Source: Chitinophagaceae bacterium (lineage in GTDB: Bacteria > Bacteroidota > Bacteroidia > Chitinophagales > Chitinophagaceae). Taken from it: a DNA stretch of 64,000 bases. The position numbers were made by a program, and so were the translations under genes. This document shows, piece after piece, positions 1 to 64,000 of this stretch (positions within the stretch are counted from its first letter, which is position 1; each line of letters begins with the position of its first letter). Under the pieces are notes generated by a model. The model did not search any database and was not told the origin of the DNA. It saw only the letters and a list, made by a program, of their open reading frames with translations. The stretch is taken from positions 637-64,636 of the forward strand of contig JADJOC010000005.1 of NCBI GenBank assembly GCA_016713965.1. The letters are read 5' to 3'.

Positions 1-393
1 TCCCCATTGGTGGTTTTTAAGTCTATGTAATCTTATTTGTCATCTTTTTATTTAAATTGATACCGTGCCATAACCTACGATTCTGGATACTTATATTCCC
101 TGTTAGTTGGCCATTTGGAATATCGTAAATATCGTAGCATCCCGTAACGTAATTGTAGAATTTACCTTAATTCTTAATTTTTTAAATAAGGAGGCAGCCA
201 AACAACTAACCACCTCTAAGTATTAACAACTGAAAAACAACTTATTTTAAAATACTTTTACCTAATGATTGTAATGCTGATTAATCAAAATTTCAACCGT
301 TTCACAAATTTGGAGAAAAATTATCCAAAACAAAAGAACCTTCCACCCTTTGCTACTCTGACATCCTTTAATTGAATACTCCTGTAACCTTTT

Positions 394-558
394 CTAATTC
401 GTTGTGTAGTTAATGTTGTTGTTCATTGGATTGACTTTTAAGTATTCTTCAAACACATCATCATTTGAAATAATGTTTATTATCATCTTCATTTTCACAT
501 CTAATAAAAAAAACTTGCCTTCTATATCACTAACAAAAAATGAAAAATCCGGTTTCAT
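394..558 (-). CDS. hypothetical small protein (54 aa)
   Basis: ATG-started ORF MKPDFSFF... It is the only sizeable intact ORF in the first 2 kb. Its frame stays open across in-frame TAG codons on both sides (see findings). Confidence 0.3.
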   Translation of the reverse strand: MKPDFSFFVSDIEGKFFLLDVKMKMIINIISNDDVFEEYLKVNPMNNNINYTTN

Positions 559-1974
559 GAAACAATGTGTAAAAATCAATAGCTACCTCTTTGGCGTGTT
601 CATCTACTTTGCTGATTTTATTTCACCAAACCTCCCATTCAACGCATTCGAACCACTATACAAACTATTATTGGATAATACTTTTAGTTTAGTTTCATCA
701 TAGATTGTATTTAATTTTTTGAAATTCAATATATTTTCATCATCCATTAAAAAATTGAGCCATTATTTTCTCTTGAATAAGTTAATCTTTATGTAATACA
801 TCTTTTGTATAAATTTTGTTAAATGTTTCATCTGTTACTCCTTCCAAAGATGTCTCTAAACGAACACCTCTTGCATATCCTACCAAACCCATATAATAAC
901 TTTCTTTTACTTTGCATGATATGTATACCTTTAACCACTATACTTTCTTTACCTATTTTTAAAAAGTCTCTGTATATATGGGAGAATAATCGTGGAAGTT
1001 AATTTCTTCTTTAGTCATCATCAACTATTTTGTATTTTTTCTTGGATTTTACCTCCACAGTATCACTCGTAAACATTTACTTAAATTAATTTGATAATTA
1101 AATATTGTTTTTCTGTCATTCCAACACTTGTATATAGATGAAGAAATTTATATTCTCTCTTTCTTCTTCCTTTAGTTTAAACCATCCAGGATTGTTTCTA
1201 ATTACATCAACGGATAATTATTCTCATTTTGTTTATGAAGATAACCCATTGAGTTAGTACCAGTTCTATAAATTCATCTCCAGCTTTAAACGAAAAATAT
1301 ATCTTTTTGTAGTAGCTGTAAGTCCTTGGTTTCATGGTTGTTAATTATAGTTTCTGCAAAAAAATAAATTGATCCAATAGAAAATAACATGCAAAAATCC
1401 AAGCAGATAAAGTAAATATTTTATTAAATGGCATTATCCACAATATATATTTAAAAGAAAAACCCAAGGCAAAAAAACAAACTTGTATTTTTATACAGCC
1501 CCCCCATATTTTGTTTAACTTACTTTCTCAATACAGTTTCTTCTTCATCAAGTAACCCTAATCCAATCCCCAATCATTTCTATATAGGGTACTTTCTTAA
1601 CCTTTACTTTCATTAGTATTTTTTATTTAAGTAATTATAATGTCGTACTGGAACAACATCATTTCTTTACCATACACAACAAAAAACCCAATTGAGGTTA
1701 TCGCACCACCAAGTTTTTTTTGTTTTTCGTTTAATGGGCCAAATCACATGGTGTGCAGCATATATCATTATTTTCATTTTAAAAGTTGGTTTATATGTTT
1801 TTAGTACAGCTTTTTTCTACCAATTTTAACAATGGTATTCCTGTTTCTTTTCGTTCCCGTAGAATTTTATATGGATTGATAAACCAATGGTGTTTCCCAA
1901 CAAACTGTTTTTCTTCATGGTGTAAAGATTAACACTTATTTCTACACGTTTCCAAATTATTTCTCAAATATTTT

Positions 1975-2011
1975 TAAATAAAAAGCCCCGCCAAGTAGAA
2001 ACTTGCAGGGG
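1975..2011 (-). terminator. intrinsic terminator-like hairpin
   Basis: Minus strand reads CCCCTGC-loop-GCGGGG followed by CTTTTTATTT, about 50 nt 3' of the tRNA-like element. Confidence 0.45.
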
Positions 2012-2062
2012 ATGTAATTATTATTTTAACCTAAAACTAACAAAACAATATAAGATTATTTG

Positions 2063-2133
2063 CAAAGGTTAAAGAAATCGAACCTCTTCCATGCAAGGTT
2101 TTGGAGACCTGCTGCTTCCTTAAACCAACCCCT
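2063..2133 (-). ncRNA. tRNA-like element, non-canonical (anticodon loop CUCCAAA would read CCA/Trp)
   Basis: Minus strand has a 7-bp acceptor AGGGGTT/AACCTTT (2 G.U), a T-arm AGAGG-TTCGATT-TCTTT and an anticodon stem AGGT/ACCT. The D-arm is about 4 nt too short, the variable region is 7 nt, and G53 pairs with U61. Confidence 0.25.
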
Positions 2134-2340
2134 ATATCACGGGACAAATTCTTAACTACTCTTAGATTTGGCAATACATAAAAAAAGATTAACCTTAAAA
2201 GATGTTTTACTGTACCTTTTACACAAAATGTTGTGTATTCACAATTGCATAGGAGTGAGTGTAAATAAAAAACCACATTAATCAGCCACACGCTTACTTC
2301 CCATATTATATAGCTTTTACAAAAAAAGCCATTTAAACAT

Positions 2341-2830
2341 TCTTTCACGCTTCCCCCGTGTTTATGCGAGGCCTACGTTGTTGGGGTTTCGTTTTTTTAG
2401 AAAAGGGGGTGGGTCGCTTTTTTTGTTTGTATTAGCCTGTTAGTCAATTAGTTGCGCTGCTTATGGGTGATGGGATAAGGGCATGAGTAGTTAGTTATGT
2501 TGATGTGCTGGGGCTGGGTATTGGCATTGGTTGGGGTATCATACTACTACTTAATAGCGGTGTGGGGTAATAGGGTTTGATTTAAGGCAGGGTAATGGTG
2601 GGTGTAGTAGGGTAGGCAGGGGGAGTGAATTATCGGGGCGTGGTGTGGCTGCAATTGCGTTGTTGGTCATTAGGTTGGGTAATGGGCATGGTGATAGCCT
2701 GTGGTATAGCGTGAACTGGTAAACATTAATTGATAGTTGGGGCAACTGTGTGGAATTTCCAGACTGTTCGGGGTCTTGGATTGGTATCTCCTAATCTAGG
2801 GGATATTGGGTGATTCTATGTTGATGGGAA
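2341..2830 (+). other. G/T-rich, C-poor non-coding tract with G-quadruplex-type runs
   Basis: Many GGG/GGGG runs on the + strand, e.g. GGGtaatggtGGGtgtagtaGGGtaggcaGGGGG at 2590-2623. GGGTAAT recurs 3 times. The only ORF is a Pro-rich antisense artefact. Confidence 0.6.
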
Positions 2831-2848
2831 TTTTACGATCGAGAAAAT

Positions 2849-2894
2849 AGGGTATTTCTACTCTTGTTTGTAGCTACATTTCGCCTTATCTTTG
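2849..2894 (+). promoter_or_regulatory. phage promoter family copy P1 (hairpin box + CTTG-N20-TATCTTTG)
   Basis: AGGGTA-tttc-TACTCTTG (2849-2866), a 20-nt spacer, then TATCTTTG (2887-2894), 33 nt upstream of the ATG at 2927. Confidence 0.55.
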
Positions 2895-2926
2895 CTCTAT
2901 CATTAACAACTAAACAACAACGCAAA

Positions 2927-3166
2927 ATGAAAACAGTACTAATTATTATCGCTCTATTGGTTAGCTTACAATCTATCGCATGTGGGGATCATGGGAAAAA
3001 AGGGAAAAAAAATAAACACTCTAAATTGCCTCCTCTAGAATTAAGATGTACGGAATGTAATAAATGGAGCGTAAAAGATGAAGAATATTGCTGGACGCAT
3101 AGCCCGTATAAATTAGAATTAAAAGAATTGAGAGAGAAAGCAGCAAAATTACGCATCAAAAAATAG
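2927..3166 (+). CDS. putative lipoprotein (79 aa)
   Basis: MKTVLIIIALLVSLQSIAC: signal peptide with a lipobox-like Cys. The ATG at 2927 is preferred over the upstream TTG of the ORF track. Confidence 0.6.
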   Translation: MKTVLIIIALLVSLQSIACGDHGKKGKKNKHSKLPPLELRCTECNKWSVKDEEYCWTHSPYKLELKELREKAAKLRIKK

Positions 3167-3210
3167 AGTAGTTTTGCTCTATTAAGTTCAGAACTTTTGC
3201 ACTACCTTTG
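3163..3210 (+). promoter_or_regulatory. phage promoter family copy P2 (variant hairpin + TACCTTTG)
   Basis: ATAGAG-tagttttg-CTCTAT hairpin, then the 20-nt spacer TAAGTTCAGAACTTTTGCAC, then TACCTTTG (3203-3210). Confidence 0.5.
3184..3196 (+). promoter_or_regulatory. 13-bp palindromic operator-like site AAGTTCaGAACTT inside the promoter spacer
   Basis: Perfect 6-bp half sites. Identical copy at 5372-5384 and near-identical copy at 5100-5112. Confidence 0.45.
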
Positions 3211-3234
3211 ATTTATCAATTTAAAATAACAAAC

Positions 3235-3456
3235 ATGAAAAATAAAATAACTCTTTTGGAAATTGAAGCCAACGCTGCTAATAGCCTATTAACAGAAGAA
3301 GAATATAGTTTAGCCCTTTGGATTTTCTTATTGAATAAAGAAAATAAGAAAAATGTTTTAAGCCTTGCCAAAAACCTAAACATATACCCAAAACCTGCAA
3401 ATGTTCATTATTCAATAATGAAAGAATTAACGATCCACATTAGTAATAACAATTAA
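3235..3456 (+). CDS. hypothetical phage protein (73 aa)
   Basis: ATG after an A/C-rich leader, in the co-oriented early block. Confidence 0.55.
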   Translation: MKNKITLLEIEANAANSLLTEEEYSLALWIFLLNKENKKNVLSLAKNLNIYPKPANVHYSIMKELTIHISNNN

Positions 3457-3482
3457 ACAACAACAATTAAACAACAACAATT

Positions 3483-3632
3483 ATGAAAACAACATTATTA
3501 GCATTTCAAGAATTTAGACAACAATTTTTAGACAAACTTAAAATTGTAAGCCCTAGCCAACCGAATAAATGGTATGAATTTCAAGCCGAATACGCTTATG
3601 AAGTTTATTTGAAAAGAGAAAACAGGATATAA
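3483..3632 (+). CDS. hypothetical small protein (49 aa)
   Basis: Hand-translated MKTTLLAFQEFRQQF...RENRI. It fills the gap between track ORFs and has the same aacaacaa leader style. Confidence 0.45.
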   Translation: MKTTLLAFQEFRQQFLDKLKIVSPSQPNKWYEFQAEYAYEVYLKRENRI

Positions 3633-3672
3633 TTATAACAATAACAATTAAAACGTTTAAATCGTAACAACA

Positions 3673-3801
3673 ATGAAACTATTAAATTTAAAAACAGATT
3701 TACCATACTTAGCTAGGAAAAGCAAAGATGTAAATGAATTTTTAGAACATTGGAACATTACCCGTGAAAAATTAAATATCTTAAAAAATAATACATTTTA
3801 A
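3673..3801 (+). CDS. hypothetical small protein (42 aa)
   Basis: Hand-translated MKLLNLKTDLPYLARKSKDV...; tight packing. Confidence 0.4.
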   Translation: MKLLNLKTDLPYLARKSKDVNEFLEHWNITREKLNILKNNTF

Positions 3802-3821
3802 AAATAAAAAACATATATAAA

Positions 3822-4241
3822 ATGAAAACAACAAAAGACTACACAATACGCCTTATTTGCGGAATGATTTTATTTGCAGCACTATTTAGCTGTAAGGGTA
3901 ATGGAACTACGGATACCCCATTATCTGAGATAACTGGCGAAGATAATTTTCACACTAAAATTATAGACGGTTGTGAATATATATATAAATATTGTGGCTA
4001 TCAGCGTGGTTATGTATTTACACACAAAGGAAATTGCAAAAACCATGACAATAAATACACACTTATACAATCAGATTCACCACACTTACCTAATTATCAC
4101 CCTGAAATAGATTTAATCAGCAATGATACAATCTATGTTAATTGGTATAGTAATGATAAAGCGCCGTTTTATGATGGTGAAGGAAATGTAATACCTGACA
4201 AAATAGTTAGGCTATTCGTACAATCAATCACAATTCGTTAA
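3822..4241 (+). CDS. putative lipoprotein (139 aa)
   Basis: N-terminus ...MILFAALFSCKGNG has a signal peptide and lipobox Cys. Confidence 0.6.
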   Translation: MKTTKDYTIRLICGMILFAALFSCKGNGTTDTPLSEITGEDNFHTKIIDGCEYIYKYCGYQRGYVFTHKGNCKNHDNKYTLIQSDSPHLPNYHPEIDLISNDTIYVNWYSNDKAPFYDGEGNVIPDKIVRLFVQSITIR

Positions 4242-4300
4242 AATGACTAAGCCTGATACTGATTCTGTTAATAAATACTTTTACTTTAATAAATAATAAT

Positions 4301-4516
4301 ATGAAAAATTGTGTAGATAATAGATTAATTAAATATATGGAAGACAAACACAAACAAGACCTAGAAAACAATAAAAAAACAGATGTTATAATTGTTGATT
4401 TTGAATGTGAAGAAAATGGATACTATAAATACAGATTTTTACTCACAAAAAAGATTGATTCAGGTGATAAAATGAGTGAGATTTATGATGCAATATTAAA
4501 AATAGTCAATTCGTAA
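4301..4516 (+). CDS. hypothetical phage protein (71 aa)
   Basis: Intact ORF in the early block. Confidence 0.55.
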   Translation: MKNCVDNRLIKYMEDKHKQDLENNKKTDVIIVDFECEENGYYKYRFLLTKKIDSGDKMSEIYDAILKIVNS

Positions 4517-4519
4517 ATC

Positions 4520-4564
4520 GAGTAGAAATACTCTTGTTTAAATAAAAAGCAGATATTATTTTTG
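4520..4564 (+). promoter_or_regulatory. phage promoter family copy P3
   Basis: GAGTA-gaaa-TACTCTTG (4520-4536), a 20-nt spacer, then TATTTTTG (4557-4564). There is no ATG for the next 230 nt. Confidence 0.5.
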
Positions 4565-4570
4565 CTTAAT

Positions 4571-4773
4571 CAAAATATTCTTTTTAGAAACACATAGGAA
4601 TTAAGGTCAAAATATTTTCTTGTTGCCGAAAACTGGTAATTTTTAACAACAATCGAGAAAATAGTAGGAAGCCATCCACGTTAAAAAGCGTAGGTTTCAC
4701 ATTATTCTATCGGTTGTGGGTATACCAGTACCTCGGCATCTGTAGGATTTGTGGCCTGCGCTTTTTAATTTTT
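4571..4773 (+). ncRNA. candidate small non-coding RNA (about 200 nt) between P3 and a terminator-like stem
   Basis: No ATG anywhere in the interval. A 12-bp stem AAAAAGCGTAGG (4683-4694) / CCTGCGCTTTTT (4755-4766) is followed by AATTTTT. Confidence 0.35.
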
Positions 4774-4794
4774 AAACCCTAATCCCATACTAAA

Positions 4795-4980
4795 ATGAAA
4801 TTATTACAAGAATTAAGAGAAGGCAAATCAGTCCCAAATTTAGATCAGTACATTTCTAATAATGTATTAAAGCAATTCGCTAAATCCAAATTCCACATAC
4901 TTAATACTAGTCGAAGAGAACGTGTATTAGTATGGCAGGATTTGTATATAGATTACATTAACAAAAGAAATTCAAACTAA
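4795..4980 (+). CDS. hypothetical phage protein (61 aa)
   Basis: Intact ORF. Confidence 0.5.
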   Translation: MKLLQELREGKSVPNLDQYISNNVLKQFAKSKFHILNTSRRERVLVWQDLYIDYINKRNSN

Positions 4981-4994
4981 TAAACCTTATTGTT

Positions 4995-5102
4995 ATGAAT
5001 TACTTTAATAAACTTAAAAATAAACTGGCATTTTCAACAATACAACTCACTTGTATTCTTATTATTATTTTAGCAATATTTATTTTTGTTTTAATTTTTT
5101 AG
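4995..5102 (+). CDS. hypothetical small membrane protein (35 aa)
   Basis: Hand-translated MNYFNKLKNKLAFSTIQLTCILIIILAIFIFVLIF, with one hydrophobic helix. Confidence 0.3.
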   Translation: MNYFNKLKNKLAFSTIQLTCILIIILAIFIFVLIF

Positions 5103-5126
5103 TTCAGAACTTTTGCGCTATATTTA
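5095..5126 (+). promoter_or_regulatory. promoter variant with the AGTTCAGAACT operator and TATATTTA box
   Basis: Same spacer sequence as P2/P4 (tAGTTCAGAACTTTTGCGC), then TATATTTA (5119-5126). The ATG at 5131 implies a very short leader. Confidence 0.4.
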
Positions 5127-5130
5127 CAAT

Positions 5131-5334
5131 ATGAAAAAGAAAAAACAACTTTATGCTGGTACTTATATCTCAGTAAGGGAATTTGTCAATTCAGGTAAAT
5201 TACTTAATAATAATCAACAACCAGTAACTGAAACTTATGTTTACAGGCTTATACGTAACTTCCAAGAAGGTAAAAGAGATAACCTGCCTTTTGAATATAT
5301 AAGACTAGGGCAAATAATTAGGATTAAACAGTAA
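5131..5334 (+). CDS. excisionase/AlpA-type HTH DNA-binding protein (67 aa)
   Basis: YISVREFV...VTETYVYRLIRNFQEG...LPFEYIRLGQIIRI resembles the HTH_17/Xis family pattern. Confidence 0.45.
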   Translation: MKKKKQLYAGTYISVREFVNSGKLLNNNQQPVTETYVYRLIRNFQEGKRDNLPFEYIRLGQIIRIKQ

Positions 5335-5352
5335 TATTACTATTAATAAAAT

Positions 5353-5398
5353 AGGGTAAACATACTCTTGTAAGTTCAGAACTTTTGCACTACCTTTG
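5353..5398 (+). promoter_or_regulatory. phage promoter family copy P4
   Basis: AGGGTA-aaca-TACTCTTG (5353-5370), the spacer TAAGTTCAGAACTTTTGCAC, then TACCTTTG (5391-5398). Confidence 0.55.
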
Positions 5399-5453
5399 AT
5401 TTATCAAACTGAAATAATAACAACAATTTTTAAACAACTAAAAATAACAAACA

Positions 5454-5684
5454 ATGAAAACTTACGAAGGAACAATGACAATAAAATGGTATAAAAATCA
5501 TAGTGGAGATTGCAGACCATTAACAATTGATTGCAAAGACAAAATAGAATTAAATAAAGAGTTAAAAAGAATTACAGAAGCATACAAAACTCTTGGCGAT
5601 TCTCCCGAATATCATCTTGCTAAATCTTGCAACATTGGTACTCCTGCATTTAGTGTGAATTTTGATTTATCTCAAAGAAAATAA
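5454..5684 (+). CDS. hypothetical phage protein (76 aa)
   Basis: Intact ORF. Its leader ttttaaacaactaaaaa(t/a)aacaaacaATG is shared with the next gene. Confidence 0.55.
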   Translation: MKTYEGTMTIKWYKNHSGDCRPLTIDCKDKIELNKELKRITEAYKTLGDSPEYHLAKSCNIGTPAFSVNFDLSQRK

Positions 5685-5741
5685 CACCAATTTATTAAAT
5701 AAAAACAACAATAATTTTAAACAACTAAAAAACAACAAACA

Positions 5742-6032
5742 ATGAAAAAAGTAATCTTAACAATCGCAGTAGCTTTATTCTCAATCGTAGGAGTAAACGC
5801 TCAAAAAGTAACAACTGATGCTAATGGTAATTATGTAGCAGTTAAAAGTGAAAGAGTAAAAGCAGAGGCAAAAGAAACTGGCAAAACTTATACAGATGCA
5901 AAAGGTGTAGTGTATAATGTAATGCAATCAGCAAATGGTAAACTATTTGTTATCAAAACCAGCAAAAATACTGGTAATGAATATAAAATGTACTTAAAAA
6001 CAGAGGAAGAACAAACAACGGCTAAAAACTAG
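5742..6032 (+). CDS. secreted protein with signal peptide (96 aa)
   Basis: MKKVILTIAVALFSIVGVNAQ is a signal peptide with a typical AQ cleavage context. Confidence 0.6.
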   Translation: MKKVILTIAVALFSIVGVNAQKVTTDANGNYVAVKSERVKAEAKETGKTYTDAKGVVYNVMQSANGKLFVIKTSKNTGNEYKMYLKTEEEQTTAKN

Positions 6033-6105
6033 TTTTCATAGAGCAATCCCCTCTTAAATGTTTCTACATTATGGGGGCTTATTTTAAATCATTAATCAAA
6101 TTATT

Positions 6106-6282
6106 ATGGAAAATAAAATAACAAAAATAACTTTAGAGGATTATAAAACATTTCAATCTTTACATATTTGTGGAGATGCCGAAACAATATCAAAAATATT
6201 GCAATATATAAGCGTGTTAAACAATATTAATAATACGCAAATAATTATGCCTAACATTAATGCTGCCATAACCAAAAATTAA
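6106..6282 (+). CDS. hypothetical small protein (58 aa)
   Basis: Hand-translated MENKITKITLEDYKTF...; fills a gap in the block. Confidence 0.45.
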   Translation: MENKITKITLEDYKTFQSLHICGDAETISKILQYISVLNNINNTQIIMPNINAAITKN

Positions 6283-6287
6283 TAATC

Positions 6288-6527
6288 ATGGATACCCTAC
6301 AAAAAGCAATTAAAGAACTTAAAAAAGTAAAAAAAGAAAAACAATTAGGGGTATTTAATTACTTGGACACCGAATTTACTTTAAAATTTATAGCCCAACA
6401 GGCTTTGGATATTGATGCAAATGGGAATAGCTATGGCACTAAAACACAAAAAATAGCTTACCATAGTGCTATTAATCAATTTGGAGAACCTTTAGTTAAT
6501 GCAGCTATTGAACTTTACAACTCTTAA
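6288..6527 (+). CDS. hypothetical phage protein (79 aa)
   Basis: Intact ORF. Confidence 0.55.
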   Translation: MDTLQKAIKELKKVKKEKQLGVFNYLDTEFTLKFIAQQALDIDANGNSYGTKTQKIAYHSAINQFGEPLVNAAIELYNS

Positions 6528-6539
6528 AATTATAATAAA

Positions 6540-6761
6540 ATGCAAGATCCAAGAGACAAAAGGATATATATAGATGACAATGGTAATGAATGGCTTACAA
6601 ATGAAAATGGTGAGTTATTAAAAGACGAAAATGGGAATAATATACCACCATCTAAAACAAATAAAACATATTCCTCATCTGGTTGGACTTTTTATGATTC
6701 TAGTAAAGGTCATTGTCCTTTATGCGGCAATATATCTTGCAGAGGTACTTGTTTTAAATAA
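6540..6761 (+). CDS. hypothetical protein with C-terminal Cys cluster (73 aa)
   Basis: C-terminus is HCPLCGNISCRGTC. Confidence 0.55.
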   Translation: MQDPRDKRIYIDDNGNEWLTNENGELLKDENGNNIPPSKTNKTYSSSGWTFYDSSKGHCPLCGNISCRGTCFK

Positions 6762-6770
6762 TATTAATTT

Positions 6771-6965
6771 ATGGAAACTTTAATAATAAAAGCAATATAT
6801 AAAGGGGATCATTCCATGTTTGAAAAAGGCAAAGAATATTCTATTATAGTAACTAAAATAGAAAAAGGCTGGCAATTGATAACAATTGATAATGATAAAA
6901 AAACACATTACTACCATTCACTTAAAGAATTTATAGGAGAATGGGGGAATATTTCAAACCTTTAA
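6771..6965 (+). CDS. hypothetical phage protein (64 aa)
   Basis: Intact ORF. Confidence 0.5.
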   Translation: METLIIKAIYKGDHSMFEKGKEYSIIVTKIEKGWQLITIDNDKKTHYYHSLKEFIGEWGNISNL

Positions 6966-6971
6966 CGGCTG

Positions 6972-7045
6972 AGGGTTGGCGATAGTGCCGCTAACCGAAA
7001 ACTCAATATTTAGCACCAAACTTGAAGCGGCATTTTGCCAACCCT
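6972..7045 (+). repeat. intercistronic long hairpin E1
   Basis: AGGGTTGGC-gatag-TGCCGCT pairs with AGCGGCA-tttt-GCCAACCCT across a 33-nt loop. Confidence 0.6.
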
Positions 7046-7099
7046 ATATTAGCTTTAGGTTTTAAAAATTTTAGGGAGGGCTTTCATTGAACAATTAAA

Positions 7100-7546
7100 A
7101 TGAGTGTAATAAACAATTTAAAAGGACATATAGTAAAAGACGGAAAAGTAGTTTACTCAGAGCAAATAGAGAACGGTTTACATTTTGCTGTTATATTGAT
7201 GTATGAACCATTTTATGATGGAAAGAATAGTACCAATCATCAAAACTCATCTCAATTAATATGCGAGGCAACAATGACAACTGGCAACAAGCATACTTGG
7301 GGAAACGGAGTAATGAGTTTAGATGAAGCAAGTTGGATTGAGAAAATAGAGGTAACAGAAAAATGGAAGCCATTAAGGGAAGAACTTGAAACCAAAGACG
7401 GATTTAGAGTATGGCAAAAAGATTACCAATACAATGAATACGAAGAAGAAAAAGACGGCAAAAAAGTGAAAATAAAAACGAGAAGGGTTAGTTGGTTAGT
7501 TGAAGTTCCGAAACTTGATTTGCTCCGATATTGTAAAATTGATTAA
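7100..7546 (+). CDS. hypothetical phage protein (148 aa)
   Basis: Intact ORF. Confidence 0.6.
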   Translation: MSVINNLKGHIVKDGKVVYSEQIENGLHFAVILMYEPFYDGKNSTNHQNSSQLICEATMTTGNKHTWGNGVMSLDEASWIEKIEVTEKWKPLREELETKDGFRVWQKDYQYNEYEEEKDGKKVKIKTRRVSWLVEVPKLDLLRYCKID

Positions 7547-7588
7547 TTGTGTGTCGGAAAAATTTTTAAAACTTGAAGCTAACATATT

Positions 7589-7664
7589 GGGGCTTTGCGT
7601 AGTAGCCCTTAGTAGAAACTTAAAATTAACCAGGACACTTGATAGGGCTATTACGCAAAACCCT
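7589..7664 (+). repeat. intercistronic long hairpin E2
   Basis: GGGGCTTTGCGTAGTAGCCCT pairs with AGGGCTATTACGCAAAACCCT: 21 positions with 2 G.T and 1 mismatch. Confidence 0.6.
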
Positions 7665-7690
7665 TGCTATGTGCCGTTATTTCAAACGAT

Positions 7691-7999
7691 ATGGACATAA
7701 TAGAAAAAAAATTATCAGAAAAGTTGAAGAAAACAGGTGAACTCGAAGGTGGTTTATTTGCTGAAATATCATTGCAATATTGTGGTAGGGATTTCGTAGC
7801 AAGAAAAGACTTGTACACAGTAAAAAATGGATTGGTTTACAGTATAAATAAAGACGGTAGCCTATATGCTACTGGTGATTGTTTATATAACGTTCAAAGA
7901 GATTGTCATAGAATTGGGAAGTATAACCATGACGATAACAATCAATTTAAAAGTAGTACATTTAGCTACTCTCAAATAAAGAAGTTGCTCAAACTATAA
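7691..7999 (+). CDS. hypothetical phage protein (102 aa)
   Basis: ATG at 7691 (MDIIEKKLSEK...). The upstream part of the track ORF lies in the E2 repeat. Confidence 0.55.
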   Translation: MDIIEKKLSEKLKKTGELEGGLFAEISLQYCGRDFVARKDLYTVKNGLVYSINKDGSLYATGDCLYNVQRDCHRIGKYNHDDNNQFKSSTFSYSQIKKLLKL

Positions 8000-8003
8000 C
8001 GTG

Positions 8004-8123
8004 ATTGCTTGCTGAAGTGCAGGTATTTGAAAATATCTCGTTTGGTAGCTTAATATTCTAAAGATGAGTAAAGAAAAAAATGTTGATAGCGGTTCCGTCC
8101 AGCCTGCATTGCAGCAAGCAAAT
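8004..8123 (+). repeat. intercistronic long hairpin E3 (loop contains the methyltransferase start codon)
   Basis: ATTGCTTGCTGAAGTGCAGG (8004-8023) pairs with CCTGCATTGCAGCAAGCAAAT (8103-8123): 20 positions with 1 G.T and 1 mismatch. Confidence 0.6.
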
Positions 8124-8768
8124 TGTTGTGTGCCGTTACGGGTACTAAATCTTTATGCTGGCATAGGGGGTAATCGCAAACTTTGGGAGAATGTCCAGGT
8201 AACAGCAATAGAGTACACCGATGAAATTGCAGAGGTTTATAAAAGCAACTTTAAAGATGATACTGTAATAGTTACCGATGCTCACCAGTACCTTTTAGAA
8301 AACTTTGAAAACTTTGATTTTGTTTGGAGTTCGCCGCCTTGCCAATCACATAGCAAAATGATAAGAAGCGGCAGGAATAGAAAACCACGTTACCCGGATT
8401 TGAAACTGTATGAAGAAATACTTTTTTTGAAGCACAACTTTAAAGGCAAGTGGTTGGTTGAAAATGTGATACCATACTATGAGCCTTTAATACCTGGAAA
8501 GAAAATAGGGCGGCATTTATTTTGGGCTAATTATCCATTGACTGAAATAGAAGTGCCGGAATTTAAAAACATGATGAACAGGCAAAATTTAACTGCAAAA
8601 AAGCAGTTGCAGGATTGGCTGGGGATTTATTACGAAAAGAATATTTACTATGAGGGAAACCATTGTGCAACACAGATTTTAAGAAATTGTGTTCACCCGG
8701 TATTAGGTAACCATGTTTTTAAATGTCAAAACAATGTCGTTACGCAGCCTGAATTATTTGGGTGGTAG
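8064..8768 (+). CDS. DNA (cytosine-5) methyltransferase, short form (234 aa)
   Basis: Motif I LNLYAGIGG, motif IV SSPPCQSHS and motif VI LVENV are present. The C-terminal motifs and TRD look reduced. Confidence 0.7.
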   Translation: MSKEKNVDSGSVQPALQQANCCVPLRVLNLYAGIGGNRKLWENVQVTAIEYTDEIAEVYKSNFKDDTVIVTDAHQYLLENFENFDFVWSSPPCQSHSKMIRSGRNRKPRYPDLKLYEEILFLKHNFKGKWLVENVIPYYEPLIPGKKIGRHLFWANYPLTEIEVPEFKNMMNRQNLTAKKQLQDWLGIYYEKNIYYEGNHCATQILRNCVHPVLGNHVFKCQNNVVTQPELFGW

Positions 8769-8787
8769 TAATGGCACACAACGAACA

Positions 8788-8960
8788 GGGCTTGCTTGCA
8801 GTAGCGGCAATAGAATTACGTCTGCTGAGGCAAATGCCCAATAAAGAACCAAAGTTTAAATAATATTTAAAAGCTAAATTTATAACGTCCAGATGGAACA
8901 AAAGAACAACAACGAACCGCAGCCGATTGAAACCACGCCTGCCGCTATTGCAGCAAACCC
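8788..8960 (+). repeat. intercistronic long hairpin E4
   Basis: GGGCTTGCTTGCAGTAGCGGC pairs with GCCGCTATTGCAGCAAACCC. It shares CAACGAACAGGGCTT with E5. Confidence 0.55.
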
Positions 8961-9165
8961 CATGTTGGCAGCAGGTGTGGTCTTGTTTGATGGCAAAAAG
9001 GTTATAATTCAGGAAGCAAATTATATAGAGCATGGTTGGTACATAGAAATAATACACAACGAAATTACTCTATGGGAAATTCCTTATGGCGGTGGTGAAC
9101 CGATAAGAATAAGTGACTTCTTAACTGTTGCTGGTGCTATTCACGCAGCAGGTCGTCTTACGTAA
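8893..9165 (+). CDS. hypothetical phage protein (90 aa; alternative start 8962)
   Basis: Intact ORF. The first 23 codons lie in the E4 loop and right arm, so the ATG at 8962 (MLAAGVV...) is an alternative start. Confidence 0.5.
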   Translation: MEQKNNNEPQPIETTPAAIAANPMLAAGVVLFDGKKVIIQEANYIEHGWYIEIIHNEITLWEIPYGGGEPIRISDFLTVAGAIHAAGRLT

Positions 9166-9185
9166 CACTTGACGGCCAACGAACA

Positions 9186-9359
9186 GGGCTTTGTGCAGGT
9201 GGGGAACTTGAAAAACGTCTGCTGAAACCGCTGTTGGGCTTTGATTAAAAGATAAAAATAAATTCTCTGTTTGGCTTTGTTCGTCAAGCCCACGACTAAA
9301 GCTAAATAGAATTACCAATGCTCATTGTGAGTTGTGTCAGCCCCACTTGCACAAAACCC
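9186..9359 (+). repeat. intercistronic long hairpin E5
   Basis: GGGCTTTGTGCAGGTGGGG pairs with CCCCACTTGCACAAAACCC: 19 positions with 1 G.T and 1 mismatch, and a loop of about 136 nt. Confidence 0.6.
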
Positions 9360-9385
9360 AATGTTGGCTGCATACCTTTCTTTTT

Positions 9386-9697
9386 ATGTCAAACGAGATG
9401 TTAGAAAAATTAAAAAAGTTGCGTCCTTTGTCGCCCACAGTAAATCAAAAGTATGTTGATGTAAGTCTTAAAATATTGGATGCGTCCAAAGTCTTACACC
9501 CAACATATACATTAGAAGAATTACACGACTTTGTATTTTTTAAAGAAGTCCCACAAAGAAAAATTAGTCCCGAAAGATTAAATACTCACTTGTGGGAAAT
9601 CGTTAAAGAGCATTGGTCAGCAACAAAGTCTGATGGTGAACTTGCTGAAATTTTGGTTAGTCCAATCTTTCAACAAAAACTCCAATCTGACAGTTAA
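9386..9697 (+). CDS. hypothetical phage protein (103 aa)
   Basis: ATG at 9386 (MSNEMLEKL...). The upstream track extension lies in the E5 repeat. Confidence 0.55.
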   Translation: MSNEMLEKLKKLRPLSPTVNQKYVDVSLKILDASKVLHPTYTLEELHDFVFFKEVPQRKISPERLNTHLWEIVKEHWSATKSDGELAEILVSPIFQQKLQSDS

Positions 9698-9992
9698 AGT
9701 CTGTTGGGTCGGTAGGTGAAAGAAGATTAATTCCGTAACCACCACTCATATCGTTTAAGTGGTCGTCTAATTTGAAATTAATCTCAACAACTTTACATCT
9801 ATAACCTTCAAGAGTTAGAATGTTTCCAACTTCAATAAATTGAGAATTGTCCCACTTTTGACGTTCAATATTTAATTCGTCTAAAGTTTCTCTGTTGTAG
9901 ATATAGGCAATTTCTCTGCCTTCTCTGTCGCCTTGTGAAGCATACTTAAAAAGTATTCTTGCAAAAAACCTTTCTAGCTTTGGTTGTGTCAT
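9657..9992 (-). CDS. hypothetical protein on the opposite strand (111 aa)
   Basis: Intact ATG ORF convergent with 9386-9697, with a 41-nt 3' overlap. One of only three minus-strand ORFs in the + strand early arm (with 14612-15166 and the tentative 15535-15702). Confidence 0.5.
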   Translation of the reverse strand: MTQPKLERFFARILFKYASQGDREGREIAYIYNRETLDELNIERQKWDNSQFIEVGNILTLEGYRCKVVEINFKLDDHLNDMSGGYGINLLSPTDPTDFNCQIGVFVERLD

Positions 9993-10054
9993 ACTGTAAA
10001 AATTAAATTATAAAATAAAAGCTGTGTCCAAATAAGGTTGCAGCCAACGTCAAA

Positions 10055-10162
10055 GCATTGCCGAAGTTGGGGATTTTGAAAACCAAATGTTCAATTTAGC
10101 AATGAAGTTTAATAGTAGTACAAAAGTTCAATTAACCACGTCTGCCCCAATTTTGGCAATGC
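10055..10162 (+). repeat. intercistronic long hairpin E6
   Basis: GCATTGCCGAAGTTGGGG pairs with CCCCAATTTTGGCAATGC: 18 bp, 16 Watson-Crick plus 2 G.T. Confidence 0.65.
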
Positions 10163-10208
10163 AATGTTAGCAGTAGCCTTTTTGGTCAGTCGTACAAAAC
10201 AAATAAAA

Positions 10209-10613
10209 ATGGATAAAATTCAAAAATTGACAGACTTAATAAAGTCAAACATTAAAGAACTTACTAAAATAGAAGTAGGACAAGTTTTTAACTCAAAATA
10301 CTATGGGCATATAGTAGCAACAAAGGTTACTCATTTATCAGAAGGCAAATATTCAATTTACGGATTTGATATAAAAGAAGGTTTGCCAAGAGATAATTAT
10401 TATCCGAGAGATTTAGATTTAGTTGGTAAAGAACCAATGCTTAATAATGTTTTACATTTTTTTGTTGAAAGTTTGTATTCAACTTCAAAAGAAGATAAGC
10501 ACCTTTCTGTTTTGGATATGATTTTGTCAGAATGGGATTACTCAAAAACGTACCTTAAAGACCAAAGTGAAGCAACTATAAATTATCTTTTCGATTTAGC
10601 AGGGTGTTCGTAA
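10209..10613 (+). CDS. hypothetical phage protein (134 aa)
   Basis: ATG at 10209 (MDKIQKL...). The ORF is bracketed by GTTAGCAGTAGCC (10166-10178) and GGTTACTGCTAAC (10614-10626). Confidence 0.55.
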   Translation: MDKIQKLTDLIKSNIKELTKIEVGQVFNSKYYGHIVATKVTHLSEGKYSIYGFDIKEGLPRDNYYPRDLDLVGKEPMLNNVLHFFVESLYSTSKEDKHLSVLDMILSEWDYSKTYLKDQSEATINYLFDLAGCS

Positions 10614-10631
10614 GGTTACTGCTAACGATTG

Positions 10632-10741
10632 AGTATTGGCGAAGAAGCGGACTTTTACCACTAAAGTTGATACGAAGAACTAATGTTGATGTTACTACAA
10701 ACGTTCATACGAAGCACTAAAACCGCTTTTTTGCCAATACT
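10632..10741 (+). repeat. intercistronic long hairpin E7
   Basis: AGTATTGGCGAAGAAGCGG pairs with CCGCTTTTTTGCCAATACT: 19 bp, 17 Watson-Crick plus 2 G.T. The loop holds the direct repeat GTTSATACGAAGMACTAA twice. Confidence 0.65.
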
Positions 10742-10829
10742 TTGTTATGCGTTCGCCTTATTTTTTCGTGTTGATTTTCAGTAAGTTAGAAAATATTTTG
10801 AAAATAAATCCAAAATACTTTGAAAAAAG

Positions 10830-10860
10830 TTTGCAGTTATCAAAATAGGTTGTATATTTG
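10830..10860 (+). promoter_or_regulatory. canonical Bacteroidota sigma-A type promoter
   Basis: TTTG (10830-10833), N19, TATATTTG (10853-10860), preceded by the direct repeat AAAATAyTTTGAAAA twice. Confidence 0.6.
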
Positions 10861-10901
10861 TATCAGCAATAAAGCAAAAAACAATCTTAAAAATAAATAA
10901 A

Positions 10902-11087
10902 ATGACAACTTCAATTAAACTTCAAATTAAATCAGTTTACGGAAATGAAATGATTTATCCAGCTTGTGAAACTTCTAAAACTCTTGCAAATTTGACAAGA
11001 AAAAAAACGTTAGATGGCAGAGATTTAGAAATGATAAAATCTCTTGGATATACAATTGAATGGGTAAACGCATATCAAATGGCATAA
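10902..11087 (+). CDS. hypothetical protein (61 aa)
   Basis: First gene after the canonical promoter; TAATG overlap with the next gene. Confidence 0.55.
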   Translation: MTTSIKLQIKSVYGNEMIYPACETSKTLANLTRKKTLDGRDLEMIKSLGYTIEWVNAYQMA

Positions 11088-11257
11088 TGGCAAATAAAAA
11101 ATTAAAAACGCAAGGCGGTAAACGTGTTGGCTCTGGTCGTAAAAAAGCAGATTACGAAACTAAAACGATTGCCTTTCGTGTTCGGGTAGAATTTGTCGAA
11201 CCGATTAAAAAGATGGTTAAGGATTATGTTTCGGAGCGTCTTAAAGGTGACGCATAA
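11087..11257 (+). CDS. small basic DNA-binding-like protein (56 aa)
   Basis: MANKKLKTQGGKRVGSGRKKADYETKTIAFRVRVEF...: basic N-terminus followed by a beta-strand-like segment. The RHH-like assignment is tentative. Confidence 0.45.
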   Translation: MANKKLKTQGGKRVGSGRKKADYETKTIAFRVRVEFVEPIKKMVKDYVSERLKGDA

Positions 11258-11309
11258 CGGGTATATGTAAGAAATATTTGTAATTAATTGATAAATAAGA
11301 TATTATAAT

Positions 11310-12146
11310 ATGGAAATTCCTAAGTATATAGAAATGTATAGGAAAGATTTATTGCTTAAAAATTATGCTTTATCAAGTATAGATAATTATGTTTCGCAGG
11401 TTAAATTATTTTTGCATGACCATAATAGATTATTTACTGAACCTGCAAAAGTCAATGAAAAGACAATAAAAGAATGGTTATTAAAAGCTAAATCTATAAA
11501 TAGCAGAAAACATAAGTTATCTGCTTTGAAACTCTTTTACCATTTAACAATTAAGCAGCCAATGAAATTCAAGTATATTGAATACCCTAAAGCTGATAAA
11601 AAACTGCCAATAGTTTTAAGTGTTGAAGAAATACAGAAAATGTTTTCAGTTTGCGAGAACTTAAAGCACAAGGTTATTTTATCACTTCTTTATTCCGCAG
11701 GATTAAGAGTATCTGAACTTATTAATTTAAAGTGGCAGCATATTGATAGAAGCAGACTGGTTATAAATATCATTGCTGCTAAAGGGAATAAAGATAGACA
11801 AGTTATGCTTACACCTTCAATTGTACCATTGCTGGAAAAGTATTGGAATGAATATAAAAGCAAGGAGTATGTTTTAAATGGATGGAAAAATGAATTGCAA
11901 TATTCAGATAGAAGTGTAGGTGAAGTAATAAAACAATTGGCAGATAAAGCAGGAATAAATAAAAGAGTATATACGCATTTAATTAGGCATTGTTCATTTA
12001 CTCATTTAGTTGAAGCAGGATGCGATATAAATTTGGTACAAAGATTAGCTGGACATTCAAGCATAAAAACTACTAACCTATATTTACATACTTCACATAC
12101 TTTAATAAGCAAAATACAATCACCACTATCACAAATTAAAATGTAA
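11310..12146 (+). CDS. int: tyrosine site-specific recombinase / integrase, XerC/D-like (278 aa)
   Basis: Catalytic pattern R (AGLRVSEL), K (AAKGNKDR), HxxR (THLIRHCSF), H (LAGHSSIKTT), Y (NLYLHTS), plus an N-terminal SAM-like core-binding region. Confidence 0.85.
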   Translation: MEIPKYIEMYRKDLLLKNYALSSIDNYVSQVKLFLHDHNRLFTEPAKVNEKTIKEWLLKAKSINSRKHKLSALKLFYHLTIKQPMKFKYIEYPKADKKLPIVLSVEEIQKMFSVCENLKHKVILSLLYSAGLRVSELINLKWQHIDRSRLVINIIAAKGNKDRQVMLTPSIVPLLEKYWNEYKSKEYVLNGWKNELQYSDRSVGEVIKQLADKAGINKRVYTHLIRHCSFTHLVEAGCDINLVQRLAGHSSIKTTNLYLHTSHTLISKIQSPLSQIKM

Positions 12147-12158
12147 AAACATAAATAA

Positions 12159-12320
12159 ATGGTAGAAGAGATAAAACTAAATATTCATTTAACTTTAGAG
12201 ATAGATTCTGGATTAAATATAAAAGACCTTAAAGAATATATTGAAAATAATTTAAAACTAAAACCACACCCATTTATAGATATAATTTCTAAACATATAC
12301 AAATAAAAAATAATAAATAA
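12159..12320 (+). CDS. hypothetical small protein (53 aa)
   Basis: Hand-translated MVEEIKLNIHLTLEID... Confidence 0.4.
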   Translation: MVEEIKLNIHLTLEIDSGLNIKDLKEYIENNLKLKPHPFIDIISKHIQIKNNK

Positions 12321-12338
12321 CCCTTTAATCCCTACTTT

Positions 12339-12512
12339 ATGATTTGCGAAAAATTTAATCAATTAACCCCTTTTGAAAAAGTTATCTACATAGGTAAACT
12401 AGTACATGCTGTAGAAAATGATGATATTCTTTTTGATGCAGGAAATGAAATAATAGAACTTGCTAATAATAAAGGAATTTTTAAAGGAATAACAATTTTC
12501 CCAACAAAATAA
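12339..12512 (+). CDS. hypothetical small protein (57 aa)
   Basis: Hand-translated MICEKFNQLTPFEKVIY... Confidence 0.4.
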   Translation: MICEKFNQLTPFEKVIYIGKLVHAVENDDILFDAGNEIIELANNKGIFKGITIFPTK

Positions 12513-12535
12513 ATATAACTTTTATAAAAAGAAAT

Positions 12536-12919
12536 ATGAATATAAATGAAAAAGGCATTTCTCTTTTAAATAAACAGATTTGCGATATTATAGGCGAAGT
12601 TGAAGTTGATTATGAGCCAGGTGGTGGCTTATGGCTTGATTCAAGTAGTATATTAGATGCTGCAAATGAAGTTGAAAAATTGATATTTGAAGAAGTAAAA
12701 AGGGTATCTATCGAATACGCTCAATTTAGAGACACTTATCCAAGATATGAAAGCCAAAAGATGCACATTCATCATCAAAAACTTGGGGGGCTTACTACTT
12801 GGCGTGGCACGTCTGATGAAAGTATTTACGAAGCATATTTGAAAGGTGAGCAACATTACAACCCATTAATTAAAGAAATGGAAGATTTAAAGTTGAAGGG
12901 TGGTAGTGCTAACCAATAG
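12536..12919 (+). CDS. hypothetical phage protein (127 aa)
   Basis: Intact ORF. Confidence 0.6.
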   Translation: MNINEKGISLLNKQICDIIGEVEVDYEPGGGLWLDSSSILDAANEVEKLIFEEVKRVSIEYAQFRDTYPRYESQKMHIHHQKLGGLTTWRGTSDESIYEAYLKGEQHYNPLIKEMEDLKLKGGSANQ

Positions 12920-12955
12920 TATAAAATATACTACACAATATTTAATATATAAACA

Positions 12956-13273
12956 ATGGCAAAAATAACAACACTACAAAAGTTAAAATTAAAGGCAGAT
13001 GGCTGCGCTAGGATGCCTTCTTTGAAGAGAATATCTAGGATGTTGCACGACTATAATATTCCACACACCCTTACAGAAAGTTTTAATACCGTAGAGCATA
13101 AAACAAAAGGGAGGAATTATGTAAACCATAGGCATATAGGCCGAGATGGTTATTTTCTTCATATTGACGGCACCAATATACGTCTAAATACATCTAGCAG
13201 TTACTACTCCTTTGATTCAAAGGGGTATGCTCAAGAAATTGTTGAATATTTAAACGAAAAACAAATAAAATGA
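12956..13273 (+). CDS. hypothetical phage protein (105 aa)
   Basis: Intact ORF. Confidence 0.6.
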   Translation: MAKITTLQKLKLKADGCARMPSLKRISRMLHDYNIPHTLTESFNTVEHKTKGRNYVNHRHIGRDGYFLHIDGTNIRLNTSSSYYSFDSKGYAQEIVEYLNEKQIK

Positions 13274-13380
13274 CAACAGAAGAAATTTTAAAACAACTTA
13301 ACTTAAAATGCAAATAAGCATATTAATTATAAATCTTACACAATGGGACTACGATTAAATCAAATTTAAAAACTAAAAAT

Positions 13381-13683
13381 ATGGATATTAAAGAAATATT
13401 AGATACAATAAAGTCTGTAAAATTATGCCTAATGGCTCACCCTGATAATGAGGAAGGCTCAGAGTTTGCAGATAGAATAGATGATTTAACAGATATTGAG
13501 GTTAAACTTGATAGGCTAGAATCCTACGAATTGCAGGAATTTTTAGATGATAACATTGAAAGATCGAAATGCTTATCCAATATTAAAACCGATAATGGAG
13601 ATAATCCTTTATTCATGGCTGGGTGGATAGCTGCCTTAATGCATGTAAAGTTAAATTACCTACAACAGTTGAATAATAAATAA
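13381..13683 (+). CDS. hypothetical acidic protein (100 aa)
   Basis: Intact ORF. Confidence 0.55.
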   Translation: MDIKEILDTIKSVKLCLMAHPDNEEGSEFADRIDDLTDIEVKLDRLESYELQEFLDDNIERSKCLSNIKTDNGDNPLFMAGWIAALMHVKLNYLQQLNNK

Positions 13684-13703
13684 AAGCCAGTAAATTAATA
13701 AAA

Positions 13704-13925
13704 ATGCAAATAGAAACAAGATTAGCAGACGAAGATGTAAAAATAAAACTTAGCCTTTGCCAAAAATGCAATGGTATTATTAGAGCTGCTGTTGAACACG
13801 AAATGGATACTAAAAGTAAAAATGAGTTTTTAAAAGAAGTAATGAGATATGATTTGTCAGTAAAAACTATCCCGTTGCTTGAATATAAGGAAGTAAAAAA
13901 TCGTTGGTGCAAATGTATATCATAG
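13704..13925 (+). CDS. hypothetical Cys-cluster protein (73 aa)
   Basis: CQKC...CKC pattern. Confidence 0.5.
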   Translation: MQIETRLADEDVKIKLSLCQKCNGIIRAAVEHEMDTKSKNEFLKEVMRYDLSVKTIPLLEYKEVKNRWCKCIS

Positions 13926-13994
13926 CGTTGAAGCCAACGTGTTGATGGATACTATGCCCCTCTCTTTAGGTATTGGTATTAAAAAATTTTTAAA

Positions 13995-14210
13995 ATGGCT
14001 GAAATTGAAAAAAAATGTAATGATGCCAAAGCGTGGATAAGGTATTCGGGTGGCAGCGAAGGTGATATTTGCGTTTACCGCAGATGCCCAGAATGTGGCA
14101 AATATTTGAAATCTGGCGAAGTGCTTACTAATATGGCAGGTGAGGCAAAAGTAAAAGGATATACTTGTAAAAAACATGGCGAAGTAGAGCCTTTTTATTT
14201 AAGAGATTAG
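13995..14210 (+). CDS. Zn-ribbon-like protein (71 aa)
   Basis: CPECGKY...CKKHG pattern. Confidence 0.55.
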   Translation: MAEIEKKCNDAKAWIRYSGGSEGDICVYRRCPECGKYLKSGEVLTNMAGEAKVKGYTCKKHGEVEPFYLRD

Positions 14211-14264
14211 GTCGTTTAGCGGTTCGTTGCGGTTAATTAGTATAAACTTTTAAATAACAATAAA

Positions 14265-14573
14265 ATGAAAATAGATACAAAAAAAATAGGAACATTCCTA
14301 AAATCAATTGATGATGCTGAATACATTTATATGCAGCATTGTATGGAAATGCGTAACGGAATAAACAACCTAATCAAAAGGCATAATTTGTCAAAGCAAG
14401 ATGTTTGCGAAAGGTTTAAAATCAAGCCTGCTAAATACAATGATTATGTAAAAGGCAATTACAACTATTCCGTTATGGATATGGCTTGTTTAAATGCTGC
14501 ATTTATGGAATTAGAAGCCGAAAAGCTAAAAGATAATGTTCCTGTTCAGGTCGCTGGTAGCAATGACCGCTAA
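14265..14573 (+). CDS. putative XRE-like HTH protein (102 aa)
   Basis: LSKQDVCERFKIKPAKYNDYVKGN resembles an HTH_XRE helix-turn-helix. The assignment is weak. Confidence 0.4.
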   Translation: MKIDTKKIGTFLKSIDDAEYIYMQHCMEMRNGINNLIKRHNLSKQDVCERFKIKPAKYNDYVKGNYNYSVMDMACLNAAFMELEAEKLKDNVPVQVAGSNDR

Positions 14574-14611
14574 CGGTGTCCTAAAATAGCACACCACTTT
14601 AAGGAAAATGA

Positions 14612-15166
14612 TTACTGTTCTAATAACACATAATCAACATCTTTCATTTTATATAAATCCATTTGTGAATATGTGTTAGTTATAAATTCATCCCATTGCG
14701 ATTTGAAAATGGTTTGACATCCTAAACTAGATGGTGAATTTAAGCTGCCTTTATGTATGTTTATTGCTATTCCTGTACTGTCTTTTCCATCTCTGGTTAC
14801 AGGTAGTTCCTCTTTTGGATTTGCAGGTCTTAATGCAGGGTAACCACCGCTAGGTTTACTTAAACCGTGCTTCCCTTTCTTATATTCATGAATACCTGCC
14901 TTTAGTACTGCTACACCTTTTTTAAAGGTAGAAGGGTCTGTATTGGCGTTGAATGCGGCAAAATAATCTTTACTACCTATCAAAAATATAGCATCGTCAT
15001 AAATCATCCTGTCATTCTTTGTAGGGTCTCCCATTGTTTTTTTATAATATCCCCTTACTCCCACTATAAAAAAATCAGGTATTACAAATTCAGGATAAAT
15101 ACTTTTAACTAAAGACAATACTTCTTTTTTAGTCATTTTGGGCTTAGACGGTGGTACTATATTCAT
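14612..15166 (-). CDS. putative cell-wall hydrolase / endolysin-like protein (184 aa from the ATG at 15166)
   Basis: Pattern GVRGYY...NDRMYDDAIFL...FNANTDPS...VTRDG...INIHKG...SSLGCQT resembles phage peptidoglycan-hydrolase / YkuD-like H...SxGC motifs. Confidence 0.4.
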   Translation of the reverse strand: MNIVPPSKPKMTKKEVLSLVKSIYPEFVIPDFFIVGVRGYYKKTMGDPTKNDRMIYDDAIFLIGSKDYFAAFNANTDPSTFKKGVAVLKAGIHEYKKGKHGLSKPSGGYPALRPANPKEELPVTRDGKDSTGIAINIHKGSLNSPSSLGCQTIFKSQWDEFITNTYSQMDLYKMKDVDYVLLEQ

Positions 15167-15365
15167 ATTATAAAGATAATAAAAACCACCCACCACACAA
15201 AGCCTTAGCTTCTTATTATGTATTGCTGTTGAAGGCAATGAAAAAGTGCCTATAATTCGACGTTATGCTAAACAGGCAGCTACACAGCTAAGCTGCAAGT
15301 GCGATTTAATTGTTTTTGCCCTAGCCACTGGCGAAGATTTTAGCGAAGATTAAAATATATAAAAA

Positions 15366-15560
15366 ATGGGTGATGATTACAGTTATTTAGAAGATTTAAT
15401 TTCTGGATTAACAGGCAGGATTGAAGAACTTGAATCCGAAATATCTTCTTTAAAAGAAACCATAGCTAAAAGTGAAAAGAAAATAAATGAAAGGATTGAT
15501 AGCACAAATAGTGAAATAGACGACATCAAAAGTTCTATTGATGATTTAGAGAACCCCTAA
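15366..15560 (+). CDS. coiled-coil acidic protein (64 aa)
   Basis: Heptad-like LEDLISGLTGRIEELESEISSLKETIAK. Confidence 0.5.
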   Translation: MGDDYSYLEDLISGLTGRIEELESEISSLKETIAKSEKKINERIDSTNSEIDDIKSSIDDLENP

Positions 15561-15702
15561 AATCCAACTCCCTATTAATAGTCCAAATTATTTTTTTTAT
15601 ATCAGATATAGTCGAGCCACTCAAAAATGAAATAATAGCATCAACTGTATTTTTTTGTTCTTGTGATAAACGATTGTATGTTTCACTATGTCCGTTTTCC
15701 AT
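15535..15702 (-). CDS. hypothetical small protein (55 aa)
   Basis: Hand-translated MENGHSETYNRLSQEQKNTVDAIISF...; convergent 26-nt overlap with 15366-15560. Confidence 0.3.
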   Translation of the reverse strand: MENGHSETYNRLSQEQKNTVDAIISFLSGSTISDIKKIIWTINRELDFRGSLNHQ

Positions 15703-15733
15703 ACTCAAATATACAAAATAATACCCTTAAAAT

Positions 15734-15982
15734 ATGAAAATAATATCTACAAACCAAGAAATTAAATGGTACATAATGTCAAAAATAATTTCACTAAAAA
15801 GTGAAATTGACATAGAAGAAATTGTAGGTGGTGATAAAGGTATTATAGTTGATCTTGAAAACAAATCTATCTACCCTAAAGGATATACAGAAAAACTTAC
15901 TGAAAAAATAAATGAGTGTTTATTAATAGAAGAAACTAAACAAATTTTTGAAAACAAAAATTCCCTTTATGATACTATTTGA
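15734..15982 (+). CDS. hypothetical phage protein (82 aa)
   Basis: Intact ORF. Confidence 0.5.
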   Translation: MKIISTNQEIKWYIMSKIISLKSEIDIEEIVGGDKGIIVDLENKSIYPKGYTEKLTEKINECLLIEETKQIFENKNSLYDTI

Positions 15983-16289
15983 TATAAATGAAGCCTTTAA
16001 AATTAAAAACCATTATAAAGATATAATAATAGGAACTCCCTTAACAATCGGGAAGGATGATGATATTTCAGGAATTTTGGTATGCCACAAAGGCAATGTA
16101 AATAAAGCAATAGAAATAATGCTATCTACTAATTTTGATGAGGAACAACATTTGATTGCTTCATTTAGTGAAAATGCTAAAGAATTTGAAATTTATGTAT
16201 ATCATTATGATGGAGCGGATATTTTATATCATGAATTAGATAAATTCATTACAGAAAGAAATTTGCAAAAAATATATTCTGTAAACTAA
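15969..16289 (+). CDS. hypothetical phage protein (106 aa)
   Basis: The ATG at 15969 is preferred over the TTG at 15948. This is the last gene of the + arm. Confidence 0.5.
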   Translation: MILFDINEAFKIKNHYKDIIIGTPLTIGKDDDISGILVCHKGNVNKAIEIMLSTNFDEEQHLIASFSENAKEFEIYVYHYDGADILYHELDKFITERNLQKIYSVN

Positions 16290-16504
16290 ATACCCCAATC
16301 TATTACTCCAGTATTTTTAAATTTCTCAATAGTCATAGTATTTGTTATAATCTCACCCCTTTGATTAAAGAAAGTAACTTCTCGGCTATCGCCTCGATGC
16401 TCCGCAGCTTTAAAACAATTAAAACCGCACTTTGCCAACACACGCTTGCACACAAAGGCTAACCTGTTTAACATAACGCTTATAACATTATAGGACTTTT
16501 TCAT
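16286..16504 (-). CDS. hypothetical protein (72 aa)
   Basis: ATG at 16504. This is the last gene of the minus arm, with a 4-nt convergent overlap with 15969-16289. Confidence 0.45.
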   Translation of the reverse strand: MKKSYNVISVMLNRLAFVCKRVLAKCGFNCFKAAEHRGDSREVTFFNQRGEIITNTMTIEKFKNTGVIDWGI

Positions 16505-16533
16505 TTTTCTTATTGATTTGAGCAACAGCAATA

Positions 16534-16580
16534 TTGCGATTTTTTAATAATTATTTTTTTATTTGAATAAAAAATCGCAA
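16534..16580. repeat. perfect 13-bp inverted repeat TTGCGATTTTTTA / TAAAAAATCGCAA
   Basis: 21-nt AT loop between two minus-strand genes; could be an operator or a terminator. Confidence 0.5.
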
Positions 16581-16607
16581 ACATCAACTTTTGTACATCA
16601 AATATAC

Positions 16608-16757
16608 TTATTTAATTTTGTTATCCAAAAATTCTTTCCCCTTACTTTCTGCAATTCTTTCTATCAAATTTATAATACGCTGTACCCACCATTTTTTCCA
16701 AAAAGAACCTTTCTCTTTCTGTACTTTAAGTTCTTCTATTAGTTGATTTACTTGCAT
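16608..16757 (-). CDS. hypothetical small protein (49 aa)
   Basis: Hand-translated MQVNQLIEELKVQKEKGSFWKKWW... Confidence 0.35.
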   Translation of the reverse strand: MQVNQLIEELKVQKEKGSFWKKWWVQRIINLIERIAESKGKEFLDNKIK

Positions 16758-16760
16758 ATA

Positions 16761-16997
16761 TTATGATTTTTCAGTTTCGTTATAATCTTCTTTATCCGAT
16801 AAAAGGGCTTCCATACTTTCCAAAAATCCTGATACTCCAGTTCTAACTATCAACATTACAAAACTATCTTGTAAATAACCTCTAGCAAGCAATATTATAG
16901 AAGCAGTATCAGCCAATAATGTTATTGCTCTTTTTAACCTCCTAAACCATTTTGGAGCAAGAGACTTTATGTTTTTAATTCCAAAAGTAGTTGTCAT
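16761..16997 (-). CDS. small membrane protein, holin-like candidate (78 aa)
   Basis: Hydrophobic segments and a charged acidic C-terminus. Confidence 0.4.
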   Translation of the reverse strand: MTTTFGIKNIKSLAPKWFRRLKRAITLLADTASIILLARGYLQDSFVMLIVRTGVSGFLESMEALLSDKEDYNETEKS

Positions 16998-17024
16998 TTT
17001 TTTATTAAATTTAATAAATTTATT

Positions 17025-17528
17025 TTATAATTCCACTATAATACCTACTATTTGTACAAATTTATCATGCTTATTCTTTTCAACTACGGCTTTACAGCTT
17101 ACTAAAAGCTGTTTATTATTAGAGGTAATAGTAAATTTCTCGTCAAAAAATATTTTTTTAGTAACCATCTCTTGCCATGAATAACGTATTTTATCAGCTT
17201 CTAGTATGTGTTTATACCAGCCTTGCGCCGCCTCTTGTGTTAAATCAAACATTTCACACCAAGCTGGATTAACATAGATAATGTTACCTGTTTCGTGGTC
17301 TGCCATGAATATAGCGAAAGGGGATAGTTTTATGAGAGAGCCTATTTTTAATTCGTGGGTGTGAACAACATTATCTAAAGTATTAAATTTTTTAGATAAT
17401 CCTAATTGATTTTTACACCAAAGGTAAGCTGGTTTGATAAATTTTTGATAGCCCTTCCATGCTCCTATGATGGCAGTTCCAGCTACGCCGTAATTTACTA
17501 TGAGTTGTTTTATATAACCCCAATCCAT
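17025..17528 (-). CDS. membrane-anchored PAS-domain protein (167 aa)
   Basis: N-terminal hydrophobic helix, then a PAS-like core FAIFMADHETGNIIYVNPAWCEMFDLTQEAAQGW... Confidence 0.5.
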   Translation of the reverse strand: MDWGYIKQLIVNYGVAGTAIIGAWKGYQKFIKPAYLWCKNQLGLSKKFNTLDNVVHTHELKIGSLIKLSPFAIFMADHETGNIIYVNPAWCEMFDLTQEAAQGWYKHILEADKIRYSWQEMVTKKIFFDEKFTITSNNKQLLVSCKAVVEKNKHDKFVQIVGIIVEL

Positions 17529-17557
17529 CTATTTAGTTTTCGGTACGATATTAAATT

Positions 17558-17794
17558 TTAGGATTTTATCCCATTTTTCTTGCTTTTACCTATATCCTTA
17601 TATACTAATCCATAAAATAAAGCCCATCCTACTAATGTTAGGAAAGACCCTATGGTAATATTAGTAAATGATAAATCATATATTGATGTGCCGCAATACA
17701 AACCAAAAGCCGACCCTAGTACAAACCAAAATGATTCTTTTCTTGTCATAATTTTGATATTATGAAGTACATAAATAGTTTTATTGCTGCCCAT
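17558..17794 (-). CDS. small membrane protein (78 aa)
   Basis: Two hydrophobic helices. Confidence 0.5.
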   Translation of the reverse strand: MGSNKTIYVLHNIKIMTRKESFWFVLGSAFGLYCGTSIYDLSFTNITIGSFLTLVGWALFYGLVYKDIGKSKKNGIKS

Positions 17795-17858
17795 AATTTA
17801 ATTATTATATATCCTACTAAAAACCCAGATAAACTTAACTCTGCTTTTCTTTTGCATT

Positions 17859-18215
17859 TCACTTCTTTTTATTTGAACGGTAATATAAAACAATTATAGC
17901 TAATACTAATCCCCAAAATTCACTAATTTGATATTCTAAAGGATTTAAAATACATTGGGTAAACAATTTAGACCAGCTTAATGTTAAGAAAAAATCACTC
18001 ACTAAATAAAATGAAAAAGATTTATTTTTAAAGTACTCTTTGCAAATTGTAATGAAACAAACAGTACCCAAAAATAAACCAAAAAAATAAAGCCATTCCC
18101 CTACATTTTTATTAGGGATCAGCTTCCAAAAAACATTTGTTGTCAAGTAAATTAATCCACCTAACAACATAATAACTCCAAAAAAATTATGATTAAGCTC
18201 TTTCTTATGATTCAT
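17859..18215 (-). CDS. multi-pass membrane protein (118 aa)
   Basis: 3-4 hydrophobic helices. Confidence 0.5.
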   Translation of the reverse strand: MNHKKELNHNFFGVIMLLGGLIYLTTNVFWKLIPNKNVGEWLYFFGLFLGTVCFITICKEYFKNKSFSFYLVSDFFLTLSWSKLFTQCILNPLEYQISEFWGLVLAIIVLYYRSNKKK

Positions 18216-18339
18216 CTTTATTAGTTTGTGGAGGATGTGGAGGATGTGGCCCTACAAAAGCAGAAGATTCATCTTCATTAATGACTGCCAATATTTGAGC
18301 AACTGCTTTTCTAATTTCTTTTTTTTGTTCTTCTGTCAT
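18205..18339 (-). CDS. hypothetical small protein (44 aa)
   Basis: Hand-translated MTEEQKKEIRKAVAQILAVINEDE...PHPPHPPQTNKDES; overlaps the next gene's start. Confidence 0.35.
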   Translation of the reverse strand: MTEEQKKEIRKAVAQILAVINEDESSAFVGPHPPHPPQTNKDES

Positions 18340-18345
18340 AAATAT

Positions 18346-18771
18346 TTAATTTTCTGGTTCTACTATCCACCATTTTAAAATGCTATTATCATTTTCATTT
18401 ACTAAATTAAAAGGCTCTGGATAAGCCAGTTCACTTCTTATTATAAAAGAAACTCCATCAACAATATCTTCTTCACGTACTATTAAAACAAATGGTTCTA
18501 ATGTTCCAAAATTAGGTTTTTTATACGAAAAAAACACTACACTTTTTTTAGTTATTTTTTTAGTAAAAACGTTTGCTAATCCTGCCACTAATGTAGCCTC
18601 TCCTAGTGATGAATTTAACCCATTTTTTACATATAACTTATCCCTAATTAACAAATCCCCATTTATATCTAAGGTTTTTTGGGGATTTGTTGTATTAATC
18701 CCTACCATTTTTTGGGCATAAATATTAAATGATACACAAAACAAGAGTGTATATAAAATGGCTATTCTCAT
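18346..18771 (-). CDS. secreted protein with signal peptide (141 aa)
   Basis: MRIAILYTLLFCVSFNIYAQ signal peptide from the ATG at 18771. Confidence 0.5.
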   Translation of the reverse strand: MRIAILYTLLFCVSFNIYAQKMVGINTTNPQKTLDINGDLLIRDKLYVKNGLNSSLGEATLVAGLANVFTKKITKKSVVFFSYKKPNFGTLEPFVLIVREEDIVDGVSFIIRSELAYPEPFNLVNENDNSILKWWIVEPEN

Positions 18772-18772
18772 A

Positions 18773-20461
18773 TTAATTGGCAGGATAATATTTAACAATC
18801 ATTAAATTCTGATTAATGTCATTATTTCCCACTCCTATTCCTGTCGCCTTTAAGGCTAAATTAGTGGTAAAATCTTCTGCACCTCCTGCATATTCGGATT
18901 GAGTTGAAAATAATGAACTACTACCAACAATTTGTTCTATAGTAATTAATTGTGTATTAGATGCTGTTCGGACAATAGTTCCTTTCAAAAGAATACTGCC
19001 ATCATTTTGATTTTGCGCTCCAGTTGTATAAAAATCTGTTCCGCCAAGATATAATATAATTTGTTTGCTGTTAGCATTGGAAGCAAAGAAAAAATGCATA
19101 TAAAATTCAATATAATCCCCATTAGAAGAAAGGGTATTGGCTGGGATTGTATCTACCATTAAATCATCTATTCCCCCTCCTACATTGCCTACCTGTGTAG
19201 TATTAGTATTTATATTTCGTCCAAATTTTTGATTTGCCCAGCTTGTCGTTGCTATTTGCCTACTGTTATCACTAGCTGATATACTCCCTTGATATACAGC
19301 ACTGTCTTGTGCATTTAAATATAAACTTTGAACACCTGTAATTGTTAAATCATTGCCATCTCCTGTAATTACCCTATCTCCTGTTAATATGCCATTACTA
19401 TTATAAATATTTTTTATCCCTACCCCCCATGTGCTTGTTTTGCGAACATTACCATCGGCATCCATTACCATTGGTTTAAAAGTAGTAGTATCTGTAGTAG
19501 TAGTAATGCCTGATGAAAATTTTGTAGCCCCATTACGTAGCATTTGAAAGGCATTTGCTCTAACTCCTACCCCAATACCATTACCAATGGTAAATATAGG
19601 ATCGGTGGCTACTTGTGTTGATGTATTGTTAAGATAGTAATTTGTAGTATCATTATAAGCCCCAAAAACAACCCCATTTAAAGTATTCATATAAGTTCCT
19701 ACGCCTGTAGAAAGCGAATTGTTTCCTACTGCTTTTGTGAAATTCCCTATCGCTGTAGATACTACACCACTTGCTGTATTTGTTGTGCCAAAAGAAGTTG
19801 AATTATTTCCACTTGCTGTAAGGGATTCTCCTGCTGCGAATGAAGATGCGCCACTAGCGGTAGAACCACTTCCTATAGCAGTAGCATAAAGACTACTAGC
19901 AATATTACCTGCACCAATAGTTGCGGAATAATTGCCACTTGATTCATTTACAGACCCTATAGAAAAAGAGCCTGTTCCACTAGCGATATTATTTTGCCCT
20001 CCCGAAAAAGAGTATTGTCCTATATTAGCCACATCCCATTGTGTTCCGCTTACCTCACCAGCCCTAAAAGCCGCCAAATCATATATCCATTGAAATTTAG
20101 TACCTGCTCCTTCTACTGTATCTGTTAAACGGATTACATCCCCTGTAATTATTTTAACTCCCCTATCTGCTGTATAAACTGGAGCGTTCCCATTAGAAAG
20201 TAATACCCATTTTTTGGGGCTATTTTGCCTATACCATATAGAGTTTACATCATAAGTATAAATAATTGCACCTGCTGTATCAATGCCTTTTTCTAAGTTA
20301 GCTGCCACAGTATCTACGTACCTAGGCATAAAAGCATTATATAACCACATACCCCTACCATCTTGTGTTGTGTTTGCCGAACCTGCCCTATTAATAATAG
20401 GTTGGGAAAATGAGCCATAAAACAGAAATATAATAAAAATACTTAGTAATAGTTTTTTCAT
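18773..20461 (-). CDS. fibre/adhesin-like protein with YadA-head-type 14-residue repeats and an N-terminal signal-like peptide (562 aa)
   Basis: MKKLLLSIFIIFLFYGSFSQ, then about 7 consecutive 14-aa repeats (GxxNxASGxxSxxx, about aa 163-262, nt 19675-19975). Confidence 0.6.
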   Translation of the reverse strand: MKKLLLSIFIIFLFYGSFSQPIINRAGSANTTQDGRGMWLYNAFMPRYVDTVAANLEKGIDTAGAIIYTYDVNSIWYRQNSPKKWVLLSNGNAPVYTADRGVKIITGDVIRLTDTVEGAGTKFQWIYDLAAFRAGEVSGTQWDVANIGQYSFSGGQNNIASGTGSFSIGSVNESSGNYSATIGAGNIASSLYATAIGSGSTASGASSFAAGESLTASGNNSTSFGTTNTASGVVSTAIGNFTKAVGNNSLSTGVGTYMNTLNGVVFGAYNDTTNYYLNNTSTQVATDPIFTIGNGIGVGVRANAFQMLRNGATKFSSGITTTTDTTTFKPMVMDADGNVRKTSTWGVGIKNIYNSNGILTGDRVITGDGNDLTITGVQSLYLNAQDSAVYQGSISASDNSRQIATTSWANQKFGRNINTNTTQVGNVGGGIDDLMVDTIPANTLSSNGDYIEFYMHFFFASNANSKQIILYLGGTDFYTTGAQNQNDGSILLKGTIVRTASNTQLITIEQIVGSSSLFSTQSEYAGGAEDFTTNLALKATGIGVGNNDINQNLMIVKYYPAN

Positions 20462-20507
20462 TTGTTGTTTGTTGGGTTTTAATGTTTAATAAAAAGCAGA
20501 ATACGGA

Positions 20508-21047
20508 TTAAACATTTTTAACTATGTATATATTAAGTAAAACTTTGTTCGGATCAAAAACAGCCGCATCAAATCCGTCAATTGTTATATTTATACCATC
20601 TACGGTAGTAACATATTCATCAGGATTATCCAAATACTTAGGAATAAAATTTGCAAATATTTGTAAATTTTCCCCAGCAATATATGGATTATTATAAGCT
20701 GTAGCAGTTGCAAAATCCCCTGGATAAACTGGTATTAAATAAGGTGCATTATCATTATTAGGGTTATTAGGATCGACTACTACTCCTCCACCTCCTAAAT
20801 TTAATATTTGTGCCGCTTTTTTAGCATTATTACAAAGTGATAACAAGTAATTTGAAGTTCCGAAAAGAGTGGAATCAGCAGGATTTTTATCAAATGCCCA
20901 TTCTACTGATTTTCTTTCTATGTATAGTATTTCGGGTAAAATCGGGTTAAGAGTAGCACCAAATAAACTGCCATTCCTTACATCACTAGCAGTTAAGTAT
21001 TGACATATTTTAGCGATATTTATTTTTTCTTCGGTTGTATATGCCAT
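20508..21047 (-). CDS. virion-associated hypothetical protein (179 aa)
   Basis: Intact ORF with ATGA-type coupling to its neighbour. Confidence 0.55.
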   Translation of the reverse strand: MAYTTEEKINIAKICQYLTASDVRNGSLFGATLNPILPEILYIERKSVEWAFDKNPADSTLFGTSNYLLSLCNNAKKAAQILNLGGGGVVVDPNNPNNDNAPYLIPVYPGDFATATAYNNPYIAGENLQIFANFIPKYLDNPDEYVTTVDGINITIDGFDAAVFDPNKVLLNIYIVKNV

Positions 21048-21559
21048 TAGAAAAATAAATTTTCGTTTAATCTAAAATAAGAGGCTGCATCATAATTTTC
21101 CTGTGCATTGGTTATATCATTTCCCCAAACAATTGCTTGATCGCCCGAATCTATTAAAACTCGTGTTTTACTTTTGTTGTTAAAGTAGTTAGTATCTTGT
21201 AATACATCAGGGTTATTTTGTTGGTATTGAGTTAAGGAGTACAGGAAATTTTCATTGTACCAAGTAAAGCCATACAAATCACTTTTACTATATAAAACAA
21301 TATTCCCCACATTAAGCCATTGCACTAAAATCAGCAAGGCGTAATCTGTATTTAAAACATCAATATCAATACTAGCATCTAAATAATTCCACTCAATATA
21401 ATCAGTAAGCGTTCCTGTTGGTACTAAATAACTTCCATCTGCTTGTTGTAAATAAGCCCTTCTTTGTGTTATGGCTGCATCTGCTCCTGTTGAAGTATCA
21501 GTAAGCCTAATAGTAGTTGCATTAGGTTGAGAAACAGTAAATAATGGAGTTAGTGGCAT
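21047..21559 (-). CDS. virion-associated hypothetical protein (170 aa)
   Basis: Intact ORF downstream of the giant gene. Confidence 0.55.
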   Translation of the reverse strand: MPLTPLFTVSQPNATTIRLTDTSTGADAAITQRRAYLQQADGSYLVPTGTLTDYIEWNYLDASIDIDVLNTDYALLILVQWLNVGNIVLYSKSDLYGFTWYNENFLYSLTQYQQNNPDVLQDTNYFNNKSKTRVLIDSGDQAIVWGNDITNAQENYDAASYFRLNENLFF

Positions 21560-21639
21560 CTGTTATTTTGTTATATCAAAAATATAAAATTTATTTGGAT
21601 ATACAAGCATTATATTTTTTTACATTACTTTTTTAAAAT

Positions 21640-21685
21640 AGAGTAAAAGTACTCTTGTTTCATTTGATTACGCACAGTAATTTTA
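21640..21685 (+). promoter_or_regulatory. phage promoter family copy P5
   Basis: AGAGTA-aaag-TACTCTTG (21640-21657), a 20-nt spacer, then TAATTTTA (21678-21685), upstream of the lone + strand gene. Confidence 0.5.
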
Positions 21686-21715
21686 CCATATTAATTAATC
21701 TTTTAAAAATATTAC

Positions 21716-21940
21716 ATGCTTATTTTAGAATATACTTGTAGAATATTATTTATGTTAGCAGCACTTTCTATCGCACTAACTTTTATTGTATTAATACTTC
21801 AAAAAATATTTATCAAAAAAAATAAAAAACTTGATAAAATTAATGATAAAATAGCATATATGGGAGGTATTTGTATTGGATTATTAATATTAAATGGAAT
21901 ATTAGTTGTTGTATATATGGTTATCAGTAAATCTATTTAG
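21716..21940 (+). CDS. two-pass membrane protein, moron-like (74 aa)
   Basis: Two hydrophobic helices. It is the only + strand gene inside the minus-strand tail module and has its own P5 promoter. Confidence 0.5.
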   Translation: MLILEYTCRILFMLAALSIALTFIVLILQKIFIKKNKKLDKINDKIAYMGGICIGLLILNGILVVVYMVISKSI

Positions 21941-24900
21941 ACTTCTCTGGCCTATATCCAAGATATTCAATGAACCCTCCTTTAAATATCCCGTTCCACA
22001 CACCTTGTGATGGGCTAAAATCTCCACTATAAGGGTCTTTCCCAGTTATTCCTTGATATAATACTTTCCCATCTTTTACTAATCGCCAAGGAAGCGGTAA
22101 ATTAAACTTAGAACCTACCACTTCTCCTAATGACCCCCACATTTTACCTTTATCTCCTTTTTCAGCATAATCTATAGCTTTTATAGCTTTTGTAGTAGCA
22201 TCAAAAGAATCATTTTTATTTAAAATATTTTTAAAATAATACCCTAATTCTTCATTTTCAGCAGCCATTTGTGTAAGTAAAAATTCTGGTGTAAATGTAT
22301 CTAAATAACGCTTAGACCATTTATTTTTGTTTCTCCACTCTCTATAATCATCTGTACTTGCTACCCCCATAAAGGCAAGGTATGTTAATAATGAAGCCCC
22401 CCCACCTATTGCGCCACGCATATATTTATCTTTATAACGGGCTTGATTATACAATGCTCTTTCTAAATATTTCATACCTGATTCACTAGCTAAATCAATC
22501 CTAGACCTTTTGCCACCAGATGCCAATTGATAACCTAATCCTGTAAATAGCCCTAATCCTGTTTTTTCTAATTTAAGTACTAGCCAGTTCGTCCCACCAC
22601 CAACAAATGGATTAATCATATTTCTCCATATAGAGGATTTATAAGTTAAATAAGCACCTCTATTCCAATCTTTTTCTTTAACTGCTTCTTGTATTTTCTT
22701 TTCTATAGAGCCTGTATATCCAGTTACCATTGCTGATAATGGATTATTAGCTTCATGCCCCAAGCCTTCACCTGCTGCTTTATATGCTGCTTTATATGCT
22801 GCTTCAATTTGTTCAGTAGTTAATTTTTCTCCCATCTCTAGTGCAGATTTAACTATATCATTTGCAAACCTGTCAATAGATGTTTGTGTAGTGGGGACTA
22901 ATTCCTCTTTAGCATCTTTATTTATTTTTTCTATAACCTCTTTTGCTGTTACCTGTGCATCCTTAAAAGTTTGACCTGTTAATTTTTCTGAAACAAATTT
23001 AACAGCTTCATCCTTTGACATTCTATTTTTATTAGTTTCGTGTGTGAGTATTTTAATAAGATTATGAGCAAATTTCTTCTCTGTAATAGATTGCTTAAAC
23101 ATTGCATCCATCGCATCTAATGTTGCCTTCCCTGTTAATACAGAAGCTATACCTTGATATAATTGATTGTCGGATAATTTATTTACATAATCATCTAATT
23201 TAGCCCGATTTGTAAATTGGTGATTAACATCCCCATAACCAACCCCACCATTTACTAACATATCTTTATATATTGTCTTCATCATAGCATTTCTATGTTT
23301 AGCCATTTGCTTAGTACCAATACCTTCTTTACTTAATTCGCCTCCTATTTTTTCAAAGGCATTCTGTATTGCACCAGAAAAAGGATTTTCTACAGTTTGC
23401 TTTAAATTATTAAGTACCATTGTTTGGCTTATATCCATATAACTCCTAACTATATTTGCCATTTTAAAATTATTGTTCCCTTGCATTTTTGCCTCTTTAG
23501 ATAATAATAACCTTAAATTGTTTTCTAATTGCTGCATAGCAGCCTTAGAACTAACATCATTTAATTTCACTCCTTTAAAACTACTAGAATATAAAGTTTG
23601 CATTGCATTGGCTATTTTTTTAGCTTGCTCAAACCCCTGTGGGCTTATACTTGACCCTATGGCTGTATTAATAAGTTTATCATACTCTGCCGTATCTTTA
23701 TCAAATAATCCATAGTTGTATAATTCAGCTAATTTTTTAGCTGCTCCTTTTTGTTCAGGTGATACACTTTCTTTATTTCTTTTAGCCAATTCGTTCATTG
23801 ATTTTTCAATAATTGAAGCACGCAGAGTATTGTATTCTTCAATTAATTCTCCCTGCATTTTTTGCACTTCCTCTTTACTCATACCTTTATCTAGTAAAGC
23901 CTTTTCTACATTAGATTTTATTTTATCAATACTTCCTTCTTCGCCAGCCAATTTCTTCCAATCTAATATTTTTCTTTTCTCCCCTTTTATAGTAGTAGTC
24001 CTATTAAAACCAGCATCAATTAAAGCCTCTTTTACTGTTTGTTGTATAGACTTATCATTTTCTTTTACATTGACTTTGTTTTCTTCAAACCCTTTTAAAT
24101 AATCTTTTCTAAATTCATCTTCTTTTTCCCAGTTTTTACCATACTTCTCTTTTATTTTTTTAATACCTAATTCTATTGCATCAGCAACTTTAACACCTGC
24201 TTTAATGGCATTTTTTATTGTTGTTATACCTGCATCAATTATAGCCACAGGAACACCTAACCCAGCATCATACAATTTGCTCCTTAATTTCTTTTGTATA
24301 GATTCTAAAGCTGCAATTGCCTTGTCTGCTTTTTTTCTTCTTTCAGTAGGTAATTCTTTATAAATTTTATCAATCTCTTTTGCAACACCCTCCTCAACCA
24401 TTTTTTCTATTTGAGCATTTTTATCTAAATTAACCTGCTCATTTTCTACCTCTTTAACTTCCGATTCTTTATTAATAATATCCGCATCAGCTTCTAATGC
24501 TTTTTCAATATCTGATTTTTTTTCTAATTCTTTACTTGAAAAAAAGCTATCAGTTATTTTTGAAGTATCATAACCAACTTCTGCTATTTTCCTTAACCTA
24601 GCCATATTTAAGGCTAATGAATTTTCCCTAGAAAATGCCTGCGATTTTTCATAAACCAATTTCTGTAATTTATTTATACGTTCAACATTTGGGCTTTCTA
24701 ATTTTTCTTTTGCTAAAGCATTTTCCAAACTTATATAAATAAGTGCTTTATTTGGGATAGGTAAATTTTCTTTCCCTACATATTCTAATAATTTTTCTAC
24801 ATATTCATCACCAAAAACCTCTTTTGATTTTTCAATTACTTTTTCACCATGCAATAACGCTGGCAATAATTCTTGTTTGATTATTTCCTGATTATTTTGT

Positions 24901-27900
24901 GGAGTTTCATTGGTATATTTTTCAATCGTATCTTTACTCATATACTCCCTTATCACGCCTTGATTGGGAATATTTGCAGCCATTTTATCCAATCCTTTTT
25001 TATCTCCACCACCTTCACCATCACTCATAGGTTTATCACCGCCCTTTGGCGGTTCTACTGGCGGCTTTTGCCCTCCTTCTTTTGCTGGCGGCTCAACTTC
25101 ACCAGCTTTTGCATTAACAGCACCTTCGCTCTCTGCTTGGATAGTATTTTTGGGAACTTCTGCTTTGGCTTCATTTTTTATCTCTGGTTTAGTAGATAGG
25201 TATTGTTCTTTGGGATTATTTAGTTCCGCTAAGTTTTCTGTATGATGAAAAATGTCGTCTAAAATAGTTGGGTCTTTTAATCCTAACATTTTTGCAACTG
25301 CATCTAAGAATTGCTTAAATACATTTGGTTTTTTGCCTTCGCTTTTAAACTTTGAAAGTATGTCTTGAAATTCAGGATTAGCCATTGCCTCTGCAACAAA
25401 TTCATCCAAATTTTTAAATACGTTATAATTGGTGTCAATTCCATTCTTTTCAAATATGCCTTTAACCTTGTGGTAAATTCTGTTTAGATTATTTAATGCT
25501 TCTAAATCGGTATCTGTTAAGTGATGTAACTGGTCTTTATCAAAGAATGTAATCTTCATTGAAGTTAATTGGTGAATAGCTTCATGTAAAAATGTCTTTA
25601 CCCTATCAGGGGCTTCTTTACTAAGCGTAATGCCATTTAATTTACTACTCTTACCAAATGCCTGTTTACCTTTTTCGTTTACCAACTTATCTACAAAATT
25701 TGTTTTAACCCCTTTTAGTTTATCCCTTATAAGTTTTGCTAATTCAGCAAATGCACCGCCTCTGTTTTCTGCTTCATTAAGTAAATTCTCTGTATGTTGT
25801 TCTGGAGTTGGTTCGGCTTTACTATTGGCTAACTCATGGTCTTTTTTAAGTGCTTCAAATTTATCAATAGCTTTTTGCGAATATGCTTTGGTATTAGCAT
25901 CCTTACCTTTCATATTTTCTTGGTGATGCTCAATAAGTTTATTCAAAGCAACAATCGGATCTGTCAAAGCCAACTTATGCAATTCAGGATTAGTTTCAGC
26001 CAACCCACTAACAAAACTATCAACCCGTCCTTTTGCATCCTTCTGCTCCTGTGTCAATTCCACATTTTCCCCTACACCACTACCTTCTCCCCTACCATTT
26101 ACTTCTATTGGTGGTGGCACATTATCACCTTCTGGTATTCCTGTGGCTTGGTCAATACCTTCAATCTTTTCTGATTGGCTGGTATCTTCTTCTTTTGGTT
26201 TGTTTTCTATAATATCATTAATAGCTTCCAGTTCTGCCTTGGATTCCTTAACCTCTTTTTCATTTGGTTCAATAGTTTTACCTTCAGCATCTTTTTTAGG
26301 CTCTAGCGATTTTTCCAACGAATTTTTTCTTGATTCTAATTGTTTATCGGTTTTAGGTTCAAGTATGTAATCATTTTTAAAATCAGCTACTAAGGCTGTA
26401 TGTTCTGCTTTTTCTTTTTGACGTGGTGGGAGTTGTTTTTTTAGCGCTTCGTTTTTAACCGCTTCGTTATATAAATAATCACCTTTTTCTTTTTCAGACA
26501 AAGGTTGCCCTTTTGAATTTGTTGTAGGTAAATTTTTATAAGCGGCTGCGGAACTTTCAATGCTGTTTTTTACTTGCTCAAAATCAGTTGTAGATAAATT
26601 GCCATCCTTTACCATTTGTCTAGCCTGCTCAATAAATTCAGTAGGATTTTTACCTGTTTCTAAAAATGAACTTTTCTGTAATTCAGTTGGCGATTTATAA
26701 CCAATATGCCCTAATCCTGCGCCTAAAATACCAAAATTCAAAACTCCTATTAATGATTGTTTGAAATTTTGCTCCCTGTCAATTGGTGTGCCTAATACTT
26801 GGTTTTTTAACTCATTACCAGCCGCCATAAAACCCTCAAATTTTGCACCTGCTTTTGCACCTTCTGCAAACATTTTAGGAGTAGCTTTTACCCTTTCTGC
26901 AATTCCACGCAATGCCTTTGGAGTTTTAGACATCATTGCTGATATTTCACTATCAGTCATTTTGTTGATTATCTTTCCTGCGGATGTTTCCATGCCAGCC
27001 ATTTTCTTTATTGCCTCTGCTGTTCCTGCGCCTGCCATTGCAAAAGAACTTATAGCAGTTGAAGCCATAGCATATTTGTAGGCTTCGGATTGTGGCTTGC
27101 CATCCATTATTGCGGCGGCATATTCATCATGGAAACTTGTTGCGGCAGCAGCAGTAAATGTTGATATAAATTTTCTTGCTGCCCCTGCGCTTGCGCCGCC
27201 ACCTGTTACTGATTCCAAAGCAATAAAAGGCACTAAAGTTGCTGCAATATCAGTAACTCCATATAATATTGAAGATGGGGAAACATCAAATTTTCCTCCC
27301 TTTATAGGAACTCTGCCAAATTTGTCTAAATTGTTTTTTAATAGGCTTGTTACCTGCTTTTCTTTTTGCTCATCACTTAATGATTTATTATTTTTTACAA
27401 TATCTATTTGTGATTGCAATTCAGGCTGTATCAATAACTGGCTATCATTAATACTTTTATTTTTATCTGTTTTATGAAAGGTATATTGCTCTTTTAAATT
27501 TTCTCCCATGATAGCCAACTCACGCATATTATTACTTGCATCAGACATAAAAGGACTGCTAACAGCTTCCCAAACGCCTTCTGCTGTATGGGCTACAGAA
27601 GTAAATAACTTCCCTGCTAAATACCCACCAAAATTAGCACGTTGCCCTAAAACTTCTTGGAGGGCATCATCTACCTTATTATCTACTCTATCAGGATATT
27701 TGCTATCTAATTCATTATTATAAGTTGTTAATTCATTATATTTTTTTTCTAATTGTTCAGCTTTTGATAATTGTTCAGGGGATAAGCCACCACCATTATT
27801 TTTTGCCTCTTTGTTTAAACTATTTAAATCTTCATTGATGGCATTTAGTTGAAGATTAACTCCCGTTTCTTCTAAAGTTTGCATCAAATGATTGTATCCT

Positions 27901-28925
27901 TTTTGTTCATTTGGTTTATCCTTTAGTGATTTAGCATCAATAAAAAGCCTTTCATATTGCTTGGCTTTTTCGGGAGATAGGTCTTTTATATATTGATACC
28001 CCAATAAAGCGTTATTACTTAAATACTTACTTTCTTCTGAATCTTTAACTATATTATCAAACCCATTTTTATAAGCATCTCCATAAACTTTTGAACGCTC
28101 TGTGGCTAAAGCAGATTTTAACTTTTCTGCATCTTCCCCACCTACCTGATCGATTAAAGCTGCCTGCCCTTTAACTATTCCTCTTTGTTGGTTATAATCA
28201 CCTACATTATAATTATTTGTATTGCTTTTTGATGAATTTATTAAATATTGGCGGGTTTCTTCATCAATATTACCATCTGCAAATTGCTGGTTGATTTTAT
28301 CCCGTAACCCTACCTGCACTTTTGCAGTAGCAATACGCCTTTGGTAATTTTGTGGATTGTCTTTTTTTATTTGTATTAATTCCTCTGGTGTAAACCCTTT
28401 TTGAGTATAGGCTATTTCAGGCAACCCTTCTATTTCGCTAGAAAATTCATCAGCATCAATACCATACAATTCTTTAAATTGTTCTTTTTTCTTTTTGGCT
28501 TCACCAATAGAAACATCATCAGGTGCTTTCACAACAATATTTCCCCCCTTACCACTAGAGGGCATTGGAATATCTTTTGTCCTACTTTCTAAATCTTTTA
28601 TTTGCGTTATTTCACCTAATATCGGATTTATGCTACCGCTTTCTTCCGAAGGTAATGGAGAAGGTGATTGTGATTGGGATAAATCGTTGCCAGATTGCAA
28701 TGAGGATTTCTCGAAATTGATAGAACCGACTTTTTTTTTTACTCCACCTAAGCGTTTTTCATATTCATCAAAATCTCCCAAATCAAAACCTTTCTCTCCT
28801 ACTGCATTATAGAAGTTTTTTCTATCATCAGGAGTTCGCATTTTTGATTTAAAAGTATCGTAATCCCCTATATCAAATTGTTGAGATAATGCCTTATACA
28901 AGGCTTCTAATTCTTTTTCGTCCAT
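21933..28925 (-). CDS. giant virion/ejection-type protein with HEXXH zincin motif (2330 aa)
   Basis: Uninterrupted 6.99-kb ORF. LHEAIHQL is at aa 1113-1120, with HEAIH at nt 25572-25586. It also has Gly/Ala-rich hydrophobic stretches and a position equivalent to podovirus internal core proteins. Confidence 0.75.
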   Translation of the reverse strand: MDEKELEALYKALSQQFDIGDYDTFKSKMRTPDDRKNFYNAVGEKGFDLGDFDEYEKRLGGVKKKVGSINFEKSSLQSGNDLSQSQSPSPLPSEESGSINPILGEITQIKDLESRTKDIPMPSSGKGGNIVVKAPDDVSIGEAKKKKEQFKELYGIDADEFSSEIEGLPEIAYTQKGFTPEELIQIKKDNPQNYQRRIATAKVQVGLRDKINQQFADGNIDEETRQYLINSSKSNTNNYNVGDYNQQRGIVKGQAALIDQVGGEDAEKLKSALATERSKVYGDAYKNGFDNIVKDSEESKYLSNNALLGYQYIKDLSPEKAKQYERLFIDAKSLKDKPNEQKGYNHLMQTLEETGVNLQLNAINEDLNSLNKEAKNNGGGLSPEQLSKAEQLEKKYNELTTYNNELDSKYPDRVDNKVDDALQEVLGQRANFGGYLAGKLFTSVAHTAEGVWEAVSSPFMSDASNNMRELAIMGENLKEQYTFHKTDKNKSINDSQLLIQPELQSQIDIVKNNKSLSDEQKEKQVTSLLKNNLDKFGRVPIKGGKFDVSPSSILYGVTDIAATLVPFIALESVTGGGASAGAARKFISTFTAAAATSFHDEYAAAIMDGKPQSEAYKYAMASTAISSFAMAGAGTAEAIKKMAGMETSAGKIINKMTDSEISAMMSKTPKALRGIAERVKATPKMFAEGAKAGAKFEGFMAAGNELKNQVLGTPIDREQNFKQSLIGVLNFGILGAGLGHIGYKSPTELQKSSFLETGKNPTEFIEQARQMVKDGNLSTTDFEQVKNSIESSAAAYKNLPTTNSKGQPLSEKEKGDYLYNEAVKNEALKKQLPPRQKEKAEHTALVADFKNDYILEPKTDKQLESRKNSLEKSLEPKKDAEGKTIEPNEKEVKESKAELEAINDIIENKPKEEDTSQSEKIEGIDQATGIPEGDNVPPPIEVNGRGEGSGVGENVELTQEQKDAKGRVDSFVSGLAETNPELHKLALTDPIVALNKLIEHHQENMKGKDANTKAYSQKAIDKFEALKKDHELANSKAEPTPEQHTENLLNEAENRGGAFAELAKLIRDKLKGVKTNFVDKLVNEKGKQAFGKSSKLNGITLSKEAPDRVKTFLHEAIHQLTSMKITFFDKDQLHHLTDTDLEALNNLNRIYHKVKGIFEKNGIDTNYNVFKNLDEFVAEAMANPEFQDILSKFKSEGKKPNVFKQFLDAVAKMLGLKDPTILDDIFHHTENLAELNNPKEQYLSTKPEIKNEAKAEVPKNTIQAESEGAVNAKAGEVEPPAKEGGQKPPVEPPKGGDKPMSDGEGGGDKKGLDKMAANIPNQGVIREYMSKDTIEKYTNETPQNNQEIIKQELLPALLHGEKVIEKSKEVFGDEYVEKLLEYVGKENLPIPNKALIYISLENALAKEKLESPNVERINKLQKLVYEKSQAFSRENSLALNMARLRKIAEVGYDTSKITDSFFSSKELEKKSDIEKALEADADIINKESEVKEVENEQVNLDKNAQIEKMVEEGVAKEIDKIYKELPTERRKKADKAIAALESIQKKLRSKLYDAGLGVPVAIIDAGITTIKNAIKAGVKVADAIELGIKKIKEKYGKNWEKEDEFRKDYLKGFEENKVNVKENDKSIQQTVKEALIDAGFNRTTTIKGEKRKILDWKKLAGEEGSIDKIKSNVEKALLDKGMSKEEVQKMQGELIEEYNTLRASIIEKSMNELAKRNKESVSPEQKGAAKKLAELYNYGLFDKDTAEYDKLINTAIGSSISPQGFEQAKKIANAMQTLYSSSFKGVKLNDVSSKAAMQQLENNLRLLLSKEAKMQGNNNFKMANIVRSYMDISQTMVLNNLKQTVENPFSGAIQNAFEKIGGELSKEGIGTKQMAKHRNAMMKTIYKDMLVNGGVGYGDVNHQFTNRAKLDDYVNKLSDNQLYQGIASVLTGKATLDAMDAMFKQSITEKKFAHNLIKILTHETNKNRMSKDEAVKFVSEKLTGQTFKDAQVTAKEVIEKINKDAKEELVPTTQTSIDRFANDIVKSALEMGEKLTTEQIEAAYKAAYKAAGEGLGHEANNPLSAMVTGYTGSIEKKIQEAVKEKDWNRGAYLTYKSSIWRNMINPFVGGGTNWLVLKLEKTGLGLFTGLGYQLASGGKRSRIDLASESGMKYLERALYNQARYKDKYMRGAIGGGASLLTYLAFMGVASTDDYREWRNKNKWSKRYLDTFTPEFLLTQMAAENEELGYYFKNILNKNDSFDATTKAIKAIDYAEKGDKGKMWGSLGEVVGSKFNLPLPWRLVKDGKVLYQGITGKDPYSGDFSPSQGVWNGIFKGGFIEYLGYRPEKSK

Positions 28926-30436
28926 TACCAGCTAATTTTTGTTTTTGATTTTGGCAAATTAGGTCGATCAGATTTACTAGAACTAGCACTACTTTTCTTA
29001 CCTTCTTTTGTTCCACCTGACTTAACCCCACCTCCAGATAACATATTTATTTTTGGTGTTGTATTAGCAGCACCATTAACATACGATACTAACCAACCAT
29101 CTTTTTTAAACTTATTCCCCATATACCCATCTACTACAGGAGTGTACTCTTCCGTTTTCGTATTATAGAAAATATCTTTTGCTTTGCTTTTTGTCAATAA
29201 AGGCTTGCCATTTTTGTCTGTTTTTGGTTTACCATCTTCATCAACAACTGGAATTTCTACATCAAAATTATCTAGATCAGTTGGCGATACATTTAATTTA
29301 ATGGTGTTATCAGTATCGATCCCAAGATTCCCAAACATAGACGGCAACTTGCTGCCATTTTTAATTTGATTAAGACGATAATCTTCAAGATTATTGTATG
29401 CTTCATTTTGTTTATATTCAGAATCGGCTCTTCTAATTTTAGAATATATATTTGCTAATGCTACTTGATGTGGGAATTTATGATTATCCTCAAAATCAAC
29501 TTGATTAGCATATCTTTTTTCCATTTGGTATTTCCAATCAGTTTTAACTTCTTCTCCTCTTTTAGCATAACTAGCGGCTTTCATCATATAATCTGCTTTT
29601 GCAAGTTTTGCTGGTGTATCTACGACAGCATTTTTCCCTTCAACTCCTTGTAAAAACCCTGTGGCTTTTGCTACTAATTCTGGGTCGTTATGCAATAAAT
29701 CATTATATGCTTTTCGCATTGATTTATCAGAAGACACCGCCCTTTCAGCATTATTTCCTATTTGTTCTATATTTTCTGTAGAATATGTTTCTACATATGG
29801 CATAATTACCTGCCCTGTTTTTTTATCATTTATTGCATTTTTTTCATCATAAGTTTTACCCCCTTTAATATTGCCAAATATTAACTTATCTGCTTTAGCC
29901 TGTCTTACTGTATCAAATTCAGGTGTATTAAATGAAATATTAGTTAAATCTACATCTCTGCCTAATTCATCATATCTTGAAGGATCATATATCGATTTCC
30001 CTTTTCTATCAATAAGTACCATATCATCATCATCTGGATTCCATTTACCAGATACCCTTTGCTCATTGAGCATATTTTCATCTTTCAATTCCTGCTTTGA
30101 TCTTTCTGCATCACTTAATAATTTTGTATGCCGCCTGTTAAATTCGGTAACAGTTTTATGCCCATCTAAAGAAGGATTTAAAAGATACTTTTTGTTTTCA
30201 GGATTCATTCCGAAATTCTTAAACTCCTCTAGCTGTTGAGACCATCCCCCAACTATATCTTTGTTACGCATTCCTGCTGGGGTAACATCTTGCAACGATT
30301 TCCCATAATAAGCCTCCAAAGCATCTTCTTTAGCCTTTTTTTTAGCCATTAAATTTGCTTGAAACATCAACACAGGTCTGCTATCAAAAACTCCCTGCCC
30401 CCCTGAATATAAATTTGGTGGATTTTGTAGTGCCAT
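28925..30436 (-). CDS. internal virion-type protein (503 aa)
   Basis: Intact ORF coupled to the giant gene by a 1-nt overlap. Confidence 0.6.
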   Translation of the reverse strand: MALQNPPNLYSGGQGVFDSRPVLMFQANLMAKKKAKEDALEAYYGKSLQDVTPAGMRNKDIVGGWSQQLEEFKNFGMNPENKKYLLNPSLDGHKTVTEFNRRHTKLLSDAERSKQELKDENMLNEQRVSGKWNPDDDDMVLIDRKGKSIYDPSRYDELGRDVDLTNISFNTPEFDTVRQAKADKLIFGNIKGGKTYDEKNAINDKKTGQVIMPYVETYSTENIEQIGNNAERAVSSDKSMRKAYNDLLHNDPELVAKATGFLQGVEGKNAVVDTPAKLAKADYMMKAASYAKRGEEVKTDWKYQMEKRYANQVDFEDNHKFPHQVALANIYSKIRRADSEYKQNEAYNNLEDYRLNQIKNGSKLPSMFGNLGIDTDNTIKLNVSPTDLDNFDVEIPVVDEDGKPKTDKNGKPLLTKSKAKDIFYNTKTEEYTPVVDGYMGNKFKKDGWLVSYVNGAANTTPKINMLSGGGVKSGGTKEGKKSSASSSKSDRPNLPKSKTKISW

Positions 30437-30474
30437 TTTATAAATTAAAAAATGTATTTTATATTACTGATTTA

Positions 30475-31092
30475 TTAAAACATATATGGTTGCATGGCTA
30501 ATTCTTGCCCACCACCTCCACTACTTTTTGAACCTTGCCCTAATTGATAACCTCCTGCCATTGTCCCTAACCCATTAAAAATGTTTTTCAAACCATCGTT
30601 TGCTGTTCTTGCATTAGCCCCAGCTTTCATAGCAAGCAAATTGTATTTTCTTTCAAAAGGCTGCATTTTATTAATATTAAAAGCCTGTCTATCTTCACCA
30701 GCTTTCATTTGTGTTGCACCCCCTAATTGTGAAAATCTTTGGTCTTTTTGATTTTCTGCGGCAATACCTGCTTTTAATAATGAATCATTTTGCCCTTGTA
30801 TCAAACTGGAAATACCAGCAAGACCGCTTCTTCTATTATTTAATGCACCAATACCTTGATTAACTCCTCTACCTATATTTTGTTGTTGAGTTTTGTAAAG
30901 GGTGCTATTGTAAGGATTTACATTATAACGTTGTAAAGCATTGTTATAATAGGATAATACATATTCATTAGGGTTATAGGTAGGGCTTTGTAAATTCTCT
31001 AATTCTTTTTGTGATTTTTTAGCTTTTCGCCCTCCAAAAAAACTTTGCAATAACCCTGCCCCTGCTGTTACCGCTCCAATTGTTACTGGCAT
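30475..31092 (-). CDS. Gly/Gln/Asn-rich virion-type protein (205 aa)
   Basis: Intact ORF with a hydrophobic Gly-rich N-terminus. Confidence 0.55.
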   Translation of the reverse strand: MPVTIGAVTAGAGLLQSFFGGRKAKKSQKELENLQSPTYNPNEYVLSYYNNALQRYNVNPYNSTLYKTQQQNIGRGVNQGIGALNNRRSGLAGISSLIQGQNDSLLKAGIAAENQKDQRFSQLGGATQMKAGEDRQAFNINKMQPFERKYNLLAMKAGANARTANDGLKNIFNGLGTMAGGYQLGQGSKSSGGGGQELAMQPYMF

Positions 31093-31508
31093 ATTAATTC
31101 AGTTATATTGTTATCAAAATAATTTATTCTCATATTTTTCTTTTGCAGCCATTTTATAGCCCTTGTATTTGTATTCCATAAACAGCATATAAATAAACCC
31201 AATTCTTTTTTTATGCTATCATATAAAAAATCTAGCCATTCCTTTACCCTATATTTAATATTTAAAGCAAAGCTGATTAAAGCATTATCTATGTACACAA
31301 AATATCCAATCAATTTATCCTCATCAAAAATACCTTTATATAAACTCCCTTCATATTCTAATATTTTACTGCCTATATCTTCAACAATATCGTCAATATT
31401 TTTAGGGTTCTCGTTTGGGTCATAAAACTTAAAAATATCCATATCATTTTCAAAAGCCACTTTTATAGCTTGTAATAATAAATTATATGAAATATTTTTT
31501 ATTGTCAA
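31083..31508 (-). CDS. possible GNAT-like acetyltransferase (141 aa)
   Basis: The C-terminal LWNTNTRAIKWLQKKNMRI resembles the GNAT N..RAi..yek.GF segment. The assignment is weak. Confidence 0.35.
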   Translation of the reverse strand: MTIKNISYNLLLQAIKVAFENDMDIFKFYDPNENPKNIDDIVEDIGSKILEYEGSLYKGIFDEDKLIGYFVYIDNALISFALNIKYRVKEWLDFLYDSIKKELGLFICCLWNTNTRAIKWLQKKNMRINYFDNNITELICQ

Positions 31509-34500
31509 TCATCTGTTTGTTAGTGGACTATCCACAAATTTAACTGAAATTTCGCTTAGATACACTAAGGTATTGGCATTTGTTTTTTGAAAGGTTATGG
31601 TGATGTATTCCCCTTTTAAACTATCCCCATCAATAATTCCTCCTAAAGAATTAATATCTCTAAGAAAAGCTGCATGAAACTGGTTTTCCAACCTTTCAAA
31701 ATCTTCTGTTATTAATTCGCTTTGCTGATTGGTTGTACCGTAGCTGGTAGTTTGTGTTTCTATTTGTGGACATTCAAACAAATCACTGGCTACTTCGGTT
31801 AAACTCAACCATGTTTTCTTTTCTAAAAGTGGGTTGGTAAAAACAAGCGTAATACTGCAATCATATTGCTTTCCAAAAAAATTACAATATGTGTTACTAT
31901 TATGCACATACATTTGTCCATCTTTCCATGAATATAAAACGTCTTCTGCACTTAGCATCCATTCAGGATAAACGGTATAAAAACTGCAATACCCATTTCT
32001 TTTTTCATTGAAGGAAAAGGTGTAGTTGTCAATGGTAGTTTCTCCATTTATTCCTCCCTGTAAAATACAGATGTATTCTTCATCAAAGAAATTGTATGCC
32101 CCTAATATTTTTGCTGTGCCTCCTGTTGGACGTTCAAAAGTTTTATTATAAGGCGTGAGTAAGGAACGGATATAAAATTGCCCTTTGTACAATTCACTGA
32201 TTGGTGTTAGCCCATCTTGTGCAAGCCTTACCTGATAACCACGTACAGGATCAGCAAAATAAAATTGATTTGCTCCAACTACTACACTTGTGTATTGATC
32301 TCCTACCCCATAATCGCCTTTAGCATAATCTATATTATTAGTCGTTATAATTTCATTGGTAGTTACTAATTGAGATTGCCCTGAATTGTTTTGAATAAAC
32401 CTTGCATAAATTCCATACTTCCCTACTGCACGATTTTGAAAAACTACTAACAGCCTACCCCAAACCTTAAACATTTGTATATCCCCTTTCGCCCTGTCTA
32501 TTTCATCAAAATTGGAAGAAAAAAATCGGTTGGTTTGATTGATATTGGTATTTTGCTGGTACTCTAAACTCCATCTGGATTGTGTAGAATAAAATGTTTT
32601 TTTAGCATACTCATCCACCAAAAACGGCCTGCCTATATTGGTAACTTTACTAAGATATTTATCGGATACCGATTCGTCAATAATCCATATTAATGCAGTG
32701 GTTTGCAGATTATCTGTTATAGGCTGGTTTCTTTGCCTAATATAATAATCCCCTCTGGCAAAGTTAAATATCGCTGGTTGTATAGCGGTTTGGTTTTGTA
32801 CATTCCCTTCATGATACCTCTCTGCTGTTCCCCAATTAATTACATTATAGGATTCCCCAAATTCATAAAATACCAACTGGCTTTCTTCGGAATTTAAAAC
32901 TGGTGTATATTGTTCACAATACCAATTATTATTTCCGCCTGTTCCAAAAACAGCCATATAAGCAGCATCATAAGGAACTTTTAACCATTGACCTGTTAAG
33001 GTTACTGCATTATTTTGTATTTTTTCATCAATTACCAAATCAATTAATGGCACATCTAAAACACTTACAGCAGCACCGTATTTACCTACCAATCTTATCC
33101 TGTCTCCTTTTGTAAATCCATAAGCAGGATAATTATTGGTATTGGTATTAAAAGCGGTAATATCTAAATAACCATACCCTGTTGTAGTATCTTTATTTGT
33201 TCCACTGGAAACAAAATAAAAAGAAGATTTTGCGGTAAGGTTTTCTGCCCTTACCCATGAAAAAGACTTTGCCCAAATGGGAGGTTGATGGTTGACATCA
33301 AAAGTGATTAAAGTATTTAGCGGCTGCGTACTTCCTGTGGTATCAATTTCCTCAGTTATTACATTCATCACATCGGTAGTCAATACCCCATTAGTTTTTC
33401 CAAATTCATCAAAGTACACTAAACCAAAAGCATACCTACTTTTTGGCCTCCAACAAGCAATAGAAATATCAAAAACATCTGGTGGAGTGCCATATACTAT
33501 AGAGTAGCCCATACCAAAAACCATAGTCCAAGGATCGACTTGTATAGTAGTACCAAAAAGTGTTGTCGCATCAGACCCAGCTATTTCAGGAAGCCCTAAT
33601 GATATATAGTAAGCAATAATATCTGCGATCGTGCCGCCAGGCAAAACAGTATATTCATAATCAGTAGTTATATCATTATAAGTTACCGATATAGTTACCT
33701 TATCGCCAGTTTTAGGGTCTCCTGCAAAAATAAAATCATAGGAATCTAAATCATATAAATATACATCATCATTATATACTTCTTCATGGTGGTATATTTT
33801 GGTAATAGTTAACCCTACCCCTGCATCCCCATTTAAAAAAGTAGAAATGGAAGATTCTACATCCAGTACCGTATCTTTATCATATCCCAAAGTAATCCCT
33901 CCATAAATAATAACATTCCCATTTAATAATTCTTGTGTATTGGCGATATCAGGCACATAATCAAATAACTGTAAAGATTCTTGTATATCTGTAGGAGGAT
34001 AAGAACTGTCATTGTAAAAATAATAATCTACGGAGGAATTATCCCCTATGCTTTCTGCTACTTTATCAATCACTTTTATCAAAAGGTCATCACTAAAGAC
34101 ATCGTTGGCTACAAGTACCCTTCCTGCTATTTGTATTTTAGTTACATCTGCATTTCCTGAATCGGGAATGGTAAGCAGGATATTGTTATTTTTAGTAGGG
34201 TCAACATCGGAGGCTAAGTCGTCTGGATTGACAGGGCTTGGTATTTTAGAATAAGAAGACCATGTGCTTAATGTATTATCCTTGTTTTGAAACCTATACC
34301 TAAACTGGTAGAGGGAACTTCTAAGGTTATTGATATTTACCAGTGCATCATCTTGGTAAGACACCACAATTGGCGGTATAGATACCTGCCTTGCTACAGT
34401 AAGATAGCTGGTAAGCCATGTATTATTGTAAATATTATTTAAGGCATCTTTAATATTTAATTTCATAGGACGGTTATTTCTGGCGCACCAGTGAATAATA

Positions 34501-34907
34501 TCCCCGTCATCTTCTGTAGTGTATAAAATATTGATAGAAGCTACAGGATAGTTCCTATCAAAATCAAAAATATCAGTAACGCTGTTTACAAATGATATGA
34601 GTAATGGAGTTACTACTCCTAATTTAATTTCATATTGATAAACCCCATTATAGCCATTACTATTCCAGTTAAACCAAATTATTCTTTGTTTTAACTGGTC
34701 ATAAAAAGAGCCTATACATTCATTCTGCCCCTCTGGTAAATCCTCGTTTTGAATAAGTACATTGCCCGGTATATTCTGAAACCGTAACCCTTGTTGCGTA
34801 CCATAAAACCTGCCATTTAAAGCGTGTTTATGATTAGGAGGTAGGATAAAATCCTGACCTGAATCGGTATCCATTACCCCATTAAATAACTTATTGATTA
34901 TTGGCAT
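31509..34907 (-). CDS. large tail structural protein, nozzle/tubular-B-like by position (1132 aa)
   Basis: Intact 3.4-kb ORF following the 259-aa protein, as in the T7 gp11/gp12 order. Confidence 0.6.
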   Translation of the reverse strand: MPIINKLFNGVMDTDSGQDFILPPNHKHALNGRFYGTQQGLRFQNIPGNVLIQNEDLPEGQNECIGSFYDQLKQRIIWFNWNSNGYNGVYQYEIKLGVVTPLLISFVNSVTDIFDFDRNYPVASINILYTTEDDGDIIHWCARNNRPMKLNIKDALNNIYNNTWLTSYLTVARQVSIPPIVVSYQDDALVNINNLRSSLYQFRYRFQNKDNTLSTWSSYSKIPSPVNPDDLASDVDPTKNNNILLTIPDSGNADVTKIQIAGRVLVANDVFSDDLLIKVIDKVAESIGDNSSVDYYFYNDSSYPPTDIQESLQLFDYVPDIANTQELLNGNVIIYGGITLGYDKDTVLDVESSISTFLNGDAGVGLTITKIYHHEEVYNDDVYLYDLDSYDFIFAGDPKTGDKVTISVTYNDITTDYEYTVLPGGTIADIIAYYISLGLPEIAGSDATTLFGTTIQVDPWTMVFGMGYSIVYGTPPDVFDISIACWRPKSRYAFGLVYFDEFGKTNGVLTTDVMNVITEEIDTTGSTQPLNTLITFDVNHQPPIWAKSFSWVRAENLTAKSSFYFVSSGTNKDTTTGYGYLDITAFNTNTNNYPAYGFTKGDRIRLVGKYGAAVSVLDVPLIDLVIDEKIQNNAVTLTGQWLKVPYDAAYMAVFGTGGNNNWYCEQYTPVLNSEESQLVFYEFGESYNVINWGTAERYHEGNVQNQTAIQPAIFNFARGDYYIRQRNQPITDNLQTTALIWIIDESVSDKYLSKVTNIGRPFLVDEYAKKTFYSTQSRWSLEYQQNTNINQTNRFFSSNFDEIDRAKGDIQMFKVWGRLLVVFQNRAVGKYGIYARFIQNNSGQSQLVTTNEIITTNNIDYAKGDYGVGDQYTSVVVGANQFYFADPVRGYQVRLAQDGLTPISELYKGQFYIRSLLTPYNKTFERPTGGTAKILGAYNFFDEEYICILQGGINGETTIDNYTFSFNEKRNGYCSFYTVYPEWMLSAEDVLYSWKDGQMYVHNSNTYCNFFGKQYDCSITLVFTNPLLEKKTWLSLTEVASDLFECPQIETQTTSYGTTNQQSELITEDFERLENQFHAAFLRDINSLGGIIDGDSLKGEYITITFQKTNANTLVYLSEISVKFVDSPLTNR

Positions 34908-35073
34908 CTTGCTCTTTTGTTAATTTGTATTCTTCACAACGATATTCACTTTCATTATCAAACCCATATTTTTTAGCACAGGCATCACAAACAGTTATTC
35001 TTGAACCTTTTTTATTAAAATAGGATTTTATTTTATCCATCAATCTGCCACATCTACAACTGTATTTACTCAT
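34891..35073 (-). CDS. Zn-ribbon protein (60 aa)
   Basis: CRCG...CDAC pattern. Confidence 0.5.
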   Translation of the reverse strand: MSKYSCRCGRLMDKIKSYFNKKGSRITVCDACAKKYGFDNESEYRCEEYKLTKEQDANNQ

Positions 35074-35076
35074 ATA

Positions 35077-35856
35077 TTATACTTTTACAGTTAATCTTTG
35101 CATTTTTAAATTGGCATCGTATGCTTCGCTGATCGTTGTTGTTTTCCATCTAGCCAGTGCCAGCCTCCTATCATTAAAAAACTCTGCCCTTCTTTGTGCT
35201 TTATCGCCTAAAGTGCCACGCCTTGTGTTGGGTAAACTGATTATATCTTTCCAACGCAGGTAAGAAATAATTGCCTCTTTAAATTGTATAGGCACATAAA
35301 ATTGCTCTCCTTCTTTTGGGCTTGCCAAATATTCTAAAATAATATAATCCCATTGATAATTTACATTTAAAACTATTACCCCATTATCATTATCAATTTT
35401 AAAACTTCCGATAAACGGTGCGCCACTTGGTACACCAAACAAATTATAACATCCTGCTCCATCCCAATAATTATAATAACAATTACCATTTACATTTCCC
35501 AAAGCACCCAATTGCCCTAAATATTCTCCTTGTACATCTTCTAACCTATTTGGCAATAAGTCTGCATAGGTAGTAAGGTTATTGTTATAAGTTAGCGTTG
35601 CTACTTCACCTGTGCTGTTTATTATTCCTACTTTACAGTAGTTTAAATAATCGGCAGGCAGGTTTACAGTATTGTTAGCATTAACAGGTAGCTTTACAGA
35701 TTTTATTTGATAAAATGCATCGAGGCCAAGTTCGGCCATAACTCTAAAAGCCAATCTGTATAATTTAAAATATTTATGATTACTTTGCTCTGATTCATCT
35801 ATGTAATCATAAATACATTCATCTAAATCTATATATTGCCTGTTTTGTGCTGACAT
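35077..35856 (-). CDS. tail structural protein, adaptor/tubular-A-like by position (259 aa)
   Basis: Intact ORF; function is inferred from synteny only. Confidence 0.5.
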   Translation of the reverse strand: MSAQNRQYIDLDECIYDYIDESEQSNHKYFKLYRLAFRVMAELGLDAFYQIKSVKLPVNANNTVNLPADYLNYCKVGIINSTGEVATLTYNNNLTTYADLLPNRLEDVQGEYLGQLGALGNVNGNCYYNYWDGAGCYNLFGVPSGAPFIGSFKIDNDNGVIVLNVNYQWDYIILEYLASPKEGEQFYVPIQFKEAIISYLRWKDIISLPNTRRGTLGDKAQRRAEFFNDRRLALARWKTTTISEAYDANLKMQRLTVKV

Positions 35857-35867
35857 TTTTTATTGTT

Positions 35868-36134
35868 TTATTCTACTGCTATAATTGCATCTGCATCCAT
35901 TACATAAAATTTTTCTCCATTTTCTTCAAATGGCAAACCCCAATCCATTACCCTATAACCTATTTGTCCTGCTTTTAACTTCATGGGGCGTTTTTTTGTT
36001 CCTTTCCCTACTGCTACAATAGTAACACGGTTAGAATCTTTTTTTGCTGAATCGGGTACAAAAATTCCTCCTAAAGATATTTCATCAGGGAGGAAACATT
36101 TTACCATAATTTGATTTTTGATTGGGGCTGCCAT
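35868..36134 (-). CDS. GroES/Cpn10-fold protein inside the virion module (88 aa)
   Basis: IMVKCFLPDEISLGGIFVPDSAKKDSNRVTIVAVGKG...KAGQIGY...GEKFYVMDADAIIAV is co-linear with the GroES consensus. Confidence 0.6.
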   Translation of the reverse strand: MAAPIKNQIMVKCFLPDEISLGGIFVPDSAKKDSNRVTIVAVGKGTKKRPMKLKAGQIGYRVMDWGLPFEENGEKFYVMDADAIIAVE

Positions 36135-36144
36135 AATTTATTTT

Positions 36145-36771
36145 TTATTTATTATCTACACCATCCGCAGTTATGTCTTGCGGTTGCGCTCTTTCTAACA
36201 TTAGCATTTTTGATACATAATCTATTACAATATTTACAAAATCGTCTGGTATGTTTAACACACTTGTCAAATCCGAACTATCACCGCCTGACACCATTCC
36301 AACTGTTGCTGTATAATTACTTAATATTATTGTTGAAAGTGCATACAAAAATGTCCCTTCGGGATAAAACAAAATAACATTTGGTATTGGGCGCATTCTT
36401 TGATAATATCCCTTTTGATTTTCACTTAAAGGAATACATGGTAAAGAAACTTTATTATTGGCATCCTTAAATTGTAAAGTAGCAATACCTTCATTTCTTC
36501 CTATTCCAAAAGGTAATTGTGGTAATGTTATTTTCCACGTGAAACTCTCGTCTGGCTCAACTTCTAAACCTTTAAAGGTGGTATAAAAAGAGTTGTTTAC
36601 ATACCCTATCCCATCTAATTGTATGGCTTCTTTATAGTTTTGTTTTGCCGCTATCCCAATGCCTGTATTCATCCACTCATTAACCAAATTATAGGTAATG
36701 CTGGAATCATCACGAGGTTGGTCTCCGTAAACTTGCCTTAATATCCTTTCTATTAAATGTTGCCTTGTCAT
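36145..36771 (-). CDS. virion structural hypothetical protein (208 aa)
   Basis: Intact ORF. Confidence 0.55.
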   Translation of the reverse strand: MTRQHLIERILRQVYGDQPRDDSSITYNLVNEWMNTGIGIAAKQNYKEAIQLDGIGYVNNSFYTTFKGLEVEPDESFTWKITLPQLPFGIGRNEGIATLQFKDANNKVSLPCIPLSENQKGYYQRMRPIPNVILFYPEGTFLYALSTIILSNYTATVGMVSGGDSSDLTSVLNIPDDFVNIVIDYVSKMLMLERAQPQDITADGVDNK

Positions 36772-37079
36772 TATTGTTCAGTTATTTTTACACCTGCTAT
36801 ATCATTAAAAACAGATGATGCCATAAACTCTAAATCACTATCAGTAGAATTTAGATTTATATCAGTATTATTAGAAACAATAGCATCAGCAAAAATATTT
36901 GTCATATTTCCATTTAATACTTGTGTTCCCAACTTATGCCGCTTATCAAATAAACTCTCTTTATTTTTATCAAAAATTTCTCCAATTACATTTGTAGCTG
37001 TCTTTTTAATAGCTATTTTTATTCTTTTTAAAAAATCTTCATTATCTAATAATTGCGCTTGCTCTAAAAAAGTTCCCAT
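36771..37079 (-). CDS. virion structural hypothetical protein (102 aa)
   Basis: Intact ORF. Confidence 0.5.
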   Translation of the reverse strand: MGTFLEQAQLLDNEDFLKRIKIAIKKTATNVIGEIFDKNKESLFDKRHKLGTQVLNGNMTNIFADAIVSNNTDINLNSTDSDLEFMASSVFNDIAGVKITEQ

Positions 37080-37091
37080 TTTTATTAATTT

Positions 37092-39407
37092 TTATATATT
37101 TTTTATAACTGTTACCTTAAATGTTGCACCTAAAGGATTTATTGCCAAAGCAGAATAATTACTGAATCTTACTGTAACTGTATTTGCGGCACTTACCCAT
37201 GCTGTATAACAACTATTTGCATTTACAGCACCATTTGGAACACCCAACGATACTGAATCCCCATTTACTGCTCCTGTAACTGTAATAGTTAAATCACTAC
37301 TGGTTTGAGCCAATGTATTCGGAAAATTTAATGAAGCTGAACCAGTTAAAACTCTTGCGATTTCATACCTTGTAGTACCAACACAAGCGTAATAATTTGT
37401 CCCATCATAATCTACTGCACCATCTGATGCGGTACTTAATGTACCTGATGGTATTTTTAAGGAGGAATTATTTGCGCCTGATGTACAAGGTTGTAAGTGC
37501 AATTTAGCTGTTGGTGATTCATTAGCTAAACCAATGGAATTAGAACTATTAATAAATAATGCTGCTGTGCCTCCATAAGTAGAGACCCTCATATAAATAC
37601 CATTCTTGCCATAAATTTCCATTGCATCACTATCTGTTCCCCCATTCTCTCCAATACAAACATAAGGAGTAGTACCACCAGCGAAAGAATCGCCAAAAAA
37701 AATAAATCCATTAGACCCATTAAACCCATCTCCGTAAATGTGTAATGTAGATTGTGGACTAGAATGATTTAATGCTATTCTTTTATTTGTTTGGGCATAT
37801 ATAGTAGGAATTGAATTTGTAATTAGGCTTAATGCATTATTATCGGTTGTGCCAATTGTTAATGTTGCCCCAATTGAATCGCCACCCTTAGTTACTTTAG
37901 TATCAATTTGCGTTTGAATAGGACTTATTACCCCATCTAAATATTGAAATTCTGTATTTGAAACAGACCCATCTGCTATTTTTGTTGCATCAATTGCGGC
38001 ACTAGCATTTACATCAGCGTTTACAATTACACCTGCACTAATAGCCGTAACTCCTGTATTATTAATAGTTACATCCCCACTCATAGCAACATCTGTGGCT
38101 ATGTTAGAACCATTACCTACAAAAATATGGCTATCAGTCAAACTGGAAGATGCCTTACTATCCAATTGAGTTTGGATAGCAGATGTAACGCCTTTAACAT
38201 AACTCAATTCTGTTAAACTAGGATATGTAGCTGTATCTGCGGCTAATATAAATCCCGACCCATCTGTAATAACTATTCGGCTAGCAGTAAGAGCGGCTAA
38301 TTTATTTACGGCTATTGCTGCTGCCGCTTTTATATCAGCATCTTCAATATTAGTAATAGTATTTAAATCTGCATCAATAGTTTTATTAGTAAGAATTTCT
38401 ACCCCTGCAAGTGTGGCTAATGTCCCCGTTGTTGGAAGTGTAACATTTGTAGTATTTGTTAGTGTAAGTGTAAGGCTAAAAGCACCAGATGTAACTAAAT
38501 TCCCACCTAGAGTTATTGTTCCCGTATTTGATACTCCTGTTCCACCCCTTGATGGTGCAAGTGTCCCTGTCCATCCTAAAGTTAATGAGGATGCTTTTAA
38601 CAAAGCCGTTGCTGGCGTACCACCCAAAGTAAGGGTTACGTTGGTATCGTCTATTTTTGTCAAAGCCTCACCGCCCCCAACATCACCTGCTGTTACTACT
38701 TCCCAAACAGGGGCAGCAGATATTACACCTGTTCCTGTTTGGCTTAAAAACTGTTTTGCAACTGTAATTTGACCTGCAAGCCTTACATTGTTTGTTCCGT
38801 TATGGTATAGCAAATCCCCTAAAGTAGTAAGCGGGGAAAGTGCATTAAATCCTAAAATAGCCGTAGCCTGACCTGTTCCACCTCTTGTAATAGATAATTG
38901 CCCAGTCCACCCCAAAGTTAAACTTACGGCCTGTAATAATGCAGTTGCAGGTGTGCCACCTAATGTTGCAGTTACATTAGTATCATCAGACTTGGTTAAT
39001 GCTGCTGGAGTTAATGCTGCTTGTTTATTATTAAATATATTCCAATCTGTTGCTGATAAATAACCATCATCAGTTGTATTGGATTGTTGTATTTGTACAA
39101 TAGGATTGTTAGGGTCTGTATTATCAATAATAATAGGTGAATCTCCTGTAACAGAATTAACAGCACCGCCACCGCCTCCTTGGTTTACCCATTCTGTATC
39201 ATAATCAGTATCACTAGCTTTTGCAAGTACTTGCCCTGTTGTTCCTCCTACGGGAATGCCATTAATAACAATACCACCCCCCCCCTCACTACCAGTATTT
39301 ATTTTTAATACTAAAATATCTTGTGGCTTTATGGATAGCTTCAGCTTACTGCTTGGAAGAACAGTAAGTTTTAATAATTCAATATTTTTATTTATTATTA
39401 ATTTCAT
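37092..39407 (-). CDS. fibre/spike protein with an internal 45-aa duplication (771 aa)
   Basis: Two copies of ALTKxDDTNVTxTLGGTPATALLxAxSLTLGWTGxLxxxRGGTG; Thr/Gly/Asn-rich beta-type sequence. Confidence 0.65.
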   Translation of the reverse strand: MKLIINKNIELLKLTVLPSSKLKLSIKPQDILVLKINTGSEGGGGIVINGIPVGGTTGQVLAKASDTDYDTEWVNQGGGGGAVNSVTGDSPIIIDNTDPNNPIVQIQQSNTTDDGYLSATDWNIFNNKQAALTPAALTKSDDTNVTATLGGTPATALLQAVSLTLGWTGQLSITRGGTGQATAILGFNALSPLTTLGDLLYHNGTNNVRLAGQITVAKQFLSQTGTGVISAAPVWEVVTAGDVGGGEALTKIDDTNVTLTLGGTPATALLKASSLTLGWTGTLAPSRGGTGVSNTGTITLGGNLVTSGAFSLTLTLTNTTNVTLPTTGTLATLAGVEILTNKTIDADLNTITNIEDADIKAAAAIAVNKLAALTASRIVITDGSGFILAADTATYPSLTELSYVKGVTSAIQTQLDSKASSSLTDSHIFVGNGSNIATDVAMSGDVTINNTGVTAISAGVIVNADVNASAAIDATKIADGSVSNTEFQYLDGVISPIQTQIDTKVTKGGDSIGATLTIGTTDNNALSLITNSIPTIYAQTNKRIALNHSSPQSTLHIYGDGFNGSNGFIFFGDSFAGGTTPYVCIGENGGTDSDAMEIYGKNGIYMRVSTYGGTAALFINSSNSIGLANESPTAKLHLQPCTSGANNSSLKIPSGTLSTASDGAVDYDGTNYYACVGTTRYEIARVLTGSASLNFPNTLAQTSSDLTITVTGAVNGDSVSLGVPNGAVNANSCYTAWVSAANTVTVRFSNYSALAINPLGATFKVTVIKNI

Positions 39408-39733
39408 TTAAAAGCCCATGTTCCTTTTAATATTTCATTGTTCACCCATTCATTATTTGGTTTGGTAACTAATAATGAAATATTATAATTCCCTACATTT
39501 ACAGCTTCTACTTCTGCTTGTGTTTTTTCAAAATATATACTATATATTGTAGGTCGAGTAAATTCTGCATTAGTTACTTCCCAAACAATATCTCCTAAAC
39601 TGGTTTTTAAAGTAAAATTAAATTCCCAGTCTGAAACATCTGTAGGAACATCGTTGTCATCCGAGAATTCCATGTCAAAAACATATATTTCATTCCGATC
39701 TACTTCATTAGTATATACTTCTGGTTTAGCCAT
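39404..39733 (-). CDS. virion hypothetical protein (109 aa)
   Basis: Intact ORF with a 4-nt overlap. Confidence 0.55.
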   Translation of the reverse strand: MAKPEVYTNEVDRNEIYVFDMEFSDDNDVPTDVSDWEFNFTLKTSLGDIVWEVTNAEFTRPTIYSIYFEKTQAEVEAVNVGNYNISLLVTKPNNEWVNNEILKGTWAFK

Positions 39734-39738
39734 TTTTA

Positions 39739-40191
39739 TTAAGTTGATGCTATAAAATATTCAATATCTACATCTGCGGTATCAGCTTGTGCGCTGATGC
39801 TGTCAATATTCACAAAAGCCACAAATGCTGCTTCCGTTTCAGATACGCTTTCTTTATTATTTCCTAAAATGAAAATTTTACCTGCTTCTAGCTTTATATC
39901 AAAAGTTTGTCCTGTTGTTTTCGCTACTCTAATACGTACAAAATTTGCACTATCCTTATTTGTAATTTGAAAATATTTTACATTCGCTCCAATAAAAGTT
40001 CCTGCACCAACGCCTGTACTGAAATTAACTATTTCCACTTCGCTTGCAAAAGGGATAGAAAAAATACGTTTGTCTGCGTGATCAATATTGGTTATGGTTA
40101 ATTTATTACTCGTATTAAAATTTTCAGTATTCAATACAAGTGTTGTATTTAACTCTACTACTAAAGTCCCTGTTGTAATTGTTGATGGCAT
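39739..40191 (-). CDS. virion hypothetical protein (150 aa)
   Basis: Intact ORF. Confidence 0.55.
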   Translation of the reverse strand: MPSTITTGTLVVELNTTLVLNTENFNTSNKLTITNIDHADKRIFSIPFASEVEIVNFSTGVGAGTFIGANVKYFQITNKDSANFVRIRVAKTTGQTFDIKLEAGKIFILGNNKESVSETEAAFVAFVNIDSISAQADTADVDIEYFIAST

Positions 40192-40192
40192 A

Positions 40193-40864
40193 TTATTGTC
40201 CTCCTTTTGTTATTTGATTCGCATATTGAATTACTGCTGCTGATTGAAGGTTTACTCCAACCATAGCCAAAGCCCTTGTTATAATTTCCAAACAATCCAC
40301 ATCATTCCATAAAGGATCAACACTATTTCCTGCATCATAAATAGCCCTACCTTTATCATCTAATATAAATGCCCATATAATTTCAGGTGGTGTTTTTACA
40401 TAACTAATTTTGGCATTACCGAGTGTTATCGGATAAAACTGAAATCCATTATTTTGAATAGAATAAATAGGATTGGTTGCCACTGGATCAATTACACTAT
40501 TTGCTAAAGAATATATTTTATCTTTCTCTGCGTACCTTATTCTTTGTAAGCCTGTATTGGTAAACATGGCTACTATTTGCTCGTAGTTTGGTGGATAAGG
40601 TGCTACCCCACTTCCATTAATGGTTAAGGTATATATAGGATCAACAAATGGAGCAAGCCTTTGCGCTAAAATTTCATTCATACCTAATTCAACACGGGCT
40701 ATCGGTCTGCCTGGTGAATATTGTTGGGTTTGCCCGAATAGAAAACTCATGTAGCTGATGGAAGATTGATTAATATAATTATTAAAACCAGCAGGGGGTA
40801 AATATCCCTGCTGATTTTTGTTTATAATCTCAAGCATCAATTTATACATGAAATCTACTGTCAT
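40193..40864 (-). CDS. virion hypothetical protein (223 aa)
   Basis: Intact ORF. Confidence 0.55.
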   Translation of the reverse strand: MTVDFMYKLMLEIINKNQQGYLPPAGFNNYINQSSISYMSFLFGQTQQYSPGRPIARVELGMNEILAQRLAPFVDPIYTLTINGSGVAPYPPNYEQIVAMFTNTGLQRIRYAEKDKIYSLANSVIDPVATNPIYSIQNNGFQFYPITLGNAKISYVKTPPEIIWAFILDDKGRAIYDAGNSVDPLWNDVDCLEIITRALAMVGVNLQSAAVIQYANQITKGGQ

Positions 40865-40867
40865 TCC

Positions 40868-41761
40868 TTAACTTGTTAAACTGCTTAATTGTGATTTAAA
40901 AGCCAACCCTTCTGCTGTTGTACTCATTGCTAATTCTAATAAAACATCATGTGGGTTTTTAGTTGCTGGCTTCCTGCATATAAAAGCACTTGTCCCAGCC
41001 CACGTAACATTACCATTTGAACCCCCTATGTCTATTTTAGCATCACTTATTGCTTTTTTAATTAAATAAGATACTTCAACAACTGGCGACCCAAAAGATT
41101 CGTCAAATAATTTAGGGTTACGTTTTGCTGCTACAATATATTCAGAACGTATTCCTGATTCTTGTTTTTGAAATCCTAAGTCATCAGCCATTTTAATACC
41201 TAAATAAATAGCATGTTTTTTCATTTGTTCCACTGGAGCATATCTGGCTTTATCTGCCATATCTAATTCATATAAATCTTTTTTAAGCCCTTCAGCTTGT
41301 ATTCTAGCTGGATTGTATTCTTCAAACTCTATCCTAGTTTCTCCGATTAATCTTGTAGGATTATCTAGATTTGCTGGATGATGTGTAAGAAAATCAATAG
41401 CAAGCGTATCAGTTTTTCTTATTCTTGTTCTTTTTTTGTCAAACTTAATAATCCCCCTTTTGCTTACTACTGCTTTATCCTTTAACCTTTCAACTAACTC
41501 TGACTGCCAAATACTATCCTCTCCAGGTATATACCAAATGGCTTCTTTTCTTTTTGTCTTTGGATTAATGGCACTTGATTGTCCATTTAGATTATACTTC
41601 CCTTTACTATTGTAATTCTTCAATACAAATGTTACAAATTCGCTATTTGGATCAGTTGTATTAAAACTTACTTTTGGTGCTAAAAATAATTCAGCATTAC
41701 CCACATCTTGTTTTAGAGTTAATTCTTCTTTTACTAACTCATCTGTTTTTTTTGCGCTCAT
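40868..41761 (-). CDS. virion hypothetical protein (297 aa)
   Basis: Intact ORF downstream of the capsid gene. Confidence 0.55.
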   Translation of the reverse strand: MSAKKTDELVKEELTLKQDVGNAELFLAPKVSFNTTDPNSEFVTFVLKNYNSKGKYNLNGQSSAINPKTKRKEAIWYIPGEDSIWQSELVERLKDKAVVSKRGIIKFDKKRTRIRKTDTLAIDFLTHHPANLDNPTRLIGETRIEFEEYNPARIQAEGLKKDLYELDMADKARYAPVEQMKKHAIYLGIKMADDLGFQKQESGIRSEYIVAAKRNPKLFDESFGSPVVEVSYLIKKAISDAKIDIGGSNGNVTWAGTSAFICRKPATKNPHDVLLELAMSTTAEGLAFKSQLSSLTS

Positions 41762-41823
41762 TTTATTTGTTTATTTTGAGTGAATTAAGGCATTGCCACC
41801 AACATTGCGCTGGTTTATGAATA

Positions 41824-41849
41824 AGCACCCTTATATTTCAAAGGGTGCT
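41824..41849 (-). terminator. perfect 9-bp hairpin just 3' of the capsid gene
   Basis: AGCACCCTT-N8-AAGGGTGCT sits 10 nt after the stop of 41859-43301. The U-tract is weak. Confidence 0.45.
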
Positions 41850-41858
41850 ATATTTTAA

Positions 41859-43301
41859 TTATGGTTTTTGTACTAATATGAATTGATTAGCAGCAGAAAC
41901 ACGAGTACCTTTATAAGTGATAAACTCGACATTATCTACCATCTGACCATTAGTAGGATTTAAAGAACCACCACCATGTAACCATGTACGAATACCATTA
42001 CCGTAAGTACCCCCTTTAGGTGCATCTTGATACATAATAGTGATATTTTTGATGTTGGTAACTTTATCTTCCCCCTTAGCTTGATATTTTGGAGATGTTC
42101 CCAAAGGGCATATCATACCAAAGTTTTCATAAGCAGGATTAGCAGGAGAAATACCCCATTCTACTTCTGGATTGAATCGCTTGTATTTTTTTGTGCTAAG
42201 CATATATCCATCAATCCTCATAGTTTGAGTACCATAAGTTACCATAGCTTCTTCCGAAGTTTCATTTTTACCCCACACATAAGCACCAGCAGGGAAAGCA
42301 GCAAATATTCCATCGTTAAAATCCTGATTTTGGTAAATATCTTGCAACCATAAGCATTCTTTTGCACAACCATTAACATCGGCTATACGTGTAATTTCAT
42401 GCAATTTTGCAATATCTAAATTACCTGGATTGTAAGTAACGGTTTCGCCATCTTGTAATACTTTTGGCAAAATACCTTGCGAACCTAATGAATTGGTAGA
42501 AGCCAACCCTGTATTAGTAACTACATCACCAAACATTAATTTACCATCACAGTTATTAGCATAACGCTGTTCTGACCTAGTAAGGTTTTTGAAAGTATAG
42601 AAACTTGGCCCTGCTAATTGTGCGCCAGACATCCCAGCACCAGCACCACCTGCAATACCATCATAAAACACCTGTGTCATTTCACCTAAATCTGTTGCAG
42701 AGTAAGTTTCCCTCATCTCTGTAATGCTATTGGTGTATTTAACATCCAAATCTTGTTGTGCTATAATAGAGTTGGAAGCCTCACCAGCATCCATGTAACC
42801 AGCAAATTGCAAACCTTCACCAGCTAATAAATTAGCTGAATTGGCTGAAACAAATGCTTGTGTACTTTGTTTTGGACGAACGGTGTATTGGAAAGCAAAA
42901 GGGGTTTCATCTACAATAGCCAAAATTTGACCTTCAATTTGTGAAGAAGAAATCCTCACAGTTTCTAAAGGGCGTATTGGTGTTTGTGTACCATTGTTAA
43001 AGTGAAATTCAGCAGGCAATGTCAAAGTAACCGTTGCGCCTACTGCTGGTCCTACTATTTCGGTTTGGTTATAAACACCCTGCATTAATTTACCCCTGTT
43101 TTCAAACCAGAAGTATTCACGGTTTTTTACTTGCTCCATACCTGCGTATGTACTTAACCAGCCAGTAAAATCTTCCTGACCATATTTTAAAACATATTCT
43201 TTTTTGTATTGTGGAGTTAATAATTGTAGCCCAGATAGTAAAGCAATATTTGCTTGTGTTGCTATTGAACCTGGCTGCAATATATTCGATGTTGGTATCA
43301 T
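41859..43301 (-). CDS. major capsid protein candidate (480 aa)
   Basis: It lies directly after the scaffold-like gene and is followed by a strong hairpin. No motif check was possible. Confidence 0.55.
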   Translation of the reverse strand: MIPTSNILQPGSIATQANIALLSGLQLLTPQYKKEYVLKYGQEDFTGWLSTYAGMEQVKNREYFWFENRGKLMQGVYNQTEIVGPAVGATVTLTLPAEFHFNNGTQTPIRPLETVRISSSQIEGQILAIVDETPFAFQYTVRPKQSTQAFVSANSANLLAGEGLQFAGYMDAGEASNSIIAQQDLDVKYTNSITEMRETYSATDLGEMTQVFYDGIAGGAGAGMSGAQLAGPSFYTFKNLTRSEQRYANNCDGKLMFGDVVTNTGLASTNSLGSQGILPKVLQDGETVTYNPGNLDIAKLHEITRIADVNGCAKECLWLQDIYQNQDFNDGIFAAFPAGAYVWGKNETSEEAMVTYGTQTMRIDGYMLSTKKYKRFNPEVEWGISPANPAYENFGMICPLGTSPKYQAKGEDKVTNIKNITIMYQDAPKGGTYGNGIRTWLHGGGSLNPTNGQMVDNVEFITYKGTRVSAANQFILVQKP

Positions 43302-43325
43302 TTTTTTTAATTAATTTGTTAATAA

Positions 43326-44528
43326 TTAGTTTGTTTCTGCAAAGAAATGCTTGGCTAATTCATCTATTTGGGATTGTCCTCCTTGTGGATTAAACGTTCC
43401 TGATGAATTACCATTTACATTAATGTTGCTTTTCTCTTGTATATATTTCAATTTTATTTTTGAAGCAGCATCATTGGATAGTTTTTGGATTGCTTTATCC
43501 CCACTATTTAGTAATGCTAAATCTTTAGCGATTTGATTGACATTTACCACGCCATCTTTTGACCATCTTTTATCAAAAAATTTAGTAACATCAAAATCTA
43601 AATCAGCTATTTCTTTTAATTGAGAAGCAACAAGATTTTTTTCTTCAACTGAATAGGTATATGATAATGGCACATCGACATCTTCGTCTTTTACCGTTAT
43701 GCTTAACTCATTCAGTTCTTTTATAACTGCATCGGCAGATTTAAAATAAGCATCTTTAACTTTAGCATAATTATCCAATTCTTCTTGGGTAGGTTGCTGT
43801 GTTTGAGATTCTTTTGGTTGTATATCTGGTAATACGAGTTCACTTTTTAATTTTTCCAGTTCAGGTTTTAAAATTTGGGCTTCTAAAAGCAAATCATTTT
43901 TTAAATCCGCTACATTTTCTTTCCATGCTGCATACCTTTCTTCAAATTCGGTTTCATCTTCTGTATCTCTTTGAACTGGCTCTTTAGGAATACCAAATTG
44001 TTTATTGAATTTATAATCAATCAACTCATCCGATAATCCTTTGTATTTTTGTTGGAATGACATTTTTATAATTTCTGCTGCTGTTTTTTCATTTACATCG
44101 GCAGCAATTAATTTATCCAATTTTTTCTTTTCAGCAAGTACAGCATATACATCATCCTCTTTCCCTTCTTTCAAAAGGTCAAATAGTTTTTTACTTTGCT
44201 CATTGGCAAATTTTATTTCCTCTTTTGTTGATGCTGTTTCCTTTAAATTTTTAAGTTCTTCAAATTGCTTTTTTGCATCATCCCATGTATCAAAACCTAA
44301 ATTTGTTTTTAACTCACTATCTGGTAATGGGGCATCTACTGTAGCTGCCTTTTCCTCAGGTTTTGGATTAACATCAATAGGCGCAGCATTTGTTTCATCT
44401 GCTTTGACTTCATTTACAGGCGCATTTGCCCCACTTTCTTCTTTGAAGAAGCTACCTGCCAATCTATCAAAATCACTTTGAGGTTGTGCAGTAGTTGAAG
44501 TATCTGTTTGATTTAATTCTTGTTCCAT
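43326..44528 (-). CDS. scaffolding protein candidate (400 aa)
   Basis: Highly acidic, Lys/Glu-rich and coiled-coil-like; sits between portal and capsid. Confidence 0.55.
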   Translation of the reverse strand: MEQELNQTDTSTTAQPQSDFDRLAGSFFKEESGANAPVNEVKADETNAAPIDVNPKPEEKAATVDAPLPDSELKTNLGFDTWDDAKKQFEELKNLKETASTKEEIKFANEQSKKLFDLLKEGKEDDVYAVLAEKKKLDKLIAADVNEKTAAEIIKMSFQQKYKGLSDELIDYKFNKQFGIPKEPVQRDTEDETEFEERYAAWKENVADLKNDLLLEAQILKPELEKLKSELVLPDIQPKESQTQQPTQEELDNYAKVKDAYFKSADAVIKELNELSITVKDEDVDVPLSYTYSVEEKNLVASQLKEIADLDFDVTKFFDKRWSKDGVVNVNQIAKDLALLNSGDKAIQKLSNDAASKIKLKYIQEKSNINVNGNSSGTFNPQGGQSQIDELAKHFFAETN

Positions 44529-44545
44529 ATATAATTAATAATTGA

Positions 44546-44896
44546 TTAACAAATTTTGCTGTAATTGATTAACAGTTTACCTACGGTTTGTCCAACACTT
44601 TCAAATTGAATGAATTTACCTACTACATTGAATTTGAACATAGAGGTCGCATTTGTATTTACCGCACTTGTATTGGCTGCTAAATTCAACCCTTGTATCA
44701 CGTTCCAGTTGATAGCTGATTTAGCATCCCCCTGACTAGTTTTAGCTACCGCACCCCCGTCATTAGTCGCCTTAAATGTTACTGTTCCTGTAGGGCTTAC
44801 AAATTGTGCTACAACATAATCCCATTCACCTATATCCAATTGCACTTTTGCATTGGCATTAAATTCGGTAGTAACATCTATTAATTTACTTATCAT
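44546..44896 (-). CDS. virion hypothetical protein (116 aa)
   Basis: Intact ORF. Confidence 0.5.
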   Translation of the reverse strand: MISKLIDVTTEFNANAKVQLDIGEWDYVVAQFVSPTGTVTFKATNDGGAVAKTSQGDAKSAINWNVIQGLNLAANTSAVNTNATSMFKFNVVGKFIQFESVGQTVGKLLINYSKIC

Positions 44897-44906
44897 AATT
44901 TTTTAA

Positions 44907-45170
44907 TTAAATGGTTACGGTTTGTGCAGCTACAAAATATTGTGGTGTACTTGCAAAATCAAGTGATTGGTTTACTGGTTTAATTTTAAAACTAATCCCC
45001 TGCGTATCTATTTCAGATATGTACCCTTTTTTAGAATTAGAATCAAGTGTACACAATTGCCCTATTGTTAAAGTGGACAAATAGGTAATTGCATCTGCAC
45101 CATTAAAAGTAAATATTACATCTTGTCCCTTTTGGGCTTGCGATGTTTTTCTATTTGTAATTACTGCCAT
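44907..45170 (-). CDS. virion hypothetical protein (87 aa)
   Basis: Intact ORF. Confidence 0.5.
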   Translation of the reverse strand: MAVITNRKTSQAQKGQDVIFTFNGADAITYLSTLTIGQLCTLDSNSKKGYISEIDTQGISFKIKPVNQSLDFASTPQYFVAAQTVTI

Positions 45171-45181
45171 ATTTTTAATTT

Positions 45182-47542
45182 TTACATTGGTGGTTGAATT
45201 TCATCTTCCTGCATTTGCATTTGTTGCTGCTCTTGTTCTTGTTGCATCATCATTTCTTCTTCGCTAGGCTGTTCTTGTTCCATACCTTCTTCACCTTCCA
45301 TTTGCTCTTGTTGTGCAGCTTGCATTTGTTGAATGATAGCTTGTTGTTGTTGTTGGTTTTCTACAGCCAAAGGCAACATTAAGTTTTGCATTACAGTATC
45401 TACTAAAGGTTGAATATTAGGCGCAATTGGTAACCCTTTGCTTAATATTGAACTTACCATATTAATTACTGCACTTTTATTTTGCGCTTCTCCTTGCAAC
45501 CTTATTTCTTCTGTTTTTGATTGTGCCTCAAATTGCTTCATTTCCATATCCATCTTGCCCTTAATCATTACGGATTCCTGCTGCCCTTTTGCGTTCATTT
45601 CTGCATTTTGTTGCGCCTGCTGCATTTTGGAAGCAAGCATTTTTTTCATGCAATTGTTGTAATACAAATCTGCCAGCTTCACATTCTCACGGGCTATCCG
45701 CAATACCTTGTAAGTATCCAAATACATTACAATATCTGGATTGGAAACAATAGCCTGATTCATCTTTTCATTAAGAATCGCTATATCCTGATCAGTAGGA
45801 AGCATTTCTATTTTAGTCCCAAAAATCCTGTTATCTACATCTTCCTCTTTTAATAATTTTCTATACGTTTTAGCCCCAAACAAAACAGATTTTTGAAGCA
45901 AACAAGCTATTTTTTTAGCCGTTTCTTCTAATAATATTTTATATGCTTGATACATATAATTAGTAGAATTGTCTGCTGCTTGTTGTGAGGCATCTACATT
46001 ACCCGCTGTTACTCTAGGCTGTAAAGCCTGATTCATTAAGTCGGGATTTTCTCCTAATTCATCTTTTATTAATTGATACTGAAATCGATACATTTCCATA
46101 AGGGCCTGCATCTGCCCTACAAACCCTGTGTTTTGTAATTCAGTTATTGGAACTCCAATTGGCTTCCCCTCTGCATCATAGCCACGGTAATACATATCAC
46201 CAGTCTGGTCAAATAATGTTTTAAAATCTACATTTTTGTTATTATCGCCAGTCCCATAATCTATATTTTGTATTGCATCCCAATTTATTGCACTACCAGT
46301 TGGGCGCATTTTTGCAACTACTTGTTGCATTTTCATATCAATAATTATCAACTGTTTTAGTGGTACTGATATTTTTTCAGGAATAGCCAGATTACGCATC
46401 TGGAAGTTTTGGTACATATAAAAACTGTAAGAAAACTCTGCATTCCCTATTTCTTTAGGGTCTTGCGGACGGATCATATTTTTCTTTATGCCCCACTCTA
46501 AAATTTTCTGATTTTTTCTTATATAAACTCCACGGTATATATTCCAATAAGTATCTTCAACTGATTTTTGGTTATCCCTTATTTTTTTAGGAGTACCTTT
46601 TTGAATGATGGTACTTTTGTTTTGTTTGGTTTCAGTAACCGTATATTTTTCACAATCAACTGATTTTACTTCAAATTCAAGTACATCCACATTCCATTCA
46701 TCATAAGGACGTTGGATAGCCACTGACCATTCTGCGTTCCATCTTAATTTATCACTAAGCTGCCAGTCTTTTGATGTGGCAGCTATTTCATATAGTTCTT
46801 CTTCTGTAAGTTTGCCGCCAAATTCTACACCATACTTCCTGCGCATTTCACTTACCTTCATTGAACGGACTATGCCTCTCCAAGTAGTATCCCTAAAATC
46901 AGAAAATTCAGACCAAGAATAAATTGTATTTTCTGGTTTTTGATAATCCGCATGAATTACTCCATCTTCATCCATCCAAACATAGCTACCTACAAGACCT
47001 ACCTCTGCGCTATCATGCAGTATTTTTTCTTTTATTACATCAAACCATCCGTTAGCAGCAAGAACATCATTTACCCCCTGCTCATATAAAATTTCTTCTG
47101 GTAATTTATTAAGGCTTTTAAATAAGGCTAGTTCATCAACATCATTAGGTATTTCTTTCCCTTGCGGCATTACCTGCACACCTGATGCTTGCTGTAATTC
47201 TTCCAGCATTGCACGGTTGTACATATAAAATTCCAATTCCTGAAATTCCTCTTCTCTTTGTTTGGTGGAAAGTGAATCAGTAGCCGTTATAACTATTTTT
47301 TCCCTTTTCTGCATACTCCTACCCACCCATCCTGAAATAATACGGTTAACTATTTTAAGGCTTTCCCAGTTAAGGTTTGCGTAGTTGAACTTGCCATTAA
47401 ACCCCAACAAATCCATAAACTGCTTCATGGGTATTCTACCATTGGCAGCTAATCTATTGGAGAAAAATTGTGTATCCCGTGCAAAGTAATACCCACTATA
47501 CCCTGACTGTACAGTTCCATCAATATACTTAGCCATAGCCAA
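45182..47542 (-). CDS. portal protein candidate (786 aa)
   Basis: Its size, its position downstream of the large terminase gene (with the + strand RHH gene between them), and its Gln/Glu-rich acidic C-terminal tail all fit a portal. Confidence 0.65.
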   Translation of the reverse strand: MAMAKYIDGTVQSGYSGYYFARDTQFFSNRLAANGRIPMKQFMDLLGFNGKFNYANLNWESLKIVNRIISGWVGRSMQKREKIVITATDSLSTKQREEEFQELEFYMYNRAMLEELQQASGVQVMPQGKEIPNDVDELALFKSLNKLPEEILYEQGVNDVLAANGWFDVIKEKILHDSAEVGLVGSYVWMDEDGVIHADYQKPENTIYSWSEFSDFRDTTWRGIVRSMKVSEMRRKYGVEFGGKLTEEELYEIAATSKDWQLSDKLRWNAEWSVAIQRPYDEWNVDVLEFEVKSVDCEKYTVTETKQNKSTIIQKGTPKKIRDNQKSVEDTYWNIYRGVYIRKNQKILEWGIKKNMIRPQDPKEIGNAEFSYSFYMYQNFQMRNLAIPEKISVPLKQLIIIDMKMQQVVAKMRPTGSAINWDAIQNIDYGTGDNNKNVDFKTLFDQTGDMYYRGYDAEGKPIGVPITELQNTGFVGQMQALMEMYRFQYQLIKDELGENPDLMNQALQPRVTAGNVDASQQAADNSTNYMYQAYKILLEETAKKIACLLQKSVLFGAKTYRKLLKEEDVDNRIFGTKIEMLPTDQDIAILNEKMNQAIVSNPDIVMYLDTYKVLRIARENVKLADLYYNNCMKKMLASKMQQAQQNAEMNAKGQQESVMIKGKMDMEMKQFEAQSKTEEIRLQGEAQNKSAVINMVSSILSKGLPIAPNIQPLVDTVMQNLMLPLAVENQQQQQAIIQQMQAAQQEQMEGEEGMEQEQPSEEEMMMQQEQEQQQMQMQEDEIQPPM

Positions 47543-47629
47543 GCCATTTTCAGGTTTGGATTTTTCAGCAATAGTTAGTTTTGAAAGTTGAAAGTCTTTT
47601 AGAATATTATTGCCGCTGCTTGCTATATC

Positions 47630-47659
47630 TTTGGTAGAATCTATGGTATAGTATATTTG
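47630..47659 (+). promoter_or_regulatory. Bacteroidota-type promoter for the RHH gene
   Basis: TTTG (47630-47633), N18, TATATTTG (47652-47659). Confidence 0.4.
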
Positions 47660-47712
47660 GTAGTAAAAGTAAATTTAATACCAAGCATTTACTAGGTTGT
47701 TTAATAGAAAAT

Positions 47713-47729
47713 GGTTACCTTTGGTAACC
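47713..47729. promoter_or_regulatory. perfect palindrome GGTTACCtttGGTAACC (operator-like)
   Basis: 7-bp half sites, 19 nt upstream of the RHH-like ORF's start. Confidence 0.5.
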
Positions 47730-47747
47730 TAATAATTTGTACTTTTT

Positions 47748-47927
47748 ATGCCAACACTACCATTAAAATCCATTCCTAAAGAAGTAAATGATTATGTTTT
47801 GAAAATACAAACTCAAATAAAGATAAAAAAAGGAGTTAGCCATTATTCAAAATGCTTAACAATTTACCACATAATAAAAGAACACAAGGAGATTAAGGAA
47901 AAGGAGATGAAAGAAAAAAAAGTTTAG
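47748..47927 (+). CDS. ribbon-helix-helix-like small DNA-binding protein (59 aa)
   Basis: Hand-translated MPTLPLKSIPKEVNDYVLKIQTQIKIKKGVSHYSKCLTIYHIIKEH... It is a lone + strand ORF between portal and terminase, with a 4-nt convergent overlap with terL. Confidence 0.45.
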   Translation: MPTLPLKSIPKEVNDYVLKIQTQIKIKKGVSHYSKCLTIYHIIKEHKEIKEKEMKEKKV

Positions 47928-50026
47928 TTTGTTTTTGCTACATAGGAGTTATTAGGATATAGCTTTATTAGGGGGGTAGTCATTGGGGTAGGTTTTGGTG
48001 TTGGCTCCATTAAACAAGAAATTAGCATTAAAAAAGAAACAATAACATCATAAGCTGTTCTGTCATAAGGATCAAATACTTTTGCTGTAGTAAGCACTTC
48101 TTCAAAATCAATTAAATCACAATGATTTTCAAAATAAGCAATGCCATTATCCAATTGTTTAGTTAAACTAAATGGAGTTATTGGAGTACCTCGATGCCTT
48201 TCTGCCTTTTCTCTTTTCGTAGGGTCAATTAAACTAATAGGGTATTTCCCCAAATAGCCAATCTTACCTCTTTCCCTAAAATAACCTTCATAATCATCTG
48301 CGGTATGCTCATACCAAGTTAAATAGCCATAAAATTCACTAGCTAACATTACTTGACTGTGAAGTTCATCTTTAACTTGTGGACGACCATATAAATGTCC
48401 AATAGCTTTGCCTGTATTATAAGGGTCATTAACATCAAATTTTCTACCAATCCATGCAGACGCTTTTGAGCCGTATTTTCTACCACCTTGTGAGTTAGAA
48501 TAACTATCTACAGTAATACATCCATCTTCTATTCGATCTGGCATAGTAATTCTACCATCTCTTTTAAATTTATTATCTTGTCCACTAGGGGGGAAATAGG
48601 TTATTTTCCAATGAAAACTTTTTTCATTATTTGTAACATCACGCCATTTTACTTTTTGATCCATATCCCTATAAAATATAACTGACCTTTTATATATTTT
48701 ATGCTCTTTTAAATATTCTTCCCTTCGAGAAATGTTATGCATGTTAAATACACAATCAGTATTTGCAGCCATAAACATCTCTACTTCATTAAAAGAGTAT
48801 TTACGTATTTCTTCTTCTAAAGCTGCTCCTTTTAATTTACTTCGTCTTTTTTCTAAATATGCCTTTGCGCCAAATTTAAGTTGCCCATCATATTTTTTTT
48901 CACCATATTTTTCTATTAAATATTTTTTTTGTTCTTCTGTTGGTGGTTCAATTATTGATTCCCCATATTTACCAATAAACCCTGCAAGCCCATCATAAGC
49001 AGGGCAATAATAACGTACTAAAGTATTGGCTGTGGCTTCATTATCCATATCCAACACTTCATCAACTTCATCAATATCTATATCATCTTTTATCCAGTCG
49101 GCATCATCCCATACTTTTTTAAATTCAGCACCCCCCTTTTTTGTAAGTTCATTTACCGTACTTGGGAATTCTCCGAACCCTGTACGCTCTGCACCTTCGG
49201 TTAAAGTTTCTAAGATAATAGAAACAAATTGAGAGAAAGGAACATCTGTTGGGAACTTGCCCCCTTCATCAATGAAAGCCCATGTAAGCCTTTCCGAATC
49301 ATAGCTATTTGTTGCTGTAGGCTGGTAATCTAATATAGAATTTAGCCCTTCTACTTCATCAATTAATTGCGCTTTTTTTGTTTTCTTTGTTTTTGCCAAA
49401 GGAACATTAAAAACAAGTTCACTTTTACTATCCTTATCATTAGCTAAAGTAGGCTGTAGAAAAAATGGCAAATGTCTAAACCCAAATTGCATCCTGTAAA
49501 TAAACATTTTACGGGCATCCGCACTTGTTTTAGATACATGCCCACCCCTTGCATTTTTAGTTGTGGTTACATGACAAGTAGTATTAGATGAAGATTCAGA
49601 AGATGCACCAGAACGCCTTGATTTACCACGAATGATACCACGACACCAATAAACATTATACCAATGTTCTAAATACAAATAATATCTTCTGCTGGTATCT
49701 CTATATTCAGGATGCTTTCTATTTTCAAGTGTCCAGTATTGTAAGTAATAATAATGCCGCCCTGTTATATAAGTAGCAACCCCATTCAAAAAAAACCAAA
49801 ACCCTTTTTTTATTCTTTCCAGTTCTCTATTACAAAATTTTTCTTGTTCATTTGTTAGAACCACATTACCATCTTCATCACGTTCTAATACCTTAAATAT
49901 TTTTGGCAAAGGTTTCCTGCGCCAGTATTGTTCTTCTTTCGGAACTCCCCAATCTTCTATTTCTTCAATATGTGGTTGATTTGGTAGTGTGATTTTGGTA
50001 TGATATATTTCTATTATTTCCCCCAT
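47924..50026 (-). CDS. terL: terminase large subunit (700 aa)
   Basis: Size, the Walker-B-like WAFIDEGGKF, a P-loop-like RGKSRRSGAS, and its position upstream of the portal. Confidence 0.75.
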   Translation of the reverse strand: MGEIIEIYHTKITLPNQPHIEEIEDWGVPKEEQYWRRKPLPKIFKVLERDEDGNVVLTNEQEKFCNRELERIKKGFWFFLNGVATYITGRHYYYLQYWTLENRKHPEYRDTSRRYYLYLEHWYNVYWCRGIIRGKSRRSGASSESSSNTTCHVTTTKNARGGHVSKTSADARKMFIYRMQFGFRHLPFFLQPTLANDKDSKSELVFNVPLAKTKKTKKAQLIDEVEGLNSILDYQPTATNSYDSERLTWAFIDEGGKFPTDVPFSQFVSIILETLTEGAERTGFGEFPSTVNELTKKGGAEFKKVWDDADWIKDDIDIDEVDEVLDMDNEATANTLVRYYCPAYDGLAGFIGKYGESIIEPPTEEQKKYLIEKYGEKKYDGQLKFGAKAYLEKRRSKLKGAALEEEIRKYSFNEVEMFMAANTDCVFNMHNISRREEYLKEHKIYKRSVIFYRDMDQKVKWRDVTNNEKSFHWKITYFPPSGQDNKFKRDGRITMPDRIEDGCITVDSYSNSQGGRKYGSKASAWIGRKFDVNDPYNTGKAIGHLYGRPQVKDELHSQVMLASEFYGYLTWYEHTADDYEGYFRERGKIGYLGKYPISLIDPTKREKAERHRGTPITPFSLTKQLDNGIAYFENHCDLIDFEEVLTTAKVFDPYDRTAYDVIVSFLMLISCLMEPTPKPTPMTTPLIKLYPNNSYVAKTN

Positions 50027-50373
50027 TAAGCAATTACTTTATCTAAAAATGAACCTTTCTTTGCAACATCTTTCACTTCATCACCTGTTACCCCTGCCGC
50101 ATCTCCCAATGCTTTAATTGCTGTAGCCAAAGAAGCTGCATCTTGCCATATTATTTTAAGCCTATCAAATTTCTTTGATTTAGGGTCATCCATTTCTATT
50201 GTTTTCAAATCAGTATCATTCATCAAATCTCCCATTTCCCACGCTTTACGGGAAAGAGAATAATATAATTTGGCTATACCATTTTCTTCATACTTTTTAT
50301 TTATTTTTTCTAGCCTGCTATTTTCTTCTTTGAGTTTTTTATTCTCCTTTTGCAGTTCTTCTAGTGCATCCAT
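50026..50373 (-). CDS. terminase small subunit candidate (115 aa)
   Basis: N-terminal coiled coil; 1-nt overlap with the terL start. The call rests on position only. Confidence 0.35.
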   Translation of the reverse strand: MDALEELQKENKKLKEENSRLEKINKKYEENGIAKLYYSLSRKAWEMGDLMNDTDLKTIEMDDPKSKKFDRLKIIWQDAASLATAIKALGDAAGVTGDEVKDVAKKGSFLDKVIA

Positions 50374-50379
50374 AAAAAT

Positions 50380-50694
50380 TTATTTTGGATTTTTTATTTT
50401 CAATCTCCACTGTTCAATAGTAAGAGGATGAAATTCTTTTTGCAAGTATCTTATTTCTACATTTCCAAATTGCTTATCTGGCTTTCCCCAACCTTTATGA
50501 GAATGTTTATCCCAAGGAATATTTGAAATCTCAATATCACTATCATGTTTAATCCACTCATAATTTAATGGGAATGGTATCTCTACATCATAAATTATTC
50601 TTAAATTCCATTTTGTTTGCCAAGCAATTTTATCTATATAATAATTAAGATATTCTACCGATTCATTAATTCTACTTTCTAAGTAAACACTCAT
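50380..50694 (-). CDS. hypothetical phage protein (104 aa)
   Basis: ATG at 50694, just after the groES fusion's stop. Confidence 0.5.
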   Translation of the reverse strand: MSVYLESRINESVEYLNYYIDKIAWQTKWNLRIIYDVEIPFPLNYEWIKHDSDIEISNIPWDKHSHKGWGKPDKQFGNVEIRYLQKEFHPLTIEQWRLKIKNPK

Positions 50695-50696
50695 TT

Positions 50697-51236
50697 TTAA
50701 ACATCTTTGAGTAAACAATCAGATTCCCTCATCAGCAAATATTTTTCTTCATTAATTTCTATATATGTTCCAACACCTTGCCCAAACTTTACCCTATCTC
50801 CTTTTTTAATTTCCATTGATTCATTAAATTTTCCTTTGCCAGCAGAAATAACTAATCCCATTTGTATTTTTTCTTTTATCCCATCAGGAATTATTAAACC
50901 ACCTTTTGATTTGGTTTTAGCATCATCTAATTTTACCAAAATCCTATCTTCTAATAAGATTACTTCATCCCCATCTAAAATAATTAAAACATCAGTCTCC
51001 TTTAAAATAAAATATTTTTTACCATTTTCTTCAAACTCAATTACATTACTATAATATATAGTGTTCCCAATTTTTACAGTCATTTTTCGTCCAGTAATAC
51101 CACCACCAACTGCTATTACTTTACCACTAATATATTTTTTTTTTACTGAATCACGAATTATTATACCCCCCTTAGTTTCACTTGATACCTCAAAAGGCTC
51201 TACTATTATTCTATCTTGTAATGGCCTAATTCTCAT
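50697..51236 (-). CDS. groES: tandem-fused double co-chaperonin (two GroES/Cpn10 domains, 179 aa)
   Basis: Domain 1 is MRIRPLQDRIIVEP...TKGGIII...GKVIAVGGG...ETDVLIIL. Domain 2 is LEDRILVKLDD...SKGGLIIP...GLVISAGKG...KKGDRVKF...ESDCLLKDV. Confidence 0.8.
   Translation of the reverse strand: MRIRPLQDRIIVEPFEVSSETKGGIIIRDSVKKKYISGKVIAVGGGITGRKMTVKIGNTIYYSNVIEFEENGKKYFILKETDVLIILDGDEVILLEDRILVKLDDAKTKSKGGLIIPDGIKEKIQMGLVISAGKGKFNESMEIKKGDRVKFGQGVGTYIEINEEKYLLMRESDCLLKDV
51181..51236. repeat. direct repeat copy A (5' end of the fused groES)
   Basis: 44 of the first 45 nt are identical to 52850-52894. Confidence 0.8.
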
Positions 51237-52815
51237 TTGTTTTTATTTTTTCTAGTGAAATAATAGATTCTGTTGTTAAAAAAATTGCAGCAATAGATGA
51301 TGAGTTTTCCAAAGCTGTTCTTACTACTTTTGTTGGATCAACAATACCAGATTTAAAAAAATTCTCTATTTCATTTGTTTTTACATTATACCCAATTCCA
51401 TAATCACTTTTCATAATTTCATTTATATAAATATTAGGTTCTACATCTGCATTATATAAAATTTGTTTAAATGGAGATTCTAGTGATTTTTTAAGAATAG
51501 AAACTCCAATGCTTTCGTCTTCATTTTCACAAATAATATCAATATCTTTTAAAGCATGTAAGTATGTAACTCCACCACCAGCTACAAACCCTTCTTCTAC
51601 TGCTGCTTTGGTAGCACATAAAGCATCATCTATTCTATCCTTTTTTTCCTTAATCTCTGTTTCCGTAAACCCTCCTATACTTAACACAGCCACGCCATTT
51701 TTTAATTTAGCTAATCTTGATTTAAGGTTTTCTTTTTCATAATTAGATTCAGCTTCTTCCATTTGATTTTTTATTTGATTACACCTGCTTTCAATATCTT
51801 CCTTAATACCATGCCCGCCAACTATTGTACAACTATCTTTAGTTATTGTTATTTTATCTGCACTACCCAACATATCAATAGTAGTATTGTCCAACCTAAA
51901 CCCTTTTTCTTCTGAAATGCAAGTAGCATTTATTAATGTTGCAATATCATCCATAACAAAAAATCTATTACCCCCAAATTCAGGTAATTTTATTGCACAA
52001 ACAGATAATAATCCCCTCAATTTATTCACTACCATTGTTGCCAATGCTTCACCATCAAGGTCTTCCGAAATAATTAATAACGGACGGCCAGTTTGAGAAA
52101 CTTTTTCTAAAATATGTAAAATATCTTTAATGGCAGAAATCTTTTTATCATAAATTAGAATGTAAGGATTATTTAATTCTGCCTGCATTTTTTCACTGTT
52201 AGTTACAAAGTAGGGAGATAAATATCCCCTTTCTATTCTCATTCCTTCAACCAAATTTACAGTAGTTTCATGTCCTTGTGATTCTTCAACAGTAATCAAA
52301 CCATCCCTACCAACTTTTTCCATAGCTTCTGCAATCAATTCCCCAATAAAAGAATCATTATTTGCAGAAATGGAAGCTATTTGTTTTAATAAATCATTAT
52401 TATCAATAGGTTTAGAGATTTTATTAATGTTTTTTACTACTTCTTTAGTAGCCTTTTCGATACCTCTTTTTAAATCCATTGCATTTGCGCCTAATTCAAT
52501 AGCCTTAATTCCTGCATTTATAATGGCTTGTGCCAAAACAGTTGCCGTAGTTGTGCCATCACCCGAAACATCAACAGTCTTAGATGCTACTTCTTTGATT
52601 AAAGATGCTCCCATATTTTCAACAGGATCAGACAATTTAATTGATTTTGCCACAGTTACCCCATCTTTGGTTATATGAGGATACCCAAATTCTCTTTCAA
52701 TAATAACATTCTTCCCTTTTGCTCCTAATGTACTTTTTACAGCATCAGCAAGAATATTGATACCTTTTACTATTTTTTTTCTTCCATCTGACCCTGATGT
52801 TACGATTGTATTCAT
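51226..52815 (-). CDS. groEL: chaperonin GroEL/Cpn60 (529 aa)
   Basis: GDGTTTATVLA nucleotide-binding motif, AAVEEGFVAGGGV, and co-linearity with bacterial Cpn60 over the full length. It lacks the GGM C-terminal tail. Confidence 0.9.
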   Translation of the reverse strand: MNTIVTSGSDGRKKIVKGINILADAVKSTLGAKGKNVIIEREFGYPHITKDGVTVAKSIKLSDPVENMGASLIKEVASKTVDVSGDGTTTATVLAQAIINAGIKAIELGANAMDLKRGIEKATKEVVKNINKISKPIDNNDLLKQIASISANNDSFIGELIAEAMEKVGRDGLITVEESQGHETTVNLVEGMRIERGYLSPYFVTNSEKMQAELNNPYILIYDKKISAIKDILHILEKVSQTGRPLLIISEDLDGEALATMVVNKLRGLLSVCAIKLPEFGGNRFFVMDDIATLINATCISEEKGFRLDNTTIDMLGSADKITITKDSCTIVGGHGIKEDIESRCNQIKNQMEEAESNYEKENLKSRLAKLKNGVAVLSIGGFTETEIKEKKDRIDDALCATKAAVEEGFVAGGGVTYLHALKDIDIICENEDESIGVSILKKSLESPFKQILYNADVEPNIYINEIMKSDYGIGYNVKTNEIENFFKSGIVDPTKVVRTALENSSSIAAIFLTTESIISLEKIKTNEN

Positions 52816-52836
52816 ATTGATTTTTATATTTTATGA

Positions 52837-52905
52837 TTAATTATTTGTACTTGATACCTCAAAAGGCTCTACTATTATTCTGTCTTGTAATGGTTTTACT
52901 TTCAT
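52837..52905 (-). pseudogene. truncated groES remnant (22 codons) in the canonical position upstream of groEL
   Basis: MKVKPLQDRIIVEPFEVSS then TNN-stop. There is a 21-nt spacer to the groEL ATG, and its ATG overlaps the stop of the upstream gene (ATGA). Confidence 0.7.
52850..52905. repeat. direct repeat copy B
   Basis: See copy A; the two copies bracket groEL. Confidence 0.8.
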
Positions 52906-53501
52906 ACTGTAACTGTTTGTTTATTTAAATCTGTAATTGTTTCTCCCTCTTTTATATAAATTACTTTATCAATAATAATAAAGTGTTTATATGGAGTATT
53001 AGTATTGTATTCAATAACATTTGCAATTTCTCCAGTTGAATAAACTTGAATTTTTTTAATTGAATTTGCTGGTGATAATCTTCCCATATCAAAATGATCT
53101 TCTTTACTAAAATAAAGAATTGTAGTGTGATCTTTTTGTTCTGCTTGAATAATTGTAACAGAAATTGATAAATACCCCTTTATATCTTTATTATTTATAG
53201 TAAATAAATACCCATCAAAATATAATTGATAAAGAAAATCAGGTGTAATTTCGTTAGAAGGGGGATATTGTACTGCAATAACTTTTTTAATTTCTTCAAA
53301 ATCATCCCCATCTAAAATTAGATATGACAACCCGTCTAATTTTGGGTAATTATAAAAATCTAAATATCTGGAATATTCGTGCAATAGTTTAATTGGTTTA
53401 ATAATATCATCATTATTAAATTTGGATATTTTTTCTTCTTTATAAACATCAAGAAAAATTAATAGCCTTTTTAAATTGTCATAAATTGCTTTGTTCGTCA
53501 T
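52902..53501 (-). CDS. hypothetical phage protein (199 aa)
   Basis: ATG at 53501 avoids overlap with the upstream gene. Confidence 0.5.
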   Translation of the reverse strand: MTNKAIYDNLKRLLIFLDVYKEEKISKFNNDDIIKPIKLLHEYSRYLDFYNYPKLDGLSYLILDGDDFEEIKKVIAVQYPPSNEITPDFLYQLYFDGYLFTINNKDIKGYLSISVTIIQAEQKDHTTILYFSKEDHFDMGRLSPANSIKKIQVYSTGEIANVIEYNTNTPYKHFIIIDKVIYIKEGETITDLNKQTVTV

Positions 53502-53506
53502 ATATT

Positions 53507-54181
53507 TTATTTTATTGGTTTTGCATTTTGCGGAGTAGTACCTACCCATAATTTACCTTCATACAACTGCTCGGTTAAGTTTTCGTCTATCGCAATTATT
53601 TCCTCTCTGTCATGTGTTTCATTTTCAAAATGCCTGCACCTTACTATGTGTTCATCCACCCCTTTTTCATTTCTAAAAAGTATGTTGTAATCACATGCTT
53701 TCAATGTTTTAACTACTTTACCTTTGTATTCCCCTGTTTTTATAAATAAGGTGTCTTTGAATAGTTTTGGGGTTAAACCTACCAGCCTACCTTCGTAGGG
53801 CTTATATACCCTTTCAGCAATCGCAAATCCTTTGGTTGGCTTCCATTCTTCATCTCCCACCATCTTCCATAAAAAACACTCTGCTTCTACAAAGCTATAA
53901 ATTTTTATTCCAGATGCAATTTCTTCGCCACTTAACCCACTATGATTGGTTATTAAGTTGGAATCATGTGCGCTGTTAAAATGGAACAACAACAAAGCAT
54001 CTGTGGGGATATGCTCTGCTGATATTACTACTCCTAATATTTGTTGGGTGTAACTTCTATCCAGGTTATCATACTTACGCTCTACCCTTATAGTAGTTCC
54101 ATCTGAAAAGGTATAGAAGTTCTTTTGCTCTGTATCTACCTTTACTATTACTCTGCCTTGTACGTGTTTTAGTTTGTTCAT
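53507..54181 (-). CDS. hypothetical protein with a GroES-like N-terminus (224 aa)
   Basis: LKHVQGRVIVKVD...ILGVVISAE is weakly reminiscent of Cpn10/gp31-type co-chaperonins. Confidence 0.5.
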   Translation of the reverse strand: MNKLKHVQGRVIVKVDTEQKNFYTFSDGTTIRVERKYDNLDRSYTQQILGVVISAEHIPTDALLLFHFNSAHDSNLITNHSGLSGEEIASGIKIYSFVEAECFLWKMVGDEEWKPTKGFAIAERVYKPYEGRLVGLTPKLFKDTLFIKTGEYKGKVVKTLKACDYNILFRNEKGVDEHIVRCRHFENETHDREEIIAIDENLTEQLYEGKLWVGTTPQNAKPIK

Positions 54182-54939
54182 GGTCTGTTTTTAATCCAGT
54201 CTAACATAATTTTTGGATGTGGGTAATCAATAATACTTAAATCTGTTTTTGGGTCAAACCATAAATCAGGGTTAAATAATTCTTCCTGATCTAATTTTTT
54301 ATCGTAATCCATTCCAAAAACATCCCTTTGCATATTGATAACCTTTGATTTCATTACTTCTTTTTTTCTTACAAATCCATAATGCCAAATATCAATATCA
54401 TTTACATAATCCATTATACATTGTGCATCTATACTTTCAGCATCTCCTATTGATCGGTAACAAGTTTTTGCAAGCCTTATTATTTGAGTGCTACATGGTT
54501 TTCTTTCATGTGGAACATTCAAATAATGGTAAGGAGTTTTCCAAAGATTTATCCGTGTACACATAAATGCTTCCTTACCTGTTTTAACCGCTTTTATTAT
54601 TGCATCATAACTTTTTTCATGGATTATTTCATCTGCTTGAAGATTGAGTTGGTACTCATATCCTGCTTTTTCTGCTGCTTCAATGGCTATGTTGGTAAAG
54701 TAATTTAGTTTTTCTTTACCATGTTGCTCATGCCATGATTCAGGTAAAAGCCTTATAAAGGTTGTTTTATCATCACATAAATTAAGTAGTATATCTTTAT
54801 CTGTATCATCATCTGACCCTGCATCTAAAATAAACACATGATCGCAAAATTCTTTCAAACATTTGATTGATTCAGCATAACAATAATCAAATGTTTTTCC
54901 ATTTCGCACAAATAAAGTTCCAGCTAATTTTTTACTCAT
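54178..54939 (-). CDS. glycosyltransferase family 2-like (253 aa)
   Basis: FVRNGKTF...FILDAGSDDDT is an N-terminal GT-A nucleotide-sugar-binding pattern. Confidence 0.55.
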   Translation of the reverse strand: MSKKLAGTLFVRNGKTFDYCYAESIKCLKEFCDHVFILDAGSDDDTDKDILLNLCDDKTTFIRLLPESWHEQHGKEKLNYFTNIAIEAAEKAGYEYQLNLQADEIIHEKSYDAIIKAVKTGKEAFMCTRINLWKTPYHYLNVPHERKPCSTQIIRLAKTCYRSIGDAESIDAQCIMDYVNDIDIWHYGFVRKKEVMKSKVINMQRDVFGMDYDKKLDQEELFNPDLWFDPKTDLSIIDYPHPKIMLDWIKNRP

Positions 54940-55658
54940 ACTATAAATTTACCTTTTAAATCAATATCATCATAATCCTTTAAACGCTCCCTTATATAAT
55001 CCATACGCATATTTATTTCCCATTCCCTATCCATGTGGTTAGCTACATTCCAAGATAGTTTACCAAAGTGAATATGCGAGCCATAATCCATTCCTAATAC
55101 ATCTTTATCAATATTACCTTTCTTTCTATCAATTTGATGATGCGTAAACCCGTGTTCAAATATCTTTTCTGTCATCCAGCTTCCAACATCGTAACTCCAA
55201 TCTGTTGTATCTCTAAATGTATGTACCCCTTTTTCTTTCATCGCTTCAATATCAAACATAAAAAACCATGCTCCTATACGTGGTTTAACTGGTGCATTTA
55301 ATTGATCGCCTGTAATTAATTCCCCCGCTACCTTACATTTTTCGTTTAATAATGGCAAATACTTATCATATACATTTTCTAAAAACTCTACATCGGTATC
55401 GCACAGTAAAACATATTTTGTTTCTATATTAGTATATACAATATTAACAGATTGTTCATGCCCGTGATTAATGATAAAATCATAAAATGGTATTTTATTT
55501 TCTTTTAACCATTCTTTAGAACCGTCATCGCTCCCATTATCCACCAGTAATAATTTTAAAGGCTCTCCTTTATAGTGATGCTTAACAAAACTTTTTAACA
55601 TCAATTCCATTACCGTTTTGTTATTCCAGCTTACTGAAACTAAGGTTATATCTTGCAT
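54936..55658 (-). CDS. glycosyltransferase family 2 (240 aa)
   Basis: TLVSVSWNN...LLLVDNGSDDGS...LLCDTDVEF, with a DxD motif. Confidence 0.65.
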   Translation of the reverse strand: MQDITLVSVSWNNKTVMELMLKSFVKHHYKGEPLKLLLVDNGSDDGSKEWLKENKIPFYDFIINHGHEQSVNIVYTNIETKYVLLCDTDVEFLENVYDKYLPLLNEKCKVAGELITGDQLNAPVKPRIGAWFFMFDIEAMKEKGVHTFRDTTDWSYDVGSWMTEKIFEHGFTHHQIDRKKGNIDKDVLGMDYGSHIHFGKLSWNVANHMDREWEINMRMDYIRERLKDYDDIDLKGKFIV

Positions 55659-56285
55659 TTACATTTTTTTAATGATAACTAATCCGCAACTTGTAAAAAT
55701 CCATTCGATGTTTTTTTCAAAATAAGTGGCATCGTATTTTTTTACGGCTTCCTGCTTGTTGGCACAAATAAAACTATTGGGTATTTTGCCATTCATTTGT
55801 ACCTCTCCTACCATATCCTTTATCCTGTCTATTATTTTCACTTTTTCATTCCAGCGAGAATCATATCCGCACAAAACATCCTCGATGCAATACAAGCCTC
55901 CACTCTTTAAAAGAGGAAATAAAGTGTTAAATGAAATTAATTGATGCTCTCCTATATGTGATCCATCGTCAATAATAATATCAAATGAAGGATGTAAATC
56001 AAATAAATTCATTAATTGAGAATGAGAACTTTGGTCGCATATTATTGTTCTTATTCTTTCTGAATTAAATTGTTTTTTATCTTCAATATCAATACCTACT
56101 ACATCTGCATTTACAAAGTATTCTTTCCACATTTTTAGTGATGCCCCTTCCCAAACTCCTATTTCTAATAAATTTTTAACCTTATCTTTTAACGGGCTAA
56201 AAAACATCTCATAATATTGTAAATAATTATGACAAGTAGATGCTTTATCTGTTTGATATTTTAAACCCAATTCATCTAAACTCAT
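55659..56285 (-). CDS. class I SAM-dependent methyltransferase, sugar O-methyltransferase-like (208 aa)
   Basis: YQTDKASTCHNYLQYYE...LLEIGVWEGASLKMW...VGIDI...IIDDGSH. Confidence 0.65.
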   Translation of the reverse strand: MSLDELGLKYQTDKASTCHNYLQYYEMFFSPLKDKVKNLLEIGVWEGASLKMWKEYFVNADVVGIDIEDKKQFNSERIRTIICDQSSHSQLMNLFDLHPSFDIIIDDGSHIGEHQLISFNTLFPLLKSGGLYCIEDVLCGYDSRWNEKVKIIDRIKDMVGEVQMNGKIPNSFICANKQEAVKKYDATYFEKNIEWIFTSCGLVIIKKM

Positions 56286-57046
56286 ATTTGTTTTATTAAA
56301 TGTGAAAATTGTTCTTTATTTTTTTGTACATATTCAGGAAAACTATCATCAATCTCCACAAATGGCCATAAATCATGTGGCTCATTTGACCATAAAGACT
56401 GCCCTATTTCTAATTTATGTTTCAGCACTTCTTCATTATTAAGTTTTGGCGTGTTACATTCCTGATGTGAAAAACTATCCAACTTATTTCTTATAGCTTC
56501 CACACCACCCAAATACGACCAATGCCAGCCAGCGTGTTCTATTTGGTTATCAAAGCCACTATTTCGGACTTCATTTGGTGTTTTATCTTTCAGGTAACTA
56601 TAAGGCATAATCCTTGAAGACTTCCAACTTTGTTTCCCTTCTATACAATTTAAAAAGTAACCAAACTTATCCATTACTAATGCCGTCTGCCCCATCCCTA
56701 TATGGTAATTTTTTATGGCTTGCGCTCTAGGTATTTCGTCCGCATCGCCTATAATAACTATATCACTATCATTACAATTTTCTAATCCCAATATAATATT
56801 ATTTCTTTGGAATTTTTCATTATCCCATGCATTCCCATTGTTAGGTGGATTATTAATTATCCCATGAATAATATTGTATCCCCTAAATTCATCATAATTT
56901 TCTTTAAAAAATAGTGGTTTAGGTTTTCCCGTAAAGGAGTGAGTACATTCTACCAATACATGATTTACATTTAGTGGTTTTAATTCTTCGCACCTTATTT
57001 TTAATAAATCAAATTCCTTAAAAAAGGTAAAGCAGTCGTATATCAT
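56282..57046 (-). CDS. glycosyltransferase family 17-like (254 aa)
   Basis: MIYDCFTFFKEFDLLKIRCEEL...FTGKPKPLFF...QRNNI...IIGDADEIP matches the GT17 N-terminal signature. Confidence 0.7.
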   Translation of the reverse strand: MIYDCFTFFKEFDLLKIRCEELKPLNVNHVLVECTHSFTGKPKPLFFKENYDEFRGYNIIHGIINNPPNNGNAWDNEKFQRNNIILGLENCNDSDIVIIGDADEIPRAQAIKNYHIGMGQTALVMDKFGYFLNCIEGKQSWKSSRIMPYSYLKDKTPNEVRNSGFDNQIEHAGWHWSYLGGVEAIRNKLDSFSHQECNTPKLNNEEVLKHKLEIGQSLWSNEPHDLWPFVEIDDSFPEYVQKNKEQFSHLIKQI

Positions 57047-58458
57047 TGTTGGTGAAATTTATTAATAGTATCAATTACAGTTTCGTAATCAGTTTTGCAA
57101 CATTGCAAATGTTTTTCATCTCCAAAGTAAGCGCAGTCTTGTCCTTTTGTTCCTCCTACAATATGCCAGCATCCAGCTTTATCACAATTACTTTGTATAA
57201 TTTCTACATTGGTTAAATCAGGATGGATGTAATCAGGATTTACCGAGCCGAAAAACAATATGCAAGGTTTATTATAGGCTACGGCAATTCCCGCTGGTGC
57301 GCTATCTTCTCCAATAAAAAAATCACATCCTGCAATTAACCATTTTAACACCCCTACTTTACCAAAGGTATTGTAATGTTGCCCACATTTATTATTTCCA
57401 CTACCTATTTGTAAAACAAAATACCCTAATGCTTCCAAATGTTTTTGCACTTTCTTCCAATCAACTCCTAAAATATTTCTATGAGGTGTTGAACGATCGT
57501 CATTATGAATGACAACATATTTTTTAAAAGGTTTTGTTACTTCATCTACCAAAGGCCAAAGGATAGGGCGTGTAAGTGTGTAATCTTTAATACCACAAAA
57601 TTCAAAGTAGCTTTTTTGATAGTTTTGGCATGGCTTAACTTCGTATGCCATATCAAGATTAATTTCTTTTTCTGGCTTAATCCTGCCAATATCAAACTGT
57701 GAAATATGTTTTATAGGGAAATAATGTTGCTCAAATAACGCAAAGCAATCTGCTGGAATATCCAGCACTACATTATATCCTTGCATGTAAAAATGCCGCA
57801 TAATAGGCTCTAAAATAACAATATCTCCTATTGCACCCGAACGTTTTAAAATAACCGTAGGTTTATACGGCTCATGAAAATATCCATGAAAACCAAATGT
57901 TTTACTTGCTGGCTCTCTTAATTCATAAGCAAACCTATCAGCAACATGCTCTGGTGCAAATTTAATCCCGTGCTTACCTTTTAAATAATCACCGTATAAA
58001 ATACAAATAGACTGATCTTCGGGATGGCAAATGTCAATTAAATCATCTGTTCCTAATATTGTTTGCAGTTTTTTTGAGCGCAAAGAAAACCCACCATTCC
58101 CTACATTTCTTCCATGCTGGTACAACCACGGTGCGCCAATGTAATCATAATTTAAAAAGTAATTACCCCATACACTACCATCCAATACCCAAGCATCATG
58201 TTGTGTTACTAATACATAATCTGTATCAAAATATTTATATAACTCCTTCACCACGAAATCACTATAATCTTCTTTACTTTTTATGGATGGTATTTGCACA
58301 ACTTCAATACCTTCTATTTCTAAAGGTATATCCGTTAAAAACTTAACGGCTGCAAACTCACATTGCTTCATAGATTTTTGTAAAGAATCTACTGCTTTCC
58401 CGTAATTATAACAGTCTGCTAACACTAAACAAACATTTGGTAATTTTATTCTATTCAT
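57043..58458 (-). CDS. two-domain glycosyltransferase: DUF5672-like N-domain + GT9 (heptosyltransferase-like) C-domain (471 aa)
   Basis: N-domain has ...DYIGAPW...VGNGGFSLRSKKL. C-domain has ILKRSGAIGDIVILEPI... and FIGEDSAPAGIAVAYNKPCILFFG. Confidence 0.6.
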   Translation of the reverse strand: MNRIKLPNVCLVLADCYNYGKAVDSLQKSMKQCEFAAVKFLTDIPLEIEGIEVVQIPSIKSKEDYSDFVVKELYKYFDTDYVLVTQHDAWVLDGSVWGNYFLNYDYIGAPWLYQHGRNVGNGGFSLRSKKLQTILGTDDLIDICHPEDQSICILYGDYLKGKHGIKFAPEHVADRFAYELREPASKTFGFHGYFHEPYKPTVILKRSGAIGDIVILEPIMRHFYMQGYNVVLDIPADCFALFEQHYFPIKHISQFDIGRIKPEKEINLDMAYEVKPCQNYQKSYFEFCGIKDYTLTRPILWPLVDEVTKPFKKYVVIHNDDRSTPHRNILGVDWKKVQKHLEALGYFVLQIGSGNNKCGQHYNTFGKVGVLKWLIAGCDFFIGEDSAPAGIAVAYNKPCILFFGSVNPDYIHPDLTNVEIIQSNCDKAGCWHIVGGTKGQDCAYFGDEKHLQCCKTDYETVIDTINKFHQQ

Positions 58459-58841
58459 ACAATCATATTGTAAATAAGTTTACTTAATAAAAAAATAATA
58501 GCAAAAGAATTTAGAAAAATTAATGTCAAAATTGGTGAATTTATAAACATAAAATAATCATCATCAAAAAAAAAGGTTTTTAAATAAGAATCATCTGCCT
58601 TTTTAGTAAAAAATAAATAAAAAAACCTTATTATTAAATATAATAATAATAATATATTTAATGTTATATAAATTGTTATTAAATATTTAATTTTTTGTGA
58701 GTCAAATTCATTATTATTATTTGTAATAATTGGTATAGGCAGTACTCTTACTTGTGATTGGCAAATAAAAAAACTAAAAATCATTACTACAAATAATCCA
58801 ATTTTTGTTTTCATCATTTTATTTTTGTCTTGCTCTAGCAT
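58455..58841 (-). CDS. multi-pass membrane protein (128 aa)
   Basis: About 3 hydrophobic helices, embedded in the glycosyltransferase island. Confidence 0.5.
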   Translation of the reverse strand: MLEQDKNKMMKTKIGLFVVMIFSFFICQSQVRVLPIPIITNNNNEFDSQKIKYLITIYITLNILLLLYLIIRFFYLFFTKKADDSYLKTFFFDDDYFMFINSPILTLIFLNSFAIIFLLSKLIYNMIV

Positions 58842-59024
58842 AGCTGTTTTCTTTTATTTTCCAAATTATATCTCCGATTCTATTAATTCACCATTTTCAA
58901 TAATACTTATTACTTTATGTTATTTAGTATTAGGTGACCTGCCACCATAATCTATAAAACATATCATATCATCTAATTTTATATTAGATGCTTTTCTTTT
59001 AATAAAAAAAGGAAAATTCATATA

Positions 59025-59867
59025 TTAATTTATTAGTTTATCAAAATAATACTCCAAAGATTTTTGTTTATAAAAAGCATGTCCATTTGCCCCTGTAGGA
59101 AAGGTATTAGGAAATTGGGTACATAGTTCTAAAATGCGTGGCACTTTTTGGGCATCTGCCAAATGCCAGCAAAAACTCTGGTTACCCAAAAAGCCTGCAC
59201 TTGAATTAATTACCCTTGCGAGTTCATTAAAATCATTTACAATTAATCGTGGAACATCTAATTTCCACGCAGAGCAAAATTTTTCATGCTCATTTTCTGT
59301 TCCTGCAAATATTATTTTATGTTGGAAATTTTTCAAAAAGTAATAGGATATATAAACGTTTTGGTAACGCTCGGTACGGTTAATAATTATTTTATCACTT
59401 AAATTTATTTTGCCTTTTGTTGTTTCAGCTTCTCCCAAAGGATAACAATTTAACCATTTTTCTGATAAATCACAACTCATTTCAGGGTAAATTGTCCAAG
59501 AATAATGATGCAACAACCCTGCTGGCATCGGAATTACCTTACTATCTCTTATTAAATCAATATTATAATCAACTTCTTGCCCTTCCCAAATTTCAAATTT
59601 TTCAATATAATCTTGGCTTTCCAATAAAGGTTTTAACATCTCCCACATCCCTCTATTCATACAAACAATATTGTTTTGTAGGTCTTTAACAGGGTGAATG
59701 TCATTTATAATGTTATTTTTCTCATCATAAAAATAAGCAGGGAAGTCTAAATTTTGATAAACTATAGCTTTTTTACCCGTTTTTTTATATAAATGTTTAA
59801 GCCCAGATAGTAAAACAATCAAATCCCCACTATTAAATGAGTGTTTTACAATAATAAATTCTGACAT
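59025..59867 (-). CDS. GT9-like glycosyltransferase (280 aa)
   Basis: FNSGDLIVLLSGLKHL near the N-terminus and LGNQSFCWHLADAQKVPRI near the C-terminus parallel the heptosyltransferase motifs. Confidence 0.5.
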   Translation of the reverse strand: MSEFIIVKHSFNSGDLIVLLSGLKHLYKKTGKKAIVYQNLDFPAYFYDEKNNIINDIHPVKDLQNNIVCMNRGMWEMLKPLLESQDYIEKFEIWEGQEVDYNIDLIRDSKVIPMPAGLLHHYSWTIYPEMSCDLSEKWLNCYPLGEAETTKGKINLSDKIIINRTERYQNVYISYYFLKNFQHKIIFAGTENEHEKFCSAWKLDVPRLIVNDFNELARVINSSAGFLGNQSFCWHLADAQKVPRILELCTQFPNTFPTGANGHAFYKQKSLEYYFDKLIN

Positions 59868-59950
59868 TTTCTAAATTATATGAAAAATATTGTATTTTTA
59901 CTTTGCCAATAACACACAATATTTAAAAACAATTTAAAAAAACAAAAAAA

Positions 59951-60193
59951 ATGGCACAAATAATAACTGTATCTACCTATGCTACTGGTCCATATGATTC
60001 AGGTAGCGCAATGGGATTTTCAAAGGGCTTCCCTGTTCAAAACATTTTTCCTGAACAAATAACCCCTGAAACTCGTTCAGGAGTAGTATGTAATGCAACC
60101 ATTACACTTTTACCTACTGGTTTAAATGTAAACGGAAAGAAATTTTATACTGCAATGACATTGGCTCAAATAATTACAGCCAGTAATGCTTAG
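59951..60193 (+). CDS. small Ser/Thr/Gly-rich protein with its own strong terminator (80 aa)
   Basis: Lone + strand ORF. MAQIITVS at the N-terminus is echoed by LAQIITAS at the C-terminus. It contains an N-A-T sequon. Confidence 0.55.
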   Translation: MAQIITVSTYATGPYDSGSAMGFSKGFPVQNIFPEQITPETRSGVVCNATITLLPTGLNVNGKKFYTAMTLAQIITASNA

Positions 60194-60216
60194 AATTTTA
60201 AACTAACTTAATCCGT

Positions 60217-60242
60217 AAGCCTCATTGTGAGGCTTTTTTTAT
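60217..60242. terminator. strong intrinsic terminator (bidirectional position)
   Basis: AAGCCTC-attgt-GAGGCTT followed by TTTTTTTATT; sits between convergent genes. Confidence 0.75.
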
Positions 60243-60428
60243 TCCAAAAGTATTGTTAGAATGTACAACTACCTGTTGAGTTGAATAATGCCTAACAATA
60301 CCTCCTTCACAATGTACACAAGTCCAAATATCATTTTCAAATTGTTCGCCCGATTGAACATACAATAGATAAGCTTCTTTATTATCTTCTACGACTACTG
60401 GTATTGGATATGGTGCAAATTCAATCAA
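60222..60428 (-). CDS. hypothetical phage protein (68 aa)
   Basis: Intact ORF. Confidence 0.5.
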   Translation of the reverse strand: MIEFAPYPIPVVVEDNKEAYLLYVQSGEQFENDIWTCVHCEGGIVRHYSTQQVVVHSNNTFGIKKASQ

Positions 60429-60715
60429 TCTTTTATTTTAATAGTAAATATATACCCATCTTTTTCAAAACATGGTTTATTAGATGTCAATAAATGTATT
60501 TGCTTGTATAAGCTAGCGTAAAAATTAAAATCATTTACATCTTTATTTTTAGCAAACCCATCATTTCGAGATTGTAAAATGAACTCATTACCCAACATTA
60601 TTAACTTATTTATTGATTTTCTAGTTAAAGCAATGTTTTGATATGGACTACTCCCTAGTACATTTAACTTTTTAATATAATAATCAAACCTATGCAACAA
60701 CATTTGAAACTTCAT
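60425..60715 (-). CDS. hypothetical phage protein (96 aa)
   Basis: Intact ORF with a 4-nt overlap. Confidence 0.5.
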   Translation of the reverse strand: MKFQMLLHRFDYYIKKLNVLGSSPYQNIALTRKSINKLIMLGNEFILQSRNDGFAKNKDVNDFNFYASLYKQIHLLTSNKPCFEKDGYIFTIKIKD

Positions 60716-60721
60716 ATAATA

Positions 60722-60934
60722 TTATTTTGGCAGTTCTATCTTCATGTAATGTGTAACAGTCATAATATCTTCTCCATTTTCAACATTCCTAAACAAATAT
60801 TGTTTCCCTTCAATTTTTTCATTTTTTTCTTTTAAAAAACCAGAAAACCAAGATTTATTTTCATCCAAAAGAACATAATGATCTTCAAACTTAGGCTCTT
60901 TATCAGTTAGTTTTATCCACTTCATTTGTTTCAA
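60722..60934 (-). CDS. hypothetical phage protein, DUF551-like pattern (70 aa)
   Basis: MKWIKLTDKEPKFEDHYVLL resembles the W-x-x-x-x-D-x-x-P start of DUF551 phage proteins. The assignment is weak. Confidence 0.45.
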   Translation of the reverse strand: MKQMKWIKLTDKEPKFEDHYVLLDENKSWFSGFLKEKNEKIEGKQYLFRNVENGEDIMTVTHYMKIELPK

Positions 60935-61148
60935 TTTTTATATTACGCATTTCATTAATTATTGTTTGTTCACAAAAATTCAAAATCCCATTTAAAGAAT
61001 CTAATGGCTCTTTCGCTTTAACCCATTTCTCATTAAGTTGATTTAATTTTACTTTAGCTAAGATATATTGTTCCAATATTGGCAAAATTGCCTCTGTGAA
61101 TGATTTAGCTTTAAATTTAGTATTTTCAATTACATTATCTACATTCAT
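60903..61148 (-). CDS. hypothetical phage protein (81 aa)
   Basis: Intact ORF. Confidence 0.5.
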   Translation of the reverse strand: MNVDNVIENTKFKAKSFTEAILPILEQYILAKVKLNQLNEKWVKAKEPLDSLNGILNFCEQTIINEMRNIKIETNEVDKTN

Positions 61149-61372
61149 TTATTTTCTATTTTTGATTTTGCTAATTCTTTTATAAAAGACATTATCTCCC
61201 AATCTTTTTGTATAGTATTTTGTTGTTTTGATTTTTTGAAATTTTTTAGGGTATCATATCCAGTTATTCCATTTGACAACCCCCTACCTATTTGTTCCAG
61301 TGGAGAAATAAGAGAATTTGTATATTCTCTTACCAATTCATCAGTCCATTCAAATTTGTTTTCTATATTCAT
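61145..61372 (-). CDS. hypothetical phage protein (75 aa)
   Basis: Intact ORF with a 4-nt overlap. Confidence 0.5.
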   Translation of the reverse strand: MNIENKFEWTDELVREYTNSLISPLEQIGRGLSNGITGYDTLKNFKKSKQQNTIQKDWEIMSFIKELAKSKIENK

Positions 61373-61587
61373 AATTTATTCCATTTACAAAATCCTATAC
61401 ATTCTCCATCTTTTATATAACAATATCCAGCACTAACAAATGGTTTTTCTTCATAATCTCTATTACCACTTGAATAAATAATTTTAAAATCATATTCTTC
61501 AAATTCATCCATTTTAGTAATAAAAACTATTTCATTTTTATCCCAAACACCTGAACCAACTACTTTATAATTATAATAATCTTCCAT
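61369..61587 (-). CDS. hypothetical phage protein, first gene of the leftward operon (72 aa)
   Basis: ATG at 61587 (MEDYYNYKVVG...). The upstream track extension lies in the promoter region. Confidence 0.5.
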   Translation of the reverse strand: MEDYYNYKVVGSGVWDKNEIVFITKMDEFEEYDFKIIYSSGNRDYEEKPFVSAGYCYIKDGECIGFCKWNKL

Positions 61588-61597
61588 TATTGATGTA

Positions 61598-61627
61598 AAA
61601 ATATAAAGTATTTTTGTAACAACCAAA
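61598..61627 (-). promoter_or_regulatory. leftward promoter of the divergent switch
   Basis: Minus strand reads TTTG (61627-61624), N18, TATATTTT (61605-61598), 10 nt before the ATG at 61587. Confidence 0.4.
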
Positions 61628-61644
61628 TATTTTAGACAAAAAAA

Positions 61645-61675
61645 TTTGTACAATTAAAAATAATGTTTATATTTG
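61645..61675 (+). promoter_or_regulatory. rightward promoter of the divergent switch (near-leaderless)
   Basis: TTTG (61645-61648), N19, TATATTTG (61668-61675). The ATG at 61680 is only 4 nt after the box. Confidence 0.55.
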
Positions 61676-61679
61676 TTAA

Positions 61680-61949
61680 ATGATTTTTGAAGGATATAGA
61701 GAAATAGAATATTTTGAATTGATTAATCAATTAAAAGAATTTAGGCGTTACAATAAAAAAAGTAATGCCCATTTAGCTGTTGAATTAGGTCTTAGGGCTT
61801 CGCAAACAATAGTAAATGCACAAAATTATAATGAACAAAAAGTAAAGGATGCTAACTTAACTAAACTAATGGAATATCTAGGATTAGATGGTTTTATTGT
61901 TTGGAAAAAAGGAGTAAAGCATTACTATATTAATGATAATATAAAATAA
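61680..61949 (+). CDS. XRE/CI-Cro-type HTH transcriptional regulator (89 aa)
   Basis: KKSNAHLAVELGLRASQTIVNAQNYNEQ is a helix-turn-helix pattern. The gene is divergent from the leftward operon. Confidence 0.6.
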   Translation: MIFEGYREIEYFELINQLKEFRRYNKKSNAHLAVELGLRASQTIVNAQNYNEQKVKDANLTKLMEYLGLDGFIVWKKGVKHYYINDNIK

Positions 61950-61988
61950 TTTTTTTTCATACGTTTTATGTTTTTTTTATAAAATAAC

Positions 61989-62019
61989 GGGGTGATATTT
62001 CTATATCAGCCTCTTTTTT
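61989..62019 (+). terminator. intrinsic terminator after the HTH gene
   Basis: GGTGATAT-ttct-ATATCAGCC followed by TCTTTTTTA. Confidence 0.6.
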
Positions 62020-62020
62020 A

Positions 62021-62850
62021 AACTTATTTTTCTATTAAAAACCAAGGCAAGTAAGGCATAGTGAAGATGGTGTTTTATGAGTTTTTACGCAAAAACTCCC
62101 CTCAAAGGTTTTTACCTATATGAGGGTAAATTTACAAAAAAGTTCTTTTAAATAATTAGTGTTTGGTAGTGCTTGCAAAGGCTGCGAAAAATGATATGCA
62201 AGCAAGGAACGCAGCATCCGACTTTGGATAAGGTGATATAACAATATCGAATCTCTCATGCTATCAAACACTATACTTAATTAAGTAGGAATATGGAATA
62301 AACCTTTGTATCAGGTCGCACTTTTACAAATGGTATCTAAACTATATCCTACTTATGTTTTAATTGTGATGTTCTCCTCTTGTGTATATGGCGGAATTAG
62401 ACGCTAAAGGACAGAAATAGACAAAGTTGCTATTGTAGGAGTAAGTGGGCATTAAATCATGTATATTAATACGCAATAGTAAAAAGTTGGTTTCCTAAGA
62501 TACTCCCTGAATTGAATAAAATCTAAGTAGGGTATTGCTAAAGGTTACGGAAAAAATCAGGTTGTGCAGGTAATACAGGCGTTCTTGTCGCCCGCAAAGC
62601 GGCAAGTATCTTCCTTAAATCCTGCTATACACATGGAGACATCATAATATTGAAAAACACCCAATTAAAGTTCAAACTCCTTAGTAAAAATACCGTAATA
62701 TAACGCATTAACACTCAATCTTTTAAGATATTTTCACAAATGCTTTGAAGTCTCAAATATTTTCACAAAATTTACACCACAAATTCATAATTTGCTTTTA
62801 TAGGGTGTAAGATATACAAGCAATCAAAATATAATTCTTTTTATATTTTT
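62021..62850. other. ORF-free, hairpin-dense region (candidate large structured RNA or origin-associated region)
   Basis: No ORF of 60 aa or more in any frame over about 0.9 kb of an otherwise gene-dense genome. It has many 6-11 bp helices with G.U pairs and is bounded by terminator-like hairpins. Confidence 0.4.
62728..62769 (+). repeat. direct repeat ATATTTTCACAAA x2 (DnaA-box-like core aTTTTCACA)
   Basis: Copies at 62728-62740 and 62757-62769, 29-nt period. Confidence 0.5.
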
Positions 62851-62894
62851 AATCCCCCAACTTTTCCTTACACAATTGTTGGGATTTTTATTTT
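62851..62894 (+). terminator. terminator/attenuator-like hairpin just upstream of the replication genes
   Basis: AATCCCCCAAC-N16-GTTGGGATT followed by TTTTATTTT, ending 10 nt before the ATG at 62904. Confidence 0.5.

Positions 62895-64000: not shown

Follow-up and report, generated by a model that had tools for sequence, protein, structure and literature searches.

The window, the whole 64 kb stretch of DNA that was analysed, covers 64 kb of a ~78-kb phage genome. At 54178-59867 it carries seven co-oriented ORFs (A to G), all on the minus strand; each was found where the original prediction had placed it, and every sugar-transfer motif quoted there was present in the translations. These ORFs and the other genes considered here are as follows.

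p224, 53507-54181, minus strand: downstream neighbour linking the cassette to p115, TerL and portal; context, not a cassette enzyme.
A, 54178-54939, minus strand: divergent GT2-like (GT-A) protein with DAGSDDDT and QADE motifs; core in most related loci.
B, 54936-55658, minus strand: GT2-family glycosyltransferase with VDNGSDDGS and DTD motifs; variable cargo.
C, 55659-56285, minus strand: class I SAM-dependent methyltransferase (Methyltransf_24, TylF-like); variable cargo.
D, 56282-57046, minus strand: GT17-family glycosyltransferase; variable cargo.
E, 57043-58458, minus strand: fusion of DUF5672 and GT9; core gene.
E C-terminal half (residues 196-471), 57046-57873, minus strand: short GT9-like GT-B domain with a four-cysteine finger, TibC-like.
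E N-terminal half (residues 1-195), 57874-58458, minus strand: DUF5672, GT-A-fold glycosyltransferase domain.
F, 58455-58841, minus strand: 128-aa hydrophobic protein; outside the conserved system.
G, 59025-59867, minus strand: free-standing GT-B glycosyltransferase of GT9-like type, lacking the Cys4 finger; core gene.
ORF80, 59951-60193, plus strand: 80-aa S/T/G/A-rich protein, divergent from G.
562-aa Ser-rich protein, 18773-20461, minus strand: YadA-head-like repeats; speculative second candidate acceptor.

Overlaps of 4 nt were found at p224/A, A/B, C/D, D/E, and E/F; B and C abut, the 183 nt between F and G form the sole gap, and five junctions within the seven-ORF block overlap by 4 nt or abut. 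The cassette is a translationally coupled unit encoding soluble enzymes in the order G-(F)-E-D-C-B-A, followed by chaperonin, terminase, and portal genes, and its GC content (0.32) is the same as that of its flanks. TerL, portal, GroEL, and GroES were identified in the window; the cassette lies between these genes and the early/late switch, the position in the late arm that had been proposed. p224, which gave a weak GroES-like signal (phrog_13932, 0.0043), follows the cassette in most related loci.

Four of the seven ORFs (B, C, D, and E) passed the Pfam gathering scores. B matched PF00535 (34.9 bits, cutoff 23.3; 1.8e-8), D matched PF04724 (GT17; 93.5 bits, cutoff 26; 1.8e-26), and C matched PF13578 (30.1 bits, cutoff 26.3; 9.3e-7) as well as phrog_21658 "methyltransferase" (3e-31) and is a probable sugar O-methyltransferase. 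About half of the related loci contain D, some of them in duplicate, and C and B travel together in seven related loci. A had no match of its own in Pfam, NCBIfam, or PHROG; among 22 members of its family, 10-11 matched the GT2 families PF00535 or PF13704, weakly. A has 390 homologues, and D44, Q101, D103, and E104 are invariant. The original prediction had counted six enzymes, and this number stands, as do the glycosyltransferase and methyltransferase assignments, which were obtained from Pfam for B to E, from homologues for A, and from profile and fold for G. The second of its two "GT2" enzymes, A, is better described as divergent GT2-like, a placement read solely from its homologues.

E is a fusion protein in which PF18922 (DUF5672) matched residues 57-191 (72 bits, cutoff 24.4; 5.7e-20) and PF01075 (GT9) matched residues 371-430 (28.3 bits, cutoff 22; 1.4e-6). 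The N-terminal half carries the invariants Q86-x-D88, GNGGFS, and E147-D148, and its AF2 fold resembles the GT-A enzymes GlyE, ABO GT6, and chondroitin synthase; DUF5672 proteins are found in giant viruses and phages. The top PDB fold match of the C-terminal half was TibC (5e-12, 18% identity), followed by 3tov, WaaF, and WaaC, and this half is probably a heptosyltransferase. In a MAFFT alignment read with the TibC features given in PMC4358343, E and TibC both had an N-lobe deletion of ~58 aa, TibC Asp110 corresponded to E D212, and Cys339/342/358/370 corresponded to C425/430/442/453; E retained the WaaC/F-type "DS" motif. The Cys4 finger and short N-lobe also occur in Chlamydiae homologues and in a chromosomal Chitinophagaceae homologue (L119), whose neighbours are an MsbA-like ABC transporter, GT25, GT4, and an FkbM methyltransferase; to judge from these homologues, the two features are not specific to protein-modifying enzymes. 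In four related loci the E halves are separate genes, adjacent, overlapping, and in reverse order, suggesting that the two domains work together.

G had no match of its own in Pfam, NCBIfam, or PHROG; 1284 homologues were found at E<=1e-3. Its GD (G14 D15) is invariant. In hhalign, G aligned with the E family over E residues 199-421 (probability 88%, E 3e-6), and its AF2 model (pLDDT 93) best matched the GT9 structures 3tov, WaaC, and WaaF (Foldseek: 3tov 1.2e-5, WaaC 2.9e-5; TM up to 0.62). Profile comparison and the modelled fold thus both mark G as GT9-like. By fold comparison G lies nearer to LPS heptosyltransferases than to TibC, which speaks against a virion protein as acceptor. A loop of G (59648-59769) is variable between close relatives.

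ORF80 has its own terminator (a hairpin and T-run at 60217-60235) and has homologues in 33 of the ~44 related loci, in almost every case immediately upstream of G and in divergent orientation to it. In two loci it is relocated together with G, and one close relative carries a diverged allele. In two others, fibre-like proteins of 618 and 982 aa, whose genes lie between G and E, begin with the ORF80 domain as their first 80 residues; the larger of the two matches a cyanophage "virion structural protein" over residues 76-408. ORF80 is therefore a candidate for a virion-attached module and acceptor. No convincing covariation was seen between ORF80 and the variable G loop (partial r = 0.14), and the ORF80-G linkage could stem from a shared divergent promoter alone.

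F, a membrane protein that the original prediction had included in the island, does not belong to it. No homologue of F was found in 76 related loci, and in contigs of four metagenomes with about 96-97% identity, 48 nt stand in place of 58414-59031 (58413 joined to 59032). F is a strain-specific insertion that these four near-identical relatives lack.

The cassette lies immediately upstream of p224-p115-TerL-portal in ~44 viral contigs from IMG/VR and metagenomes, and in those that keep it E is conserved on a par with the portal protein (45-65% vs 51-57%). No full-length E was found within any large chromosome contig; all carriers were contigs of <=82 kb. These results bear out the view that the genes are phage-borne rather than host O-antigen genes, and the restriction of full-length E to such contigs makes lysogenic conversion unlikely; the phage may nevertheless be temperate, as the window encodes a tyrosine recombinase. 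The lineage is an uncultured, ~78-kb, crAss-muzzle-bearing podophage of Bacteroidota from wastewater and freshwater. G, E, and A are its core genes, and D, C, and B are exchangeable accessories; A is missing from the HldE-bearing sub-lineage. Two components had been regarded as unusual phage cargo. The DUF5672-GT9 fusion, which was not found among cultured phages, is not rare: it has >120 full-length metagenome homologues (52-80% identity) and is core in this lineage. Cyanophage glycan islands also combine GT17 and DUF5672 genes with methyltransferase genes.

No heptose-pathway gene was found within the 64 kb of the window. Two related loci encode GmhA (2e-66 and 4e-60) and nine encode a split HldE (kinase and adenylyltransferase ORFs); because eleven related phages thus encode GmhA or split HldE, heptose is the likely donor. 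The most likely product of the cassette is a methylated glycan that contains heptose. The heptose would be transferred by G and by the C-terminal half of E, both of GT9 type, from NDP-heptose supplied by the host or, in some relatives, by phage GmhA and split HldE. As GT-A enzymes, A, B, D, and the N-terminal half of E would lengthen the chain with other sugars, and C would cap it through O-methylation. Differing accessory sets may give differing glycans among related phages.

As the acceptor of this glycan we tentatively favour a phage virion protein, a reading drawn by analogy and held a little short of even odds. The protein would receive the glycan in the cytoplasm, ahead of assembly or while it proceeds, as in the serine O-heptosylation carried out by TibC/Aah. 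The first candidate would be the ORF80 family, a fibre-anchor-like module paired genetically with G, and the second the Ser-rich YadA-like fibre, which contains 21% S+T overall and 47% in its richest 30-aa window, gives a weak YadA_head match, and is followed by a K1-lyase_C chaperone ORF (18346-18798).

Host envelope remodelling, in which the enzymes would work from the cytoplasmic side with lipid A-core or an undecaprenyl-linked glycan as acceptor (LPS core, capsule, or a Bacteroidota O-glycan precursor), is a weaker possibility that we consider rather unlikely. An altered surface could block superinfection, prevent progeny from sticking to debris, or change the receptor. LPS-core heptosyltransferases are the classical members of GT9, G has WaaC, WaaF, and 3tov as its nearest folds, and the WaaC/F "DS" motif is retained in E. 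Within the probable host family, the chromosomal homologue nearest to the E GT9 half (L119) is surrounded by genes of LPS-core-like type and carries the same Cys4 finger; LPS loci likewise show a conserved core with a variable periphery, and cyanophage islands combine GT17, DUF5672, GT2, and methyltransferase genes with surface-polysaccharide-type sugar-nucleotide pathways. However, Pfam scans of the window ORFs returned no family beyond those named here, so that an initiating phosphoglycosyltransferase, flippase, polymerase, ligase, and Gtr-type membrane enzyme appear to be absent, as judged from the list of families that these scans reported. The position of the genes at the start of the morphogenesis operon is constant, and a virion-type module is paired with them; scores against the NCBIfam RfaQ, RfaF, and RfaC equivalogs were far under cutoff (about 22 vs 467, 16 vs 135). 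Prophage copies were not found in large chromosome contigs, and any envelope effect would therefore need to operate within a lytic cycle. Between LPS and a virion protein, the choice leans to the virion protein.

We regard it as improbable that heptose-containing glycans are placed on a hydroxylated or hydroxymethylated base before packaging, as a defence against restriction. LPS-enzyme-related phage glycosyltransferases are reported to decorate 5hmC with hexose, HexNAc, heptose, and Kdo, with some of their genes adjoining structural or terminase genes (bioRxiv 10.1101/2023.12.21.572611); the cassette is just upstream of the terminase, and the heptose activation encoded by related phages parallels the kinase and cytidylyltransferase of the heptosyl-5hmC pathway. 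The lineage also encodes C5-cytosine methylases, one of 708 aa ~3 kb upstream of E in a related locus and a methylase-like ORF at 8064-8768 of the window. The latter, however, is 46 kb away from the cassette, whereas known clusters place the transferase either beside a C5-MT and 5mYOX or beside ThyS. As the original prediction had noted, no hydroxymethylase or nucleotide kinase was visible in the 64 kb; nor was a thymidylate-synthase-like enzyme or TET/5mYOX, and Thymidylat_synt was not among the best 25 of 63 families flanking 44 related loci. The GT-B enzymes known to act on DNA are of the T4 beta-GT-like type, not GT9. Phage DNA is reported to carry mono- to trisaccharides (bioRxiv 10.1101/2023.12.21.572611), and the product of up to seven transferase domains and a methyltransferase should therefore exceed these.

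Similarly doubtful is a non-virion protein acceptor, either a host protein or an exported phage adhesin-like protein of the TibA/AIDA-I type. The 562-aa YadA-like protein starts with a signal-peptide-like sequence, MKKLLLSIFIIFLFYGSFSQ, and heptosylation of BAHT substrates takes place in the cytoplasm, ahead of export (PMC4358343); yet the neighbours of this gene are tail genes, with a tail-fibre-type chaperone ORF coming next, and its conservation alongside the cassette is without support. Sequestration of host NDP-sugars, akin to the "sponge" proposed by the authors of the DNA-glycosyltransferase study (bioRxiv 10.1101/2023.12.21.572611), is equally improbable, since a methyl-capped multi-enzyme pathway exceeds what it would need.

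Among known systems, phage DNA hypermodification clusters resemble the cassette in using glycosyltransferases from cell-envelope enzymes, in the possible use of heptose, and in lying, in some cases, near structural genes, but their 5mYOX/ThyS neighbours were not found here and their transferases are T4 beta-GT-like rather than GT9. As for WaaC, WaaF, and WaaQ (CAZy GT9), E matches PF01075, GD and DS(G/A) motifs are present in the cassette, G has 3tov, WaaC, and WaaF as its nearest folds, and the two GT9-type domains recall the sequential heptose additions of WaaC and then WaaF; in contrast to these enzymes, E is missing ~58 residues of the acceptor-binding lobe, and the cassette, unlike their loci, is phage-borne and opens a morphogenesis operon, with no accompanying Kdo or lipid A genes. 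In the islands of Synechococcus phages RN05-S, S-B05, and S-B43, D (GT17) has homologues at 25% and the E DUF5672 domain at 31%. In such cyanomyovirus islands, these lie within ~3 kb of each other and are accompanied by GT2 and methyltransferase genes, but the islands are much larger, with complete sugar-nucleotide pathways and GT11 fucosyltransferases, and have no GT9 half, no fusion, and no position at the terminase. DUF5672 proteins, as in E, are common in giant viruses, and chloroviruses, whose capsids are glycosylated in the cytoplasm by virus-encoded soluble glycosyltransferases, have multi-domain transferase/methyltransferase enzymes comparable to the cassette. As far as the summary of Freeman et al. 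2023 in PMC12619734 goes, mycobacteriophage virions are likewise glycosylated by virus-encoded soluble glycosyltransferases that modify structural proteins in the cytoplasm; in both systems the transferase families differ from those described here, where the acceptor is only a candidate.

The closest comparison is with the BAHT enzymes TibC/Aah (PDB 4rap, 4rb4), the top structural match of the E C-terminal half over about 310 columns. E differs from TibC in having a GT-A domain instead of the N-terminal beta-barrel, no evident beta-hairpin thumb, and "DS" where TibC has "PS"; TibC R286 and W305 are not conserved, E scores 13 bits against TIGR04414 (cutoff 200), and no autotransporter gene adjoins the cassette. 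The TibC-type Cys4 finger also occurs in cellular homologues in LPS-like contexts. Nevertheless, E shares with TibC the shortened four-stranded N-lobe, the catalytic Asp, the four-Cys finger at the same insertion point, the "GCW" motif, and the character of a soluble, cytoplasmic enzyme, and ADP-heptose is a plausible donor, because relatives encode GmhA and HldE.

The window carries a conserved, phage-borne cassette, encoding several sugar transferases and a methyltransferase, which heads the morphogenesis arm. The seven ORFs of this cassette (A to G, in the gene order G-F-E-D-C-B-A) and the peptide motifs cited in the original prediction were all present in the translations at the positions proposed for them. 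Overlaps of 4 nt occur at p224/A (p224 is the next ORF toward TerL), A/B, C/D, D/E, and E/F, B and C abut, and the sole gap, between F and G, measures 183 nt. The GC content of the cassette (0.32) is the same as that of its flanks. Pfam membership was defined as a score above the gathering threshold, and four of the ORFs (B, C, D, and E) passed. GT17 additionally called for a match spanning most of the catalytic part, and GT9 for a GT-B fold bearing GD near the N-terminus and a D-S/T-G motif in the C-lobe.

Cassette ORFs, their Pfam assignments, and reference features of the window
45182-47542: portal
47924-50026: TerL
54178-59867, minus strand: the seven cassette ORFs
A, 253 aa: no Pfam match of its own
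B, 240 aa: GT2 (PF00535), 34.9 bits against a cutoff of 23.3; DTD is a DxD-type motif
C, 208 aa: Methyltransf_24 (PF13578), 30.1 bits against a cutoff of 26.3
D, 254 aa: GT17 (PF04724), 93.5 bits against a cutoff of 26, profile positions 75-299 of 348
E, 471 aa: residues 57-191, DUF5672 (PF18922), 72 bits against a cutoff of 24.4; residues 371-430, GT9 (PF01075), 28.3 bits against a cutoff of 22, only these residues being matched
F, 128 aa: no family
G, 280 aa: no Pfam match of its own
59951-60193, plus strand: ORF80, 83 nt from the G start, with its own hairpin and T-run terminator at 60217-60235

Glycosyltransferase families had been predicted for A, B, D, E, and G. Pfam confirmed those of B, D, and E, whereas A and G themselves showed no match in Pfam, NCBIfam, PHROGs, or PDB sequences. 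The PDB matches returned for A and G by single-sequence and profile searches were at chance level (quinolinate synthase, 0.021; GmaR, 0.078) and were rejected. C also matched phrog_21658, annotated as "methyltransferase" (3e-31). The A family comprises at least 390 proteins, in which a DAGS.DGT motif is conserved and D44 and Q-A-D-E are invariant. GT2 Pfams were weakly matched by 10-11 of the 22 sampled A-family members, with A itself below threshold. Because A has no match of its own and the GT2 matches occur just in family members, its sequence supports the designation GT2-like only, and not that of a demonstrated GT2. G has 1284 detectable homologues, and by hhalign its profile aligned with the GT9 portion of E (probability 88%, E-value 3e-6). 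The best fold matches of the G AF2 model (pLDDT 93) were GT9 structures, namely 3tov (1.2e-5) and then WaaC and WaaF, so that G lies below the sequence threshold for GT9 and is placed in that family by its predicted fold.

The cassette is phage-borne. TerL, the portal, further virion proteins, GroEL, and GroES-like proteins are encoded in the same window, and among species-representative genomes the full DUF5672-GT9 fusion was found only on contigs of metagenome-assembled genomes of no more than 82 kb (Hanamia, Chitinophagaceae, Cyclobacteriaceae, and "Bacteroidetes"), never inside a large chromosomal contig. The possibility that these might be host O-antigen genes flanking a prophage was thus not borne out. 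The assignments and sizes of these contigs point to Bacteroidota hosts and give no sign of integrated prophages, a picture tempered by a tyrosine recombinase or integrase (278 aa; 11310-12146, plus strand) in the rightward arm. TerL is ~27% identical to the TerL of Flavobacterium and Cellulophaga podophages, and a nucleotide search of the cassette region against 50,697 GenBank phage records gave no match. Near-identical sequences came from metagenomes of wastewater, activated sludge, freshwater, and groundwater dated 2017 to 2025. A Pfam scan of 57 ORFs, which did not give the carrier ORF, returned crAss_MUZ (crassvirus muzzle protein; 5.8e-11) and SPP1_Dit, structurally tying the lineage to crAss-like podophages. 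A PAS-domain protein (167 aa; 17025-17528, minus strand), unusual in a phage, was observed among the tail-end genes.

Scanning IMG/VR with a single E sequence retrieved no loci, and an alignment-based scan retrieved 72, of which ~42 contained the full fusion. More than 120 full-length E homologues (52-80% identity) were present on metagenomic contigs of up to ~82 kb. The recurrent order was ORF80 (on the opposite strand), G, an occasional small ORF, E, variable ORFs, A, p224, p115, TerL, and portal. G, E, and A make up a conserved core, with D, C, and B as accessory genes. Identity across loci was 45-65% for E and 51-57% for the portal. The full D-C-B-A set was found in loci L016, L017, L018, L020, L034, and L037, and C-B-A in L014; many loci carry D alone, or unrelated ORFs of 170-250 aa instead. 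A is absent from one sub-lineage (L019, L023, L025, L026, L028, L031, L033, L035, and L047).

F, the membrane protein initially counted as part of the island, is a strain-specific insertion, since it has no homologue in any related locus and is missing from contigs, found in four metagenomes, that match the window over p224-A-B-C-D-E at 96-97% identity and join 58413 to 59032 via 48 nt. A 68-aa ORF (60222-60428, minus strand), whose homologue lies between G and E in many loci, lies beyond ORF80 in the window, indicating local rearrangement around the F insertion. The N-lobe loop of G (59648-59769, approximately residues 33-73, low pLDDT) contains a 6-codon insertion unique to the window; close relatives carry a 102-nt variant in its place, with flanks ~97% identical. 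The neighboring chaperonin genes are also accessory, since GroEL and p215 (51224-53514) are replaced by 221 nt in one close freshwater contig, and 50380-50695 (p112, possibly the source of a second Cpn10 match, for which the scan stated no ORF) is missing from three runs. GroES-GroEL again lies beside DUF5672 and GT9-like genes in distant lineages (L068-L072, L018, L020, and L040). Genes for an IS605 OrfB/Cas12f-like TnpB, YopX, and large N6/N4 and C5 DNA methylases were also seen near the cassette in relatives.

E was modeled by AF2 with a pLDDT of 89 and a pTM of 0.84. Its N-terminal DUF5672 half is predicted to adopt a GT-A fold, similar to GlyE (GT8) and ABO (GT6), both retaining, and to chondroitin synthase. 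DUF5672 proteins are common in giant viruses and uncultured phages, and the DUF5672 literature yielded one incidental mention. On the chromosome of Bacteroidetes bacterium SZAS-23 (L114, 6900-10618), five tandem ORFs of ~88 aa and a 162-aa ORF are followed by a 422-aa GT2+DUF5672 fusion and another GT2; this may be a cellular locus for glycosylating peptides or proteins in which DUF5672 takes part.

The top fold match of the C-terminal half of E was TibC (5e-12, 18% identity, ~310 columns), followed by 3tov (3e-10), WaaF (3e-8), and WaaC (3e-6). In ETEC, TibC serves as an iron-containing O-heptosyltransferase of protein (PMC4358343). When TibC (L123) was aligned with E. coli WaaC and WaaF and eight C-terminal halves of the E family, E and TibC had in common a ~58-residue N-lobe deletion and a short four-stranded N-lobe, the E model placing four strands in residues 201-267. 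The catalytic Asp in the N-lobe "GD" of TibC (D110) corresponds to D212 of E, which is invariant in the E family. Likewise, the iron-finger cysteines C339, C342, C358, and C370 of TibC, including that of "GCW", correspond to the invariant C425, C430, C442, and C453 of E, whereas WaaC and WaaF have gaps at these positions. In contrast to TibC, E has a GT-A domain at its N-terminus and no N-terminal beta-barrel, lacks the beta-hairpin thumb (the thumb region is ~12 residues shorter in the alignment), and has the WaaC/F-type "DS" where TibC has "PS". In TibC, barrel and thumb are features of dodecamer assembly. E scored 13 bits against a cutoff of 200 for the bacterial autotransporter heptosyltransferase equivalog TIGR04414, and it also fell below the NCBIfam equivalogs for LPS heptosyltransferases (RfaQ, 21.7 against 467; RfaF, 16.2 against 569; TIGR02195, 16.1 against 134.6). 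Unlike the autotransporter systems, in which the enzyme O-heptosylates Ser of a beta-helical protein whose gene lies beside its own, E is adjoined by no autotransporter gene and has only putative acceptors, ORF80 and a 562-aa Ser-rich protein.

The Cys4 finger was also present in short cellular GT9-like homologues, including those of Chlamydiae. One such homologue, on a Chitinophagaceae chromosome (L119), has neighbors encoding an MsbA-like ABC transporter, an FkbM methyltransferase, GT25, and GT4. The occurrence of the finger in such LPS-like contexts ruled it out as proof of a protein acceptor. Because the finger and N-lobe are common to TibC and the finger extends to cellular homologues, E belongs to a short, finger-bearing GT9 subfamily of which TibC is the sole solved member, and the resemblance to TibC is a lead toward a protein acceptor rather than proof. 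In L065 and L068-70, two separate genes, overlapping and in reversed order, encode the halves of E, which are unlinked in L076; this fusion and fission therefore indicates that the two activities cooperate.

A census of flanking ORF families in related loci revealed SIS_2, PfkB, and epimerase domains, and these loci were searched locally with the heptose activation enzymes GmhA, GmhB, HldE, and HldD of E. coli K-12; E. coli makes ADP-heptose. GmhA homologues were detected in L038 (15380-15958; 2e-66) and L042 (13481-14212; 4e-60), and a split HldE in nine loci (L019, L023, L025, L026, L028, L033, L035, L043, and L047). The latter consists of a 249-aa kinase ORF (HldE residues 13-302) and a 133-aa adenylyltransferase ORF (residues 340-474), located on the strand opposite to G and 3-6 kb upstream of it, and the sub-lineage bearing it is the one without A and D. 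An SDR epimerase gene immediately precedes E in L039 and L040; its match was weak and generic (1e-10). GmhB was found in none of the related loci searched, no single related locus held the complete pathway, and none of the four enzymes was found within the 64 kb of the window. Two further candidates were rejected: the upstream genes of L016 actually encode a sliding clamp, a C5-methylase, and DnaB, and the supposed extra pathway genes of L038 are a 312-aa ORF without a PDB relative and a 236-aa Thg1-like ORF. A homologue of Thg1-like tRNA(His) guanylyltransferase was located at 19757-20467 of L038 (1.4e-65 to PDB 4kgk). From the GmhA and HldE genes of the relatives, we infer that the lineage uses NDP-heptose and that both GT9-type domains are heptosyltransferases. 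The phage in the window would obtain its heptose donor from the host, or from genes in the ~14 kb of its 78,326-bp contig that lie outside the window.

ORF80, an 80-aa S/T/G/A-rich protein divergent from G, is the first candidate acceptor. Its family was detected in 33 of ~44 loci by local jackhmmer on the fetched loci, nearly always adjacent to and divergent from G; this search was far more sensitive than a word-index protein search, which found one other cluster. ORF80 relocates together with G in L039 and L040, and five loci carry it in duplicate. Fibre-like proteins of 618 and 982 aa, encoded between G and E in L029 and L030, have the ORF80 domain as their N-terminal 80 residues, and residues 76-408 of the 982-aa protein match a cyanophage "virion structural protein". 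Given the pairing with G, the co-relocation, and the fibre-protein fusions, we regard ORF80 as a probable virion-attached module, linked genetically to G. In a close relative, the ORF80 allele is strongly diverged at equal length and the N-lobe loop of G varies too; covariation between ORF80 and this loop was weak (partial r = 0.14) and is not claimed. A scan for sigma-70-type promoters, a model that does not cover Bacteroidota promoters, found 83 against 85.5 expected from shuffles.

The second, weaker candidate acceptor is the 562-aa protein at 18773-20461 (minus strand), which has Ser-rich YadA-head-like repeats and reaches 47% S+T in its richest 30-aa window. These G/S/A/T/N repeats are reminiscent of the TibA peptide carrying heptose on serine (PMC4358343). 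The start of this protein is signal-peptide-like (MKKLLLSIFIIFLFYGSFSQ), which is odd for a tail fibre, and a 150-aa ORF with a K1-lyase_C intramolecular-chaperone domain follows in another frame with a 26-nt overlap (the pair spanning 18346-20461).

The identity of the acceptor is something we infer throughout. A virion protein is the acceptor we tentatively favor, because the cassette has a fixed position and conserved core genes, has no prophage copies among the genomes searched, shows a TibC-like architecture and a link to ORF80, and is predicted to build a glycan larger than those known on DNA. In addition, the Pfam scans of the window ORFs reported no envelope-glycan export or ligation family, none being sought by name. 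In its fullest form, which is possible but doubtful as a whole, the lineage would O-heptosylate its own virion protein, either of the ORF80 fibre-anchor family or the Ser-rich fibre, and then extend the heptose. The TibC-like domain fused to the DUF5672 GT-A domain would act with the WaaF-like partner G, with GmhA/HldE supplying heptose in some members, and exchange of the GT17, GT2, and methyltransferase modules would vary the glycan coat from strain to strain.

Host LPS or a lipid-linked glycan, a less likely but still serious candidate acceptor in our estimation, would agree with GT9 being an LPS family, with the resemblance of G to WaaC/WaaF, and with the host-phylum homologue of the GT9 half of E in an LPS-like locus. 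The Pfam families reported in the window ORFs included no component of seroconversion modules (GtrABC, or O-antigen Wzy/Oac), such as a membrane flippase, a bactoprenol glucosyltransferase, or a membrane-bound glycosyl- or acetyltransferase, none being sought by name, and F, the sole hydrophobic ORF of the window, has no family and is missing from close relatives. DNA hypermodification is improbable. C5-methylases do occur in the lineage and heptosylated 5hmC is known in phages (bioRxiv 10.1101/2023.12.21.572611); however, the window ORFs yielded neither 5mYOX nor a ThyS-like hydroxymethylase, ThyS was absent from the best 25 of 63 flanking families in 44 related loci, and the DNA GT-B enzymes known so far resemble T4 beta-GT. 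Whereas DNA-glycosylation clusters combine a glycosyltransferase with a C5-methyltransferase and 5mYOX, or with a ThyS-like enzyme, the C5-cytosine DNA-methylase-like ORF of the window (234 aa; 8064-8768, plus strand; its Pfam match confined to the N-terminal third of the model) lies 46 kb away. Other protein targets also have little probability.

The anatomy of the cassette is solid and widespread, and its function is a proposal. Bacteroidota phages dominate wastewater, freshwater, and gut viromes, and to our knowledge very little is known of glycosylation in them. In the literature searched, we found no description of the TibC-like fusion of DUF5672 with a short GT9, of E together with a second GT9-like enzyme and one of GT2-like type forming a core across the lineage at the terminase, of phage GmhA or split HldE in these relatives, or of the ORF80 coupling. 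DUF5672 gains a concrete partner, a short Cys4-finger GT9, fused or as an adjacent gene, and phage heptose activation genes are tied to a transferase set. Virion-protein heptosylation, if true, would be the first in a virus and would give DUF5672 its first functional context. With a virion protein as acceptor, the variable D, C, and B would constitute a strain-level glycan code bearing on adsorption, stability, and recognition; with LPS or DNA, the cassette would be a novel means of excluding superinfection or countering restriction. Glycosylation encoded by phages is known to target DNA and host O-antigen. The phage glycosylation cassettes already known are cyanophage glycan islands, DNA-glycosylation clusters, and mycobacteriophage virion glycosylation, a recent addition (Freeman et al. 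2023, as cited in PMC12619734), and beside these the present cassette belongs to the core of a widespread uncultured lineage and keeps a fixed position in it.
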